Of a stretch of 64,000 bases of DNA, positions 1 to 64,000 are shown piece by piece. Within the stretch, counting starts at the first letter, position 1. Each line of letters begins with the position of its first letter. A program made the translations under genes and the position numbers. Source of the DNA: Terriglobia bacterium (GTDB lineage: Bacteria; Acidobacteriota; Terriglobia; 2-12-FULL-54-10); the NCBI GenBank assembly GCA_963666975.2, contig CAXVYR010000003.1:576001-640000 (forward strand), written 5' to 3'. The notes below the pieces were generated by a model. The model was not told the DNA's origin and made no database searches. It was given only the letters and a program-made list of their open reading frames with translations.

Positions 1-1265
1 AGCACGACGCCTGTCGCCGCCAGCACCGCGTAAAGGCTCCGCACCTGCCAGACGCCGAGCAGAATCAAAAATTCTCCAACGAAGTTGTTCAGCAGAGGGA
101 GGCCTATGCTGGACAATGAGGTAATCATGAAGAAAACGGCCAAGGCCGGCGCGGGAGTAGCCAGTCCGCCCATATCCCGGATGAAGTGACTGTGCCGCCG
201 CTCATAAATCATGCCGACCATCAAGAAGAGCGCTCCGGTAGAGATGCCGTGATTGATCATCTGATAAACGGCCCCTTCGACCGCTGTTTGATGAAAGGAG
301 AAAATTCCGAGCACGACGAATCCCAGGTGGCTCACCGAGGTGTAGGCGATCAGTTTTTTTAGATTCGGCTGCACCATTGCGACCAATCCGCCGTAGATGA
401 TTCCGACAACGGCCAGGACGCTGATGGCTGACGCCAGCTCGCGGGCGGCATAGGGGAACAGCGGCAGGCAGAACCGCAGCAGGCCGTAGGTTCCCATTTT
501 CAGCAGAACCCCTGCGAGCATCACGGAACCGGCCGTAGGCGCTTCCACGTGGGCGTCGGGCAGCCATGTATGCAGCGGAAACAGGGGGACCTTGACTGCG
601 AAGGCGATAAAAAATGCCAGGAATAGCCATATCTGTTGTGTGCGGGATAGCACGAGCGTTCCGGAAGCGATAGCGCTCAAAATCCTCTGGGAATCGAAAG
701 TTCCGGACAGATTGTAGAGCCAAATGATGGCAACCAGCATCAGCAGGGAACCGAACAGCGTGTACAGGAAAAATTTCAGCGCCGCGTAGACGCGCCGTTC
801 GTGGCCCCATACGCCGATCAAGAAATACATGGGGATCAGACTGACTTCCCAGAACACATAGAACAAGAACAGATCAACCGAAACGAAAACACCGAGCGTG
901 CCGGTTTCCAGCAGCAATAAAAAGAAGAAAAATTCCTTGGTATGTTCCTGGATCGAGCGCCAGGAAATTAGGACGCAAAGGATACTCAGGAATGTGACCA
1001 GCAAAACCAGGAACAGGCTGATGCCGTCCACGCCCACGTGATAGCGGATCGAGAGCGAATCGATCCAGCTCCGGTCGGTTACAAACTGCATCCCGGCGGT
1101 TTGCTCCGAAAAGCGAAAAGGGAGAACCAGAGAAAGCAGGAAAGTCACAATGGACACGCCCAGCGCCAGTCCGCGTATCGCGGCGGGCTGCTGCCGGGGA
1201 ACAAGGAGCAGCACCACAGCCCCGGCGGCGGGCAAAAAGAGAATGCAGTTGAGCAGAGTGTTCAT
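1..1265 (-). CDS. nuoM: NADH-quinone oxidoreductase subunit M (3'-truncated by window edge)
   Basis: ATG at 1265 overlaps the nuoL stop (ATGA). Reading the minus strand gives DLFLFYVFWEVSLIPMYFLIGVWG, FPLHTWLPDAHVEAPTAGSV and LKKLIAYTSVSHLG, all NuoM hallmarks. Missing from the ORF track because it runs off the window. Confidence 0.95.
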   Translation of the reverse strand, partial: MNTLLNCILFLPAAGAVVLLLVPRQQPAAIRGLALGVSIVTFLLSLVLPFRFSEQTAGMQFVTDRSWIDSLSIRYHVGVDGISLFLVLLVTFLSILCVLISWRSIQEHTKEFFFFLLLLETGTLGVFVSVDLFLFYVFWEVSLIPMYFLIGVWGHERRVYAALKFFLYTLFGSLLMLVAIIWLYNLSGTFDSQRILSAIASGTLVLSRTQQIWLFLAFFIAFAVKVPLFPLHTWLPDAHVEAPTAGSVMLAGVLLKMGTYGLLRFCLPLFPYAARELASAISVLAVVGIIYGGLVAMVQPNLKKLIAYTSVSHLGFVVLGIFSFHQTAVEGAVYQMINHGISTGALFLMVGMIYERRHSHFIRDMGGLATPAPALAVFFMITSLSSIGLPLLNNFVGEFLILLGVWQVRSLYAVLAATGVV

Positions 1266-3187
1266 GCGGCCACCGTGACCATGAAGCCAATCAGCAAGAG
1301 CGCTCCGATCACCACCCAGCCGGCGTAAGAGCGGATGTTGCCGGACTGAATCTTGCGCAAGGTGTCGCCAAAGCCGCGAGTCGCGCGTGCGGCGAGGTTC
1401 ACCGTGCCGTCTATTGCTTTGACATCCAGGGTTTTCCAAAGCACCTCGGTGGAACCCAGAATCAGAGGTTTCACGAAGAGGAAGCGATAAATCTCATCGA
1501 CGTAGTACTTGTTGAGCAGCAGCCGGTAAATCCCCCCGGAAGCTTGGGCCAAACGGTCGGCGGCCTCCCGGCGCTTGAGAAAAAGATAGTAAGCGATGTA
1601 TACGCCCAGCGCTGCCATGGCCAGCGAGAGCCCCATCAGCAGGAACTCGATGGATTCTTTACCGGCGGCATGCGCCGCTGCAGGAGCTGCCAGAACCGGC
1701 TCCAGCCAGTGTTCGAAATGATTGCTGCCTCCCAAAAATTGTGGCCAGCCAATCCAGCCGCCGATGAGCGAAAGCACGGCCAGGACGATTAACGGAACCG
1801 TCATGACCTTGGGTGACTCGTGTATGTGCGAGGCAACCTCCGGATCGGCTCGGGATTCACCAAAAAAGGTGAGAAAGACCAGGCGTCCGATATACACGGC
1901 GGTCAAACCCGCCGTCAGCAAAGCAATTACCCAGAAGAGGGGTCCGGCTCCGGTGGAGCTGGTGAAAGTTCTCCAGAGAATCTCATCTTTGCTGAAGAAT
2001 CCTGCAAAGGGAAAAGCCCCAATCAGCGCCAGGGATGCGAACAGAAAAGTCCAGAAGGTAATGGGGATTTTTTTGCGTAATCCGCCCATTTTGCGGATGT
2101 CCTGCTCGCCGCCCATCGCGTGGATTACGCTGCCGGCCCCCAAAAACAGCAAGGCCTTAAAAAATGCGTGCGTCATCAAGTGGAATACCGCTGCGCCGAA
2201 GGCGCCCACGCCGCAGGCCATCACCATATAACCGAGCTGGCTGATGGTGGAATAAGCCAGAATCCGTTTAATGTCGGTTTGCAGGATGCCGATGGTTGCG
2301 GCATAGAGCGCCGTGATACAGCCGATGACCGCCACGACCAGCAACGCTTCCGGAGCTTGCACATAAATCGGGCTGGAGCGTGCGATGATATAGACGCCGG
2401 CGGTGACCATGGTGGCCGCGTGGATCAGCGCGCTGACCGGCGTAGGTCCCAGCATGGCGTCCGGGAGCCAGATGTACAGCGGAATCTGGGCGGATTTCCC
2501 GACGGCCCCGGCCAGCAGCAGCAGGCCGATCAGGGTGAGGACGCCTGATCCGTCCGAGTCCACTGGAAACTGCGCGGCCTCCGCGAAGATCACCGGAAAA
2601 TCCAGCGAGCCGAAGGTTGTGTAGAGCACGATCAAGCCGAGCAGAAAACCGAGGTCGCCCAGGCGCGTGACGATGAACGCCTTCTTGCCGGCATCGGCGG
2701 CGTCCTCCCGGCGGAAGTAATACCCGATCAAAAGATAGGAACAAAGCCCGACTCCCTCCCATCCCACCAACAGCAGCAGGTAATTGCCGGCCAGAACCAA
2801 AGTCAGCATAAAGAACAGGAACAGGTTCATGTAGGCGAAGAACCGGTGGACCCCCTTCTCGCCCGACATATAGCCGATGGAATAGATATGGATGAGCAGG
2901 CCCACGCCGGTTACAACCAGCGACATGACGGCGGAAAGAGGGTCGAGATAGAGATTGAAATCTACATGAAAATCGGCGCCGGCAATCCAGGGGAAGTACG
3001 ACTCCATGCGGGCTGCGTCGCCGAGGCTGAAGCAGGCAATGAGAGCGAGCAGAAAGGAACAGGCAACGGCGCCGACGGCAATCGCGGCAATCCCCCGAAG
3101 CGAAAGACGTTTCCCCCAAAGCCCGTTCAACGCAGCGCCCAGAAGCGGAAGAATCGGGATCAGCCACAATGGAAGACTTGTATCCAT
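1262..3187 (-). CDS. nuoL: NADH-quinone oxidoreductase subunit L
   Basis: GWEGVGLCSYLLIG, GKSAQIPLYIWLPDAMLGPTPVSALIHAATMV, KRILAYSTISQLG motifs. Confidence 0.97.
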   Translation of the reverse strand: MDTSLPLWLIPILPLLGAALNGLWGKRLSLRGIAAIAVGAVACSFLLALIACFSLGDAARMESYFPWIAGADFHVDFNLYLDPLSAVMSLVVTGVGLLIHIYSIGYMSGEKGVHRFFAYMNLFLFFMLTLVLAGNYLLLLVGWEGVGLCSYLLIGYYFRREDAADAGKKAFIVTRLGDLGFLLGLIVLYTTFGSLDFPVIFAEAAQFPVDSDGSGVLTLIGLLLLAGAVGKSAQIPLYIWLPDAMLGPTPVSALIHAATMVTAGVYIIARSSPIYVQAPEALLVVAVIGCITALYAATIGILQTDIKRILAYSTISQLGYMVMACGVGAFGAAVFHLMTHAFFKALLFLGAGSVIHAMGGEQDIRKMGGLRKKIPITFWTFLFASLALIGAFPFAGFFSKDEILWRTFTSSTGAGPLFWVIALLTAGLTAVYIGRLVFLTFFGESRADPEVASHIHESPKVMTVPLIVLAVLSLIGGWIGWPQFLGGSNHFEHWLEPVLAAPAAAHAAGKESIEFLLMGLSLAMAALGVYIAYYLFLKRREAADRLAQASGGIYRLLLNKYYVDEIYRFLFVKPLILGSTEVLWKTLDVKAIDGTVNLAARATRGFGDTLRKIQSGNIRSYAGWVVIGALLLIGFMVTVAA

Positions 3188-3297
3188 TCTTTACTTCGCT
3201 TTGCTTAAAAAGAACTTCCTTTGCTAAAAGAACTTCGCGATCAGAAACCGTCACTCCGTCCAGGCAGCGCCCCGGCATGGCAGGTCTGCTACTTTCG

Positions 3298-3600
3298 TCA
3301 AAGTTTCATCAGATCAATCCGGTCCACGTTGAGTGATTCGCGGTTCCTGAAGACGGTAATAATAATCGCCAGTCCAATCGTCGCTTCCGCCGCCGCAACC
3401 ACCATCACAAAAAACACGAATATCTGGCCGTCCAGTTGCCGCAGAGAATAGGAAAGCGACACGAAGGTGAGATTGACGGCGTTCAGCATCAACTCCACGG
3501 ACATGAATATCGTGACGATGTTGCGCTTGAAAAGAAACCCGGCAACACCAATCACAAACAAGATTGCGGCCAGAATCAGATAATAGGAAAGGGGAACCAT
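3298..3600 (-). CDS. nuoK: NADH-quinone oxidoreductase subunit K
   Basis: MSVELMLNAVNL, VAAAEATIGLAII; probable start at MVPLSYY. Confidence 0.96.
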   Translation of the reverse strand: MVPLSYYLILAAILFVIGVAGFLFKRNIVTIFMSVELMLNAVNLTFVSLSYSLRQLDGQIFVFFVMVVAAAEATIGLAIIITVFRNRESLNVDRIDLMKL

Positions 3601-3662
3601 TGTTTTCTCAATTCCTCGCGGCAAAGTCGATCTTCTGGAGACATTCGCCCGTGCTCCCGGGT

Positions 3663-4157
3663 TTAGGGCTCTTTTTTGGCCAGAACAATTGCCCCGATGA
3701 TGGCGATTAAAATCAGGATGGAGATCACCTCAAAGGGAAGCAGGAAGTCCCGGAACAGGAGCCGCCCGATTGCAGCCGTTTGGCCGGGGAAGTCTCCGAA
3801 TTGCACCATCGCGTCTCCGGGAAACTGGCGGTAGATCACCACCGTGACCATGGCCAGCAGAAGGAAGAGCAAGGGCAGGCCGAGATACTTGGCCACCTTG
3901 CTGCGGTCGCTCTGTTCTTCCTCGTCGGCGTTCAAGAGCATGATGACGAAGACGAACAGGACCATCACAGCCCCGGCATAGACGATCACCTGCACCACGG
4001 CGATGAACTCGGCGCCCAGCATGAGGTAGAGCGACGCCAGCGAGCCCATGACCCCGATCAGCGAAAGAGCGCTGTGAATGGGGTGCCGCTGGATGAGCAG
4101 GTTGATTGCAAACCCAACCGCAGCCGCTGCGAAGAGAAAAAAGAGCGCTTGATACAT
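3663..4157 (-). CDS. nuoJ: NADH-quinone oxidoreductase subunit J
   Basis: AEFIAVVQVIVYAGAVMVLFVFVIMLL, PFEVISILIL motifs. Confidence 0.96.
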   Translation of the reverse strand: MYQALFFLFAAAAVGFAINLLIQRHPIHSALSLIGVMGSLASLYLMLGAEFIAVVQVIVYAGAVMVLFVFVIMLLNADEEEQSDRSKVAKYLGLPLLFLLLAMVTVVIYRQFPGDAMVQFGDFPGQTAAIGRLLFRDFLLPFEVISILILIAIIGAIVLAKKEP

Positions 4158-4178
4158 CGCGGCATTTCCTTGCGATCG

Positions 4179-5228
4179 CTAGGACCAGAAACGAGACAGC
4201 GCTGGCCAGGCAACCATCACAAAACTGGTGAGGATCACGTTCCCGAGCGCCACCGGCATCAGAAACTTCCATCCAAACGCCATGAGCTGGTCATAGCGGA
4301 AACGAGGCAAGGTCCCCCGAAGCCAGACGTAGACGAACAGGAAGCAAAAAACCTTTAATGCGAACCAAAACAAGGGCAGGATCACCTGCAGGAACGGCGG
4401 ACCGAACAAGGGGCCGTGCCATCCCCCGAAAAACAAAACGGTCGCTACGCAAGAGACGGCGACCATGTTGGCGTACTCGGCCATGAAAAACATCGCAAAT
4501 TTCATGCTGCTGTACTCGGTATGATAACCGGCTACCAGCTCCGTTTCCGCTTCCGGCATGTCAAAGGGCAGGCGGTTGGTCTCCGCAATCGCTCCCACAT
4601 AAAAACAAAAGAAACCCACGATCTGGGGAAAGACATGCCAGCGCGGCAGAAATCCCCAATAGGTTCCTGCCTGAGCATCCACAATGGTTCGCAGACTCAA
4701 GCTGCCGGTCATCAGCAGCACGCCGACCACAGAGAGGCCGACGGCCAGCTCGTAACTAATCATCTGGGCGGTGCTGCGCAGGCTGCCCAGCAAGGAGTAC
4801 TTGCTGTTGGAGGACCATCCGGCCAGGGCGATTCCATAAACCGCCATGGAACTGACGGCAAACAGGAACAACAGGCCGATATCCGGGTCGGCCACTTGAA
4901 ACGCCTCCACGCCGCCCAGGGTGAGGGACGGGCCGAAGGGAATGACCGCAAATGCCAGCAGGGCAAAGACCAGCGATAGCAGCGGCGCCAAGGTATAGAT
5001 GAACCGAAAGGCGCTGCTCGGAGTGATGTCCTCTTTGGTAAGAAGTTTCACGGCATCGGCCAAAGGCTGTAACAGTCCGTGCGGTCCCACACGGGTCGGA
5101 CCCCACCGGGACTGCATGCGCGCCACCACTTTCCGCTCAAACAGAACGGCATAGGCTACGGCCGTCAACAGCACGACCAGGATGAGCACAATTTTGACCA
5201 GCGTGAACAGAATCACCGCGGGTGGCAT
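4179..5228 (-). CDS. nuoH: NADH-quinone oxidoreductase subunit H
   Basis: ERKVVARMQSRWGPTRVG, AETNRLPFDMPEAETELVAGYHTEYS, RFRYDQLM motifs. Confidence 0.97.
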   Translation of the reverse strand: MPPAVILFTLVKIVLILVVLLTAVAYAVLFERKVVARMQSRWGPTRVGPHGLLQPLADAVKLLTKEDITPSSAFRFIYTLAPLLSLVFALLAFAVIPFGPSLTLGGVEAFQVADPDIGLLFLFAVSSMAVYGIALAGWSSNSKYSLLGSLRSTAQMISYELAVGLSVVGVLLMTGSLSLRTIVDAQAGTYWGFLPRWHVFPQIVGFFCFYVGAIAETNRLPFDMPEAETELVAGYHTEYSSMKFAMFFMAEYANMVAVSCVATVLFFGGWHGPLFGPPFLQVILPLFWFALKVFCFLFVYVWLRGTLPRFRYDQLMAFGWKFLMPVALGNVILTSFVMVAWPALSRFWS

Positions 5229-5270
5229 AAGCGCGTCTCGAATAACGGGCCAGGCTTTTTTTCTTGCAGT

Positions 5271-7595
5271 TTAAGCCGGGTCAGGCTCTTTCCGTATGGC
5301 TCGCTCGGGAACCAAGTTCAAAATATTACTGAAGCGTCCCAAGGTTCCCGAAGTGAACAGTGTATCTTGTGCCGAGTAAACTCGTCCGGACGTTTCTGCC
5401 GGAGCTGCAAGCGGTTTGAAACCGTTCGGATTGAGAACAGCCTCAGCCCCGCCGGCCAGCACATTAGCGAGCGGAATATTATATTCCGGCACCATTTGAC
5501 GAATCTCTTCGAGCGCTTCCTCGGGCCGGCACGGGTGGAGCGCGGCTCCCATAGCGGCTGCCAGGCTTTCGAAAATTTGCAGATCCGTCCGGGTTCCCAG
5601 AACCCCTATCGCTTTGCGCAACCGTTGCAGCTCTCCGCAGGTATTCGTCACGGTGCCCGATTTCTCGTATGCGCTGGCGGCCGGCAGCACGACGTCGGCG
5701 GCTTGCGCCGTCTCCTGGAGAAACAAGTCTTGCACCACCAAGAATGTCTTGCCGCGAAAATCCGCGGGATTGCGTCCCTTCAAGGGGTTCGCGCCCACCA
5801 CGTACAGCGAATCCATGCCGCCCTGCAGTGTAGCCGTCACCATTTCGTCCACCGAAAGTCCCGATGTTTCCGGTATGGGCGTTTTCCATCGATTCTCGAA
5901 AAAGGCGCGAGCCACAGCGTCCTCAACCGGGCGGTACCCGGGCAACAGGTGCGGCAGCAGCCCCATGTCAGAAGCGCCCCGCGAGTTGCTGGAGTCGCCC
6001 AAGACAATGTAACGTGTTCGTCCGGACAACTGGCTTCCCATGCGGATTAACAGCGAAACGTCCGGCCCCGTGATCTCGTCTCCGAAAACAACGATCACAT
6101 CTTTCTCTTCCTGTAAACGATTCCGGAAATCATGGAGAAGGTCTGAGGTGACAGGGTCCCCGCTGGGAGTTTTGCCCAGCAAAGCTTGACCGGCTTCCGG
6201 TTCTCCGCAAAGGTAGCGCAGCGCATCTGCTTCGTGTCCCAAGCCCAAAGGCAGGAAACGATGACTCTGGCGGAGCAGGGGAATCCGCCGGGAATTAATG
6301 ATGTATAGCCTGGCACCGTTGCGACGGCAGGCCTCCCGGATGTTCCATGCGATCAACGGGTGCTGCTCGGTGGGATTGTTGCCGACGAGCAGGATTGCGG
6401 AGGCTCCGACAATATCTTTTGATCGAGCCAGAGGCGGCCGTTGGGCCTGTGCCGGCTGCTCTGGGGACTCATTCGCCAGAGCATGGATCAGGGCGGCATA
6501 GTCAGCCGTGCGGTGATGGTCCACGTGATTGGTCTGGAGAACGGTCCGCGCGAATTTCTGCAATAAATAGTTCTCTTCATTGGTGGTGTGATTGGAGGCG
6601 ATCACACCAAAGCCTTTCGAGCGTTTCTCAGAGGTCCCGGCCAAGATGTTATTCGCAGCCTCGTTCCGGCGAGAGAGAATTTCACCCCACTTGGCGGCAA
6701 CCATCCCGATGGCTTCTTCCCAGGTGGTTGCGACCAGTTCCTGTCCTTTGCGAACCAACGGCTGCCGGAGCCGCGAGGGATGCTCGACGAAGTCATAGGC
6801 GTAGCGGCCTTTGATGCAGAGAAACTCTCCGTTGATCCCGCTGCGGTCACGGTTGTTTCCGCGAAGAATCTTGTTATTCCGCACGCTCAATGTTGTTTTG
6901 CAGCCATCGCCGCAGTGGGTGCAGATGGTGCTGGTATACTGAATCTCCCAAGGCCGCGCCTTGTAGCGATAAGCGCCGCTGGTCAGCGCCCCCACCGGGC
7001 AAATGTCGATGCACATCCCGCACTCTTCGCACTCCAGATGATCGCCGTGATTGGGAGCAATCTCCGTGCGGGCTCCTCGGTTGACTACGCTCAAGGCTCC
7101 CACGCCCATTCCTTCGTCGCAGACGCGCACGCAGCGGTAACAAAGGATGCAGCGCGGAGCGTCGAAATAGACCACCGGGGACCACTGTTGTTCCTCCACG
7201 TGACGCTTTGCTTCGCCATAGCGGCTTTCGGAGGCGCCGTAACGGAACACCATGTCCTGCAATTCGCACTCCCCGCCTTTGTCGCAGACCGGGCAGTCCA
7301 GCGGATGATTCCCCAGCAGGAACTCCAGCATGGAACGGCGGGCTTGGGCCACCTGCTCGGTGTTCGAGCGCACGATCATCCCTTCGGTGGCGGGAACGGT
7401 ACAGGCGGTTTGGAGTTTGGGCGCTTTCTCAATCTCCACCAGGCACATGCGGCAGGCCGCTTGCAAGGAAAGCCCCGGATAGTAACAGAAGGAAGGAACC
7501 TCAATTCCCGCCGCGCGGCAGGCATCAATCAGCAGGGTCCCTCGCTGCACCTCCAGTTCCCGGTCGTCCAGTCGAATTTTTACCATTTCACCCAT
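5271..7595 (-). CDS. nuoG: NADH-quinone oxidoreductase subunit G
   Basis: ACRMCLVE, HPLDCPVCDKGGECELQD, CILCYRCVRVC Fe-S motifs; molybdopterin-oxidoreductase-like C-terminal region. Confidence 0.96.
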   Translation of the reverse strand: MGEMVKIRLDDRELEVQRGTLLIDACRAAGIEVPSFCYYPGLSLQAACRMCLVEIEKAPKLQTACTVPATEGMIVRSNTEQVAQARRSMLEFLLGNHPLDCPVCDKGGECELQDMVFRYGASESRYGEAKRHVEEQQWSPVVYFDAPRCILCYRCVRVCDEGMGVGALSVVNRGARTEIAPNHGDHLECEECGMCIDICPVGALTSGAYRYKARPWEIQYTSTICTHCGDGCKTTLSVRNNKILRGNNRDRSGINGEFLCIKGRYAYDFVEHPSRLRQPLVRKGQELVATTWEEAIGMVAAKWGEILSRRNEAANNILAGTSEKRSKGFGVIASNHTTNEENYLLQKFARTVLQTNHVDHHRTADYAALIHALANESPEQPAQAQRPPLARSKDIVGASAILLVGNNPTEQHPLIAWNIREACRRNGARLYIINSRRIPLLRQSHRFLPLGLGHEADALRYLCGEPEAGQALLGKTPSGDPVTSDLLHDFRNRLQEEKDVIVVFGDEITGPDVSLLIRMGSQLSGRTRYIVLGDSSNSRGASDMGLLPHLLPGYRPVEDAVARAFFENRWKTPIPETSGLSVDEMVTATLQGGMDSLYVVGANPLKGRNPADFRGKTFLVVQDLFLQETAQAADVVLPAASAYEKSGTVTNTCGELQRLRKAIGVLGTRTDLQIFESLAAAMGAALHPCRPEEALEEIRQMVPEYNIPLANVLAGGAEAVLNPNGFKPLAAPAETSGRVYSAQDTLFTSGTLGRFSNILNLVPERAIRKEPDPA

Positions 7596-7601
7596 CAGCG
7601 T

Positions 7602-8930
7602 TTACCGGGAAGCCGTGGCAGGCTCCTGCTTGGATTCAAAAGGACAAGGACGTCCGGAAAGGTGCATTTCAAATTCCTCCCGGAACTTCTGCACAAAACT
7701 GATCATGGGCATGGCGGCGGCGTCGCCCAGCGGGCAGAAGGTTCGCCCAAGCATATTTTTGGCCAGATGCTCTACCAAGCCGATATCCTCGTCCCGCCCT
7801 CCGCCGGAATGGAAACGGTGGAGTGTTTTACTCAGCCAGTCGGTTCCTTCCCGGCAGGGGATGCACCAGCCGCAGCTCTCGTGCGCATAGAATTGCATGA
7901 GGCGCAGGGCAACCTTCACCATGCAGGTGTCCTCGTGCATCATAATCACGGCTCCCGAACCCAGCATGGAGCCCGCTTTGGCCACCGAATCAAAATCCAT
8001 GGGGGTATCCAGCGCGTCGGCGGTCAGCACCGGCGTGGAGGAACCTCCCGGGATGACGGCTTTCACTTTCTTGCCGTCCAGAATTCCGCCTCCCACTTCC
8101 TCGATCATCTTGCGCAGCGGGAACCCCATCGGCAATTCGTAAACTCCCGGCCGGTTGACGTGTCCGGAAAGCACAAAGAGCCGTGTTCCCCCGTTGCGCG
8201 GCGTTCCCAACTGTGCATACCACTCCCCGCCGTTGCGGAGGATGGCGGGGACAGCGGAGAAAGTTTCCACATTGTTGAGGACCGTCGGACCGCCGTAGAG
8301 CCCGACCACAGCGGGAAACGGGGGGCGAATCCGCGGAATGCCGCGCTTGCCTTCGAGCGACTCCAGCAGCGCCGATTCCTCGCCGCACTCGTAGGCTCCC
8401 GCCCCGGTGTGGGTCGCCAGTTCAAAGTCAAAACCGGTCCCTAGAATGTTTTTTCCCAGGTAGCCCCGCGCGTATGCTTCCTCCAGCGCGCGGTCCAGAA
8501 TTTCCAGCAGATAGCGGTACTCCCCCCGCACGTAGATATAACCCTGGTGGGAGCCCACCACGATGCCTGCAATCAAAATCCCTTCGATCAACTGATGGGG
8601 GTCTTTCTCCATCAGCAGGCGGTCCTTGCAGGTTCCCGGCTCGCTCTCGTCGGCGTTGCAGACGATATATTTTGGCTTGGGAGATTCTTTAGGGACAAAA
8701 CCCCATTTCATGCCGGTCGGAAAACCCGCTCCACCCCGGCCTCGCAGATTGGACCGCTTCAACTCCTCCAAGATGGATTCCGGAGTCATCTGCTTCAGGG
8801 ATTTTTCGAGCGCCTGGTAGCCGTCGTGGCCCAGATAAGTGTCGATGGAAGCGGAATTCGGCAGGTCAAACCGTTCGGTTAAGACGAGCACCTCATGTTC
8901 GGAAACCGGCATGCCAGAGTGATCCTTCAA
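7602..8930 (-). CDS. nuoF: NADH-quinone oxidoreductase subunit F
   Basis: LRGRGGAGFPTGMKW, NADESEPGT, HESCGWCIPCREG; start is either TTG 8930 or ATG 8912. Confidence 0.97.
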   Translation of the reverse strand: MKDHSGMPVSEHEVLVLTERFDLPNSASIDTYLGHDGYQALEKSLKQMTPESILEELKRSNLRGRGGAGFPTGMKWGFVPKESPKPKYIVCNADESEPGTCKDRLLMEKDPHQLIEGILIAGIVVGSHQGYIYVRGEYRYLLEILDRALEEAYARGYLGKNILGTGFDFELATHTGAGAYECGEESALLESLEGKRGIPRIRPPFPAVVGLYGGPTVLNNVETFSAVPAILRNGGEWYAQLGTPRNGGTRLFVLSGHVNRPGVYELPMGFPLRKMIEEVGGGILDGKKVKAVIPGGSSTPVLTADALDTPMDFDSVAKAGSMLGSGAVIMMHEDTCMVKVALRLMQFYAHESCGWCIPCREGTDWLSKTLHRFHSGGGRDEDIGLVEHLAKNMLGRTFCPLGDAAAMPMISFVQKFREEFEMHLSGRPCPFESKQEPATASR

Positions 8931-9406
8931 GCGCGTGAGCGTTGGAGCTCCCCAATCAATTGGTCGAAACGTTCCGGAGTCAGTTCATGATGAAACTGAT
9001 AATTCACCTGTATGGCCGGGGCCCAAGCACAGGCCCCTATGCACTCCACCTCCTCCAAGGAAAACAGCTTGTCAGGAGTTGTTTCGCCGGGAGCAAGGCT
9101 CAGCTTTTTCCGGGCGTGCTCGAACAGTTCCTCGCCGCCCCGCAGAAGACAGGAGATGTTGGTGCATACCTGCAGGTGGTATTTGCCCGCGGGCTTTTTG
9201 CGCAACATGGAATAATACGAGATGGTTTCTTCCACTTGCGGGATCGTCAACTCCAGCCGTCCGGCGATTTCAGCGATTGTTTCCTTGCGCAGGAAGCCTT
9301 GTTCGTCCTGGACAAACAGCAGCATGGGAATCAGCGATGAGCGCTTGATGGGATAGTTCCGCATCAGCTTTTTTAATTTATCTTCGAGTTGTGCGCTGAA
9401 TTGCAT
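8927..9406 (-). CDS. nuoE: NADH-quinone oxidoreductase subunit E
   Basis: VCTNISCLLRG and VECIGACAWAP 2Fe-2S motifs. Confidence 0.95.
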   Translation of the reverse strand: MQFSAQLEDKLKKLMRNYPIKRSSLIPMLLFVQDEQGFLRKETIAEIAGRLELTIPQVEETISYYSMLRKKPAGKYHLQVCTNISCLLRGGEELFEHARKKLSLAPGETTPDKLFSLEEVECIGACAWAPAIQVNYQFHHELTPERFDQLIGELQRSRA

Positions 9407-9475
9407 GTGCAACTTCTTGTGAGCGGAATTATCCTTAAGAAATCTATTCTATTGAGAACCTGACTTTAGGGCAAG

Positions 9476-9541
9476 GTCAGGGCACGGTTTCAACCGTGCC
9501 AAAAGATGCGCGCTGTCGCAGGGGTTTTAACCCCTGAGGTA
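9476..9541. repeat. REP-like double-hairpin element (family A) between nuoD and nuoE
   Basis: GGCACGGTTTCAACCGTGCC and CAGGGGTTTTAACCCCTG palindromes; its reverse complement matches the element at 18643-18709. Confidence 0.8.
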
Positions 9542-9631
9542 ATTCGTCCATAGCAAAGCGCCCCGACGCCGAGGACCACGGGTACTCATTAGCTGCCAAT
9601 ACCAGGCCTTGCTTGACGGAATTCTCTTCAA

Positions 9632-10822
9632 TTAGCGGTCAATTTCTCCCAGCACAATGTCGATGGTGCCGATGCAGGCAACCAGGTCGCTCAGCAAGCG
9701 TCCTTCGGCGAGCTTCGGAAGGGCCTGCAGGTTGGCGAAGGAAGGCGAGCGCACCTTCACGCGATAGGGACGGGACGTGCCGTCGCTGACCACGTAATAC
9801 CCCATCTCGCCCCGGGGAGACTCCACGGCCTGGTAGACCTCGCCCGGCGGGACGCGGAAACCTTCGGTGACAATTTTGAAATGATAGATCAGGGCCTCCA
9901 TCTGGGTTTTCATCTTCTCGCGCTCCGGCATCACCACTCCGGGCGCATGCGCCTGGACGGGACCTTCGGGCAGGCCGTCGATCGCTTGCCGGATAATCTT
10001 CAGGCTCTCCCGCATCTCGGCTATGCGCAGCAGGTAGCGGGCATACACATCCCCATCGGTTGAAACGGGCACTTGAAACGAAAACTTTTCGTAAGAAGAG
10101 TAAGGGTTGTCCCGGCGCAGGTCCCAGTCGATTCCGGAAGCGCGCAACGTGGGGCCGCTGACGCCCAAGTCCAAGGCATCCTCGGCGCTGAGGATGCCCA
10201 CGCCCCGTGTACGGCCGATCCAGATGCGATTCCGCGTCAGCAGGTCTTCATACTCTTGCAGGCGGGCCGGGAAGGATTTCAGGAAATTTTCGATTCGCGG
10301 AAAGATGTCGCGCGGAGGCTCCAACGCCAGACCGCCAACCCGGAAATAGCTGGTCATCATCCGCTGCCCGGAGGCCGTCTCAAATATATTCAGAATCTCT
10401 TCGCGCTCGCGAAAACAGTAGAGGAAAACAGACATCGCGCCAATATCAATGGCGTGGGTGCCCAGCCATACCAGATGGCTCGCGATGCGGGTCAGCTCAT
10501 TCAGCATCACTCGCATCCACTGGGCGCGCGGCGGGACCTCCAGCCCCAGCAGCTTTTCGACCGCCAGCACATAACAGAGGTTATTGGTCAGCGGGCACAG
10601 ATAGTCGATCCGGTCCGTTAACGTGATGGCCTGGTGAAAGGTCATGCTTTCGCAACTTTTCTCGATGCCGGTATGAAGGTAGCCGATATCGGGAGTGGCG
10701 CGCACAATGGTTTCCCCATCCAGTTCCAGGACGAGACGCAACACTCCGTGCGTGGAAGGGTGCTGGGGACCCATGTTGAGAACCAGCGTGCGGGCGTCGG
10801 GCGGGATAGCAAGCTCCGGCAT
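9632..10822 (-). CDS. nuoD: NADH-quinone oxidoreductase subunit D
   Basis: NMGPQHPSTHGVLRL, ESPRGEMG, C-terminal DIVLGEIDR. Confidence 0.97.
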   Translation of the reverse strand: MPELAIPPDARTLVLNMGPQHPSTHGVLRLVLELDGETIVRATPDIGYLHTGIEKSCESMTFHQAITLTDRIDYLCPLTNNLCYVLAVEKLLGLEVPPRAQWMRVMLNELTRIASHLVWLGTHAIDIGAMSVFLYCFREREEILNIFETASGQRMMTSYFRVGGLALEPPRDIFPRIENFLKSFPARLQEYEDLLTRNRIWIGRTRGVGILSAEDALDLGVSGPTLRASGIDWDLRRDNPYSSYEKFSFQVPVSTDGDVYARYLLRIAEMRESLKIIRQAIDGLPEGPVQAHAPGVVMPEREKMKTQMEALIYHFKIVTEGFRVPPGEVYQAVESPRGEMGYYVVSDGTSRPYRVKVRSPSFANLQALPKLAEGRLLSDLVACIGTIDIVLGEIDR

Positions 10823-11292
10823 TACCGATACCCCGTAATGGGATAGTCTTTGCGCAGAGGGTGGCCTTGCCAGTCCTCCGGCATCAGGATGCGTCTCAGG
10901 TGGGGGTGGCCCCGGAACTGGATGCCGAACAGGTCAAAGACCTCCCGCTCGTACCAGTTTGCCGCCCCCCAAACGGGGACGACCGAGGCGATCTCGGCTG
11001 CGGCCTCGCTCAGCCGGGACTTCAGGCGCAGACGTTCTTTGCGATGATGCGAATAGAGATGATAGATCACTTCAAACCGGGGCTCGGAGGGAAACCAATC
11101 GACCGCTGTTACGTCGGAGAGGTAGCGGTAGCCGCGCTGCGCTTTGAGGAACTCGCAAACGCGCTGAATCCGGTCCGCCCGAACCACAAGCGTCAGCTCT
11201 CCCCGGTCGTATTTTCCGTCGATGACCGCCTCCGGGTCGAATTCCGACAGGGCTGCGGCGTCCGGCATCTCGGCTACCTCATGCGGGATCAT
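10822..11292 (-). CDS. nuoC: NADH-quinone oxidoreductase subunit C
   Basis: ANWYEREVFDLFGIQFRGHPHLRRILMPEDWQGHPLRKDYP. Confidence 0.97.
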   Translation of the reverse strand: MIPHEVAEMPDAAALSEFDPEAVIDGKYDRGELTLVVRADRIQRVCEFLKAQRGYRYLSDVTAVDWFPSEPRFEVIYHLYSHHRKERLRLKSRLSEAAAEIASVVPVWGAANWYEREVFDLFGIQFRGHPHLRRILMPEDWQGHPLRKDYPITGYR

Positions 11293-11681
11293 TACAAATC
11301 TCCAGAGTCAGCTTTTGTCCAATCCAGCGCCCCTTTTTTCCACAAGTAGGCGAAGCCGGCAAGCACGATCAGGAGGAAGAGGAGCATTTCCACAAACCCG
11401 AATATTCCCAACTCCTTAAAAACCACGGCCCAGGGGTAGAGAAAGATCACTTCCACATCGAAGAGGATAAAAACCATCGCTACCAGGTAGAATTTTACGC
11501 TGAAGCGGTGCCGGGCGTCTCCCGTAGGGGTGATGCCGCATTCATAAGCGGACAGTTTTTCCCGTGTCGGTCGGTGCTGGCCCAGCAGGTAGGAAACAAC
11601 CAGCATCCCCACAGCCAGCAGAAGCACTACAGCCAACAACATAAGGATTGGAATGTAGCTTTGGATGTAGTAATTTGGCAT
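11292..11681 (-). CDS. nuoA: NADH-quinone oxidoreductase subunit A
   Basis: KLSAYECG, FYLVAMVFILFDVEVIFLYPWA, KKGALDW; probable ATG at 11681. Confidence 0.96.
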   Translation of the reverse strand: MPNYYIQSYIPILMLLAVVLLLAVGMLVVSYLLGQHRPTREKLSAYECGITPTGDARHRFSVKFYLVAMVFILFDVEVIFLYPWAVVFKELGIFGFVEMLLFLLIVLAGFAYLWKKGALDWTKADSGDL

Positions 11682-11817
11682 GAAACAGAATGCTATAATA
11701 ACAGCAAACTGAGGCAATTTGGACTATAGGGATCAAAAACAGGAGATGTCAAGCGTTTTTGCCTGAATTGTTTTTGCAGACGTTTGCCCTTCGACGCAGG
11801 AGGGAGCAGGAGAGAAG

Positions 11818-12462
11818 ATGATTTTCGAATTCAGCACTGATATTCCCGTGAACGATTCTGTCTATCACGTCCAGACGGAAGACCGGGGAGCCCAAAACCC
11901 TGTCATCGACTCGATCATTGATATTGGCGGCAGGATTGTGGACCAGGTACGAACGTCCTATCTCCCGCATCTGTTAGCTCCTTCACGGCTTGAAGCGATG
12001 GTTCATAGGCAACACCGGCAATTGGTGGAGTCGATCCGGTCGGGAAATTTTTTACCAGCCGCCGAATCACCTTCCTCAGCAGTGCCTATGCATCGCGGGT
12101 ATGCGGTGCGATTGCTGAATCCCTCGTCGATTTCCCGCGAAGAGAAATTGGTTTTTGCGGTTTCCGTTTGGAGCCGCTCGTATGGAACTCCAGCACAAAA
12201 CGTCTCGGTGGATGCCCGATGGGTGGAAAACGGCGTCGTTTCCCAGAACGTAACCATGCCAACCGGAGAAGACGGCAATGTGTTACTTTCTTTCGCGGCC
12301 CCGAATGGCGGCACGGAAGGGTGCCTGCTAATCTCCGCCGAAGGCCCGGAGGGAAGGGAATTGACTAAGTTTCGCCTCCACGCCGCCTCCAGTCCTTCCG
12401 CCCCGAGTCCGGCAATAGTGGAGCGAGGCGAGATGGCCATGAGGGCGGGAGCCGGAATATGA
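11818..12462 (+). CDS. conserved hypothetical protein (YHVQTED N-terminal domain)
   Basis: GGAGAG RBS upstream; YHVQTED...QH motif recalled from uncharacterised Acidobacteria/Deltaproteobacteria proteins; stop overlaps the thiS start. Confidence 0.7.
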   Translation: MIFEFSTDIPVNDSVYHVQTEDRGAQNPVIDSIIDIGGRIVDQVRTSYLPHLLAPSRLEAMVHRQHRQLVESIRSGNFLPAAESPSSAVPMHRGYAVRLLNPSSISREEKLVFAVSVWSRSYGTPAQNVSVDARWVENGVVSQNVTMPTGEDGNVLLSFAAPNGGTEGCLLISAEGPEGRELTKFRLHAASSPSAPSPAIVERGEMAMRAGAGI

Positions 12463-12662
12463 TTGAAATCGTGATCAACGGCGAAGCACGCCAAGTTTCA
12501 CAACAAACCAGCCTGCAACAACTGCTGCACTCTTTGGATCTCAGAGGAGACCGCGTCGCCGTGGAATTGAACCGAAAACTCGTCCGGCGGGAAGACTGGG
12601 AACAGGTGCAACTCTGCAGTAACGACCGCTTGGAGATCGTCCACTTTGTGGGTGGAGGATAG
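12459..12662 (+). CDS. thiS: sulfur carrier protein ThiS
   Basis: 67 aa, VAVELN...DRLEIVHFVGGG with C-terminal di-Gly. Confidence 0.93.
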   Translation: MIEIVINGEARQVSQQTSLQQLLHSLDLRGDRVAVELNRKLVRREDWEQVQLCSNDRLEIVHFVGGG

Positions 12663-12775
12663 CACTCCGGGAGCAGGCGCAGGGTCACTCCGGAAAGACC
12701 CCGAGACACAAACTCAGCAGAAAACTCTTTCCGGGCGGAAAGGGCACGCCGATGGCAGTCGGATACCAGAGTCGA

Positions 12776-13426
12776 TTACGGCTTGAGTTCGCCCAGCAGG
12801 TGTCCCAATTTCTCCTGCTTGGTTTTCAAATACCGGGCGCTGGATTCTTGCGGGGGCACTTCGAGCGGCACACGCTCGTGAATCTGGATACCGCCATTTT
12901 CCAGCGCCCGCAGCTTGTCCGGGTTGTTGGAGAGCAAACGAACGGATTTAACCTGAAAGTACTGCAAGATGCCCGCAGCGAGGGTGTAGTTCCGAAGGTC
13001 GGCAGCATAGCCGAGCTGGCGGTTGGCTTCGACTGTATCCACCCCTTGGTCTTGCAGTTCGTAAGCCTGGAGCTTGCTCATCAAGCCGATTCCGCGCCCC
13101 TCCTGGTCCTCGTAGATGATAAAACCATAGGGGCTGGCGCCTACCTGCTTCAAGGCCGCCTCCAACTGCTCCCGGCAATCGCAGCGAAGAGACGCAAATA
13201 CATCTCCGGTGAGGCATTGCGAATGGATACGGACCAGCGGGACTTCTCCCGCCTGGCGCGTCCCTTTCACCAATACGACGGCAGTCTCCGGAGCCGGGCC
13301 ATTCAGCAAACGAAAGCCGCAAATGCGGAAGCGAGCATACCGGGAAGGGAAGTCCGCTTCGGCTACTTTTTCCACCTCAATTTTTCGGGAAACGATTTTG
13401 TTTTCTGGCTTCACAGTTTTTATCAA
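12776..13426 (-). CDS. ribA: GTP cyclohydrolase II
   Basis: LVRIHSQCLTGDVFASLRCDC, QEGRGIGL, LLSNNPDK, KLGHLL. Confidence 0.95.
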   Translation of the reverse strand: MIKTVKPENKIVSRKIEVEKVAEADFPSRYARFRICGFRLLNGPAPETAVVLVKGTRQAGEVPLVRIHSQCLTGDVFASLRCDCREQLEAALKQVGASPYGFIIYEDQEGRGIGLMSKLQAYELQDQGVDTVEANRQLGYAADLRNYTLAAGILQYFQVKSVRLLSNNPDKLRALENGGIQIHERVPLEVPPQESSARYLKTKQEKLGHLLGELKP

Positions 13427-13552
13427 CCTGGTTTGTTATTATAATGTACTGTTCAGTTGCGGACAAGCAGACTGGCCCTCGGAAACGGGCGTTCCGCGGA
13501 CCGGGCCTTCTGCAAGTCCTGCGAGAGGCCTTGCACGCCGGGGAGAATTAAC

Positions 13553-14848
13553 TTGGACGCCAATAATGCAAGAGAGTTCCTTCTCCTCATCTTGCTGATC
13601 AAGATTTTGGTGGCGGCTTCCATCGCCAGCATTCTGGCCCGCTCCTCCTACTTCAAGGATCTGCTGTTCAAGCCGCAGAAGAGCCTTCAAGAGAATTTGA
13701 TGTTCGGGTTTTTGCTGGGCCTGCCTCTTGTTATCGGAGCCAGCTTGCGCGTCATCCTGAAATATCAGGCGCTGGACCTGAGCTTGGAAGGAGCGGTATT
13801 AGCCGGGGTCCTCTGCGGACATGGCGTGGGAATGCTGGTGGGCGGACTGGTGGCGCTGCCGGCCCTGCTCAATCAAGAGTTCCTGGCGCTGCCGGTGATG
13901 ATCACCGCAGGGGCATTAGGAGGATTCGCCCGGCACCTGGCCCACAATAAAGAGGACATCTGGCATTTCTCTCCCTTTTTCGATCTGAATCTCTACCGCT
14001 GGTTTCGCAAGCGCTTCGGTTATCCGCGCGGCGACTGGCAGATGTTCTTTTTTCTGCTGTTGATCGTAATGGAGGCCGGACGAATCCACCTGGGGCAGGC
14101 TTTTCCGGAAAGGCTGTTTTACCTGCACAACGGATATCCGCCGGTGTTAATCGCCATCTGCCTGGCGACCATTGCCTCGGTTGCCGTTCCGATGACGGTT
14201 TGGAAGACCACGCGCATCGAGCGGCTTCTGGAAGAACAAAAACGGCTGTTGATGCAGGCCCGGCTGGACGCGCTGACGGCACAGATCAACCCGCATTTTC
14301 TTTTTAATACCCTCAATTCCATCACTTCGCTCGTGCGCTCCAGCCCAGACACGGCCCGCCAGGTGATTGTTACACTCTCCAACATCTTGCGCCGGCTGCT
14401 GCAAAAGCATGAAAATTTCACCTCCCTGCGTGACGAAATGACCTTCATAGCGGACTATCTGTCGGTCGAGGTGGTGCGGTTCGGCGAAGAGAAGCTCAAG
14501 ATCGTCAAAGAAATTGAAGAACAAACCCTGCCCCTGATGGTTCCCAGCATGCTTCTGCAGCCCATCATCGAAAATGCCATCCGCCACGGATTAAGCCCGA
14601 GACTGGAAGGGGGAATCATCCACATTCGCAGTTCCCGCCGCAACGGACGCCTGCTGCTTGAAGTCCGGGATAACGGAGTGGGAATTCCGCCGAGCACGCT
14701 CGACCGAATCTTCCAGCAGGGAATCGGCATCAGCAATGTCCACGAACGCTTGCGAGTTCTCTATGGCACGGAATTTACTTTTCAAATCGACAGCCCGCCA
14801 GGGAAAGGAACCTCGATTCAGATTGCCATTCCCTTGCTGCAAAATTGA
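13553..14848 (+). CDS. LytS/YehU-family membrane sensor histidine kinase
   Basis: AQINPHFLFNTLN H-box, LQPIIENAIRHG, DNGVG, GIGISNV; TTG start after GGGAGA. Confidence 0.9.
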   Translation: MDANNAREFLLLILLIKILVAASIASILARSSYFKDLLFKPQKSLQENLMFGFLLGLPLVIGASLRVILKYQALDLSLEGAVLAGVLCGHGVGMLVGGLVALPALLNQEFLALPVMITAGALGGFARHLAHNKEDIWHFSPFFDLNLYRWFRKRFGYPRGDWQMFFFLLLIVMEAGRIHLGQAFPERLFYLHNGYPPVLIAICLATIASVAVPMTVWKTTRIERLLEEQKRLLMQARLDALTAQINPHFLFNTLNSITSLVRSSPDTARQVIVTLSNILRRLLQKHENFTSLRDEMTFIADYLSVEVVRFGEEKLKIVKEIEEQTLPLMVPSMLLQPIIENAIRHGLSPRLEGGIIHIRSSRRNGRLLLEVRDNGVGIPPSTLDRIFQQGIGISNVHERLRVLYGTEFTFQIDSPPGKGTSIQIAIPLLQN

Positions 14849-14880
14849 GCTATTGCGACGCGCCCGCAATTATGCACTTT

Positions 14881-16210
14881 CATTGCTGTCCGGTTAAAAC
14901 TCGAACAGAATCAACTGGTTGGGATTTCTGACTAAATCGTCTTGGGAGCCCGATGCTTCCAGGGCCTGTAAAATGGGCACTTTCTCGAAAAGAGTAACAC
15001 TGAGAATCTGTAAAATTTGGTAAAGGCTGGCTTCCAAAGCGAGACGCTTCCGGACAATGGCCACGAGTACATAGATCGAAACGGCGATCCAGATTTGAGT
15101 CTTCACTGCGTTTTGGCTGGTGCCATAGAATGCCTTGATTCGCAGGTGCTGCTTGATCCATTTGAAGAACAGTTCCACCTGCCAGCGGCACTTGTAGATT
15201 TGAGCGATAGTGAGTGCGGGTAGCACGAAATTGTTGGTAAGAAACTTCAGGCGCTTGTTTGTTTCTGCATCGAAGTACGTAACGCGCCGTAGCGGATCGG
15301 GGTATGCCCTGGCCGAGGCGTTCCCGGTCAGGATCACGGTATGATCGGATCGCAAGCCGCTGGTTCTGTCTGCTGGATGAGAATAGCGGCGTTGGAGCAA
15401 GACGTTCTCTTTCGTCCGCACGACGAAAAATGCGGAGCAGAGTGTGAAGACAAAGAGTCGCTCGAAGTCGATGTAGCCGCGATCCATCACGTAGAACGCG
15501 CCCGCTTCCGGAACGATCTCGTCGAGGATGTTGACATCGTGCACGGCACCGGCCGTGACGCGGAGAAACGTGGGGATGTTGCCCTGCAGGTCCAGCAGCG
15601 TATGCAGTTTGACGGCAGCCTTGTGTTGGCGGAATCGTGCCCACGGAAACAGCGAGAGGCAGAGGTCGATGGTGGTGGAGTCCAGCGCGTACAGGCTCTG
15701 ATCCAGATCGACGCCGATCGGATCGCGCGCATACAAAGGCCGTGCGATGCCGATCAACACCTGGGCGAAGTCCGCGTAGATGCGCCAGTCGTGCGACTCG
15801 TTGGCATCGGCCAGTGTCGAGCGCGCCACGTTGCCGCGCAATCCGATGTGGTAGAGTTTGCTGGTCATGGAACGCAGACACGCCTCGATGTCGCGGAGAC
15901 TCTCGCGGTAAGTCAACTGAGCGAACGCCATCGCCAGAAACTGGTCCCAGCAAGAAAAGCTTCGCAGGTGATCGTCGCCACGGTAGCGCGTGACGCATTT
16001 GTGAAACTCGTACGAGGGCACGTGATCCATAAGCTGAGCGAAAACGGTGCGACCGATGTTCATGCACTATTCTGTCGCCTACCCCAGTCTTTACGTTCAA
16101 AGCCATTTTTCGCCCTCGCGGATTTCAAATCGAAAAATGCTCCAATGCCCGTAACCTTTTGCTCTCATGAGACTTGTTGGCTGTTCTGAAATTTTAGCCG
16201 GACAGCAGTG
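14881..16210 (-). mobile_element. IS4-family insertion sequence, complete
   Basis: Terminal IRs CATTGCTGTCCGGTTAAAA / CACTGCTGTCCGGCTAAAA; 9-bp target duplication ATGCACTTT at 14872-14880 and 16211-16219. Confidence 0.93.
14894..16063 (-). CDS. IS4-family DDE transposase
   Basis: LDSTTIDL, MDRGY, YKCRWQVELFFKWIKQ (YREK motif). Confidence 0.95.
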   Translation of the reverse strand: MNIGRTVFAQLMDHVPSYEFHKCVTRYRGDDHLRSFSCWDQFLAMAFAQLTYRESLRDIEACLRSMTSKLYHIGLRGNVARSTLADANESHDWRIYADFAQVLIGIARPLYARDPIGVDLDQSLYALDSTTIDLCLSLFPWARFRQHKAAVKLHTLLDLQGNIPTFLRVTAGAVHDVNILDEIVPEAGAFYVMDRGYIDFERLFVFTLCSAFFVVRTKENVLLQRRYSHPADRTSGLRSDHTVILTGNASARAYPDPLRRVTYFDAETNKRLKFLTNNFVLPALTIAQIYKCRWQVELFFKWIKQHLRIKAFYGTSQNAVKTQIWIAVSIYVLVAIVRKRLALEASLYQILQILSVTLFEKVPILQALEASGSQDDLVRNPNQLILFEF

Positions 16211-16429
16211 ATGCACTTTTATTGCATGTTCTTCGAACAAAGATTTGTCATTTCAGAATATATCCGGCCGTAGTATAAGGGGCCACATGACGGTCCACAT
16301 CTCCGGGACAGAATCCGGCTGGCATATGATTTTGTGCAAAGGTAAAGCGGAAATCCGAAATTCCGGTGAAGGAGACGGCTTGGTTGGGAAGCGTATGTCA
16401 TCAAGAATCGTCGCCGAACACATTGCCCC

Positions 16430-17599
16430 GTGGAGTTTGATGAAACAATTTCATTGGAGTATTTTGCAGGACGCTTGAAGACAATCGTGCACGGAAAGGA
16501 GGCCATCGTTTCTACAACAGGATTTACTGACAACCCGATTGTTCGATTGATTTTCCTGTTGGCTTTGCTGTACACATTTTTTGTAAGCATTGCATTAATG
16601 GGCGCTTCCTTTAAGTTTTTTGGGGCAGGTTTTGCCGAGCAATTGCTGAGTTCCACTGCCAATCCATTTGTAGGATTATTTATTGGTGTGCTCGCCACAA
16701 GTCTGGTGCAGAGTTCCTCAACGACCACGTCTATGACTGTGGCACTTGTAGCCGGAGGCGCTCTGAATATCGCCACTGCAATACCGATCGTGATCGGTTC
16801 AAACATCGGCACATCTGTGACGAATACCCTGGTATCGGTTGGCCATATATCCAGACCGGCAGAGTTTAAAAGAGCGTTCGCCGCAGCAACGGTACATGAT
16901 TTATTTAACCTGCTTTCTGTTCTGATTTTATTTTCGTTACAGTTGACCACTAATCTCTTGGGAACATCCGCCACTTTTCTGGCAGAACAGTTCAAAGAAT
17001 CGGGCGGACTGGAACTTGTCAATCCCCTGAAAGTAATTGTAACGCCAGCCGTAATCCTGATTACCAAGCTCACGGCAGAGTCCGGCACTGTAATGTTAAT
17101 CGTCGCCGGCACCCTTCTTTTTTTGGCCCTGCGTTACATCGTTCTCAACTTGCGAGTGCTAATGCTGGGAAGGATCGAAAGATTTTTTGATACAATTTTG
17201 TTTAAGAATGTGTTCACGGCGATGCTTTTGGGGCTTATCTTGACCGTTTTGGTTCAGAGCAGTTCGATAACAACTTCTTTGGTTGTTCCGCTGGCAGGCG
17301 CAGGTATTCTAACCCTTCGGCAAATCTTCCCTTTTACGCTGGGGGCAAATGTAGGAACAACCCTTACAGCGATGTTGGCTGCTCTGGTTACAAGTAGTGA
17401 AGCTGCGATAACAGTCGCTTTTGTGCATTTACTCTTTAATGTTTTCGGCATAATTCTAATCTGGCCCATCCGAAGCATTCCCATCTACCTTGCGGAAGCT
17501 TTGGCGGATTGGTCGGTGAAGTCGAAGTTGATTCCAGCTGCTTATGTCGGGATTGTATTTTTCTTGATACCCCTCGCCATAATCTATTTTGTGAGGTGA
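16430..17599 (+). CDS. Na+/phosphate symporter (NptA/NaPi-II type); true start probably near 16490-16510
   Basis: Two QSSS repeats (LVQSSSTTTS, LVQSSSITTS) with GSNIGTS / GANVGTT. Confidence 0.9.
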   Translation: MEFDETISLEYFAGRLKTIVHGKEAIVSTTGFTDNPIVRLIFLLALLYTFFVSIALMGASFKFFGAGFAEQLLSSTANPFVGLFIGVLATSLVQSSSTTTSMTVALVAGGALNIATAIPIVIGSNIGTSVTNTLVSVGHISRPAEFKRAFAAATVHDLFNLLSVLILFSLQLTTNLLGTSATFLAEQFKESGGLELVNPLKVIVTPAVILITKLTAESGTVMLIVAGTLLFLALRYIVLNLRVLMLGRIERFFDTILFKNVFTAMLLGLILTVLVQSSSITTSLVVPLAGAGILTLRQIFPFTLGANVGTTLTAMLAALVTSSEAAITVAFVHLLFNVFGIILIWPIRSIPIYLAEALADWSVKSKLIPAAYVGIVFFLIPLAIIYFVR

Positions 17600-17603
17600 C
17601 AGC

Positions 17604-18284
17604 ATGTTTAGGTTTAAAGAGCTGATTGAACTGTGGAGATCGGATAACTTACTTACACAAGCCCTGAACGATTCCCGGAAAATGTTGAACAGCACGTACC
17701 AAATGTTCGGTGAATCCGTAAAATCCTTGCGGAGAAGTGACAGCGGCAAGATGGGTATGGATATCTATGCGAAAGATCGAATGGTGAACAAGTATCAGCG
17801 TGAGGTGCGCAGAAAAGTTCTGAAACATCTTGCGATTACCGGAGGCGCCAACCTGATACCTGGCTTGATCTTGACCAACATTGTAATTGATATCGAGCGC
17901 ATTGGGGACTATACGAAAAATATTATGGATTTGGCTGTCGCACATCCGAAAAAGTTAAGATGCGGAATCTATGAGGATGACATAAAGAAGATTGAGCAAG
18001 GAGTGACCCGTATGTTTGAGCAGATTGTTCCGGCTCTGGAGGCCTCTGATAAGAAAGCGGCACGGCAATTGATTGAAAGCGACTGGTGGATGATAAAACG
18101 CTGTGATGAGGTAGCTACTGGCTTGATTAAATCGGAAGATCAGACGCTTAGTCCCGCGGATGCTGTGTCGACCGCACTGTATGCCAGGTATTTAAAGAGA
18201 ATAGCAGCGCATCTTATGAACGTCACTTCGAGTGTTGTGAATCCTTTTGACAGGATTGGCTTCCGGGAGAAAAAGGATGAATAG
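17604..18284 (+). CDS. PhoU-domain protein
   Basis: DIERIGDYTKNI and RYLKRIAAH PhoU repeats; 4 bp after the Na/Pi symporter stop. Confidence 0.85.
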   Translation: MFRFKELIELWRSDNLLTQALNDSRKMLNSTYQMFGESVKSLRRSDSGKMGMDIYAKDRMVNKYQREVRRKVLKHLAITGGANLIPGLILTNIVIDIERIGDYTKNIMDLAVAHPKKLRCGIYEDDIKKIEQGVTRMFEQIVPALEASDKKAARQLIESDWWMIKRCDEVATGLIKSEDQTLSPADAVSTALYARYLKRIAAHLMNVTSSVVNPFDRIGFREKKDE

Positions 18285-18315
18285 ACCGCTGAGTGGGGAC
18301 CTGTTTTTCCCCGAT

Positions 18316-18441
18316 TCGCGGCATGTTGTGCGAATCGCTGATCATGCCACCAATATCGCCGAGGATGTGGTTTATATGGTCGAGAGGAAAATCATCCGGC
18401 ATCGCGCAGAAGACTATACCCGCCGGCCGGAGCCGTCATAG
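18316..18441 (+). pseudogene. 3' remnant of a canonical phoU
   Basis: SRHVVRIADHATNIAEDVVYMVERKIIRH matches the canonical PhoU C-terminal ERIADHATNIAE motif; no 5' part present. Confidence 0.75.
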
Positions 18442-18590
18442 CGCCTGTCTGCGCAGGAGCTGACTACGCCCTCTGTTGGCGCAATTCCACTCCCCGCTTA
18501 AAACCTGCCCGCTGACCACTCCCCCTGCCTGCTGCGTGCGAGGATCCGAACATAGGGTGCCGTTCATCATTTCTTAATATGCAATGTTAA

Positions 18591-18745
18591 TAGAACTGGT
18601 CTCAAAAATGCGCGGAATGAGGCAATTGGCAAAAACGAAAGTTACCTCAGGGGCTGAAGCCCCTGTTTTTCAAGGCTTTTTACGGCACGGCTGAAGCCGT
18701 GCCCTGACGGTTAACAGAAAATGGCCATTTTTGAGACCGGTTCTA
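18591..18745. mobile_element. MITE-like element with 20-bp terminal IRs enclosing a family-A REP
   Basis: TAGAACTGGTCTCAAAAATG (18591-18610) versus CATTTTTGAGACCGGTTCTA (18726-18745), 19/20 inverted match; internal palindromes at 18643-18709. Confidence 0.7.
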
Positions 18746-18841
18746 GTGATAATTATACGTATTTACAGAATTGTATGCGTCCCCCTAAGCTGACCAATGA
18801 GCCTGCTCGGAAGGCCAGAAAAAAAAGAAGGGATTTTAAGA

Positions 18842-19987
18842 ATGAAATTTGCGAGTGCAGTTGCGGCGATCCTGTTTTGGTCGAGCGTTTGTTGGGGGCA
18901 ATCCGGAGCACAGGCTCCGGCCAGCGAGAAGCAGCAATCCACCTACCGGAAGATCTGGAAGTTCGCCGAGTGGTACAACAACGAGTACAACAACGAGCAA
19001 AATCCCGTGCTCCAGAGCGTGCTCTTCAGCGGGCGGTTCCAGTACGACTACGCAGCGCTCGATGCCGACCAGGGCTCGCACTACGAGCGGAACGTCCGCC
19101 GTCTGCGGCTGGGGGCGAGAGTGAAACTGTTCGGTTCGCTCACGCTGCACAGCGAGGCGGATCTCAACCCGCAGGAAGCGGAGCCGTTTTTCCTGCGCCT
19201 CACGGACACCTACTTGCAGTGGAGCCGCAGCCGTCGATTCGCGCTGACGTTTGGCAAGCACGGCGTGCCGTTCACGATGGACGGCGCCACCTCCTCCAAA
19301 GAAATCCTCACCCTCGACCGCAACAACCTCAGCAACAACATCTGGTTCCCGCAGGAGTACATGCCCGGCGGCAGCATTTCCGGCAAGCTCTCCAACTGGG
19401 TCTATCGCGCGGGCGTGTACTCGGCCGGCGAAGCGAATCGAGAGTTCGGCGAGTTCAACGGAAGCGTCTTCACCCTCGCCGTCGTCGGCTATGATTTTGC
19501 GAAATCCCTCGGAGTGAAGGAAGCGCTGCTGGCCGGCAACTACGTGTATCAGAACCCGGACCCACGAAACACCTTCACGCGGCAGCTTCAGCACATGGTC
19601 TCGGCCAATTTCAAGTACGATGCGGGTCAGTGGGGCGTGCGAGCGGATGTTTCGGCGGCGTCGGGCTATCTGGGTCAGAGCGATCTGTGGGGCGTGATGG
19701 CCATGCCGTTCGTCAACGTCACCGACAAGCTCCAGTTCGTAGGCCGCTACACCTTTATTACGAGTGATGATCCGAATGGAGTCCGGCTCGCAAAGTACGA
19801 AAACCGCCTGGTCCCGGGCCGGGGCGACCGGTACAACGAGCTGTATCTCGGAGCCAACTACTTCTTCTATGGCCATAAGCTCAAGTTGCAGAGCGGCGTG
19901 CAGTTTGCGGACATGAACGATAGCGCCGACGACAGCGGGGCCTACTCGGGAGTCTCGTGGACCACGGGCCTTCGCGTAAGTTGGTGA
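18842..19987 (+). CDS. OprO/OprP-like phosphate-selective porin
   Basis: Signal peptide, GRFQYD...RRLRLG motif, beta-strand pattern, terminal aromatic W; next to phosphate genes. Confidence 0.8.
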   Translation: MKFASAVAAILFWSSVCWGQSGAQAPASEKQQSTYRKIWKFAEWYNNEYNNEQNPVLQSVLFSGRFQYDYAALDADQGSHYERNVRRLRLGARVKLFGSLTLHSEADLNPQEAEPFFLRLTDTYLQWSRSRRFALTFGKHGVPFTMDGATSSKEILTLDRNNLSNNIWFPQEYMPGGSISGKLSNWVYRAGVYSAGEANREFGEFNGSVFTLAVVGYDFAKSLGVKEALLAGNYVYQNPDPRNTFTRQLQHMVSANFKYDAGQWGVRADVSAASGYLGQSDLWGVMAMPFVNVTDKLQFVGRYTFITSDDPNGVRLAKYENRLVPGRGDRYNELYLGANYFFYGHKLKLQSGVQFADMNDSADDSGAYSGVSWTTGLRVSW

Positions 19988-20323
19988 GGCTGTCGCCACT
20001 CAGCCACATGGCAACTTTCCGGCTCGGATGTAAGCCAAGACACTGAAATGGTTTTTTGCTGAGGACTGTATTCTCAATAAAAGATTGAGGTTCCAGGGAA
20101 GTGTCTGACGCAGAAGCAGAAACCGACTGCATTGAGGCAAAGCGGGGAATTGAGGCGTGTGGAATTCTGTTGACTTTCAGGATGAGAGGTTGTTAACGTT
20201 TGGGCTTTGTTAAGGTATGATGTTAAACCAAAGCAGAGCCCCGCGATTGCATTCGGCAATCGAGGCAGTTAAAATTTCCCTTTAAATCTATAGCCTGAGA
20301 ATCGGCAGGAGGATTGCGAGTTT

Positions 20324-21880
20324 ATGGCCACCGCAAAAGTTGCAACCCCAAGTAAGCTAGATATTAGCAGTCTCCGGAGCACGCTGGAATCGCTGCGAGG
20401 CACAGATGACCTGCTGGTTTCCGATAAGGAAATCAATCCAGCTCTGGAGCTGGCGGGTCTTGCCAAGCAGTTCGACGGCGGATCGGCGATGCTCTTTGAG
20501 CGTGTCAAAGGCTATCCCAACGGCCGTTTGCTGACCAATCTTTTTGCCACCGAACAGCGCGTCACTCGCCTGTTTGGCGTGGAGGACCCCAAAAAATTCA
20601 AGTTCAAATGCGTGGAAGCCATCCATAACCCGATCCTGCCCAAAGTGGTCCAGGACGCGCCCTGCCAGGAAGTCGTCATCGATAAGAACATCAACGTCTG
20701 GGATATTGTCCCTATGATTCAGCACACCGAGAAGGACCCCGGACGCACCCTGGGAGGCGGCAACACCCTGGTTACGGGCAAGTACTTCTGGGGCGGGGAC
20801 CACATCAGCTATAACCGCATGAATTTCCGTGGTCCGGACTACTCCAGTTTTCAGATTTCTCCCGGTTCTCACACCGACATGATCGCCACCGAGTGGTACA
20901 GAAAAGAGCATATTCCCATGACCATCAACATGGGGGTTCCGCCGGCTTGCACGCTGATGGCCGGCGGCGGTTTCTGCTACATGGTTCTGCACAAGGGTTG
21001 CAGCGAGCTGGGCGTGGCCGGAGCCGTACAAGGCTACCCGGTGGATCTGGTCCAGGCGAAAACCGTGGACGCCAAAAGCATCGCCCAGGCGGAGTACGTG
21101 ATCGAGGGTTATCTGGACACCACGCAGAAGGTCTGGGAGAGCGAGGAGTCGGAGAAGACTCAACAGCAAGGTGTCTATCCCTTCCATCCCGAGTGGGCCG
21201 GCTACATGGGCAAGGCTTATCGCACTTACAAATTCCAGGTTACTGCCGTCACGCACCGGAAAGACAAGCCCATTTACTACCCCTCGATCGTGCACAGCTA
21301 CGACGACAAGCACATCGACACCATGATGCGCGAAGCGATGTTCTATGAAATCGCCGACCGTATTTGCCCCGGACTTTGCATTGACACCCACATCGCCATG
21401 CCGCTCACCGACTGGGGCGGGGTGATCTTCCAGATCAAGAAGCGCCGCGCGCGCGATGAGGGCTTCCAGAAGAATATCCTGGCGGCTGCTCTTTCCACCT
21501 CCATGGGCCTGCGCATGGCCATTGCCGTCGACGAGGACATTAACATTTACTCCATGGACGACATGATGTGGGCCCTCACCACTCGCATCGAGCCCGTCAA
21601 CGGAATCCAGATTGTCGCCCGCGGCGGAGCCGGCCAGACCTTCCAGCCCGCGGACCGCAGCTCGGCGGGTGACCGGGATTGGACGCAGACCAATATCCGG
21701 TTCGGCGGCGGAATGGGCTTCGATGCCACCATGCCGTTCAAATTTAAGGATGCCTTCGAGCGGCCGCCCTATCCGATTAACCTGGTTGACGCCTCGAAGT
21801 GGTTTAGCAAGGAAGATATTGCACACTCCCAGGCGAAGATGACCGAGTACGGGAAGTACATGGCGCGCACGGGCTTTTAG
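20324..21880 (+). CDS. UbiD-family prFMN-dependent decarboxylase, phthaloyl-CoA decarboxylase-like
   Basis: YNRMNFR..FQISPGSH, FHPEWAGYMGKAY, TDWGG, DIYSMDD.MW.LTTR, C-terminal ARTG; these match my recollection of the PhtDa/Pcd clade. Confidence 0.85.
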   Translation: MATAKVATPSKLDISSLRSTLESLRGTDDLLVSDKEINPALELAGLAKQFDGGSAMLFERVKGYPNGRLLTNLFATEQRVTRLFGVEDPKKFKFKCVEAIHNPILPKVVQDAPCQEVVIDKNINVWDIVPMIQHTEKDPGRTLGGGNTLVTGKYFWGGDHISYNRMNFRGPDYSSFQISPGSHTDMIATEWYRKEHIPMTINMGVPPACTLMAGGGFCYMVLHKGCSELGVAGAVQGYPVDLVQAKTVDAKSIAQAEYVIEGYLDTTQKVWESEESEKTQQQGVYPFHPEWAGYMGKAYRTYKFQVTAVTHRKDKPIYYPSIVHSYDDKHIDTMMREAMFYEIADRICPGLCIDTHIAMPLTDWGGVIFQIKKRRARDEGFQKNILAAALSTSMGLRMAIAVDEDINIYSMDDMMWALTTRIEPVNGIQIVARGGAGQTFQPADRSSAGDRDWTQTNIRFGGGMGFDATMPFKFKDAFERPPYPINLVDASKWFSKEDIAHSQAKMTEYGKYMARTGF

Positions 21881-21997
21881 CAGCGCCCGCGCAATGAAGC
21901 TGTATTGGAAGCCAGGCCATCCCCGCTGGGGAGGGTTCTGGCTTCTGCTATTCTGGCCCGCCGCAGCTCTGGGCCGGGCGGATAGAGATGAAACCCG

Positions 21998-23284
21998 ATG
22001 GGAAAGCTTCCCAAAACAAATCCTGCTGAGAGCACATCTGCCCTGGATGGCTATCGCGTCCTGGATTTGACCACTCCTCTGGGGCATCCTTGCGGAAAAA
22101 TCCTGGGCGAGATGGGCGCGGACGTAATCAAGATCGAGCCGCCGTCAGGGGACGCCGGGAGGTCGCGAAGCCCGTTCTACAAGGACCCCTCCGGTAATGA
22201 TCACAGCCTCTTTTGGATCTCCTACAACACCAACAAACGCGGCGTCACGCTCAACCTGGAATCCGCCGAGGGGCGCGCCATCCTGACCAGGATGGCGAAG
22301 GAAGCGGACTTCCTTCTGGAATCCTATCCTCCTGGCTATATGGATTCTTTAGGATTGGGATTCAATCAGTTATCCGCCCAGAACCCTAAGCTGATCTACA
22401 CGGCGATCACGCCGTTTGGCCAGTCCGGACCGTACCGGGATTTCCGGGGCGGGGACCTGGAGATTATGGCGCTTTCCGGGCTCATGTCGCTCACCGGCTA
22501 CCCAGGAAAGGAGCCGTTGCGAATATCCCTATCCCAGTCCGAGGCATGGACCTCGCTCTATGCAACCATGGGAGCCCTTACGGCGCTCTCTCACCGGCAG
22601 GCGAATGGCGGGAGCGGCCAGTTTGTGGATGTCTCGGCACAGGCGGTCTGCGTTATCCTGTGCGCCCACGCTCCCTGGTTCTGGGACTACAACCGGGACA
22701 CTCCCAGCCGGGAGGGCGAGTTCATGACGGGGCGCACCATTACCGGCGCCAAGTTCCGCACGATCTGGCCCTGCAAGGATGGTTACCTGACCTTCATCAT
22801 CTACGGCGGCCCCGCCGGACAGAAGACCAACTACGAACTGACGAAATGGATGGAGAGCTTGGGCATGGCCCCCGATTGCATGAAGCAAAAAGGGGACTGG
22901 TCACAATTCGAAGTCGCCACCATCACCCAGCCGGAAGTGGACGAGATGGAAGAAGCGATCAGCAAGTTCTTTGTCAACATAACAAAAGCGGAATATTTGA
23001 AAGGAGTGGCTGAACGTGGCATGCTGGGCTACCCGGTCGCTTCCGCCGATGATATCTTGGCCGACGACCAACTCCAGGACCGGAACTTCTGGCAGCCGCT
23101 GGAGCAGCCGGGCCGCGACCAACCCTTAAAATTTCCTGGTGCTTTCGCAAAATTTTCCGGCATGGAATGCGGAACCCGCTTCCGTGCTCCTCTGCTTGGC
23201 GAGCACAACCAAGCCGTCTACGGGGATGAGATGGGGTTTTCTTCCCAGGAAATTTCTCGATTGCGTGAGGCAGGGGTTGTCTAA
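21998..23284 (+). CDS. family III (CaiB/BaiF) CoA-transferase, subunit 1
   Basis: LDGYRVLDL, GADVIKIEPP.GD, NTNKRGVTLNL, APLLGEHN; Glu (QSEAW) where the catalytic Asp is expected. Confidence 0.92.
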   Translation: MGKLPKTNPAESTSALDGYRVLDLTTPLGHPCGKILGEMGADVIKIEPPSGDAGRSRSPFYKDPSGNDHSLFWISYNTNKRGVTLNLESAEGRAILTRMAKEADFLLESYPPGYMDSLGLGFNQLSAQNPKLIYTAITPFGQSGPYRDFRGGDLEIMALSGLMSLTGYPGKEPLRISLSQSEAWTSLYATMGALTALSHRQANGGSGQFVDVSAQAVCVILCAHAPWFWDYNRDTPSREGEFMTGRTITGAKFRTIWPCKDGYLTFIIYGGPAGQKTNYELTKWMESLGMAPDCMKQKGDWSQFEVATITQPEVDEMEEAISKFFVNITKAEYLKGVAERGMLGYPVASADDILADDQLQDRNFWQPLEQPGRDQPLKFPGAFAKFSGMECGTRFRAPLLGEHNQAVYGDEMGFSSQEISRLREAGVV

Positions 23285-23331
23285 GCAATAGGCTTGTATA
23301 AGTAATACGCTCTTATACGGAATCAGAAGCG

Positions 23332-24585
23332 ATGAGCCAACAGGCACTAGAAGGCATTACCGTAGTGGAGTTCACCGCATTTGCGGCGGGGCCGTGTATT
23401 GGGAAATACATGGCCAACCACGGCGCGTTTGTCGTCAAGGTGGAATCCGCCAGTCGTCTGGATGGCTTCCGGACCCACTATCCTCCCTTTAAGGACAACA
23501 TCAAGGGCTGGAACCGGTCCGGCACGTTTGCCATGAACAACGACTGCGTCCACAGCATCGGGCTGAACCTGAAGGTGCCTGCGGGGGTGGAGACGGCAAA
23601 AAAGTTGGTCGCCAAGGCCGACGTCGTCGTGGAAAACTTTACGCCCGGAACGATGAGCAAGCTCGGGTTGAGCTACGATGTGCTGGAACCCATCAATCCG
23701 CGGCTCGTCATGCTGAGCACATGCAACCTGGGGCAGACAGGACCCCGCGCGGAGCATCCCGGTTTTGGCTCGCAGCTTACCTCCCTCAGCGGATTCACGC
23801 ACCTGGCTGGAGAGGCTGGCGGGCCGCCGATGCTTATTTACGGCCCATACATCGACTACATCGCCGTCGGCTACGGTTATATCGCCGTCCTGGCTGCGCT
23901 CGAACACCGCCGCAAGACAGGCAAGGGCCAGTATATCGACCTTGCCCAGTACGAAGGAGGAGCGCATTTTCTGGCCCCCGCGCTGCTGGAGTACCAACTG
24001 CTCGGGACAGCTCCTGAACGGCAGGGAAACCATCACCTGGAGGCGGCGCCGCACGCGGCTTATCGCTGCGCGGGCGAGGGTAACTGGTGCGTCATCAGCG
24101 CCATGGACGACGCCGAATGGAAGCGTCTGGTCGAAGCCATAGGCAGCCCGGCTTGGGCCACAAGCCTCCGCTTTGCCACTCAGCTTGCGCGCAAGGAGAA
24201 TGAGGCGGAACTGGACAAGCACATCGCGGAGTGGACAAGCACTCGCGATGCTCAGGAAGTGATGGAAACCCTGCAAAAAGCAGGCGTCCACGCGGGGAAG
24301 GTGAACACCGTCCCGGAACTGTTTACCGACCCGCAACTGGCTCATCGCCGCTACTGGCGGCCTGTCGAGCACAAGGAGGTCGGCAAGCACCACGCCATGC
24401 TGCCTGCCTTCAATCTCTCCGCCACGCCTTGCGCAGACCCTCGCCCGGAGCCTTGCCTCTGCGAACACACCGAGATGGTTCTCGAAAAACTCCTCGGGCT
24501 ATCCAAAGCTGAGATCGACAATCTGGCCAGCCAGGGCGCAGTGGAACTGGAAAAGTCTCTCACACCCGCCACAAGCAAATCGTAG
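23332..24585 (+). CDS. family III (CaiB/BaiF) CoA-transferase, subunit 2
   Basis: LEGITVVEF, ADVVVENFTPG, PYIDY (catalytic Asp), GKGQYIDLAQYE. Confidence 0.92.
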   Translation: MSQQALEGITVVEFTAFAAGPCIGKYMANHGAFVVKVESASRLDGFRTHYPPFKDNIKGWNRSGTFAMNNDCVHSIGLNLKVPAGVETAKKLVAKADVVVENFTPGTMSKLGLSYDVLEPINPRLVMLSTCNLGQTGPRAEHPGFGSQLTSLSGFTHLAGEAGGPPMLIYGPYIDYIAVGYGYIAVLAALEHRRKTGKGQYIDLAQYEGGAHFLAPALLEYQLLGTAPERQGNHHLEAAPHAAYRCAGEGNWCVISAMDDAEWKRLVEAIGSPAWATSLRFATQLARKENEAELDKHIAEWTSTRDAQEVMETLQKAGVHAGKVNTVPELFTDPQLAHRRYWRPVEHKEVGKHHAMLPAFNLSATPCADPRPEPCLCEHTEMVLEKLLGLSKAEIDNLASQGAVELEKSLTPATSKS

Positions 24586-24600
24586 GCTGACTAATCTTTG

Positions 24601-24682
24601 GTAGCCCCGGCGAATTGTTTTTTCGCCGTGGGCTTTTCTGCCCGCAACGACCCACGACGAGGAGAGCGCTCGTCGTGGCTAC
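24601..24682. repeat. GTAG-type REP doublet (REPIN-like)
   Basis: GTAGCCCCGGCGAA..TTCGCCGTGGG followed by the inverted copy CCCACGACGAG..CTCGTCGTGGCTAC. Confidence 0.75.
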
Positions 24683-24687
24683 CACTG

Positions 24688-24774
24688 CTTTCCGAGACTG
24701 AAATCGATGATCTGGCCAGCCAGGGTGCAATTGAACTGGAAAAGTCGCTTACACCTGCCGCAAGCAAACCTTAG
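24688..24774 (+). pseudogene. diverged duplicate of the CoA-transferase 3' end
   Basis: Encodes LSETEIDDLASQGAIELEKSLTPAASKP* versus the gene end LSKAEIDNLASQGAVELEKSLTPATSKS*. Confidence 0.85.
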
Positions 24775-24817
24775 AGCAAATTCAAAGTTGCTGTATAGCT
24801 TTCCAGAACGCTCGTGA

Positions 24818-25020
24818 AGCCCCAGAGGGGCGTAAGAGTTTAGCCCACGGCGCCAGCCGTGGGTGGGAAAAGCCACGTCGGATCAGCCCCGGAAGGGGCG
24901 CCAGAAGAGGTGAAAGAGGAGGCCGGAGTGTCTTTCGCCCCTCCGGGGCTTGGGTAATACCGGTCCCCGTTGTCCCAGGGCTTCCGCCCTGGGCTAGATT
25001 CTGCCGCCCTTGCAGGGCTG
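24818..25020. repeat. composite REP-like inverted-repeat element (family B)
   Basis: AGCCCCxGAxGGGCG units, CCCACGGCGCCAGCCGTGGG and CCCAGGGCTTCCGCCCTGGG hairpins, mirrored CGCCCCTCCGGGGCT. Confidence 0.75.
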
Positions 25021-25080
25021 TGAAGCACCACCTGAACAAGCACAGATTCCCACTTCGCAAATATGGGATAAGGACTTAGA

Positions 25081-25794
25081 ATGGGTGCGATGCGAATGGA
25101 TCAAACACAACTTCTGGTTGAGGTCGAAGATCTGATTAGAACAAGGCCTACGACTGCATTCGTGGCAAATACTGACGTGGAGCTAGCTTGGTTAGGGCGG
25201 TTGACGGCGGTGATTGAAAATTGGAACTCAACCATTCATTTCTCTCTCAATAATAGCATAGATCGATTAGACGGAACAGCGTCATCTAATCGCAGGGGCC
25301 TTCGTGAAATTATGCTTTTACTGCATCATGCGCGGCATGATCTCCGAATGAAGACGATTGGCCCTGCCAATCTAGCGGTTCCACAGGGAGAAGTCTTTCA
25401 ATATTTCGATGAAATTCGCAAAATCATCGAACTCGCACGACAAGACGTTCTTTTTGTTGATCCGTATCTTGATGCGGAGTTTGTCTCTCGCTATTTGCCC
25501 CACATCGCAGATGGTGTCACCGTTCGCTTACTTGCAAGGGAAAGAGTCGCAACACTGATCCCTGCAGTGGAGGTCTTTGCCAAACAAAATAAAAAGAGAA
25601 TAGAAGTTCGATCAACTCCGAATTTCCACGATCGTTACGTCTTCGTCGACAAAACTTCCTGCTATCAGTCCGGAGCTTCTTTCAAGGACGGCGCGAAATC
25701 GGCGCCGACGACACTTACACAGATCACGGATGCCTTTGACGCAGTTTTGAAAACTTATGAGGATATCTGGAGCGGGGCGAAAGTCGAACGCTGA
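25081..25794 (+). CDS. hypothetical protein with C-terminal PLD-like nuclease-fold domain
   Basis: VLFVDPYLD...HDRYVFVD...YQSGASFKD resembles the HDR(F/Y)xxxD variant of the HKD motif; AT-richer than its flanks. Confidence 0.7.
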   Translation: MGAMRMDQTQLLVEVEDLIRTRPTTAFVANTDVELAWLGRLTAVIENWNSTIHFSLNNSIDRLDGTASSNRRGLREIMLLLHHARHDLRMKTIGPANLAVPQGEVFQYFDEIRKIIELARQDVLFVDPYLDAEFVSRYLPHIADGVTVRLLARERVATLIPAVEVFAKQNKKRIEVRSTPNFHDRYVFVDKTSCYQSGASFKDGAKSAPTTLTQITDAFDAVLKTYEDIWSGAKVER

Positions 25795-25938
25795 GCATCA
25801 TTCTTATCGGCGAGTTAGGCTGTGATCAGGTGTAATTTAACACCGGATTTCCGATATAAACTTTCAGCGGCAAACTTATAGTGACCTCCGAAGTCAATAA
25901 GGATAATCTGGTTCGAGAAAACAGAAAGAGGGACCCAG

Positions 25939-27099
25939 ATGCAAAAGGCTGAGTTCGAGGAAATTGCCCATTGCGGTGGCCAAGTGATCTTCAGCGTGAA
26001 GACGAATCAGAAGGGCCAGCGCGGTTACCAGATTACCTGGCAACATAGTCGGCCCGTTGCATGTGGAATCTTTGCCGTATACGCGATTCCCCAAGGAGTT
26101 CCAGTTGACACGATCCAACTTGGCGGGATCGGCCAGCCTTGGAACTCTCCTCCAATTCCCAACTGCATTTCAGTGTTCATCGCGTCTGACAGCGAGGGCA
26201 GGTATGGACATCAATGCCCAGCGTGTCAGGGTTATTGGCGGTCCAACGGTCTGCCTTCTACCTGCCCGTATTGCGGACTGCCTGGACATGCGCACGAGTT
26301 CCTAACAGCGGCCCAGAGGCGCTACGTCAAGCAATACTGTGACCGTCTTGTTGAGGCGATGAACGCCAAAGAAGACGGCGATCATGTGATCGACATGGAC
26401 GCTGTGGCTGACGCCGCCGGAAAGGTGGGCGACAAGCCGCCGTTTTATTACACAGAAGAGAGCCAGCAGAACAATTTTACTTGCAATGCTTGCGGTGAAT
26501 TCAACGACATCCTCGGGACTTATGGATATTGCTCTTTCTGCGGGACCCGGAATGATTTTCAAGAGATGGATGCCAATACGATCCCAGGAATCCGTAAGAG
26601 AATCAATGCTGGCGGTTCTTATGAGGATTGCGTCAGGGACGCAGTCGCTGCCTTCGATTCATTTGTCGGCCGCTATGTCGAGCAACTCGGCCGGATTCCC
26701 ATGACTCCACGCCGCAAGGCGCGGTTCAAGAAGATGAGTTTTCACAATCTGAAGGCGGTCGCAGAAGAACTGAGAACGGTGTTCGACATCGATGTCCTCG
26801 ATAACATGAAGTCCGAGGACATCGAGTTTGCTGCGCTGATGTTTCATCGGCGGCATGTCTACGAGCACAAGGGCGGTGAAGCCGATCAAAAATACATTTA
26901 TGACAGCGGTGATACGTCAGTCAAGCCGAAACAGGCACTTCACGAGACTCAGGAATCGGCACATAAGCTTGCCAGTCTCGTCGTGAAGATGGCTCGTAAT
27001 CTGCATCGTGGATTTAACGACATCTTTCCGCCCGACGAGGCACCAACTCAGAGACACGAGCGTAGCGTCCAGCGTTTGGCAGAGCTTCAGTCTCCCTAG
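25939..27099 (+). CDS. Zn-ribbon + HEPN-like protein
   Basis: Four CxxC pairs (CPAC, CPYC, CNAC, CSFC) and an RRHVYEH (RxxxxH) motif in a helical C-terminal domain. Confidence 0.7.
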   Translation: MQKAEFEEIAHCGGQVIFSVKTNQKGQRGYQITWQHSRPVACGIFAVYAIPQGVPVDTIQLGGIGQPWNSPPIPNCISVFIASDSEGRYGHQCPACQGYWRSNGLPSTCPYCGLPGHAHEFLTAAQRRYVKQYCDRLVEAMNAKEDGDHVIDMDAVADAAGKVGDKPPFYYTEESQQNNFTCNACGEFNDILGTYGYCSFCGTRNDFQEMDANTIPGIRKRINAGGSYEDCVRDAVAAFDSFVGRYVEQLGRIPMTPRRKARFKKMSFHNLKAVAEELRTVFDIDVLDNMKSEDIEFAALMFHRRHVYEHKGGEADQKYIYDSGDTSVKPKQALHETQESAHKLASLVVKMARNLHRGFNDIFPPDEAPTQRHERSVQRLAELQSP

Positions 27100-27166
27100 C
27101 TCGTTTTATGCTCTTCTCGCTGAATATTCCTCTCGTAGGAAGAGAACCGGAGGCCTCCGACCGGAT

Positions 27167-27257
27167 AATCCGAGCCGCGACCGTGAGGGAGCGGTTCAAA
27201 AAATGACTTAATCGACCAGCGTTTGGTGTCCGCTTGCTTACGCGCGCGGCTCGGATT
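27167..27257. repeat. REP-like inverted repeat (family C)
   Basis: AATCCGAGCCGCG ... CGCGGCTCGGATT 13-bp perfect IR with inner GAGCGG/CCGCTT arms. Confidence 0.7.
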
Positions 27258-27373
27258 GGCTGGGAAGCTGACCGGCAAATGCCGCCATCCTACAAAGCCA
27301 TTTTCTTAACTTTACATAATATATATTATCAGACGTTGTGATTCTGGCAATTGCCACCCAGCCCGGTCGGTTG

Positions 27374-28918
27374 CTAAGGAGAGGCGATTCGGAGGGTTGT
27401 CAGGAACTGGTAATTCCCTGTCGGAAACAGCTCCAGATTGCTGAGCCGCCGGTTATACAAGCTGACGTTGTCCATATACCACAGATGAATATAAGGCAGA
27501 TCGTGGTTGAGAACTTTCTGCAGCTCGGAGTAGTGCTGGCGGCGTTCTTCCAGGCTAGACCCGGCGCGGCCTTGCTCAATGAGCCGGTCGGCCTCCGGGT
27601 TCGAGTAGCGGCCACGGTTGGCTCCTGCGGGCGGCTGCTTGGCGGAGTGAAAGCAGTACTCGAAGATATCCGGGTCGTTGTTGGCTCCGGTCCATCGGAG
27701 CGAGTAGAAATCAAAGCGGCCTTGTGTGACGTCACCATAGAAGGTGGCCCACTCGAAGGAGCGGATTTCCAGAGCAATCCCGATCTGCCGCAACTGCTCT
27801 TGAAAGACGGCGGCCAGCTCGCGGGTGGTCTGGTCGGTGGAGGTTTTCATTTGCAATCGGAGTCGAACGCCGTCCGGACCGGGCACCAAGCCCGCTGCGT
27901 CCAGCAACTCTCTGGCTCTGGCGGGATCGTGAGCGTAGGCTGGCGCGTCCTTTTCATAGGCCCAATGTTGCGGCGGCAGGATGCTGTTGGCGGGACGGAC
28001 CATATCCCTCCACAGATAGGTGATCAGCGCCTGCCGGTCAATTCCGTAGGCAATGGCCTGGCGGACCGGGAGCGTCAGGTCTTTGTTTTCCATATTAAAG
28101 GCCAGGTACTGGTAGTTGGTACCGGGTTCCTGCGCAACCTCCAGGCTTTCTTCCTGGCGCAAGACCTCCACCATATCGGCGCTCAAAGAATTCAGCAGCA
28201 GGTCGGCGCTTCCCTTCCGCATTTCCAGCGCGCGCACGGTGGCGTCGGGAACGACCTTGAAGCGCACGCGCGCGATCCGCGGCGGCGTGGCCCAGTAGTC
28301 CGGGTTGCGCTCCAGGAGCACATCTTCATCCTGCGCCGCGCTCACGAAGCGGAACGGCCCGGAGCCGACGGGATCGAGCGCCACTTCTTGTGCGGACCCG
28401 TCCGGGACGATGCCGATGGCTCCCTGCGTCAGGTTCCACAGAAAAGAGGCGTAGGGCTCTTTCAGGCGGATGACGACGGTCGCATCATCGGGCGTCTCTA
28501 CGGAATCGACCTGCGCGAAGCTGGCGGCCTTGACGCTGGGAAGCTCGCCGGAAAGGAGGCTCGTAAAAGTGTAGCGGACGTCGCTCGCCGTCAAGGGTCT
28601 GCCGTCGTGGAAGCGGACATCTTTACGCAGGTGGAACACATAGGTCAGCGGGTCGGGCGACTCCCAGCTTTCGGCCAGCCAGGGTTGCAAACGGAAGTTG
28701 CGGTCGCTGCGCAGGAGGCTGTCAAAGATCAGCGCCCCAATCCGCTGCGATTGAGCGTCGGTGCCGATGCGCGGGTCCAGGTTCAGCGGAGAGGATTCGA
28801 TCAGCATCACGACGGTTTGCATGTCCCGTTGCGGAGCGCAACCGAACCCGGCCATGCCGAGCAGCCCGATTACTATACCAAGCAACAGGTGTGCAATGCC
28901 TCTGCCCTTATTTCGCAT
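27374..28918 (-). CDS. ABC peptide-binding lipoprotein (family 5, OppA/DppA-like)
   Basis: Lipobox-like AGFGC, LAESWE..DPLTYVFHLRKDVRFHDG, VGSGPFRF; ATG at 28918 overlaps the anmK end. Confidence 0.9.
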   Translation of the reverse strand: MRNKGRGIAHLLLGIVIGLLGMAGFGCAPQRDMQTVVMLIESSPLNLDPRIGTDAQSQRIGALIFDSLLRSDRNFRLQPWLAESWESPDPLTYVFHLRKDVRFHDGRPLTASDVRYTFTSLLSGELPSVKAASFAQVDSVETPDDATVVIRLKEPYASFLWNLTQGAIGIVPDGSAQEVALDPVGSGPFRFVSAAQDEDVLLERNPDYWATPPRIARVRFKVVPDATVRALEMRKGSADLLLNSLSADMVEVLRQEESLEVAQEPGTNYQYLAFNMENKDLTLPVRQAIAYGIDRQALITYLWRDMVRPANSILPPQHWAYEKDAPAYAHDPARARELLDAAGLVPGPDGVRLRLQMKTSTDQTTRELAAVFQEQLRQIGIALEIRSFEWATFYGDVTQGRFDFYSLRWTGANNDPDIFEYCFHSAKQPPAGANRGRYSNPEADRLIEQGRAGSSLEERRQHYSELQKVLNHDLPYIHLWYMDNVSLYNRRLSNLELFPTGNYQFLTTLRIASP

Positions 28919-30086
28919 AGACCACCTTTCCCAGAATTGCCGGATGGCGCGCGCCTGTTGCCGACCTGAGGTTGGAAGCACGCCGGTGAAGCGTGTGGTA
29001 GGCCAGCACCGCAAAGGCTATCGCTTCCTTGCCGTCGGCGGGGATACCGGTGGCGTCCGAGGTGAGAATCCGCAATTTGCCGCTTCCCTTTTCCTGGCCC
29101 TCGCCCAACCGCCGTCGAAGCTCTTTCATCAGGAAAAGATTCTTCACTCCCCCGCCGGACAGAATGCAATCGGCGACGGAAAACTTCGGCAGGACAAATT
29201 TTTTAACGCCGTATGCGATTGATTCCGCCGTCAACGCCGTGGCCGTCGCCAGTGCGTCCCTAGAAGAATGAAATCTGCCCAATGCAAGGAACCGCTTCAA
29301 GTAGTCCCGTCCGAATTGTTCCCGCCCGGTGGTCTTCGGCGGCGGCAGACGGAAATAGGCATGCCGCAGCAGGCGGCGCACCAAGGTCTCGGAGATTTTC
29401 CCCTGCGCTGCCATCTTTCCAGCCGGATCATATCGCTGCTTCCCTTTCGTGGCGCGCTCGGCAAGAGCGTCCAATAACATATTACCGGGGCCGGTATCGA
29501 AGGCAATCACTTCTTCTGGCGTTCCACCCGCAGGAATTGCCGTGAGGTTGGCGATGCCGCCGAGGTTCACCGCTACCCTGCCCCGCCGTGGATGCCGGTA
29601 GAGCAGATAGTCGAGATAGGGAACCAGCGGCGCGCCTCGCCCTCCGGCGGCCACGTCCGCCGTGCGGAAGTCGCCGATGGTGGTGACGCCGGTGCGCTCT
29701 GCGATGACGGCAGGCTCGCCGATTTGCAGAGTGGATTGAACCGGAAGCCCGCAGAAACGGGATGCCTTGTTCTGATGGTGCACAGTCTGTCCGTGGGAGC
29801 CGATCAGACGAAGACTATCTTTCGGGATGCCGGACCGGCGGCACACGTGCAAGCAGGCGCGCGCAAAAAGTTCTCCCAGCAGAAAGTTCATCTGCGAGAG
29901 CTCCGACGCCAGCACGGGAGCACCGCTGGAAATTTCCAGGATTCGGCGGCGGACATCAGGCGGATAGGGCACGAAGCGGGAGGCGCGGAGACGAATGCGC
30001 GTCTTCCACTCGCGTCCTGTAATCTCCGCCAGCGCCACGTCGATGCCGTCGGCTGAGGTCCCGCTCATCATTCCCGCTACAAACAT
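28908..30086 (-). CDS. anmK: anhydro-N-acetylmuramic acid kinase
   Basis: GMMSGTSADGID, GSHGQT, DFRTADVAAGGRGAPLVP, FDTGPGN, KEAIAFA. Confidence 0.95.
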   Translation of the reverse strand: MFVAGMMSGTSADGIDVALAEITGREWKTRIRLRASRFVPYPPDVRRRILEISSGAPVLASELSQMNFLLGELFARACLHVCRRSGIPKDSLRLIGSHGQTVHHQNKASRFCGLPVQSTLQIGEPAVIAERTGVTTIGDFRTADVAAGGRGAPLVPYLDYLLYRHPRRGRVAVNLGGIANLTAIPAGGTPEEVIAFDTGPGNMLLDALAERATKGKQRYDPAGKMAAQGKISETLVRRLLRHAYFRLPPPKTTGREQFGRDYLKRFLALGRFHSSRDALATATALTAESIAYGVKKFVLPKFSVADCILSGGGVKNLFLMKELRRRLGEGQEKGSGKLRILTSDATGIPADGKEAIAFAVLAYHTLHRRASNLRSATGARHPAILGKVVYAK

Positions 30087-30208
30087 CGCTTACTCTGTCC
30101 AGCTACAAGCATGCGCCTCTCTGTGTATTCTTCACCTGATACCTTAACTGACACCCTCACTGACAACAAAACGGATAACATGGCCGGTGGCAGACCAGGC
30201 TACTCGTG

Positions 30209-31345
30209 TTAACTCCGCTGTTCCTTCCCGGCGGGATTGGGAGTGAGTCGCTGTTCGACAGCGTCGGCAAACTCCCTGATCTCGCGCCGCAGAACATCCC
30301 AATCCGGCCAATCCGGGGGAGTGGCAGTCGCCGGCGGCTCGGCGCTCAGCAAATTTCTTTTAGCCGCCAGGACTTTTTCCGAGGCCAGCCCCACCAGGGT
30401 ACGGAAGTTTTCGTCGCGGCTGGTTTCCTGGCAAAGCGCGTCAAATGCTTTCCGGACGTTGCTCGCGTAGCGGCAGACCAGGATTATGTCACAACCGGCT
30501 CGTACTGCCTCGACGGCTGCCGCTTCAATCGTTCGATGCCGCAGAATGGCGCCCATCTCCAAATCATCGGACAAGACCAGCCCCTGATACCCGATTCGTT
30601 CCTTCAGCAACACGGTGATGATTTGATGGGAGAGGCTCGCAGGAAGCAGGCGGTCTGCCTGTGCGGCGGTATCCGGCAGGCCCTCCAGTTCTGGGTAGGA
30701 AGCGTGCGATACCATGATCATAGGAAGCTGGTCGGCGAGAGCACGAAACGGAAGCAAGTCTTGCTGCCACAGCTCGGTCGCGGGCTTGCGGATGCACGGC
30801 AACTCCATGTGCGAATCCAGCCGTCCGCTTCCCAGTCCGGGAAAATGTTTGCCGCAGCCCAAAACTCCCGACTCGCCAAGCCCGGCGAGAAATTCCTGCG
30901 CGAAGCGGATTACTTCCTCCGGAGAGTTCCCTGCCGTGCGGCTTCTCAGCACTTCCTCGGATTCTGCGCACCTGCGATCGAGCACGGGCGCGAAGTCAAC
31001 GTTCAGGGAGAATGCCGCCAGTTCCCTGCCCGCCAATTTGCCCATGGCGGCTGCCATGCCGGCCTGCGCAACGTCGCGAACCGAGGGCAATGGAGCCAGG
31101 GTGTCTCGCAAGCGGTCCACCTGGCCGCCTTCCATATCGATGGCGAGAAAAGGCGGCGTCTTCATGTGCCGGTGAATCTGCCCGGCCAAACCATGAAAGT
31201 CCGGAGCGGTCTTGATATTGCGGGAGAAAAAAACTATCCCGCCGGGGCTGATACGGCGCAGCAGATCTTCTAGGCCGCGATTCCAGCAGTCGCCTTCAAA
31301 ACCGATGGTGAAAAGCTGTCCCACTTGTTCGGAAAAAGTCAGCAT
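30209..31345 (-). CDS. nagZ: beta-N-acetylhexosaminidase (GH3)
   Basis: AIDMEGGQVDR, KHFPGLG...DSH, SDDLEMGA. Confidence 0.9.
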   Translation of the reverse strand: MLTFSEQVGQLFTIGFEGDCWNRGLEDLLRRISPGGIVFFSRNIKTAPDFHGLAGQIHRHMKTPPFLAIDMEGGQVDRLRDTLAPLPSVRDVAQAGMAAAMGKLAGRELAAFSLNVDFAPVLDRRCAESEEVLRSRTAGNSPEEVIRFAQEFLAGLGESGVLGCGKHFPGLGSGRLDSHMELPCIRKPATELWQQDLLPFRALADQLPMIMVSHASYPELEGLPDTAAQADRLLPASLSHQIITVLLKERIGYQGLVLSDDLEMGAILRHRTIEAAAVEAVRAGCDIILVCRYASNVRKAFDALCQETSRDENFRTLVGLASEKVLAAKRNLLSAEPPATATPPDWPDWDVLRREIREFADAVEQRLTPNPAGKEQRS

Positions 31346-31555
31346 GAGCAGAACCAGAAAATGCGCGCGACCATGAATTCACCAGGAATCCACCATTACT
31401 ACATTCGGGATTATATCCGAGGGGCGGCGAATTCCCACGAAGGAACACGATTGTGCGCTCGGCGGAACCGGACGCAAATTATCCTAACACCGTCTCCAAG
31501 GGGTCTCTTATAATCGTTTCTTAACAGACTAAGCAAAGAACGGCGTGCATTCAAC

Positions 31556-33394
31556 ATGATCTCGATCGCGAAACGACTCCAGCCACTCTACCCCTACCTG
31601 TGGCGCTACCGGCGCCGATATCTGTTAGGCTTCGCCGCATTGCTCTGCGACGTTGCCTTCTGGCTGGCCATCCCCATGATCATCAAGTATGCGATTGATG
31701 ACCTCCAGCAGGGCATTACGGCTGACAAGCTGCTTCTGTACGTCCGCTGGTTGGTGGGCGTTGCGCTGGGCAAGGCCTTCTTTCTTTTTTGGAAGCGGAT
31801 CATCCTGGTCGGCATCTCGCGGGAGGCGGAGTACGATCTGCGCAACGACCTATACCGCCATCTGAACCGGCTTTCGCTCAGCTACTTTCAACGAAACCGC
31901 ACGGGCGACCTGATGTCCCGCGCTACAAATGACATGAATGCCGTGCGGATGTTGATGGGACCCGGCATCATGTACTCGCTGAACACCTTCGTCACTCTAG
32001 TAGCGGCGCTGGGGATCATGATCAGCATCAGCCCCAAGCTGACTTTCTATTGTTTTCTATTGATGCCTGTGGTCGTGGGGGTGGTGGTGTTTTTCGGACG
32101 CCGGATCCATGAGCGCTTTGAAACCATTCAGGCCATGCTCTCCAACTTGAGCGCGAAAGTGCAGGAAAGCTTGGCCGGCATTCGTGTCGTTCGCGCCTAT
32201 GCGCAGGAGGAGGCGGAGATCGCGCGCTTCCAGGAAGCTAATGAAGAGTATGTCGCACGGAATATGAAACTCGTCCGCCTCTGGGGCGTGTTCTATCCGA
32301 CGCTCGAAGTTTTGCTGGGGCTCACCTACGTGATGGTTCTCTGGCTGGGAGGCCGCGAGGTGGTGAACGGCAATATTACAATCGGTTCCTTTGTCGCTTT
32401 CAACGCTTACATGGGGCAGCTTACGTGGCCCATGATCGCCATGGGTTGGGTCGTAAACCTTTTTCAGCGGGGCACGGCTTCCCTGGGCCGCTTGAATCAG
32501 ATTTTATCGGAGGAGCCGGAAATCGCTGATCGTCCGGACCTCCGCCTTGCGCCCTCCGATCTTGCCACCTCGCAAACTGCTGAACCTTTGCCGGTCCGGT
32601 CCGCAACAGGGTCGGACGGTAACGGCGACGGCAAAAAGGAGGAAGTGCGCGGCGTGGACATTGAGTTCCGCAATCTTTCCTTCTCCTACAACGGCCGGCA
32701 AGTGCTTCACAAAATTGACTTGACGATCCCTGCGGGCAGCACGCTGGCCATCGTCGGTCCCACCGGCAGCGGCAAATCCACTTTGGTGCATCTGATTCCC
32801 CGCCTCTACGAAACTCCTCCGGGCAGCGTGTATCTGGACGGAAAAGATATCCGCGACTACCGGCTGGAGGAACTGCGCCGGATGATCGGTTTCGTGCAGC
32901 AGGAAACTTTTCTGTTTAGCGAGACGGTGCGGGAAAACGTCGCCTTTGGGGTGAGCAACGCTACCGACGGCCAGATTCAGCACGCAGCCGAAATCGGCGG
33001 CCTGCTTTCCGATGTGGAAGACTTTCCCAGGAAGTTTGGGACGATCGTGGGCGAGCGCGGCATTATTCTTTCCGGCGGCCAGAAGCAGCGGACAGCCATT
33101 GCCCGGGCTGTGCTGCGTAACCCGAAGATTCTGGTTCTCGACGATGCGCTTTCGAGCGTCGATACCTATACCGAGGAGATCATCCTCAACCGTCTGGCGT
33201 CAGTGATGCGAGGCCGGACCACGGTTCTCATTTCTCATCGCATCTCCACGGTTCGCGGAGCCGATCAGATTGTGGTGCTTCGCGCAGGCTCCATCGTGGA
33301 GCGCGGCACGCATCAGGAGCTTCTTGGAAACGGTTCCTATTACCAGGAGCTTTATCAGCGGCAGTTGCTGGAAGAGGAATTGGAGAGGGATTGA
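31556..33394 (+). CDS. ABC exporter, fused TMD-NBD half 1
   Basis: GPTGSGKS, LSGGQKQR, degenerate Walker B LDDALSSVD. Confidence 0.93.
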   Translation: MISIAKRLQPLYPYLWRYRRRYLLGFAALLCDVAFWLAIPMIIKYAIDDLQQGITADKLLLYVRWLVGVALGKAFFLFWKRIILVGISREAEYDLRNDLYRHLNRLSLSYFQRNRTGDLMSRATNDMNAVRMLMGPGIMYSLNTFVTLVAALGIMISISPKLTFYCFLLMPVVVGVVVFFGRRIHERFETIQAMLSNLSAKVQESLAGIRVVRAYAQEEAEIARFQEANEEYVARNMKLVRLWGVFYPTLEVLLGLTYVMVLWLGGREVVNGNITIGSFVAFNAYMGQLTWPMIAMGWVVNLFQRGTASLGRLNQILSEEPEIADRPDLRLAPSDLATSQTAEPLPVRSATGSDGNGDGKKEEVRGVDIEFRNLSFSYNGRQVLHKIDLTIPAGSTLAIVGPTGSGKSTLVHLIPRLYETPPGSVYLDGKDIRDYRLEELRRMIGFVQQETFLFSETVRENVAFGVSNATDGQIQHAAEIGGLLSDVEDFPRKFGTIVGERGIILSGGQKQRTAIARAVLRNPKILVLDDALSSVDTYTEEIILNRLASVMRGRTTVLISHRISTVRGADQIVVLRAGSIVERGTHQELLGNGSYYQELYQRQLLEEELERD

Positions 33395-33434
33395 TTTCCT
33401 CCGTACACGGCACCCTTTTTGAAGGCAGGTTGGA

Positions 33435-35303
33435 TTGACCAAGCAAGACCATCACGAAGAAGAAGTCCTGGGCAAGGCATACGATAGCAGGCTGATGAGG
33501 CGACTGTTGCGGTACCTGCTTCCCTACCGGGCCATCGTCATGGCGGCTTCGGTGGCGATGATTTTCCATTCCCTGCTCCAGGTGGTGGGTCCCTTTCTGA
33601 CGAAAGTTGCCGTGGACCGCTTCTTGGTGACCACAGAGCGCCAGCCCACGTTTCTGGATTCTTTGCTCAGCGACAACCACCTGACAGGGTTAACCCAGAT
33701 CGCCGGGCTTTACATGCTGACCCTGGTGCTGCTGTTTGCGCTGGAGTATGCCCAGACATACTACATGCACAGGGTCGGCCAGCGCGCCATGTACGACCTG
33801 CGCATGGAGATCTTCCGCCACTTGCAGCGGCTTCACGTTCAATTTTTCGACCGCAATCCCGTCGGGCGACTGCTGACGCGCGCCACCACGGATGTGGACG
33901 TGCTGAATGAAATGTTCACCTCCGGCGTAGTGGCCCTCTTCGGCGATTTCTTGACGCTGGTCTTCATCCTTGCCGTGATGCTGCAGATGAACGCCGGCTT
34001 GGCGCTGGTCACCTTTTCCGTGCTGCCGCTGATTTTCGTGGCCACCTTCCTGTTTCGCCGGGTCGTCCGCGGATGTTACCGTCGCATCCGTGTGGCGCTG
34101 GCCCGGATGAATGCTCACCTCCAGGAGCACCTGACGGGAATGAGCGTGGTGCAACTGTTCAACCGCGAGGCGAAGAGTTTTGCCGAGTTTGAAAAGATCA
34201 ACCGCACCCACAAGCGGGCCTTTCTCGATTCCGTCTTTGCGCACTCGCTGTTTTACCCTGCCGTCGAGGTGCTCAGCTCCACCGCTATCGCGCTGATCAT
34301 CTGGTATGGGGGACAGCGGGTGTTGGGAGAGACGCTGACCCTCGGCATCCTGGTTGCCTTCATCCAATACGCGCAGCGGTTTTTCCGTCCCATCCAGGAC
34401 CTCAGTGAAAAGTACAACATCTTGCAGGGAGCGATGGCCAGCTCGGAGCGCATCTTCAAGCTGCTGGATACTCCGGTCGAAATCGAATCGCCCCGGGAGT
34501 CTTCCCCTCCGAAACTTGCCCCGGAGTCGAGCGGGAGCCTGGAGTTCCGGGATGTCTGGTTCTCCTACACCGGCCAGCAGGAAGGCGAGGAGCCCGATTG
34601 GGTGCTCCAGGATATCAACTTGAAGATCGAGCCGGGCGAAACAATCGCCGTCGTGGGACATACCGGCGCCGGCAAGACCACCTTGTCGAGCCTGCTGCTG
34701 CGTTTCTACGACGTCCAGCGGGGCCAGGTTCTGGTGGACGGGGTGGACGTGCGGGACCAAAACTTGAGCGAGTTGCGACGGCGTTTCGGCGTGGTGCTCC
34801 AGGACCCGTTTTTGTTCTCGGGAACGATTGAGAGCAACATCCGCCTGGGCTCGGAGACGGTAGCCCATGAGGATATGGAGGACGCTATCGAGGAGGTGAA
34901 CCTCGGCGAATTCATTCGGTCGCTTCCGCAGGGCTACCAGGAGGAAGTTCGCGAGCGCGGCAGCACGCTTTCGGTGGGCCAGAAACAACTCATCAGTTTT
35001 GCCCGCGCGCTGGCGCACAATCCACAGATTCTTATCTTGGACGAGGCGACATCGAGCGTGGACACGGATACGGAATTCCGCCTCCGGGAAGCCTTGAACC
35101 GCATGGTCAGCGGGCGAACCTCGCTGATTATTGCCCACAGGCTTTCCACCATTCAGCGGGCCGACCGCATTGTGGTGCTGCACAAGGGAAAAATCCGCGA
35201 GGTCGGGCCGCATCAACAACTGCTCGCACAGCGAGGCATTTACTGGAAGCTTTACCAGTTGCAATACAAGGAGCAGGAAGTTGCTGTTACCGGTGATGAT
35301 TGA
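33435..35303 (+). CDS. ABC exporter, fused TMD-NBD half 2
   Basis: GHTGAGKT, LSVGQKQL, LDEATSSVD; pattern of a heterodimeric MdlA/MdlB-type pair. Confidence 0.93.
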   Translation: MTKQDHHEEEVLGKAYDSRLMRRLLRYLLPYRAIVMAASVAMIFHSLLQVVGPFLTKVAVDRFLVTTERQPTFLDSLLSDNHLTGLTQIAGLYMLTLVLLFALEYAQTYYMHRVGQRAMYDLRMEIFRHLQRLHVQFFDRNPVGRLLTRATTDVDVLNEMFTSGVVALFGDFLTLVFILAVMLQMNAGLALVTFSVLPLIFVATFLFRRVVRGCYRRIRVALARMNAHLQEHLTGMSVVQLFNREAKSFAEFEKINRTHKRAFLDSVFAHSLFYPAVEVLSSTAIALIIWYGGQRVLGETLTLGILVAFIQYAQRFFRPIQDLSEKYNILQGAMASSERIFKLLDTPVEIESPRESSPPKLAPESSGSLEFRDVWFSYTGQQEGEEPDWVLQDINLKIEPGETIAVVGHTGAGKTTLSSLLLRFYDVQRGQVLVDGVDVRDQNLSELRRRFGVVLQDPFLFSGTIESNIRLGSETVAHEDMEDAIEEVNLGEFIRSLPQGYQEEVRERGSTLSVGQKQLISFARALAHNPQILILDEATSSVDTDTEFRLREALNRMVSGRTSLIIAHRLSTIQRADRIVVLHKGKIREVGPHQQLLAQRGIYWKLYQLQYKEQEVAVTGDD

Positions 35304-35333
35304 TAATTCAGACGGTTCAACAGGGGGATATTT

Positions 35334-36071
35334 ATGGCGGTATTGAGATGGGCGGTTGGCGCGACTCTGGTGAGTTTCTTGCTGCTCTGGGGCTTGCTGC
35401 CCTCCGAGATTCGCCAGATGAAGATGGGTAAGCTCAGCGTGGCGCAAGCACAAGAGGATACCACCGAACCCAAGCGTGTCTACACCAACGATGACTGGCC
35501 CTTCAATCGCCGGCGCTCGGCCCCCTCTGCTTCGGAAAGCGAGACGGCAAAGGAAACCGAGAGCCCTTCTTCCGCCCGCGAACGTCGGGGAGAACGACTG
35601 GCGCCCTTTGTCGCCACTCCCATGCAGGTGGTCGAGAAGATGCTGGAAATGGCGCAGGTCACATCCAGCGACGTGGTGTATGACCTGGGCTCGGGCGACG
35701 GACGGATCGTCATCATGGCGGCTGAAAAGTATGGCGCCAAGGCCGTGGGGGTGGAGTTGGACCGCCTCCTGGTGGAGGAGTCGACCGCGAAGATACAGGA
35801 ACGGAACCTGGGTGAATTGGCGAGCATTATTCAGGGCGACCTTTTGCAAACGGATCTAAGGCCTGCGACGGTTGTGGCTGTTTACCTGTTGCCGGGAGCC
35901 AATGAAAAATTGCGCCCGAAGCTCGAAAAAGAACTCCGCCCCGGCACAAGAGTGATTGTGCACGACATCCGCATACCCCGATGGCGGTCCGCGCAGGACG
36001 AAGCCGTCCAGATCGGCGGCGGCTCCCACTTTGTCTACCTCTATAAAATCCCCGAGGCCTTTCAGAGATGA
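35334..36071 (+). CDS. class I SAM-dependent methyltransferase with N-terminal signal/extension
   Basis: APFVATP, VVYDLGSGDGRIV, GVELD motifs. Confidence 0.85.
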   Translation: MAVLRWAVGATLVSFLLLWGLLPSEIRQMKMGKLSVAQAQEDTTEPKRVYTNDDWPFNRRRSAPSASESETAKETESPSSARERRGERLAPFVATPMQVVEKMLEMAQVTSSDVVYDLGSGDGRIVIMAAEKYGAKAVGVELDRLLVEESTAKIQERNLGELASIIQGDLLQTDLRPATVVAVYLLPGANEKLRPKLEKELRPGTRVIVHDIRIPRWRSAQDEAVQIGGGSHFVYLYKIPEAFQR

Positions 36072-36188
36072 TTTCCCGTTAACCCGGCGCGGGCTGACAG
36101 CGCTGGCCAATGATGTAAGTAACCACCAGCGGCACGATGCCGGTTGCTACCCCCAAAAAGACAAGCGCCAGCCGCAGCAGGCTGTGTC

Positions 36189-37247
36189 TCAAACCAAAAC
36201 CGCCGCACTGCCCCGCAGTGACCGAGCACGGCGGGAATAGGTGGAGTTGCGCTCCATGGGAGTAAATCCGGCGAGTTCAATGTTCCGGCGCAACTGCTCT
36301 TCCCGTGCCGACAGGCTGTCGGGTGCGCCCTCAATGACGTTCTCTTCGAGGATTACGCTGCCGGCGTCATTGGCTCCGAAATCGAGCGCCCGGCGGCCCG
36401 TCGCGAGTCCTACGGTCAGCCAGGAGGCTTGCAGATTCTCGAAATTGTCGAGATAAACCCGCGCAAGGGCCTGCATCGCCAGATACTCCTCATCGGGAGG
36501 TTTCTGCTTGGGAAGGATCGAAGGATGCTGCCGGCCGGTCTGGTACGGCCAGACGATCATTGCCACAAATCCTCCCGTCTCATCCTGCAACTGCCGCAGC
36601 CGGTCCAGATGATTCAGGCGATGTTCCAAAGTTTCACCGAACCCGAAAACCATGGTGGCTGTTGTCGGCAGCCCCAGGCGGTGGGCGGTGCGGTGAACCT
36701 CAACCCACTGGTCTGAGTTCAGCTTCAGCGGGCTGATGCGGTTCCTCACCTCGTCGTCCAATATCTCCGCGCCGGCTCCGGGAATGGAGTCGAGGCCGGC
36801 TTCGTGGAGGCGGCCCATCGCCTGTTCGAGCGTCAGCCCGGAGACCTCGGCAAGATTCCAAATCTCCGAAGCGGAAAAACTGTGGCAATCCACACGGAAC
36901 CGCTGCTTTACCTTGCGCAACAGCGCCTCATAGTAATCGATCTTCAAATCCGGATGGTCGCCCCCCTGGATGAGTATGCCGGAGACGCCTTGGGCAATGC
37001 TTTCTTCGATCTTCGCCAAAATCGCTTCGTCGGAGTGCAGATACCCTTCCGGGCTTCCCGGAGGACGATAAAACGAGCAGAAGGAGCAGTAGGCGTTGCA
37101 GACGTTGGTGTAGTTGATGGTGCGCTGGATGGCGAAGCTGACAACCTTTTCCGGATGCTTCCGGTAACGGACCTCGGAAGCGGCTTCGGAGAGCGCTGGG
37201 AGGCCTTGCTGGTAAAGATGCCGTGCCTGTTCCCTGTCAATCCGCAA
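36189..37247 (-). CDS. CofH/MqnC-family radical SAM protein
   Basis: INYTNVCNAYCSFCSF, PGAGAEIL, TTATMVFG, GANDAGSVILEENV. Confidence 0.85.
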   Translation of the reverse strand: MRIDREQARHLYQQGLPALSEAASEVRYRKHPEKVVSFAIQRTINYTNVCNAYCSFCSFYRPPGSPEGYLHSDEAILAKIEESIAQGVSGILIQGGDHPDLKIDYYEALLRKVKQRFRVDCHSFSASEIWNLAEVSGLTLEQAMGRLHEAGLDSIPGAGAEILDDEVRNRISPLKLNSDQWVEVHRTAHRLGLPTTATMVFGFGETLEHRLNHLDRLRQLQDETGGFVAMIVWPYQTGRQHPSILPKQKPPDEEYLAMQALARVYLDNFENLQASWLTVGLATGRRALDFGANDAGSVILEENVIEGAPDSLSAREEQLRRNIELAGFTPMERNSTYSRRARSLRGSAAVLV

Positions 37248-37361
37248 GCTGCTATATCTCCTTCTCGTTTTTGTGGAGGCTGGCCTCGTTAAGGAATGCT
37301 ACAACAGGCAGCGCGGATGCTGCAATGAGGAAAGCCTGAAGTTTACAGCCATCCCGCCAGC

Positions 37362-38099
37362 TTATGGAGAGGCAGAGGCCCTTTCCAAAAGTTTCGCTGC
37401 TAACTCGTCGAACACATCGCATCCCAGCGATTGCTGGCTATCGGTCAGGTGAGGTATCACATCCAGTGGCGTCTGAATCAACAGGCGCAGCGTTTGCTCG
37501 TTGGTTTCCACGGCGGGGTCCCGACCCGGCCTGCAATGATTCAAGATGCACCCTGCCACTACCAGTCCAGCGCTTTCAAGCGACGCAAGCGTGAGCAGCG
37601 TGTGGTTAATCACGCCTAATTTCGATCCCGCCACCACTAACACGGGCAGGTCCAGCATGCGGGCAAGGTCCGCATAGTCGAAATCTGCTGTGATCGGCAC
37701 TCGAATGCCTCCGGCGGTTTCGACCAGAACAATGTCGTGGGAGGCAGCCAATTCAAGGTAGCAGCCCTCAAGCCGCTGCGGGTCAATTGGATTCCCTTCG
37801 CGCTCTGCCGCAACCCAGGGGGCAACCGGGGTCCGGAAGCGGTACGGACAGATCGTATCGAGCGAGGCTTTCGTTCCCGATGTTTGCTGTAGAAGCAGTG
37901 CGTCGGTGGGGAGTAAGTTTTTTGATCCGGGCTCTGATCCGCGCCCCAATTCGCATCCGGTCTCAACGGGCTTAAAAGGAGCCACCCGGAGCCCCTTACG
38001 GCGCAGCGAGGCGGCGATGCCGCAGGCTACAAAGGTCTTCCCTGCCCCGGTGTCAGTCCCGGTGATCAACAATCGATTTTTCTTCCCGCGCAATTCCAT
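37362..38099 (-). CDS. bioD: dethiobiotin synthase
   Basis: ITGTDTGAGKT, KPVETG, VETAGG, LGVINHTLL. Confidence 0.95.
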   Translation of the reverse strand: MELRGKKNRLLITGTDTGAGKTFVACGIAASLRRKGLRVAPFKPVETGCELGRGSEPGSKNLLPTDALLLQQTSGTKASLDTICPYRFRTPVAPWVAAEREGNPIDPQRLEGCYLELAASHDIVLVETAGGIRVPITADFDYADLARMLDLPVLVVAGSKLGVINHTLLTLASLESAGLVVAGCILNHCRPGRDPAVETNEQTLRLLIQTPLDVIPHLTDSQQSLGCDVFDELAAKLLERASASP

Positions 38100-38102
38100 C
38101 CT

Positions 38103-39473
38103 TTACCTTTCGCAGGATTTCATCACTGTCCGGATGGACACGGCGGTCACATGGACCAATCTTTCCAGTTCCTGCGCTGTGGTGGAGAGGGGCGGGTTCA
38201 GAATAATCACGTCGCCGAGCGGCCGGATAATCACACCCAGCTTGCGCGCCTCCAGGATCACCTGCTTTCCGATTTGTTTAGCGGTCGGGAAAGGCCTGCG
38301 GGCAGCAGCGTCCTCTGCCAGGTCTATTCCCACCATGAAGCCCCATTGGCGGACATCGGAAACATGCTCCTGCTCCCGAAGCGGCTGCAACAGGCGGTCC
38401 ATTTGCGCGATCAGGGGAGTCATGCGATCCAGGGTATTTTCTTTCGCAAACAAATCCAGCGAAGCAATGGCAGCGGCGCAGGCCAAAGGATTGCCCGTAT
38501 AGGTGTGGCCGTGAAAGAAGGTCTTCCGCTCCTCGTGCTCTCCCAGAAAGGCCTCGAAGATTCTCTCCGTAGCCAGCGTAGCGGCCAGAGGCATCGTGCC
38601 GCCGGAGATTCCCTTTCCCAAGCACATCAGGTCTGGAGAAATTCTGGCATGTTCGCAGGCAAACATCCGCCCGGTCCTGCCGAACCCAACGGCAACCTCA
38701 TCGGCGATGAATAAGATGTTATTTTCGCGGCACAGCCGGTGAAGTCCCGAAAGATATTCCACCGGATGGGCCCACATCCCGGCGGCGCCCTGCATCAGCG
38801 GCTCGACAAACAAAGCGGCTATCCGTTCCCGGTTTTCCCGCAACGTCCGTTCAGCCTCCTCCAGCGCATGTGCCAGCGCCTGCCCGGGACTCTCCCCCCG
38901 GTAGTATCGGAACGCATGCGGCGGCGCGATGCGCAAGCAGGGAAACAAAAGGCGGCGATAACGGGCGTGGAAGTCCTCCGAGTATCCCACGCTCATCGCC
39001 CCGATCGTATCCCCGTGGTAGGACTCGGAAAGACTGACATAACAGTCTCGCTTGGAATCACCCTGCAATGCCCAGTACTCAAAAGCCATCTTTAAGGCGA
39101 TCTCAGTAGCCGTCGCTCCCGCGTCGGAATAAAAAACCCTGCGCAGGCCGGGCGGAGCTGCATCGATCAACTTCTTGGCGAATACCGTTGCCGGGATATT
39201 AGAAAGCCCCAGCATCGTGGTGTGCGCCACTGCATCCAACTGATTCCGAATCGCCTCCGCAATCTCCGGACGTCCGTGACCATGGACGTTTGCCCACAGC
39301 GAAGAGACGCCGTCAAAGTAACGGTTGCCCTGCTGGTCAAACAGATAATTCCCCTCGGCGCGGACGATGAACAGAGGGTCTTCGGCCATCCACTCGCGCA
39401 TCGGCGTGAAGGGATGCCAAAGGAAAGAATGGTCCCACTGCTTCAGGGAGCTAGGGTCGTGGCCGGAGGTCAT
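38103..39473 (-). CDS. bioA: adenosylmethionine-8-amino-7-oxononanoate aminotransferase
   Basis: LWHPFT, DGVSSLW, YHGDT, DEVAVGFGRTG, HGHTYTGNP. Confidence 0.95.
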   Translation of the reverse strand: MTSGHDPSSLKQWDHSFLWHPFTPMREWMAEDPLFIVRAEGNYLFDQQGNRYFDGVSSLWANVHGHGRPEIAEAIRNQLDAVAHTTMLGLSNIPATVFAKKLIDAAPPGLRRVFYSDAGATATEIALKMAFEYWALQGDSKRDCYVSLSESYHGDTIGAMSVGYSEDFHARYRRLLFPCLRIAPPHAFRYYRGESPGQALAHALEEAERTLRENRERIAALFVEPLMQGAAGMWAHPVEYLSGLHRLCRENNILFIADEVAVGFGRTGRMFACEHARISPDLMCLGKGISGGTMPLAATLATERIFEAFLGEHEERKTFFHGHTYTGNPLACAAAIASLDLFAKENTLDRMTPLIAQMDRLLQPLREQEHVSDVRQWGFMVGIDLAEDAAARRPFPTAKQIGKQVILEARKLGVIIRPLGDVIILNPPLSTTAQELERLVHVTAVSIRTVMKSCER

Positions 39474-40741
39474 GATTTGGAAACCGGCTGTGAAGGAACG
39501 GCTGCCGAGGCCATACTAGCCGAAGCAGCACGCCGTTTTGGAGAAAATAAAGCAGACCGCAATTTGTGGAATCCTGCCAATGCTTTCTGGATGTCATCGT
39601 CGGTATGAAGCGCCGTCGGACAGATACGCAGCCGCGCTGTGCCGCGTGGAACGGTCGGAGGGCGGATTCCTTGTACGAAGACGCCCTCTCGGAGCAACAA
39701 ACGGCATGCCGCCATTGTGCGGTGTTCCTCGCCCAGCCGCAACGGCAGTATCTGGCTCTGCTCCGGGCCCGGATCAAACCCCATATCCAACAAGCCTTGT
39801 CGCAGTTGGCCGACATTGCGCCACAATGCCTCCCGCCGCTGCGGTTCCCTCTCGACAACACGCAGAGCCGCCGCAGAGGCTGCCAGGACCGCAGGCGGCA
39901 GACCCGTCGTGAAAATAAAGCTGCGGGCATGGTTGACTAGATAGAGAATGAGTTCCTTGCTTCCAGTAATGTAGCCGCCCAAACTTCCCAGTGCCTTGCT
40001 GAAAGTTCCCATCTGGATCTCCACCTGTTGCTGCAAGCCCAGCGCCTCGATTCGCCCGGCGCCCGTGGGCCCAAAGGCGCCGGTTGCATGCGCCTCATCG
40101 ACCATCAGCAGTGCTTCGTACTTTTTAGCCAGCCAGACAATATCTTCCAGCGGGGCCAGATCGCCGTCCATCGAAAAGACCGACTCGGTCAGGATCAGCT
40201 TGTGCCGCGCCGCCGGGCGGCTGGCCAGCTTGCGCTCCAGGTCTTCGGCGTTGCAGTGATCGTAAATCAGAACTTCCGCCCGCGACAGACGGCTGCCGTC
40301 GATCAAGCTGGCATGGTTCAACGCGTCGCTGAAAATTGCGTCGCCGGGGCCTGCCAGCGCCGAGACCGTGCCGAGATTGGCCTGATACCCGGAGGAAAAA
40401 ACCAGTGCAGCTTCGCTGCCCTTAAAGCGCGCCAGCTCGCGCTCCAGCTTTCCATAAAGCTCCAGGTTGCCGCTGATCAGCCGCGACCCGGTCGCGCCGC
40501 AGCCGTAGTTTTCCACCGCCTGGAGCGCGGCTTGCTTCAGCCGCCTATCGGCAGCCAGTCCGAGGTAGTTATTGGAACAGAGCAGCAGGACCTGGCGGCC
40601 GTTCCAGTAAACTTTCGGTCCAGGCTCGCCTTTGATCTCGCGCAGTTTTCGAGTCAGTCCCGCTTTCTTGAGGGCAAAGAGCCTTTCGCGGAGAAACGCG
40701 GCGGCATCGGAAGTCAAATCGGTCTCGGGTTTGGAAGCCAT
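39470..40741 (-). CDS. bioF: 8-amino-7-oxononanoate synthase
   Basis: CSNNYLGL, NHASLIDG, DEAHATG, GTFSKA, IRPPTVP. Confidence 0.95.
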   Translation of the reverse strand: MASKPETDLTSDAAAFLRERLFALKKAGLTRKLREIKGEPGPKVYWNGRQVLLLCSNNYLGLAADRRLKQAALQAVENYGCGATGSRLISGNLELYGKLERELARFKGSEAALVFSSGYQANLGTVSALAGPGDAIFSDALNHASLIDGSRLSRAEVLIYDHCNAEDLERKLASRPAARHKLILTESVFSMDGDLAPLEDIVWLAKKYEALLMVDEAHATGAFGPTGAGRIEALGLQQQVEIQMGTFSKALGSLGGYITGSKELILYLVNHARSFIFTTGLPPAVLAASAAALRVVEREPQRREALWRNVGQLRQGLLDMGFDPGPEQSQILPLRLGEEHRTMAACRLLLREGVFVQGIRPPTVPRGTARLRICPTALHTDDDIQKALAGFHKLRSALFSPKRRAASASMASAAVPSQPVSKS

Positions 40742-40788
40742 CGATAATTGTTTGGCAGTTGTTTGGCGATGCCGTCTGGCTATATTGT

Positions 40789-41847
40789 CTAACGGTCGCG
40801 CGATTCCGCAGCGCTTGCCAGCGGGACAGTCTGTTCCGGCGGCGGCTCCTGTTCGCGTGATTTCGTCTCCCAGCCGGGCGGCAGGGAAGGAACGAACCCG
40901 GCGTCCTGGAGCATTTGCATATCCGCCTCGGGCACCTCGCCGCGGGTGGTCAGATAATCGCCGATGAAGATGGAGTCAGCGACATAAAGGCCCAGAGGCT
41001 GCAAGGAACGCAGATGAAACTCCCGCCCGCCCGCGATGCGGATTTCTTTGCTGGGGTTCACCAGCCGGAACAAGCACAGAATGGCCAGGCACTTCTGCGG
41101 CGTCAGGTACTCGATGCCGGCCAAAGGGGTGCCGGGAATGGGTATTAAAAAATTGACAGGAATGGAATCGATGTCCATGTCCCGCAGCGAGAAGGTCAAG
41201 TCCGCGATCTGTTCATCACTCTCTCCCATACCCACGATTCCTCCCGAGCAGGAAGAGAGACCGCCCCGCTTGACGGCATCGATGGTCTCGGTGCGGTCCT
41301 GAAAGGTGTGCGTGCTACAGACATCGTTGTAGTGATCTTCGGAGGTGTTCAAGTTATGGTTGATGCGGTCCACGCCGGCGTCCCGCAATCGTTTCACTTC
41401 CTCGTCGTTGAGCAACCCCAGGCAGCAACAGATGCGCAAAGGGTACTTCTCCTTGATCTCCCGGGCGGCTTCGGTAACCGCCTTTAATTCCTGTTCGGTC
41501 GGTCTCCGTCCGCTGATGACCATGCAGTAGGTGTGCGCCTTTACTTCCAGGGCCTGGCGCGCGCCTTCCAGCAACACCTCCCGGCTTTGGAGGGGATACC
41601 GCTCCACGCCGGCCTTGGAAACAATCGACTGCGAACAATAAGAACAATCCTCCGGGCACAAGCCGCTTTTAGCGTTGATGAGCATGTTCAGTTTGATCTT
41701 TTGGCCGTGATAATGGCGGCGCACACGGTAGCAGGCAGAGATTAGTTCCAGCAGTTCTTCTTGCGGGACGGCAAGAACCTGCAGAGCCTCTTCCCTGGAA
41801 ATTTGCTTGCCTTGCAGAACTCGTTCCGACAACTGATGCCAGAGCAT
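40789..41847 (-). CDS. bioB: biotin synthase
   Basis: CPEDCSYCSQS, NHNLNTS, CSGGIVGMGE, RIAGGRE. Confidence 0.96.
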   Translation of the reverse strand: MLWHQLSERVLQGKQISREEALQVLAVPQEELLELISACYRVRRHYHGQKIKLNMLINAKSGLCPEDCSYCSQSIVSKAGVERYPLQSREVLLEGARQALEVKAHTYCMVISGRRPTEQELKAVTEAAREIKEKYPLRICCCLGLLNDEEVKRLRDAGVDRINHNLNTSEDHYNDVCSTHTFQDRTETIDAVKRGGLSSCSGGIVGMGESDEQIADLTFSLRDMDIDSIPVNFLIPIPGTPLAGIEYLTPQKCLAILCLFRLVNPSKEIRIAGGREFHLRSLQPLGLYVADSIFIGDYLTTRGEVPEADMQMLQDAGFVPSLPPGWETKSREQEPPPEQTVPLASAAESRDR

Positions 41848-42042
41848 TCAAAACTCCTTTCCACACGCAGAAAATGACCGCCAAACAGATGATTATACAG
41901 AAGTGCGCCGCCGGGAGAAAGCTTGGCTTCGGCAAAGCCCGACTCAACGCTTAACGAAAGCTCCGCGGGGGACAGCAGGATGACTGGATGGAATTCAATT
42001 CTGCTGAAGGTGGGCTGAAAGTGGAATGCTGCCCCGTCGCCG

Positions 42043-43119
42043 TTAGTTAGGGGCGGCGCGGCCTCGTGCCACGCTTTGGACCGTGCTTTTCTCAGCGGCG
42101 GGGGGCGGCTGCGCACTGATTGTGCTCAAACCGAGGCTCTTTCTCAGCTCGGTCATCAGTTTGTCGCGCAGGTCCGTGTTGTCTCGCAGAAAAGTGCGGG
42201 CGTTTTCGCGGCCTTGCCCAATCCTCTCGCTGCCGTAGGAAAACCAGGAGCCGCTCTTCTCGATGAAACGCTTTTCCACCGCCATGTCTAAAAGGTCGCC
42301 CTCTTTGGATATCCCCTCACCATAGAGAATATCGAACTCGGCGTTGCGAAACGGGGCGGCCACTTTGTTCTTCACCACTTTGACACGGGTGCGGTTGCCC
42401 ACTACCTGCTCGCCTTCCTTGATAGCGGCGATCCGCCGGATATCAACCCGGACGGACGAGTAAAACTTCAGCGCCCGGCCTCCGGTGGTTGTTTCCGGAT
42501 TCCCGAACATGACTCCGATCTTCTCCCGAATCTGATTAATAAACAGGAGGCAGGTGTTCGACCGGGCGACAACCCCCGAGAGCTTCCGCAATGCCTGCGA
42601 CATCAAACGGGCCTGCAATCCCATATGGGAGTCACCCATCTCCCCGTCCAACTCCGCTTTGGGGACCAGCGCCGCCACTGAATCCACCACCACGATGTCG
42701 ATCGCGTTGGAGCGGACCAGGGCTTCAACGATCTCCAAGGCCTGCTCCCCGTAGTCGGGTTGCGAAACCAGCAGGTTGTCTATGTCGACTCCCAGTTTGC
42801 GTGCATAGGCGGGGTCGAGCGCGTGTTCGGCGTCGATGAAGGCGGCCATCCCTTTTTGCTTCTGCGCTTCCGCGATCACTTGCAAAGCGACCGTCGTTTT
42901 GCCGCTGGACTCCGGGCCAAAGATCTCCACCACGCGTCCTCGCGGCATGCCGCCCACGCCCAGCGCGTTGTCAAAGGAGAGAGAGCCCGTGGAGATGACG
43001 GAAACCGGAACCACATCCTTCGCTCCCAAACGGATGATGGAACCCTTGCCGAACTGCTTTTCGATTTGTGTCATCGCCAGATCAATGGCTCGCGTCCGTT
43101 CCAGCTCTTTTTCCGCCAT
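42043..43119 (-). CDS. recA: recombinase RecA
   Basis: [30 protein letters not shown]. Confidence 0.99.
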
Positions 43120-43398
43120 AAAGGCATCTCCTTAAGGTAGTTTACTGTTTCCAGTGCCTAGGCATAAATCCAGTTTAGTGGGAAACTGTATTATAGTTGC
43201 TGCGGTTCTGGATTGCAGCGGAAATCTTTTGACCGAGCCTCAACCCCGGGATGGTATAACGGCTATTTTTACGAGGCGGCGAGTGGCAGGACGATCTGTC
43301 TTTAGGGAACAGGCCGTGCGCGTGGTGAAAAATGCGCCGCAACGAAAGCAGATGGACGTATAATCCTCGCAACCAGGCGTTGAAAAAGGAAATTCTGG

Positions 43399-45787
43399 AT
43401 GATTCCGACACCACGGACATTGCCGGTCGGGAAAAAAATGCCTCCGCGCAAAAGGAACAAATGGCCGCAGGCTCTTGTCCAGATCGTTGCAGTGCTGGCC
43501 TTTTTCAGCCCGTTCGTTTGCAGGGCGGAATACATCAAGGCCGTGAACTACTTCGGCAAGTCTTGGCCGGTGGCATTCTGGAATTCCGACCTTTCGGAAG
43601 TTTCGGCGGATTTGCAGGACATTCGACGCGACGGCTTCAACTCCATCATTCTGATTGTTCCTTGGGGAGAGTTTCAGCCGGGTCTCGATCCCATACACTT
43701 CAATGACGATGCCTACCATCGCCTTACGTCGGTATGTAACCAAGCCCACTCGGCCGGGTTCAAGGTGTTCCTGCGGGTCTCCTACACTTGGGATTTCTAC
43801 CCAAGCGTACAGCAACCCAACACTGACCGTACCAATGGACTGATCAGCGGCGCCTCTCTGATCCCTGCTTGGGACCAGTACTTGGCGAAGATCAACGCGG
43901 CAACACGAAGATGCAGCGAGGGCGCATTCATTTCCTGGGAAGACTTCTGGGATGCTATCGCGAAATCAGAAAACCTCAAGACCCCAGAAGAAAGAGCCGC
44001 ATACTCAAAGCAGATGGGTTATGCCGCGTGGATCGATCAACACGCGGACAACACCTATAAGGCCCGCTATGCAGCGGACCTCAGAAAATTTGGCGTTTAT
44101 CCCATTCCCAACCGGGACAACCCGGACTACGAAATGGTCTTCCAGTATTTTGACGACCAAATGATGAATAAGCTCTTGCCCGTGCTCGCGAAGAATTTCC
44201 GGCAAGCGAGCGTGGAGGCCCGCATCGACAGCGATCCGATCTATAACGGAAAAGAGCTGTTGAAGTGGCACGCCCACCCGCAGCACTACTCGGTGACGTC
44301 TTCGGATTTTCTGATGACCTATTGGGCGCCCGGGATGGACGCTGTGAATCAGGGTGAGAAGGATTCTTCGGAAAAAGTGATCGATCGCTTCAATACCCTG
44401 CACAGGAGTCTCCTCGCGCAGATACCCAAGCAGTTATTCATCGGACAGTGGCTGTTCAAGGACAATACCCCGGGCTTTCACTTCAACGCTCAGGTAAATC
44501 CGCCCGAGCTTAGCCGGTTTATTCGGGATTCCGCCCGGCCTCTGGCGCAATTCACTGCCGGCTATGCGCTTTGGAACTGGCGGGATTACAGGCGGAGCTA
44601 CCTCTTCAACGGCTTCTTCTCCCTAGGAAAACTCGGCTGGGATTTTTCCCCCGGCTCCAGTATCCAAACGTTCCCCGATGGCGCCTACGCGCAGCTTCCG
44701 CAGGGCCAATCCATTCACCAGGACATTCAGCGCATGCACGATCGTCACAAACGCAAAACGGTCAGGTTGCGGTTCACCGCACGAGGGAATGGGCGGGTTC
44801 GGGTCGATATCGGTTCGGCGTCACAGGAAGTCAATATCCAGGCCGCTCCGGGCGCCCGGGCGGTCGTCACGCTGCAATTTCCTACGCCGAGCCCTTCGGA
44901 ACCAACCTTGGCATCACCGCCTTGTCGGGAAGCATCCAACTCAAGGATCTCTATCTGTGGAGTTTCGAGCAGGTATCCAACGTCAGGTCGTTCGATAACT
45001 CTCCTAGCGACCACTATTACGATATTGTCGCGCTAAACCGGAAATTGGACGATCCGAAAACCTTGCTGTCGTCCGTCAGTGCGTCCAACGCCACCATCAA
45101 CTATCTCGCGGGAGCCGGACGTCCCGAGTCCGACGGTACACGGAAATTTGCGTGGGTTGGTCCGTATGCGAAGGTGAGGCTGAATGCAACGGCGCCAACG
45201 ATCGCGATCAATGGGTATATAGACATCGACATGTTCCGGAAGGCCAAACTGTTCCCTGCCGGATGCACGCTTGCGGCTTCGATCAATGGAAAGACGGTTG
45301 CGCAGAGGCTGTTCACCGCGAATCAACCCATCGCCATGAACGTCAATATCCCTCCTGAATCTCGGGGTGTTGTGACATTGTCCAGGTAAATCACCAGAAT
45401 CTCGACCTCCTCCCAGCACTCGCGCCAACAGTTCTTCCAGCCGCCGCGCTCCTTGCTCGGCCAACTTCCCCTGAAAAACAACTGCTCGATGAATCCCAAG
45501 GCAATGGGGCTTGGGGAGGATGGCCGAACGCTGAGTTACATAATCAATGACATCCAAGGCGAAAGCAGCGCCGAGGAAAACTAGAAGCCTGTGATTATTT
45601 CCCCCGCGAAGCCACTTGCAACCGGCTCAGGGCTTTGTGGAGCGCTACCGTGGTGCGGGTCATGTCATTGGAACTGAAAAACAACTGCTCGATGAATCCC
45701 AAGGCAATGGGGCTTGGGGAGGATGGCCGAACGCTGAGTTACATAATCAATGACATCCAAGGCGAAAGCAGCGCCGAGGAAAACTAG
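43399..45787 (+). pseudogene. secreted glycoside-hydrolase-like protein, broken by a frameshift near 44890 and an insertion at about 45380-45670
   Basis: Signal peptide and a TIM-barrel-like DLQDIRRDGFNSIILIVPWGEFQP segment; the frame continues in ORF 44571-45389; a plausible C-terminus LKNNCSMNPKAMGLGEDGRTLSY..* lies at 45674-45787. Confidence 0.6.
45380..45470 (-). mobile_element. internal fragment of the resident IS256 transposase gene
   Basis: Near-identical to 60126-60213 (TCCAGGTAAATCACCAGAATCTCGACC...) with a few mismatches/indels. Confidence 0.85.
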
Positions 45788-45869
45788 AAGCCTGTGATTA
45801 TTTCCCCCGCGAAGCCACTTGCAACCGGCTCAGGGCTTTGTGGAGCGCTACCGTGGTGCGGTTCATGTC
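45471..45869. repeat. 196-bp near-perfect direct duplication (45471-45666 and 45674-45869)
   Basis: Both copies run CTGAAAAACAACTGCTCG...CATGTC and include the 3' end of atpC. Confidence 0.92.
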
Positions 45870-46205
45870 GGTGTCCGGGTCCGGGTTGCTCAAGCGCCGC
45901 TCCGCCCGTTCCTTGGAGGCCTGAGCACGGGAGACATCGATATCGGAGGACTTTTCAGCGGTCTCCGCCAGAACCGTCACCTGCTCCGGCAGAACTTCCA
46001 CGAAACCCCAGCTCACCGCCAGACGGCGCAGTTCCCTGCCCTGGCGGTAAGTAATCTCACCAATCTTCAATTCGGAGAGCAGCGGCGCATGGCCGGCCAG
46101 GATGCCCAGATATCCTTCCTTGCCGGGCACCTGCATCTCTTCGGTTTCTTCCCGGACGACCTGCTGGGTAGGAGTAACAATTCGGAGGTGGAATGTTTGA
46201 GCCAT
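45798..46205 (-). CDS. atpC: F1 ATP synthase epsilon subunit
   Basis: LRIVTP, GYLGILAGHAPLLS, GFVEV..VTVLAETAE; ATG at 46205. Confidence 0.95.
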   Translation of the reverse strand: MAQTFHLRIVTPTQQVVREETEEMQVPGKEGYLGILAGHAPLLSELKIGEITYRQGRELRRLAVSWGFVEVLPEQVTVLAETAEKSSDIDVSRAQASKERAERRLSNPDPDTDMNRTTVALHKALSRLQVASRGK

Positions 46206-46227
46206 AATGCGCGCCGGCAGCCGGCCG

Positions 46228-47718
<1,491 letters not shown>

Positions 47719-47968
47719 TTAGAATTGCCGGGCGAGGATTGCCTGGCGGTCGAGGTGTCCGGTCGTCTTTGCCTTGTTCATCGCCCTGTTTATCAGGTTC
47801 ATCAGAAAACATTTTAGACCTTGTGCCGATGACGCCTCTGTGCCATCAGAGGAATCCGCAGACGAGCCCGCACCGGCGCTTGGCCCTAAAATTCGTAGCG
47901 CAATAGAATACATGGAGCGGCTTCTGTTTGTAAAGGACCGGTCGATGGGTAGTAGCGCTACAGTTTGA

Positions 47969-48220
47969 CGTCAGGGCACGACTTCAGTCGTGCCGTTCTC
48001 GTAGCAGCGTATGAGTCCTTCCGCACTGCCGTAGGCTCAAGCGGAGGCGACGCCGCAGCTCCACTGGAACGTGGCGCTAAGAGAGCGGAGGAATGTGGAA
48101 TCACGCCGCCTCAATCTTTTGATCCTGTCGCTGCGCGTGCTGCTCCGCTCCGGCCTGCGGCAGCGAGGTACAAATCATTCAAATGTCGTTTTTCGGCACG
48201 GTTAAAACCGTGCCCTGACG
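47969..48220. repeat. long nested inverted repeat with family-A REP arms
   Basis: CGTCAGGGCACGACTTCAGTCGTGCCG (47969-47995) and CGGCACGGTTAAAACCGTGCCCTGACG (48194-48220) enclose inner CTGCCGTAGGC / GCCTGCGGCAG arms. Confidence 0.75.
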
Positions 48221-48377
48221 CTAAACATGGAGGATTAGGCAAGGCCCCCGCTCGGTCTAAGAAGCCCGGCCTAAAAAGATGGAGGCAACATGCAGGATAG
48301 ATCATAACTATTGAGGTTTACATAATATAGTGACACTTAGATTCGCTGGGCGGCCTTCTATAGGGCTTTTGTAGCCT

Positions 48378-48692
48378 GTGGAAATGTCACTATATTATGA
48401 AATGTTCAATAAGTGGCGGAATCGACATTTGGCTTTACCAGAGAAAAGGGAAGCCATTCGGGAACTTGCAGACGTGTTCGAGTGGCTCAAGAAGACCAAA
48501 GGTTTGACCGCTGTGTTAGACGGGAAAGACGAAGCAGCAATTTTCGACCTCGCCAACAACTTTGCTATTCGCCACCACAATCCGAAGCAGAAAACGAATT
48601 ACGATCCAGTCATCTGGTATTCATGGATCTTTCACTTTTACTTAGCGACATATCACGCAGCAATTCGCCTACTGCTCAGGAAAGCGGGGTAG
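48378..48692 (+). pseudogene. C-terminal fragment of an AbiJ-like/HEPN-related protein
   Basis: AIRELADVFEWL...IFDLANNFAIRHHN...WIFHFYLAT resembles C-termini of Abi-like proteins (recollection); short and AT-rich. Confidence 0.5.
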
Positions 48693-48803
48693 CCACGGTG
48701 AGTGTTTTTCCCTCAGCTTCGCTCGGGACAAGCCTCGCCGCGGTCTTTTCAGCGGCGTTTGCAAACCCACGGCAAATTGAAACTGTGAATTTGCCGTGGC
48801 TAC
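48689..48803. repeat. GTAG-type REP doublet, same family as 24601-24682
   Basis: GTAGCCACGGTGAG...CTCGCCGCGG then CCCACGGCAAATT..AATTTGCCGTGGCTAC. Confidence 0.7.
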
Positions 48804-48965
48804 CCATGCCCCACTACTTTTCGGTTGGTGCATAGACAGAGCCGCGCGCGGTGTCGGCAAGTTAATGCTTCCCCGTTCTGCCCTCCCCGACAGGGTATGT
48901 TTCCGAGCTGCTAAATTGGGATATTATCGTATGGTCCGTCGGGGGCGGTTGGATTCACAATTTTC

Positions 48966-50414
48966 GAGGGTGTCCCATACATAGTTGAAGGTTGAACGGC
49001 GGTTCGGCCCGAATCGAATAGAATCGGGCCAAGCCTAAATCCTATAGAAGGAGAACCGCCGAATGAAGGGAAAATATCACGTTTTGGAACTGGGTTCCAA
49101 GGGAGCCGAAGAAACCATCCAGAAGTTTTGCCAAACCAACGGACAGATGCTGTTGCCGGTGGTGGATCTGATCACGGAGGCGCGTCTGGCGTTGGATGAG
49201 GTGATTGATCGGGCCGGGCGAGGTTTGATTGAAACGATTCTGAGCATGAGCGCAGAGCAAATCGCGGGGCCAAAGAGTCCCGGGAAGGCGAGCGGAGAGG
49301 TGCGCTGGCATGGCCGGCAATTGGGGAGGGTGAAACTGGCCGATCGCCAGCTGCGGGTGGAGCGGCCCCGGCTGCGCCGGAAGGGCGGAGGGGAAGAAGC
49401 GGTGCCGGCCTACGAAGCGCTGCGGAAAAGCGAGAAGACGGGCGAGGAGATGTTCGAGGCACTGTTGAAAGGGGTTTCGACGCGGAACTACCGCGAGGTG
49501 ATCCCGGAGATGGCCAACAGCGCTGGGGTGTCGAAGTCTCAGGTGAGCCGGGAAGCGGCCGAGCAAGGAGCGCGGCGGCTGGAAGAACTGTTGGCGCGGC
49601 GCTGGGAGGAGGTCGAGATTCTGGTGATTTACCTGGACGGAATGCGGTTCGGCTCCCACCACGTCATCAGCGCCGTGGGCGTGGACAGCGAGGGCCGCAA
49701 GCATGTGCTGGGGATTCAACTGGGCGCGACCGAAAACGCCGCTGCGGTGAAAGACCTTCTCACCCGCCTGCGCCAGCAAGGTCTGCGCACGGATCAGCGC
49801 TATCTGTTTGTGATCGACGGCGCCAAAGCGCTCCGCGCGGGGATCGAGGAAGTATTCGGCAGCAATCAGCTGGTGCAGCGTTGCCGTACTCATAAGCTGC
49901 GCAACGTGGCTGAGCGGTTACCAAAGGGCGACAAAATGCTGGCGAATCAGGTGCGGTCGCTGATGCGCGCCGCCTGGCGATTGCCCCAAGCCGAGGAAGG
50001 CATCGTGCGCATAAAGAAGCTCGCTGGGATGATCGAGTGCGATCATCCGGCAGCAGCCGCCAGCTTGCGCGAAGGGTTGGAGGAGACCTTTACGATCAAT
50101 CGAGCCGACGTTCCTCCCAGCCTCCACCGCTGCCTGGCAACCACGAACCTCATCGAGAGCCCGCAGTCGGGCGTGCGGAAAAAGACTGGCAATGTTTGCC
50201 GCTGGCGCGACGGCGAGATGACGTTGCGCTGGGTGGCAGGAGCGTTTCTGCTGACCGAGAAGAATTTCCGGAAGATCATGGGTTATCACGATCTCTGGGC
50301 TTTGGCATCGATTCTCGGCCGAAGTCCAAACGCTGCTTCCTCTCACAAGGAGAAAGTGGCGTAATATGAACTCAACCCGCCGTCCCAACCTGCAACTGAG
50401 TTTGGGACACCTTC
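48966..50414 (+). mobile_element. IS256-family element, copy 1 (complete)
   Basis: IRs GAGGGTGTCCCATAC / GAAGGTGTCCCAAAC; 8-bp target duplication CAATTTTC at 48958-48965 and 50415-50422. Confidence 0.95.
49063..50364 (+). CDS. IS256-family transposase
   Basis: GVSTRNY, IYLDG, VIDGAKAL, QRCRTHKLRN, TTNLIES. Confidence 0.96.
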   Translation: MKGKYHVLELGSKGAEETIQKFCQTNGQMLLPVVDLITEARLALDEVIDRAGRGLIETILSMSAEQIAGPKSPGKASGEVRWHGRQLGRVKLADRQLRVERPRLRRKGGGEEAVPAYEALRKSEKTGEEMFEALLKGVSTRNYREVIPEMANSAGVSKSQVSREAAEQGARRLEELLARRWEEVEILVIYLDGMRFGSHHVISAVGVDSEGRKHVLGIQLGATENAAAVKDLLTRLRQQGLRTDQRYLFVIDGAKALRAGIEEVFGSNQLVQRCRTHKLRNVAERLPKGDKMLANQVRSLMRAAWRLPQAEEGIVRIKKLAGMIECDHPAAAASLREGLEETFTINRADVPPSLHRCLATTNLIESPQSGVRKKTGNVCRWRDGEMTLRWVAGAFLLTEKNFRKIMGYHDLWALASILGRSPNAASSHKEKVA

Positions 50415-50435
50415 CAATTTTCCGAAGGGCAAAAC

Positions 50436-51226
50436 ATGCAACGCAGGGGGATAATCAAACTCTTTGCAGCCGCAGCGGCGAGCCTCTGGACTAACCACCA
50501 GCTTCCCGCCAGTGCTTTCCTGCAAGCGGCAGTCCATGCCAGCGGCGCGCGGAAAGCGTCTGTTCGCCTTCTTCCTGTATCAATTGCCTCGGTATCACAA
50601 GATAACCCTCTGACCGAACCGCTGCTTCCTCTTTTCCCATTGTCGCTGGTCCTGTTTCCCCGCACGAATCTCCTGCTGCACATCTTTGAGGAGCGCTACA
50701 AGGAGATGATTCAGGACTGCCTGCGAAACCAATGGGAGTTTGGAGTGCTGCTGGTTCAGAATAGATCGTTTGAGAAAATCGGCTGCACCGCCTCCATATC
50801 GGAAGTGATCAACAAATACCCGGATGGCCGGATGGACATACTGGTTCGGGGACAGCGGCGTTTTGAAATCTTGATGCTGGACCAGGAGAAGTCTTATCTG
50901 CGCGGGAAGCCGCAATTCTTTGAGGATGAAGAAAGCGAGCCTCCCGGCGAGGAGTCCCGGCAGCAGGCCATCCATCTCTATGGCCGCCTGAGGGAATTGC
51001 TCAAATCAGAAGATCGGTCACGGAAGGAACCGCCGCCCACATTCACCGATCACCAACTTTCCTTTCAGCTTATGGCCAGTTGCCATTGGACCTGGGCGGG
51101 AAGCAACGTTTATTGGAACTTCGCTCGGAGCGCGAACGTCGGGACCGCGTGATTCGTTATATGCAGCAGTTGATCGATTTTTTGGAGCGTGCGCCCGGCC
51201 AGCGCGACCCAGCAGGCATGGCTTAG
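50436..51226 (+). CDS. Lon peptidase N-terminal substrate-binding-domain protein (frameshift near 51077)
   Basis: [39 protein letters not shown]; the alternative frame continues [20 protein letters not shown] to TAG 51226. Confidence 0.8.
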
Positions 51227-51350
51227 CAGGTTGTTGCGAAACTGGCGCACGGTCCGCTTCACTGGCCGGATGTGGCCGGATCGTGCCAGATCGTGCCAAA
51301 TCATGTATTATGCGCCTATTGAAAAACGTCGAAAAAGAAATAAGGAAAAC

Positions 51351-51818
51351 ATGAGCGCACAAAAATTCATCCCTATGTTAGTCATCATCATCGTGGTTGT
51401 TATCATCGCAGCTTTCGCGGTGACGCGCGGGCGCGCCCAAAGCGACAATTCCAGCCCCACGAAAGTGGAGGGAAAGCCAACCACAACCGATTCCGGCCTG
51501 CAATACTGGGAGATCAAGGCCGGAACAGGCGACACAGCGGTGGCGGGAAACCGGGTGAGAGTCCATTACACCGGCTGGCTGGCAGACGGCAAGAAATTCG
51601 ACAGCTCGGTAGATCGGGGACAACCGTTCGCGTTTTCGCTGGGAGCCGGAGAGGTGATTCCGGGCTGGGATCAAGGCGTGGCTGGTATGAAGGTGGGCGG
51701 CAAGCGGCAATTGCGAATTCCTCCCGAACTGGGCTATGGGGCTCGGGGAGCCGGAGGCGGCTTGATCCCGCCCAATGCGACATTGATTTTCGATGTGGAG
51801 TTGCTCGGCATCAGCTAA
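51351..51818 (+). CDS. FKBP-type peptidyl-prolyl isomerase
   Basis: [42 protein letters not shown]; N-terminal signal/anchor. Confidence 0.95.
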
Positions 51819-51972
51819 TGGCCTTCGCGGAAAGTTTTGGGAGCAAAGGAAGAATCGTCCGAACTGGTATACTGGAAATTCGCAAGAAGAAAAAAGCGGG
51901 CTCGCCAGTGAAAATTGGGTAAGCCTTTGGCTGCGCCTTAACTTTGGACTACGTGAAAACCTAGAGGTGAAT

Positions 51973-53040
51973 ATGGCTACTCCCCTGCAATCGCTCATTG
52001 AATCGGGAACTAAACTGTGGCTGGACTCAATCGACCCCGATCTGGTTCAGATCAACCGCGCGCTCGGAGCGACGGGCGCCACCTCGAACCCCATCATTAT
52101 TTCCGACCTGATCCAAAGCGGGCGTTTCGACCAGCAGATCAAGGAGTTCATGGAGAAAGGCGCCAGCGACGAGGAGATTGCATGGCGGCTGACCGACCTT
52201 TTGGTTTGCCAGGCGCAGGATGTCTTCCGGCCTGTCCATGAATCCACACGCGGCGATGACGGCTACGTCAGCTTTGAGCTCGATCCGTTGCTGGAGGACC
52301 CCGGCATCAACATGCCCCACGCCGAGCGGGTCAGCCGCTACATCGCTTTGGGGAAACAGTGGAGCCAGGGGCACAGCAATCGAATGATTAAAGTCCCGGC
52401 CACCCCGGCAGGGCTGGATTCGGTGGAAGAGATGGTAGCCGCCGGCATCACGCTGAATGTGACATTGATCTTCACTCCCTCTCAATATCGCCAAGCGCGC
52501 GAGGCGGTGTGGAGGGGAGCGCAGAGACGCGCAACGCTCGATGGGTTCAAATCGGTCTACAGCATCTTTGTCAGCCGCGTGGATGTATACACGGCCAAGC
52601 ACGTCCCGGAACTTTCCGCGCCGGCCCAGGGCACCGTTGGAATCGCCATTGCCAAGCGAGTATGGAAAGAAAATACGGAGTTTTGGGCAAGCCGGAAGCT
52701 CCCGCTGAAACAGGAAATGATCTTTGCCAGCACGGGCACCAAGGACCCGAAAGACGACCCCGGCAAATATGTGGAGGCTTTTGCAGGCTCCGACATCGAG
52801 ACGAACCCTCCGGCAACCAACGAGGCGGTCCAGGCCAGCGGCAAGTCCATAGTCCGCGCGGTGGATCAAATGCCGCCGGCCGAGGTGCTGGCGGAGATCG
52901 ACCGTCTTGTGGACATGAAGAAGCTCGAAGAGACACTGATGCGCGAGGGAGTTAAGAAATTTGCCGAGCCGCAAAAAGCGCTCATAGCTTTGATTGCCGG
53001 GAAGCGGACAATGCTGAAACCCATTGCCGCCGACCGGTAA
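51973..53040 (+). CDS. tal: transaldolase
   Basis: [38 protein letters not shown]; GAGG RBS before ATG 51973. Confidence 0.9.
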
Positions 53041-53135
53041 GGGACGCGAGCCTCGCTTCCCTGCCTCATCCTCGCGATTCTTGATTATTCTCCAGTCGGC
53101 TCCCGCGACCTCATACAGGAAAAAGGAGTATTGGA

Positions 53136-53819
53136 TTGAGTTTTTGGGGAGCCGCGATCGCTATTTTCAAAAAAGACCTCGTCTCCGAGTTGCGGACCAA
53201 GGAAGTCTTCAACGCCTCGGTTGTTTTTTCGCTGCTGGTCATTGTCATCTTCAGCATGGCGTTTGAGCCGAGCCGGTCACAGGCTCAGGGGCTTGCGGGC
53301 GGCCTGTTGTGGATTGCCTTCACTTTTTCAGCAGTGCTGGCCCTCGGCCGGACATTCGCGCGTGAAATGCCCAACGATTGTCTGTTGGGACTCCAAATGG
53401 CCCCCGTATCGCCCGCGGCGATCTACACGGGAAAACTGATCAGCAACATAGTTTTTCTCGGCTTGCTGGAACTGATCCTTCTGCCGCTATTCGCCCTTTT
53501 CTACAATTTAAGTTCTCGGATGTGGGAAACAGCGCCCTCTCTTCTGTGGATTGTGTTCTTGGGAAGCTGGGGGCTGGCGGCGGTCGGAACCACCTTCGCC
53601 GCCATCGCTTCCAGCGTGCGCCTGCGCGAGCTGATGCTGCCCGTGCTGCTGTTTCCTGTTGAAATTCCGCTGATCCTTGCGCTGGTGGAATCGACTACAG
53701 CCGTGATCCAGGGAGATTCGATTGTCGAGCCCCGGCTTTGGCTGAGAATCTGCCTTGGATTTGACGTGATATTCACTGTTATTTCCTTGTATTTATTTGA
53801 GTATGTATTGGAGGATTAG
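53136..53819 (+). CDS. ccmB: heme exporter permease CcmB
   Basis: KKDLVSELRTKE, RTFARE, RELMLPVLLFP. Confidence 0.88.
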   Translation: MSFWGAAIAIFKKDLVSELRTKEVFNASVVFSLLVIVIFSMAFEPSRSQAQGLAGGLLWIAFTFSAVLALGRTFAREMPNDCLLGLQMAPVSPAAIYTGKLISNIVFLGLLELILLPLFALFYNLSSRMWETAPSLLWIVFLGSWGLAAVGTTFAAIASSVRLRELMLPVLLFPVEIPLILALVESTTAVIQGDSIVEPRLWLRICLGFDVIFTVISLYLFEYVLED

Positions 53820-53955
53820 AAGCGGTCCTAAATGGGTAGCGGAAAGCGAGATTCAGGTGAAATCACGCGCCAGAAGGTGTAAACTGGAACAAGAGATGCA
53901 TCCGTTGCGATGCTGAAAGTAGCCATATAAACGGCTAGTAGAAAGGCAGGTCATT

Positions 53956-54393
53956 ATGCAGCCGAAACAGAAAAAAAATCTTAAGTTTGGAGCAGGAATG
54001 GGCGTGATCCTGATGACGCTTGCGTGGCTGGCCTACAGCGGAATTCAGGAGAGCAAGACTTACTACGTGACGGTGGATGAGTTGCAAGAAATGACAGAAG
54101 CCTATGATCGTCGGTTCCGCGTGGCAGGAAATGTGGCAGTGGGATCGATCCGGCGAGCGGAACGGCGCGTCGAGTTCCAGCTGGAGCAAAACGGCAAATT
54201 GCTTACGGTAGTGTACACGGGCACGGAGCCGTTGCCGGACACTCTGCAAGACCGGGCCGAAGCGATCGCTGACGGGCGGTATCTGCGCGACGGGAGTTTC
54301 CACGCGGAGACGGTTCAGGCGAAATGCGCCTCGAAGTACGAGGCCGCGCCGATGGCCGCTGGAACCGGCGGGGAAACCGGATCTGCCTACTAA
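53956..54393 (+). CDS. ccmE: heme chaperone CcmE (CxxxY type)
   Basis: YYVTVDEL, LPDT, AKCASKY. Confidence 0.9.
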   Translation: MQPKQKKNLKFGAGMGVILMTLAWLAYSGIQESKTYYVTVDELQEMTEAYDRRFRVAGNVAVGSIRRAERRVEFQLEQNGKLLTVVYTGTEPLPDTLQDRAEAIADGRYLRDGSFHAETVQAKCASKYEAAPMAAGTGGETGSAY

Positions 54394-54423
54394 GAAACCC
54401 TTCTTGTCCGGACAATAGATGAC

Positions 54424-56487
54424 ATGGAAAACGTAGCCAGCTTTGCGCTGTTATTAGCTTTCGCCCTGGCCGTGTATGCGATTGTGGCGTCGGTCGCCGG
54501 AGCGCTGCAAAAAAATGAGCGGTTACAGTTCTCCTCCTACCGGGCCACAGGAGCCGTCTGGGCCCTGGTGACGGTGGCGATCGGCTGCCTGCTCTACGCC
54601 TTGCTGACGGACGATTTTCGCCTTACCGCCGTATCCAGTCACAGCAACCGGGCGATGCCGTGGTACTACAAGATCACAGCGCTGTGGTCGGGCCAGGGAG
54701 GGTCGCTCCTGTTCTGGAGCTGGCTGCTGGCCAGCTACAGCGCGGTTGCGGTGCGGCTGAACCGGGAGAAGCACCGGGCTATGATGCCCTACGTGGTGGC
54801 GACGCTGATGGTGGTGCTGGGATTTTTCCTGGTGCTCAACATCTTTGTGGCCCCTCCCTTTGAACTGCTGGCGATGAACCAGGGGGGGCAGATGGTTGTC
54901 CAGGGTCCGGTGGACGGCAACGGGCTGAACCCGCTGTTGCAGTATCCGGCCATGGCCATTCATCCACCCATGTTGTACCTGGGATTCGTGGGCTTTACAG
55001 TGCCGTTTGCCTTTGCCATGGCTACGCTGATTACCAAGCAGGCGGGAGAGAAGTGGATCGAGACGACAAGACGTTGGACAATGGTCGCGTGGCTGTTCCT
55101 GTCGATGGGGGTCATACTGGGAGCACGGTGGGCCTACGCAGTGCTGGGATGGGGCGGCTACTGGGGATGGGACCCTGTGGAGAACGCCTCCTTGCTGCCC
55201 TGGCTGACCGGCACGGCTTTTTTACACTCCGTGATGATGCAGGAAAAGCGAGGCATGATGAAGGTCTGGAACATGGTGCTGATCTTTTCGACCTTCTTCC
55301 TGTGCATCTTCGGCACCTTCCTGACGCGGAGCGGCGTGGTCTCTTCGGTGCATGCCTTCGCCCAGTCGCCGATCGGGCCTTTCTTTGTAGGGTTTCTGGC
55401 GATAACAATGTTATTCTCCGGCTGGCTGCTGCTCGAACGGCTGGATTACCTGAAAAGCGACCAGCAGTTGGACTCGCTGGTCTCGCGCGAGAGCAGCTTT
55501 CTCTTTAACAATCTTCTTCTGCTGGCTGCTTGTTTCGCGGTGTTGTGGGGAACGCTGTTCCCGGTGATCTCCGAGGCGGTCCAGGGCGTGAAGATCAGCG
55601 TGGGCGCTCCGTACTTCAATAAAGTAAATATCCCGATCGGGCTGTTCTTGCTCTTTCTGACCGGAGTGGGACCCCTCTTCGCTTGGCGGAAGACCTCAAT
55701 GGGCAGCTTGCAAAAAAACTTCTTGAAGCCGGGAGTGGTTGCCCTTGCTATTGGAGCGGTGTTGTTCGCTTTGGTGGGAGTCCGGGAGTTTTACCCGCTG
55801 GTCTCGTTTATCCTGTGCGCTTTTGTTACGCTGACGATCTGGATGGAGTTTCACCGGGGCGCGCGCGTGATCCGGAAGAAGACGGGCGGGTCCATGCTGG
55901 GTGCTGCCATTACGCTGACACGCCGCAACACCCGGCGCTATGGCGGCTACGTTGTACATTTCGGGATAGTGCTGATCTTTGTGGGAATTACGGGGTCAGC
56001 GTTCAACGACCAGCACGAGCAGGAGATGGTGGTAGGAGACCAGATGCAGTTAGGTCCCTACACCTTACGGATGGCGGAACTCCGCGAGACCGACAATCCA
56101 AACTACAGCTCGCAACTCGCGACGATGGAAATTTATCGGGGCGGGCAATTGGCAGGTGAGTTGCACCCGGAACGCCGGTTTTACAAGGCCAGCCGACAGG
56201 CGACGACCGAGGTGGCGATCCGCCCGCGGCTCAATGAGGATTTGTACATCGTCTTTTCGGGAATGACGGAGCAGAATCGAGCAGTGATCAGCGTCCATCT
56301 CAATCCGCTGGTGAATTGGATATGGATTGGAACACTGGTGCTGGTGCTAGGGACGCTGGTTTGCCTGATCCCGTCGCAGCCCGGCGCTGGAAAAACTCAA
56401 CGGGTTCCTGGAGCCTCCCGGGCCGCAGCAGAAGGGCCTGGAAAAGTGGATGAAGAAGATGAAGTATTGGCCAAACTCACCACATAA
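54424..56487 (+). CDS. ccmF: heme lyase CcmF
   Basis: LNPLLQ..IHPP, WGGYWGWDPVENAS, LTRSG..SVHAF. Confidence 0.96.
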   Translation: MENVASFALLLAFALAVYAIVASVAGALQKNERLQFSSYRATGAVWALVTVAIGCLLYALLTDDFRLTAVSSHSNRAMPWYYKITALWSGQGGSLLFWSWLLASYSAVAVRLNREKHRAMMPYVVATLMVVLGFFLVLNIFVAPPFELLAMNQGGQMVVQGPVDGNGLNPLLQYPAMAIHPPMLYLGFVGFTVPFAFAMATLITKQAGEKWIETTRRWTMVAWLFLSMGVILGARWAYAVLGWGGYWGWDPVENASLLPWLTGTAFLHSVMMQEKRGMMKVWNMVLIFSTFFLCIFGTFLTRSGVVSSVHAFAQSPIGPFFVGFLAITMLFSGWLLLERLDYLKSDQQLDSLVSRESSFLFNNLLLLAACFAVLWGTLFPVISEAVQGVKISVGAPYFNKVNIPIGLFLLFLTGVGPLFAWRKTSMGSLQKNFLKPGVVALAIGAVLFALVGVREFYPLVSFILCAFVTLTIWMEFHRGARVIRKKTGGSMLGAAITLTRRNTRRYGGYVVHFGIVLIFVGITGSAFNDQHEQEMVVGDQMQLGPYTLRMAELRETDNPNYSSQLATMEIYRGGQLAGELHPERRFYKASRQATTEVAIRPRLNEDLYIVFSGMTEQNRAVISVHLNPLVNWIWIGTLVLVLGTLVCLIPSQPGAGKTQRVPGASRAAAEGPGKVDEEDEVLAKLTT

Positions 56488-57037
56488 ATCAGTGGTTAAG
56501 TTTATTCATTTGGCGTTGCTCTACTCGGCTATCCTGGCCAATGTGAGCCAAGCTCAGGTTGCTCCCACCCAGCCTCCCCTCGGCGAAAGGGAAAGCGGAG
56601 TAGCTTTCCGGCGCGTCTCGAACCGTCTGCTCTGCCAGTGCGGCTGCAATTACATGGTGCTGTCCTGCAACCACCTGGATTGCCCCTCGGCCACCTACAT
56701 CCGCAAAACCATCAAAAACTCGTTGGCCGACGGCATGAGCGAAGACGTGATCGTCGCGAATTTTGTGGATCAGTACGGTGTGCAGATTCTCCCGGAACCT
56801 CCTCTCCAGGGCTTCTCGCTCATGGCATGGGTTATGCCTTTCCTGGTGCTGCTACTGGGCGGAGGCGGTGTTTCCTACCTGCTATGGCAGTGGAAATGGA
56901 AGCCTGTATCGGACGCTGAACAAATCCCGGACGCGACAGGAGAATCGGCGGTTTTGCCCGCTATAGGGCAAAAGCCCCGGCCTGAGTTGGTAGAAAAATA
57001 CCGCTCGCAGATAGAAGGAGAACTGGAACAGGAATAA
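56450..57037 (+). CDS. ccmH: cytochrome c maturation protein CcmH
   Basis: LLCQCGC...CNH..C, FVDQYG..IL.EPP, WVMP; start uncertain. Confidence 0.8.
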   Translation: MKKMKYWPNSPHKSVVKFIHLALLYSAILANVSQAQVAPTQPPLGERESGVAFRRVSNRLLCQCGCNYMVLSCNHLDCPSATYIRKTIKNSLADGMSEDVIVANFVDQYGVQILPEPPLQGFSLMAWVMPFLVLLLGGGGVSYLLWQWKWKPVSDAEQIPDATGESAVLPAIGQKPRPELVEKYRSQIEGELEQE

Positions 57038-57178
57038 ACCGGACTCCTCACCAAGCATTGCCCGTGGCGCGACACTTGCTGCAACACCTGGCGCAACAAC
57101 GGTGCGGAAACAAAGGGTGAGAAAACAAATAGTGCGGCAGCAATTGCCATTCGGTTCCGGCTGTGAAATAATAAGCAG

Positions 57179-57538
57179 ATGGAAATGGCGGAGCAAACAA
57201 CAATCGTCAAGATGGAGCCGAAATCGGAAGGGATTGCGACTCCACGGAAAAAGAAGCCGAAGATTCTGGCCCTGATTAATGAGAGTTGCACGGGCTGCGC
57301 GGGCTCGCCGGTATGCGTAGGCTATTGCCCTGTGGCGGATTGCATGTATTGGGTCCCCGACGAGGACCATCCCCCCTTTGGCCGGATTGAGGTGGACCCG
57401 CAACTCTGCATCGGCTGCAAGCTCTGCATTGCCAAGGGTCCGGATGGGACCCTGTTCGACGGCTGCCCGTGGGATGCCATTGATATGGTTCCTACCGATG
57501 AGGTAGAGAAACAACTGGGAGTTGTTTTTTCCTACTGA
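57179..57538 (+). CDS. 4Fe-4S dicluster ferredoxin-like protein
   Basis: CTGCAGSPVCVGYCP and CIGCKLC...CPWDAI. Confidence 0.85.
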   Translation: MEMAEQTTIVKMEPKSEGIATPRKKKPKILALINESCTGCAGSPVCVGYCPVADCMYWVPDEDHPPFGRIEVDPQLCIGCKLCIAKGPDGTLFDGCPWDAIDMVPTDEVEKQLGVVFSY

Positions 57539-57546
57539 ATTCTTTT

Positions 57547-57674
57547 GCCACAGAGACACCGTGACGAACCGATTTTGTTTTAGGTTTTGTCCTTCATTCA
57601 CTACTGATCCGTTCTTATAGTTCCCGCTTCTTGTCCTTCTCCGCTGAACCTCTGTGTCTCTGCGCCTCTGTGAC
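57547..57674. repeat. CACAGAG-family inverted arms, gene-less copy 1
   Basis: GCCACAGAGACAC (57547-57559) ... CTCTGTGTCTCTGCGCCTCTGTGAC (57650-57674). Confidence 0.65.
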
Positions 57675-58551
57675 TGTCTTGTTCTTCTCCGGAAGCCCGG
57701 CGCCTGATCTCCCCGACGGTCAAAACTGCTTGCTGCTGAACGCGCGAGGACATCTCGCCCGCCGCTCCCCGCGCAAAGCGGTCGATCTCGGCAAGGTCCT
57801 CGCTCTGGCCCACCAGATAGAGAGCCCGCAAGGCCTCCCAGGCGTGCTCCTCGCCGGGCGTGAGTAGAAGAATCTCTTCCTCTGCTTCTACCATAGCTCC
57901 TTCCTCAGCGAGTTTACGTTGCAATTTGCCGGGCAAAGGGGAACGAATCTCCAGCGGTTCTTGCTCGCCGACATCTATCCGAGCCATCAGGGTTCCCCGG
58001 TCTACGGAATTGGCTTCTTCCAGACGATAGAGAAGCTTCCCTTCCCGGGGCGCGACCACCGTGTAGGGGCGGATCATGCTTAACAGCTCGGGTCTCGCGC
58101 TTGCGTCTCCAAAGCGCACCAGCGAGAGAGCCGCATTGCGGCGCACCAACGGCTCCGGGTCCTGCAGAAGCGCAAGCAGCGCCTGGTGGAACTCCTCCGA
58201 CTGATTGTCTGCGCCCAGCACCCAGGCCACGTTGACCCGCAGTTCCGGATGGGGACTATCCACCAAACGGAGGACTTGCGGATACCAGCGCTTTACCGTG
58301 GGGTCCGCCTTCGCGATGCGATCGGCAATCTGTGCCAGGGCGTGCTGACTGTGCCGGGGTTCTTTTGCGTCGGCCAGATATTCGCCGATCTGGTCTTCCG
58401 TAAGCTCCCTGCCAAACCAAGTCCCTCGCCAAAACAAGAACGGAACAATCACAAACAGCGCCGTAACGACAGCGAGGATCAGCGTGCCCCGTTTTCGGTG
58501 CGGCTCCGCCAGTGGGGTTTCGGTCGGTGTGGGAGAGTGGGGTGCGGTCAT
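57601..58551 (-). CDS. membrane-anchored HEAT-repeat protein with inserted biotinyl/lipoyl-like hybrid domain
   Basis: N-terminal TM helix; LQDPEPLVRRNAALSL HEAT repeats; VVAPREGKL...IRSPLPGKL hairpins. Confidence 0.75.
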   Translation of the reverse strand: MTAPHSPTPTETPLAEPHRKRGTLILAVVTALFVIVPFLFWRGTWFGRELTEDQIGEYLADAKEPRHSQHALAQIADRIAKADPTVKRWYPQVLRLVDSPHPELRVNVAWVLGADNQSEEFHQALLALLQDPEPLVRRNAALSLVRFGDASARPELLSMIRPYTVVAPREGKLLYRLEEANSVDRGTLMARIDVGEQEPLEIRSPLPGKLQRKLAEEGAMVEAEEEILLLTPGEEHAWEALRALYLVGQSEDLAEIDRFARGAAGEMSSRVQQQAVLTVGEIRRRASGEEQDSHRGAETQRFSGEGQEAGTIRTDQ

Positions 58552-58627
58552 AGGGTGAAGTACTATTGTAAATCAACCCTTGCGGAAAACGATGAGGGTA
58601 AGTGCCAGCTTGCGGGAAAAGAAACCT

Positions 58628-58695
58628 GCCACAGAGACACAGAGAAGAGCGCAGAGATGAAGGGATAACCTTTGTGCTCTTTGTGCCTCTGTGGC
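58628..58695. repeat. CACAGAG-family hairpin, gene-less copy 2
   Basis: GCCACAGAGACACAGAGAAGAGCGCAGAG ... CTTTGTGCTCTTTGTGCCTCTGTGGC. Confidence 0.8.
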
Positions 58696-58719
58696 CAAGC
58701 TTCAGATGCCTGTTCTACA

Positions 58720-59238
58720 TTACAGCCGGTAGAGCATCCAGTAAATGATTACTCCCGTCACGGAGACGTAGAGCCAAATGGGAAGCGTCCAGCGCGCAAT
58801 TTTCTTGTGCCGGTCGAACTGCTCGCCCCATGCACGGTAGATGGTAACCAACGCCAAGGGAACAATACACGCGGCCAGGACAATGTGGGAGATCAGCAGA
58901 GTGAAATAGAGTGGGCGAATGAAGCCCGTGCCCTCAAACGCCACCGAGCCGACTTGGTAATGGTAGATCACGTATGAGACCAGAAAGAGAGAGGAGACTC
59001 CCAAGGCCGACAGCATACAGGTCTTGTGAGCCGTCACCTTCTTCAGGCGAATGAACACATAGCCGGTGGTGAGAAGGACCACGCTGGTTGCGTTGAGGAA
59101 AGCGTTGAGAGCGGGTAAGGCCGAAACATCATGGCCGCTCTGCATCGTTGTTTGCCGCCCCAGCAACAAGAATCCCACGCTCAAGACTATCAGAGCCGAG
59201 ACCACACCAATCACCGGGAGAGCCGAACGTTCTCTCAT
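58720..59238 (-). CDS. DUF420 membrane protein
   Basis: LPALNAFLN, HKTCM, LISHIVLA, HKKIARWTLPIWLYVSVTG. Confidence 0.9.
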   Translation of the reverse strand: MRERSALPVIGVVSALIVLSVGFLLLGRQTTMQSGHDVSALPALNAFLNATSVVLLTTGYVFIRLKKVTAHKTCMLSALGVSSLFLVSYVIYHYQVGSVAFEGTGFIRPLYFTLLISHIVLAACIVPLALVTIYRAWGEQFDRHKKIARWTLPIWLYVSVTGVIIYWMLYRL

Positions 59239-59245
59239 AAATACT

Positions 59246-59289
59246 TGGCCACAGAGTCACAGAGACACAGAGACACAGAGACACAGAGA
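59246..59289. repeat. CACAGAG tandem array (5 units, 8-bp period), left arm of GxxExxY cassette
   Basis: TGGCCACAGAGTCACAGAGACACAGAGACACAGAGACACAGAGA. Confidence 0.9.
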
Positions 59290-59349
59290 AGATTTCAGAG
59301 AATAAATCTCTTGATGCCGTCCCTCAAGAGTCTCGAATTGAAATTGATT

Positions 59350-60798
59350 GAAGGTGTCCCAAACTCAGTTGCAGGTTGGGACGGCGGGTTGAGTTCATAT
59401 TACGCCACTTTCTCCTTGTGAGAGGAAGCAGCGTTTGGACTTCGGCCGAGAATCGATGCCAAAGCCCAGAGATCGTGATAACCCATGATCTTCCGGAAAT
59501 TCTTCTCGGTCAGCAGAAACGCTCCTGCCACCCAGCGCAACGTCATCTCGCCGTCGCGCCAGCGGCAAACATTGCCAGTCTTTTTCCGCACGCCCGACTG
59601 CGGGCTCTCGATGAGGTTCGTGGTTGCCAGGCAGCGGTGGAGGCTGGGAGGAACGTCGGCTCGATTGATCGTAAAGGTCTCCTCCAACCCTTCGCGCAAG
59701 CTGGCGGCTGCTGCCGGATGATCGCACTCGATCATCCCAGCGAGCTTTTTTATGCGCACGATGCCTTCCTCGGCTTGGGGCAATCGCCAGGCGGCGCGCA
59801 TCAGCGACCGCACCTGATTCGCCAGCATTTTGTCGCCCTTTGGTAACCGCTCAGCCACGTTGCGCAGCTTATGAGTACGGCAACGCTGCACCAGCTGATT
59901 GCTGCCGAATACTTCCTCGATCCCCGCGCGGAGCGCTTTGGCGCCGTCGATCACAAACAGATAGCGCTGATCCGTGCGCAAACCTTGCTGGCGCAGGCGG
60001 GTGAGAAGGTCTTTCACCGCAGCGGCGTTTTCGGTCGCGCCCAGTTGAATCCCCAGCACATGCTTGCGGCCCTCGCTGTCCACGCCCACGGCGCTGATGA
60101 CGTGGTGGGAGCCGAACCGCATTCCGTCCAGGTAAATCACCAGAATCTCGACCTCCTCCCAGCGCCGCGCCAACAGTTCTTCCAGCCGCCGCGCTCCTTG
60201 CTCGGCCGCTTCCCGGCTCACCTGAGACTTCGACACCCCAGCGCTGTTGGCCATCTCCGGGATCACCTCGCGGTAGTTCCGCGTCGAAACCCCTTTCAAC
60301 AGTGCCTCGAACATCTCCTCGCCCGTCTTCTCGCTTTTCCGCAGCGCTTCGTAGGCCGGCACCGCTTCTTCCCCTCCGCCCTTCCGGCGCAGCCGGGGCC
60401 GCTCCACCCGCAGCTGGCGATCGGCCAGTTTCACCCTCCCCAATTGCCGGCCATGCCAGCGCACCTCTCCGCTCGCCTTCCCGGGACTCTTTGGCCCCGC
60501 GATTTGCTCTGCGCTCATGCTCAGAATCGTTTCAATCAAACCTCGCCCGGCCCGATCAATCACCTCATCCAACGCCAGACGCGCCTCCGTGATCAGATCC
60601 ACCACCGGCAACAGCATCTGTCCGTTGGTTTGGCAAAACTTCTGGATGGTTTCTTCGGCTCCCTTGGAACCCAGTTCCAAAACGTGATATTTTCCCTTCA
60701 TTCGGCGGTTCTCCTTCTATAGGATTTAGGCTTGGCCCGATTCTATTCGATTCGGGCCGAACCGCCGTTCAACCTTCAACTATGTATGGGACACCCTC
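59350..60798 (-). mobile_element. IS256-family element, copy 2 (complete)
   Basis: Same IRs and length as copy 1; flanks AATTGATT / CATTGATT (7-bp exact ATTGATT). Confidence 0.95.
59400..60701 (-). CDS. IS256-family transposase
   Basis: Protein identical to 49063-50364. Confidence 0.96.
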   Translation of the reverse strand: MKGKYHVLELGSKGAEETIQKFCQTNGQMLLPVVDLITEARLALDEVIDRAGRGLIETILSMSAEQIAGPKSPGKASGEVRWHGRQLGRVKLADRQLRVERPRLRRKGGGEEAVPAYEALRKSEKTGEEMFEALLKGVSTRNYREVIPEMANSAGVSKSQVSREAAEQGARRLEELLARRWEEVEILVIYLDGMRFGSHHVISAVGVDSEGRKHVLGIQLGATENAAAVKDLLTRLRQQGLRTDQRYLFVIDGAKALRAGIEEVFGSNQLVQRCRTHKLRNVAERLPKGDKMLANQVRSLMRAAWRLPQAEEGIVRIKKLAGMIECDHPAAAASLREGLEETFTINRADVPPSLHRCLATTNLIESPQSGVRKKTGNVCRWRDGEMTLRWVAGAFLLTEKNFRKIMGYHDLWALASILGRSPNAASSHKEKVA

Positions 60799-61145
60799 CA
60801 TTGATTAACAGTCCAATTCTCTTCGCCGTGACTCTCAAATAAGTTAAGATTTGAGCCTCAAAGACTGGATCAAACCGCTCGACGCTTTTGATCTCCACGA
60901 CAACGGCTTCTTCCACCAGCAAGTCCAGGCGATATTCTCCGACAGACTTCCCTTTGTAGGTGAGTGGGAAGACGATCTGACGTTGATATTGCAAGCCCGC
61001 TCTTTCCAACTCAACGCATAATGCTGCCTCGTAAGTTGCCTCCAATAGGCCAGGTCCGAGATGACGATGCACTTCGATGGCGCAGCCGATAATTTTCTCC
61101 GTCAGTTTGTCAATCTGATCCACTGTCGGTAACATCCCGGATGGC

Positions 61146-61226
61146 GCTATAGAGACACAGGGGTGCAGAGAATTGCATTCCCTGATTTTATTAGATTTCT
61201 CTGTGTTCTCCGTGTCTCTGTGGCCA
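61146..61226. repeat. CACAGAG-family hairpin, right arm of GxxExxY cassette
   Basis: GCTATAGAGACACAGGGGTGCAGAG ... CTCTGTGTTCTCCGTGTCTCTGTGGCCA; the terminal 11 bp are the exact inverse of 59246-59256. Confidence 0.85.
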
Positions 61227-61231
61227 GTCTG

Positions 61232-62044
61232 TCAACCCAGGTTTGCTGCCGTTGGCCTGCCCGCCCAGATCATCGCCGCGACAATCGCCAACACGGCAAA
61301 CACCACGGTGACTTCCAGCGAAAACGCCAGCGGCGGAACGTCAGAAGCTATCGAGGCGGTCTGCCCGTGAAGAGTGCGCCGCAGCGCAGCCACGCCGTAG
61401 GTGAGAGGATTGAGCCGCATGACCCACTGAATCCATGTGGAAGCTCCCGAGGCCGGAAACAGGGCGCCGGAGAGCAGCCACATCGGGATCAGGAAGAGGT
61501 TCACGACTGCATGGAATCCCTGTGCAGAATCCATTCGCCAAGCGATGCAAAAGCCGAGACTCGTCAGGGAAAAAGCAATGAGAAACAAAATCCCTGCCAT
61601 CTGGATCATTTGGAGAGGCTGAAAGGAGAATCCCACTGCCGGAGCAAGCAGAAGAAAAAGGAACCCAGGCAGCAAGGCCTGCGTAGTGCCTCCCAAAACC
61701 TTTCCCAGGACCAGACTGGAGCGCGGGATCGGCGCCACCAGCACCGAAAGCAGAAAACCTTCGCGGCGGTCCTCAATCACAGACATCGTCGCAAAAATCG
61801 AAGTGAACAGCACAACCATAACGACTGTGCCAGGGAAAAAGTATTGCAGATAGTGGCTGCCGGAGGCGGCAGAAGACGGCTGGAAGGAGGTTCCCAAGCC
61901 GGAGCCGATAAAAAGCCAAAAGAGCAGCGGAGCGGCCAGGACACCGACGATCCGGCTTCTTTGCCGCAGGAAACGAATCAACTCACGCCACCAGAGCGTA
62001 AAAATGGGCAGCAGAAAACCGCTGCTGGCAGCCGAATCACTCAA
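61232..62044 (-). CDS. ABC-2 type transporter permease
   Basis: WRELIRFLRQRSR, DRREGFLLSVLVAP, LSGALFP, LNPLTYGV; start uncertain (TTG 62044 chosen). Confidence 0.88.
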   Translation of the reverse strand: MSDSAASSGFLLPIFTLWWRELIRFLRQRSRIVGVLAAPLLFWLFIGSGLGTSFQPSSAASGSHYLQYFFPGTVVMVVLFTSIFATMSVIEDRREGFLLSVLVAPIPRSSLVLGKVLGGTTQALLPGFLFLLLAPAVGFSFQPLQMIQMAGILFLIAFSLTSLGFCIAWRMDSAQGFHAVVNLFLIPMWLLSGALFPASGASTWIQWVMRLNPLTYGVAALRRTLHGQTASIASDVPPLAFSLEVTVVFAVLAIVAAMIWAGRPTAANLG

Positions 62045-62363
62045 AGTATTCCTCTCTGCTCCTTTCCCCTTGCGGTGTCGCTCTCCAAGTGTAACACGGC
62101 AAGCGAATTCGGAGGCGGACTTGACCCTGCACAAGGTGTCACATCTCCGGGGGTATATGCGCAGAAGGTGGGTTTGCTTAGTGGTATTTGCCACACCATC
62201 AAACCACTCATCTCAGCCTTTTCTGAGAACCGCCTATTTTATCAATAGGTTGGGCCTGGGTTGATATTGGAAACAAAACTGCCCACTCCCTCGGTAGGCA
62301 GGATTCAAGGCCATTACATGGGAGGTTTATATCTATGAGTTCATTTACCGGGAATACATCTGT

Positions 62364-63781
62364 GAAGGTGTCCCAAACTCAGTTGCAGGTTGGGACGGCG
62401 GGTTGAGTTCATATTACGCCACTTTCTCCTTGTGAGAGGAAGCAGCGTTTGGACTTCGGCCGAGAATCGATGCCAAAGCCCAGAGATCGTGATAACCCAT
62501 GATCTTCCGGAAATTCTTCTCGGTCAGCAGAAACGCTCCTGCCACCCAGCGCAACGTCATCTCGCCGTCGCGCCAGCGGCAAACATTGCCAGTCTTTTTC
62601 CGCACGCCCGACTGCGGGCTCTCGATGAGGTTCGTGGTTGCCAGGCAGCGGTGGAGGCTGGGAGGAACGTCGGCTCGATTGATCGTAAAGGTCTCCTCCA
62701 ACCCTTCGCGCAAGCTGGCGGCTGCTGCCGGATGATCGCACTCGATCATCCCAGCGAGCTTTTTTATGCGCACGATGCCTTCCTCGGCTTGGGGCAATCG
62801 CCAGGCGGCGCGCATCAGCGACCGCACCTGATTCGCCAGCATTTTGTCGCCCTTTGGTAACCGCTCAGCCACGTTGCGCAGCTTATGAGTACGGCAACGC
62901 TGCACCAGCTGATTGCTGCCGAATACTTCCTCGATCCCCGCGCGGAGCGCTTTGGCGCCGTCGATCACAAACAGATAGCGCTGATCCGTGCGCAAACCTT
63001 GCTGGCGCAGGCGGGTGAGAAGGTCTTTCACCGCAGCGGCGTTTTCGGTCGCGCCCAGTTGAATCCCCAGCACATGCTTGCGGCCCTCGATGTCCACGCC
63101 CACGGCGCTGATGACGTGGTGGGAGCCGAACCGCATTCCGTCCAGGTAAATCACCAGAATCTCGACCTCCTCCCAGCGCCGCGCCAACAGTTCTTCCAGC
63201 CGCCGCGCTCCTTGCTCGGCCGCTTCCCGGCTCACCTGAGACTTCGACACCCCAGCGCTGTTGGCCATCTCCGGGATCACCTCGCGGTAGTTCCGCGTCG
63301 AAACCCCTTTCAACAGTGCCTCGAACATCTCCTCGCCCGTCTTCTCGCTTTTCCGCAGTGCTTCGTAGGCCGGCACCGCTTCTTCCCCTCCGCCCTTCCG
63401 GCGCAGCCGGGGCCGCTCCACCCGCAGCTGGCGATCGGCCAGTTTCACCCTCCCCAATTGCCGGCCATGCCAGCGCACCTCTCCGCTCGCCTTCCCGGGA
63501 CTCTTTGGCCCCGCGATTTGCTCTGCGCTCATGCTCAGAATCGTTTCAATCAAACCTCGCCCGGCCCGATCAATCACCTCATCCACCGCCAGACGCGCCT
63601 CCGTGATCAGATCCACCACCGGCAACAGCATCTGTCCGTTGGTTTGGCAAAACTTCTGGATGGTTTCTTCGGCTCCCTTGGAACCCAGTTCCAAAACGTG
63701 ATATTTTCCCTTCATTCGGCGGTTCTCCTTCTATAGGATTTAGGCTTGGCCCGATTCTATTCGATTCGGGCCGAACCGCCG
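62364..63781 (-). mobile_element. IS256-family element, copy 3 (lacks about 30 bp at the transposase-upstream end)
   Basis: Begins GAAGGTGTCCCAAAC and ends at CCGAACCGCCG, without TTCAACCTTCAACTATGTATGGGACACCCTC. Confidence 0.92.
62414..63715 (-). CDS. IS256-family transposase
   Basis: Differs from the other copies by two residues (RLAVDE, GVDIEG). Confidence 0.95.
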   Translation of the reverse strand: MKGKYHVLELGSKGAEETIQKFCQTNGQMLLPVVDLITEARLAVDEVIDRAGRGLIETILSMSAEQIAGPKSPGKASGEVRWHGRQLGRVKLADRQLRVERPRLRRKGGGEEAVPAYEALRKSEKTGEEMFEALLKGVSTRNYREVIPEMANSAGVSKSQVSREAAEQGARRLEELLARRWEEVEILVIYLDGMRFGSHHVISAVGVDIEGRKHVLGIQLGATENAAAVKDLLTRLRQQGLRTDQRYLFVIDGAKALRAGIEEVFGSNQLVQRCRTHKLRNVAERLPKGDKMLANQVRSLMRAAWRLPQAEEGIVRIKKLAGMIECDHPAAAASLREGLEETFTINRADVPPSLHRCLATTNLIESPQSGVRKKTGNVCRWRDGEMTLRWVAGAFLLTEKNFRKIMGYHDLWALASILGRSPNAASSHKEKVA

Positions 63782-64000
63782 GAAACAAAACTGCCCACTC
63801 CCTCGGTAGGCAGGATTCAAGGCCATTACATGGGAGGTTTATATCTATGAGTTCATTTACCGGGAATACATTTTCAGGACAGGCGAGAACCTTCGCTGTT
63901 CAGCCAGAGACGCTCGTATCTCTGGAAGAGAAACTTCGCCACCGGATTTGTCCCGTGTGCGTTGATCGAGATGTAGATGGGACATGCAGCCGGGACGAGC

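Follow-up and report, generated by a model that had tools for sequence, protein, structure and literature searches.

A probable phthalate-type activation and decarboxylation module in an acidobacterial genome, with a UbiD protein outside the clade of characterised phthaloyl-CoA decarboxylases

Phthalates are mass-produced pollutants, and studies of the anaerobic phthaloyl-CoA route cover only a handful of denitrifiers and a single sulfate reducer. The closest described system to the locus reported here is found in denitrifying Rhodocyclales. On plasmid 2 of Aromatoleum aromaticum EbN1, the phthaloyl-CoA decarboxylase (PCD, PhtDa; PDB 8pmk, 8oz5, 8p02) is the UbiD of a cluster that also includes genes for UbiX, two CoA-transferases, and TRAP components, with the decarboxylase gene directly 5' of the two transferase genes. 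The transferase, SPT (PhtSa/PhtSb, succinyl-CoA:o-phthalate CoA-transferase), consists of two paralogous family-III subunits. According to the available text of PMC13040137 and PMC9516798, a two-subunit succinyl-CoA transferase acts on phthalate in denitrifiers only, and Desulfosarcina cetonica and Syntrophorhabdus aromaticivorans employ ATP-dependent ligases. A preliminary description of our locus had assigned the transferase to denitrifiers, sulfate reducers, and syntrophs alike, which these sources bear out for the denitrifiers but not for the other two groups. In the same available portion of PMC13040137, all known o-phthalate clusters contain ubiX.

The window analysed here, a stretch of 64,000 nucleotides, contains three co-oriented genes for a 518-aa UbiD protein and two family-III CoA-transferases. 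The preliminary description had reported them as such, and open reading frames at exactly its coordinates, together with the Pfam assignments, agree. The features of the locus are as follows.

18797..19987, + strand: OprO/P-family anion-selective porin, 396 aa (Porin_O_P, 67 bits), a possible accessory part
20193..20221, + strand: candidate promoter-like site from a consensus scan (9/12 matches), in the 336-bp gap 5' of the UbiD gene
20324..21880, + strand: P0001, UbiD-family decarboxylase, PCD-like, prFMN-dependent, 518 aa, with UbiD_N, UbiD, and UbiD_C domains (Pfam)
21998..23284, + strand: P0002, family-III CoA-transferase, presumed non-catalytic partner, 428 aa, with Glu in the Asp column
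23332..24585, + strand: P0003, family-III CoA-transferase, catalytic subunit, 417 aa, with Asp in PYIDY

In a Pfam profile search of the window, PF20695, PF01977, and PF20696, the profiles of the N-terminal, Rift-related, and C-terminal domains, each scored over cut-off in P0001, and CoA_transf_3 matched both transferases over its full length (P0002, 263 bits; P0003, 348 bits). None of the three genes is disrupted, and each matches its own profiles over the full length; the UbiD gene lies at C3:596324-597877 in contig coordinates.

Among solved proteins, PCD is by far the closest to P0001, with 518 bits and an E value of 2e-154 against 8pmk compared with 162 bits for the next family, a threefold gap in score. 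The 8pmk protein itself matches the EbN1 protein with 1175 bits across 527/527 residues. P0001 and PCD belong to the same UbiD fold family and align over their full length, although P0001 is only 47% identical to the EbN1 enzyme. The motifs YNRMNFR, FQISPGSH, FHPEWAGYMGKAY, and TDWGG, recognised earlier as typical of this group, are all present in the P0001 translation, each identical in 8pmk, and AEYV(I/L)EGY is also common to P0001 and PCD. The available text of PMC5818171 gives the ionic network of the UbiD superfamily as a conserved R-Xn-E-X4-(E/D). The candidate residues R165, E257, and E261 are invariant in 15 PCD-like sequences and identical in 8pmk, and the Glu spacing is E-X3-E in both P0001 and 8pmk.

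The two window transferases, adjacent paralogs beside the decarboxylase as in SPT, pair one-to-one with the EbN1 pht transferases in the same gene order: P0002 shows 43% identity with the first, against only 25% with the second, and P0003 shows 50% with the second. In an alignment that includes E. coli Frc and YfdE, the Asp of PYIDY in P0003 falls in the catalytic column and P0002 has Glu there (SQSEAW), confirming the initial observation that only the second transferase carries the catalytic Asp. This asymmetry, shared with SPT, extends to the orthologs, with Asp at the catalytic column in 86/86 CTb (P0003) and 0/94 CTa (P0002) sequences. The EbN1 non-catalytic subunit has Tyr at this position, whereas the window subunit has Glu, a substitution seen in 5/36 loci of clade A of the UbiD tree described below, all from an acidobacterial subgroup, and in 0/58 clade B loci. 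The closest solved transferase is benzylsuccinate CoA-transferase (PDB 9fn0, 9fol, 9fun), whose subunits are presumably those named BbsE and BbsF. It shows the same asymmetry: the best solved match of P0002 is 9fn0_A (205 bits), with Tyr at the Asp column, and that of P0003 is 9fn0_B (254 bits), with Asp aligned. It differs in belonging to a toluene pathway and in being without a UbiD partner.

Judged by sequence, the cluster is homologous to the PhtDa plus PhtSa/PhtSb module, and we favour the reading that the locus is a phthalate-type two-step activation and decarboxylation module, at a probability of roughly 0.55. The heteromeric family-III transferase would move CoA from a donor thioester to one carboxyl of an aromatic dicarboxylate, with P0003 providing the catalytic Asp and P0002 acting as its non-catalytic partner. 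The donor would most likely be succinyl-CoA and the acceptor o-phthalate or a close analogue. The PCD-like UbiD would then release the remaining free carboxyl as CO2 to give an aryl-CoA, which would be benzoyl-CoA if the substrate is phthalate; we infer that the reactions run in this direction. Prenylated FMN for the UbiD would come from the single UbiX encoded ~650 kb away (C3:1248377-1248922), the only one over cut-off in the genome (228.6 bits; cut-off 108.9). A profile search gave no UbiX match within the cluster, in keeping with the original remark that no ubiX is adjacent. Compared with the EbN1 module, that of the window also lacks an adjacent TRAP transporter and a mobile-element context.

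Phylogenetic trees were constructed in which the Aromatoleum proteins and 8pmk represented the characterised enzymes and the D. cetonica PCD was left out. The PCD-like ingroup, including P0001, separates from the outgroup representatives at 100*. Within it, clade B, comprising the Aromatoleum proteins and 8pmk, forms one side of a branch with 100* support, and P0001 lies on the other, in a clade or grade A, where it is one of the 6 rows of an Acidobacteriota subclade supported at 100*. The proposed membership of the Pcd clade is therefore upheld at the level of the PCD-like family and fails at the level of the subclade of characterised enzymes. UbiD genes with CT genes at a distance of <=7 kb make up 95/161 ingroup rows and occur in both clades. 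The nearest named relatives of P0001 (67-68% identity) are ligase-type clade A clusters, namely those of the Syntrophorhabdaceae MAG at locus L021 and its kin, together with the UbiD of Pelotomaculum isophthalicicum JI (67%), an organism that degrades isophthalate. In such clusters, which include Syntrophorhabdus MAG copies adjoining ligases, UbiD is accompanied by an AMP-binding CoA ligase, a TAXI-TRAP transporter, UbiX, and a GntR regulator; the window has two transferases instead. Genes similar to those of succinyl-CoA synthetase are found in clade A loci (beta subunit in 9, alpha in 8) and in 0 clade B loci. There are no such SucCD-like genes in the window, but their presence beside clade A members fits succinyl-CoA as the donor.

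The clade B enzyme of Azoarcus sp. PA01 accepts o-phthalyl-CoA as its sole substrate, according to the available text of 10.1101/2022.07.29.502009. Because this enzyme belongs to clade B, its specificity is not transferable to clade A, and the UbiD of the window could act on another aryl dicarboxylate. The chemistry would then be unchanged, with isophthalate, terephthalate, a hydroxyphthalate, or a pyridine dicarboxylate (quinolinate, for example) as the candidate substrate and an aryl-CoA different from benzoyl-CoA as the product. We regard this as possible, though doubtful. It is consistent with the position of P0001 outside the clade of o-phthalate-specific enzymes, with the presence of the isophthalate degrader's UbiD in clade A, and with clade A copies in MAGs whose names, as given in the record titles, we read as indicating terephthalate-plant reactors. 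One contig of a Deltaproteobacteria MAG carries both a clade A copy with CT genes and a clade B copy (L077, L150), which suggests that the clades are not redundant, and xanthine-dehydrogenase-type Mo enzymes adjoin UbiD in 8 clade A loci, not all of which have CT genes. Against a different substrate, P0001 shares all catalytic motifs and 47% of its residues with PCD, and the two transferases are orthologs of the phthalate-specific ones. Moreover, in the available text of PMC8269228 the isophthaloyl-CoA decarboxylase is grouped with 'phenolic acid decarboxylase subunit C' sequences, apart from PCD.

The preliminary description spoke of a divergent aryl-dicarboxyl-CoA decarboxylation pathway. 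The homology of the module, the pairing of its subunits, the gene order, and the Asp pattern are shown by the sequences. No complete route of degradation can be made out, since no known benzoyl-CoA route was found in the genome; of the two genome searches it had suggested, that for ubiX succeeded and that for benzoyl-CoA pathways did not. In this genome, which is 98.9% complete, profile searches gave no match for BcrB or AFOR_C, and Oah (86 bits; cut-off 464) and BoxC (56 bits; cut-off 712) remained below cut-off. BoxB was represented only by a short sub-threshold homolog, the search for ring-hydroxylating dioxygenases came up empty, and no intradiol dioxygenase scored over cut-off. Over this genome and the rest of its family, markers over cut-off amounted to Oah in 1/14, and AFOR_C, BcrB, and full BoxB each in 0/14. 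Two genes of the benzoate-CoA-ligase family do score over cut-off, and the BoxB-like gene adjoins a gene for a BzdR/BoxR-type regulator, and for these reasons an unrecognised use of benzoyl-CoA may exist. The missing route would also matter less if the product were not benzoyl-CoA.

The absence of canonical benzoyl-CoA markers in the genome and family is also what would be expected if the product aryl-CoA served as the next CoA donor, so that the net reaction converts a dicarboxylate into a monocarboxylate plus CO2 with the ring intact, and the acid is excreted or cross-fed. Across many phyla the triad stands as a self-contained unit, and neither Oah nor BoxB scored over cut-off in 21/50 selected triad-bearing genomes, although such absences are soft because many of the 50 are MAGs of unknown completeness. 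An exact family-III precedent exists in frc-oxc, annotated in E. coli K-12, in which a family-III transferase (formyl-CoA transferase) with the same Asp column is coupled to decarboxylation of a dicarboxyl-CoA by oxalyl-CoA decarboxylase, with the product CoA ester serving as donor. The likeness is one of analogy only, as that decarboxylase uses thiamine diphosphate rather than the prFMN of UbiD and the transferase is a homodimer. We consider recycling of this kind unlikely: the denitrifier enzyme is succinyl-CoA dependent (available text of PMC13040137), the SucCD-like genes of clade A loci likewise point to succinyl-CoA, no antiporter adjoins the module, and the ligase-family and BoxB-like genes leave room for benzoyl-CoA use. 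By the same analogy, one might imagine self-contained, CoA-recycling decarboxylation throughout the acidobacterial family, with a natural aryl or heteroaryl dicarboxylate entering via the conserved anion porin and the mono-acid being cross-fed, in which case clade A would be a functionally distinct sister of PCD predating man-made phthalates; this, too, seems improbable.

To return to the phthalate-type module, relatives are widespread, with more than 574 in species genomes of many phyla. The nearest relatives are, by their record titles, from Acidobacteria or Terriglobia MAGs (74-82% identity), which fits the probable acidobacterial host deduced earlier from the DNA. Within the same family, 8/13 other genomes have a match at E <= 1e-80, with intact orthologs in 6 (74-84% identity), and synteny at the locus extends to a Terriglobia chromosome and further relatives. 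This synteny, together with the matches in 8/13 family genomes, would suggest that the module is maintained and vertically kept. That it is instead a decaying or idle remnant, inherited and now unused in the lineage, is very improbable, even though the module has neither an adjacent ubiX nor a downstream pathway and the UbiD match at locus L010 of G003, a relative consisting of one contig, contains 1 TGA and 1 TAG and is split in two pieces, because all three window genes are intact, the catalytic Asp and every PCD motif are retained, and those 6 family genomes hold intact orthologs.

A literature search found no paper joining 'Acidobacteri' and 'phthaloyl-CoA', so the lineage is indeed not known for this chemistry in print; in the databases it is, given the family genomes and Acidobacteria MAGs with the module in both clades. 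The module is a further member of a known family and is not rare. By itself the locus adds little, as the module occurs in hundreds of species genomes. However, clade A, sister to the characterised decarboxylases, is a large group with no member linked to an assay in the literature found, and the module is kept in a near-complete genome, and in most of that genome's family, with no recognised use of benzoyl-CoA. Together these suggest that the natural substrate or role of much of the PCD-like family is not yet understood.

The preliminary description noted no adjacent transporter, which is correct for inner-membrane transporters, but 336 bp ahead of the UbiD gene, on the + strand, there is a gene of the Porin_O_P family, whose match covers the profile only in part. 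This porin gene is conserved directly 5' of UbiD in 3 of the 5 remaining loci from the acidobacterial subgroup (L004, 82%; L005, 79%; L010, 71%) and was not found in L003 or L017. The porin may take part in substrate uptake; alternatively, it could go with the Na/Pi-cotransporter and PhoU genes that lie still farther 5'. Long open reading frames on the opposite strand, for example 20357-22087 (-), are probably a side effect of a G+C content of 56-58%. The promoter scan returned six sites in the region compared with 2.7 +/- 1.8 in shuffles, and the promoter-like site between the porin and UbiD genes is a weak candidate.

The preliminary description had reported three co-oriented genes, a 518-aa UbiD and two family-III CoA-transferases, and these were confirmed by the open reading frames and Pfam domains at 20324-24585.

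Genes of the triad in the window
20324-21880, plus strand, P0001, UbiD of 518 aa with three UbiD domains in Pfam
21998-23284, plus strand, P0002, CoA-transferase of 428 aa with a full-length CoA_transf_3 domain in Pfam
23332-24585, plus strand, P0003, CoA-transferase of 417 aa with a full-length CoA_transf_3 domain in Pfam

The genes are separated by 117 bp (P0001 to P0002) and 47 bp (P0002 to P0003). A search for RNA data sets carrying the 4262-bp stretch listed none. None of the three proteins reached the cut-off of an NCBIfam model, and automatic annotation would therefore assign nothing more specific than generic family names. The triad is a genuine and intact module of the phthaloyl-CoA decarboxylase (PCD) plus succinyl-CoA:o-phthalate CoA-transferase (SPT) type.

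Comparison of P0001 with all solved structures identified PCD as the top match (8pmk and 8oz5; 518 bits, E 2e-154), and the runner-up family, protocatechuate decarboxylase, reached 162 bits. The four motifs that the preliminary description had matched to the PCD clade are present in the P0001 translation and identical in 8pmk. The solved PCD is in essence the protein encoded on plasmid 2 of Aromatoleum aromaticum EbN1 (1175 bits across all 527 residues). P0001 is 47% identical to the EbN1 PCD and 67% identical to the UbiD of Pelotomaculum isophthalicicum JI.

The EbN1 cluster consists of ubiX, then the PCD gene, then a pair of CoA-transferase genes and a TRAP transporter. P0002 shares 43% identity with the first EbN1 transferase and only 25% with the second, whereas P0003 shares 50% with the second and only 26% with the first; each subunit therefore has its own counterpart, and the gene order is the same. 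Of the two window transferases, only the second had been said to carry the expected Asp (PYIDY versus QSEAW), and alignment with Escherichia coli Frc and YfdE bore this out. Their Asp, which we take to be the catalytic residue of family III, aligns with Asp in P0003 and its EbN1 partner, with Glu in P0002, and with Tyr in the EbN1 partner of P0002. Among the retrieved loci, all 86 P0003-type genes retain the Asp and none of the 94 P0002-type genes has it, as counted over HSPs that cover the site with ≥38% identity. The Glu of SQSEAW in P0002 (21998-23284) is restricted at this column to the window and the five closest acidobacterial loci; elsewhere, P0002-type genes have Tyr, Pro, Ala, His, and other residues. 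The solved benzylsuccinate CoA-transferase has the same asymmetry, with Asp in chain B and Tyr in chain A.

Phylogenetic trees were constructed with FastTree (169 rows) and with a short IQ-TREE run on 56 rows picked from the 169 (LG+G4, with SH-aLRT as the only support), both rooted on representatives with 37-47% identity. The split between ingroup and outgroup has a support of 100 in both trees, as does clade B, which contains all Aromatoleum proteins. The window protein lies outside clade B in both. In the FastTree tree it falls in a 78-row clade A (support 91); group A needs two changes in the IQ-TREE run and may therefore be a grade. Inside A, the window protein belongs to a six-row Acidobacteriota subclade (support 100), and a ligase-adjacent subclade includes Syntrophorhabdaceae MAGs and the UbiD of P. 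isophthalicicum JI. Two alignment-based scans, each with 80 loci retained, did not include by name the PCD of D. cetonica or the isophthaloyl-CoA decarboxylase of S. aromaticivorans, and neither did the lists of the 120 best proteins for P0001 and for the UbiD of the ligase-type locus L012; the trees were built without these two enzymes. According to PMC8269228, beta-, gamma-, and deltaproteobacterial PCDs form separate clades.

PMC13040137, with which PMC9516798 agrees, describes o-phthalate activation by a succinyl-CoA-dependent transferase in denitrifiers, by an ATP-dependent ligase in D. cetonica, and an isophthalate:CoA ligase in S. aromaticivorans, and places ubiX in all known o-phthalate clusters. 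The Azoarcus sp. PA01 enzyme is described as inactive on isophthalyl- and terephthalyl-CoA (preprint 10.1101/2022.07.29.502009). The window module is predicted, with a probability of about 0.55, to convert o-phthalate or a close analogue to benzoyl-CoA with an external CoA donor. It may instead act on another aryl dicarboxylate, which we regard as possible though doubtful. A shunt that recycles CoA and releases the free acid as its end product is improbable. The preliminary interpretation as a phthalate-type module was right in kind.

The module's own genome (G000) is 98.9% complete and in four contigs. The single UbiX over cut-off is located approximately 650 kb from the triad, in a second aromatic-acid gene group.

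Other relevant features of the own genome (L181 and L182 are stretches of it)
L182:7539-15648 (G000:C3:1247539-1255648), mixed strands, second aromatic-acid gene group, holding the genome's UbiX
L181:6959-8098 (G000:C4:66959-68098), minus strand, short BoxB homologue of 379 aa, 240 bits (cut-off 499)
L181:8256-9149 (G000:C4:68256-69149), plus strand, XRE-HTH and shikimate-kinase-like regulator, divergent from the BoxB homologue

The UbiX group comprises, in order, a GntR regulator, UbiX, a riboflavin-kinase-like gene, a benzoate-CoA-ligase-family gene (597 bits), and IS3/IS481-type transposase genes, and ends with a second UbiD of 522 aa on the other strand, which is closest to the phenylphosphate carboxylase beta and VdcC models, yet under their cut-offs. 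In the same stretch (L182:1848-6165), a CzcB-type adaptor (184+234 aa) and a CusA/CzcA-type RND pump (609+399 aa) are each present as two adjacent open reading frames, which suggests frameshifts or pseudogenes. No aromatic-pathway genes adjoin the second benzoate-CoA-ligase-family gene (C2:99867-101381).

Among the markers of known benzoyl-CoA routes, BcrB and AFOR_C had no match in the own genome, and the best matches to Oah (86 bits, cut-off 464) and BoxC (56 bits, cut-off 712) fell under cut-off; there was no Ring_hydroxyl_A match and no Dioxygenase_C match over cut-off. The sole lead to benzoyl-CoA use in this genome is the short BoxB homologue with its regulator. The homologue matches the solved BoxB 3per with 194 bits, and visual inspection of the alignment shows its EExRH-type iron motifs to be retained; the regulator scores 315 against a cut-off of 204 with the "anaerobic benzoate catabolism transcriptional regulator" model. 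A short BoxB-like gene was found in 10 of 14 genomes of the family; AFOR_C, BcrB, and full BoxB exceeded cut-off in none of the 14, and Oah in one, a 430-contig MAG.

Fifty triad-bearing genomes (the complete clade-A set of 33 plus 17 from clade B) were picked from the 94 loci with CoA-transferase genes. Oah was over cut-off in 19, BoxB in 14, and either in 29; the remaining 21 had neither over cut-off, although these absences are soft because the completeness of the 50 genomes is unreported. One of the 50, G083 (locus L112), flagged as unpublished, is Oah negative and BoxB positive. The cultured Firmicute Paradesulfitobacterium ferrireducens PLL0 carries a clade-A triad (locus L009), where beta and alpha genes of succinyl-CoA-synthetase type (L009:5892-7885) precede the triad and an 826-aa xanthine-dehydrogenase-family molybdenum enzyme (L009:12440-14920) follows it; Oah and BoxB were not found in its genome (G047).

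The module is not rare. A first scan, with one genome per prokaryote species, gave 13 loci; an alignment-based scan gave 177 relatives, and one headed by a denitrifier-type sequence more than 574, with 80 kept from each. The UbiD translation was uninterrupted in 159 of 163 loci (L003-L165), and L010, L011, L015, and L085, being split or partial, were dropped. Among the resulting 161 ingroup rows (the window and one Pelotomaculum protein included), at least one of the two transferase genes lies within 7 kb of UbiD in 95, an AMP-binding ligase lies within 2 kb in another 25, and neither is present in 40, some of which are at contig ends. The preliminary claim that the lineage was not known for such a pathway rests solely on silence in print: a literature text search found no paper naming both Acidobacteria and phthaloyl-CoA, but 8 of 13 other genomes of the window's family have a match at E ≤ 1e-80 (one a 47% match and one broken by stop codons). 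Ten other families of the same class, represented by 27 genomes, gave no match. In L010, a complete, one-contig Terriglobia chromosome, the orthologous UbiD (8001-9556) carries one TGA and one TAG and is split into two matches, and both genes of the adjoining transferase pair still match over their length.

Synteny of the flanks (histidine kinase, AnmK, ABC transporter) with two Terriglobia loci argues for vertical inheritance of the locus and against recent transfer. A Porin_O_P-family gene lies 336 bp upstream of the window UbiD gene and in the same position in the related loci L004, L005, and L010; it was not found in L003 or L017. The porin could belong with the Na/Pi-cotransporter and PhoU genes instead of the UbiD module, but in L005 and L010 it stays beside UbiD although those genes were not found there. 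Across the Na/Pi-cotransporter and PhoU genes, at 16001-18000 of the window, G+C is 0.459, compared with 0.55-0.62 elsewhere; their counterparts in the same-genus locus L004 share 89-94% identity with them. Downstream of the module, 25081-28969 holds three plus-strand open reading frames (237, 386, and 543 aa) without a Pfam match; the first has a weak 38-bit match (cut-off 80) to the VPA1262 N-terminal domain model. Neither the 237- nor the 386-aa frame was found at the syntenic loci of Terriglobia, and the two may therefore be an insertion.

Outside the window, succinyl-CoA-synthetase-like genes are present in clade-A loci (beta subunit in nine, alpha in eight); no clade-B locus has them. 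Xanthine-dehydrogenase-type molybdenum enzymes occur in eight clade-A loci, in the clade-B locus L160, and in L015, a locus left out of the tree. No ligase or transferase adjoins the UbiD of clade-B loci L146 and L150. L077 and L150 lie on one 34-kb contig of a Deltaproteobacteria MAG, which thus carries a clade-A and an early-branching clade-B UbiD together; the pairs L079/L158 and L071/L161 likewise combine the two in the same MAG. No activating enzyme was found near the clade-B copies of the three pairs, nor transferase genes near the clade-A copy of L079; transferase genes lie near the clade-A copies in L077 and L071. After the clade-B UbiD of L150 come two cupin genes and an FMN-dependent dehydrogenase, and an AFOR-type gene lies nearby.
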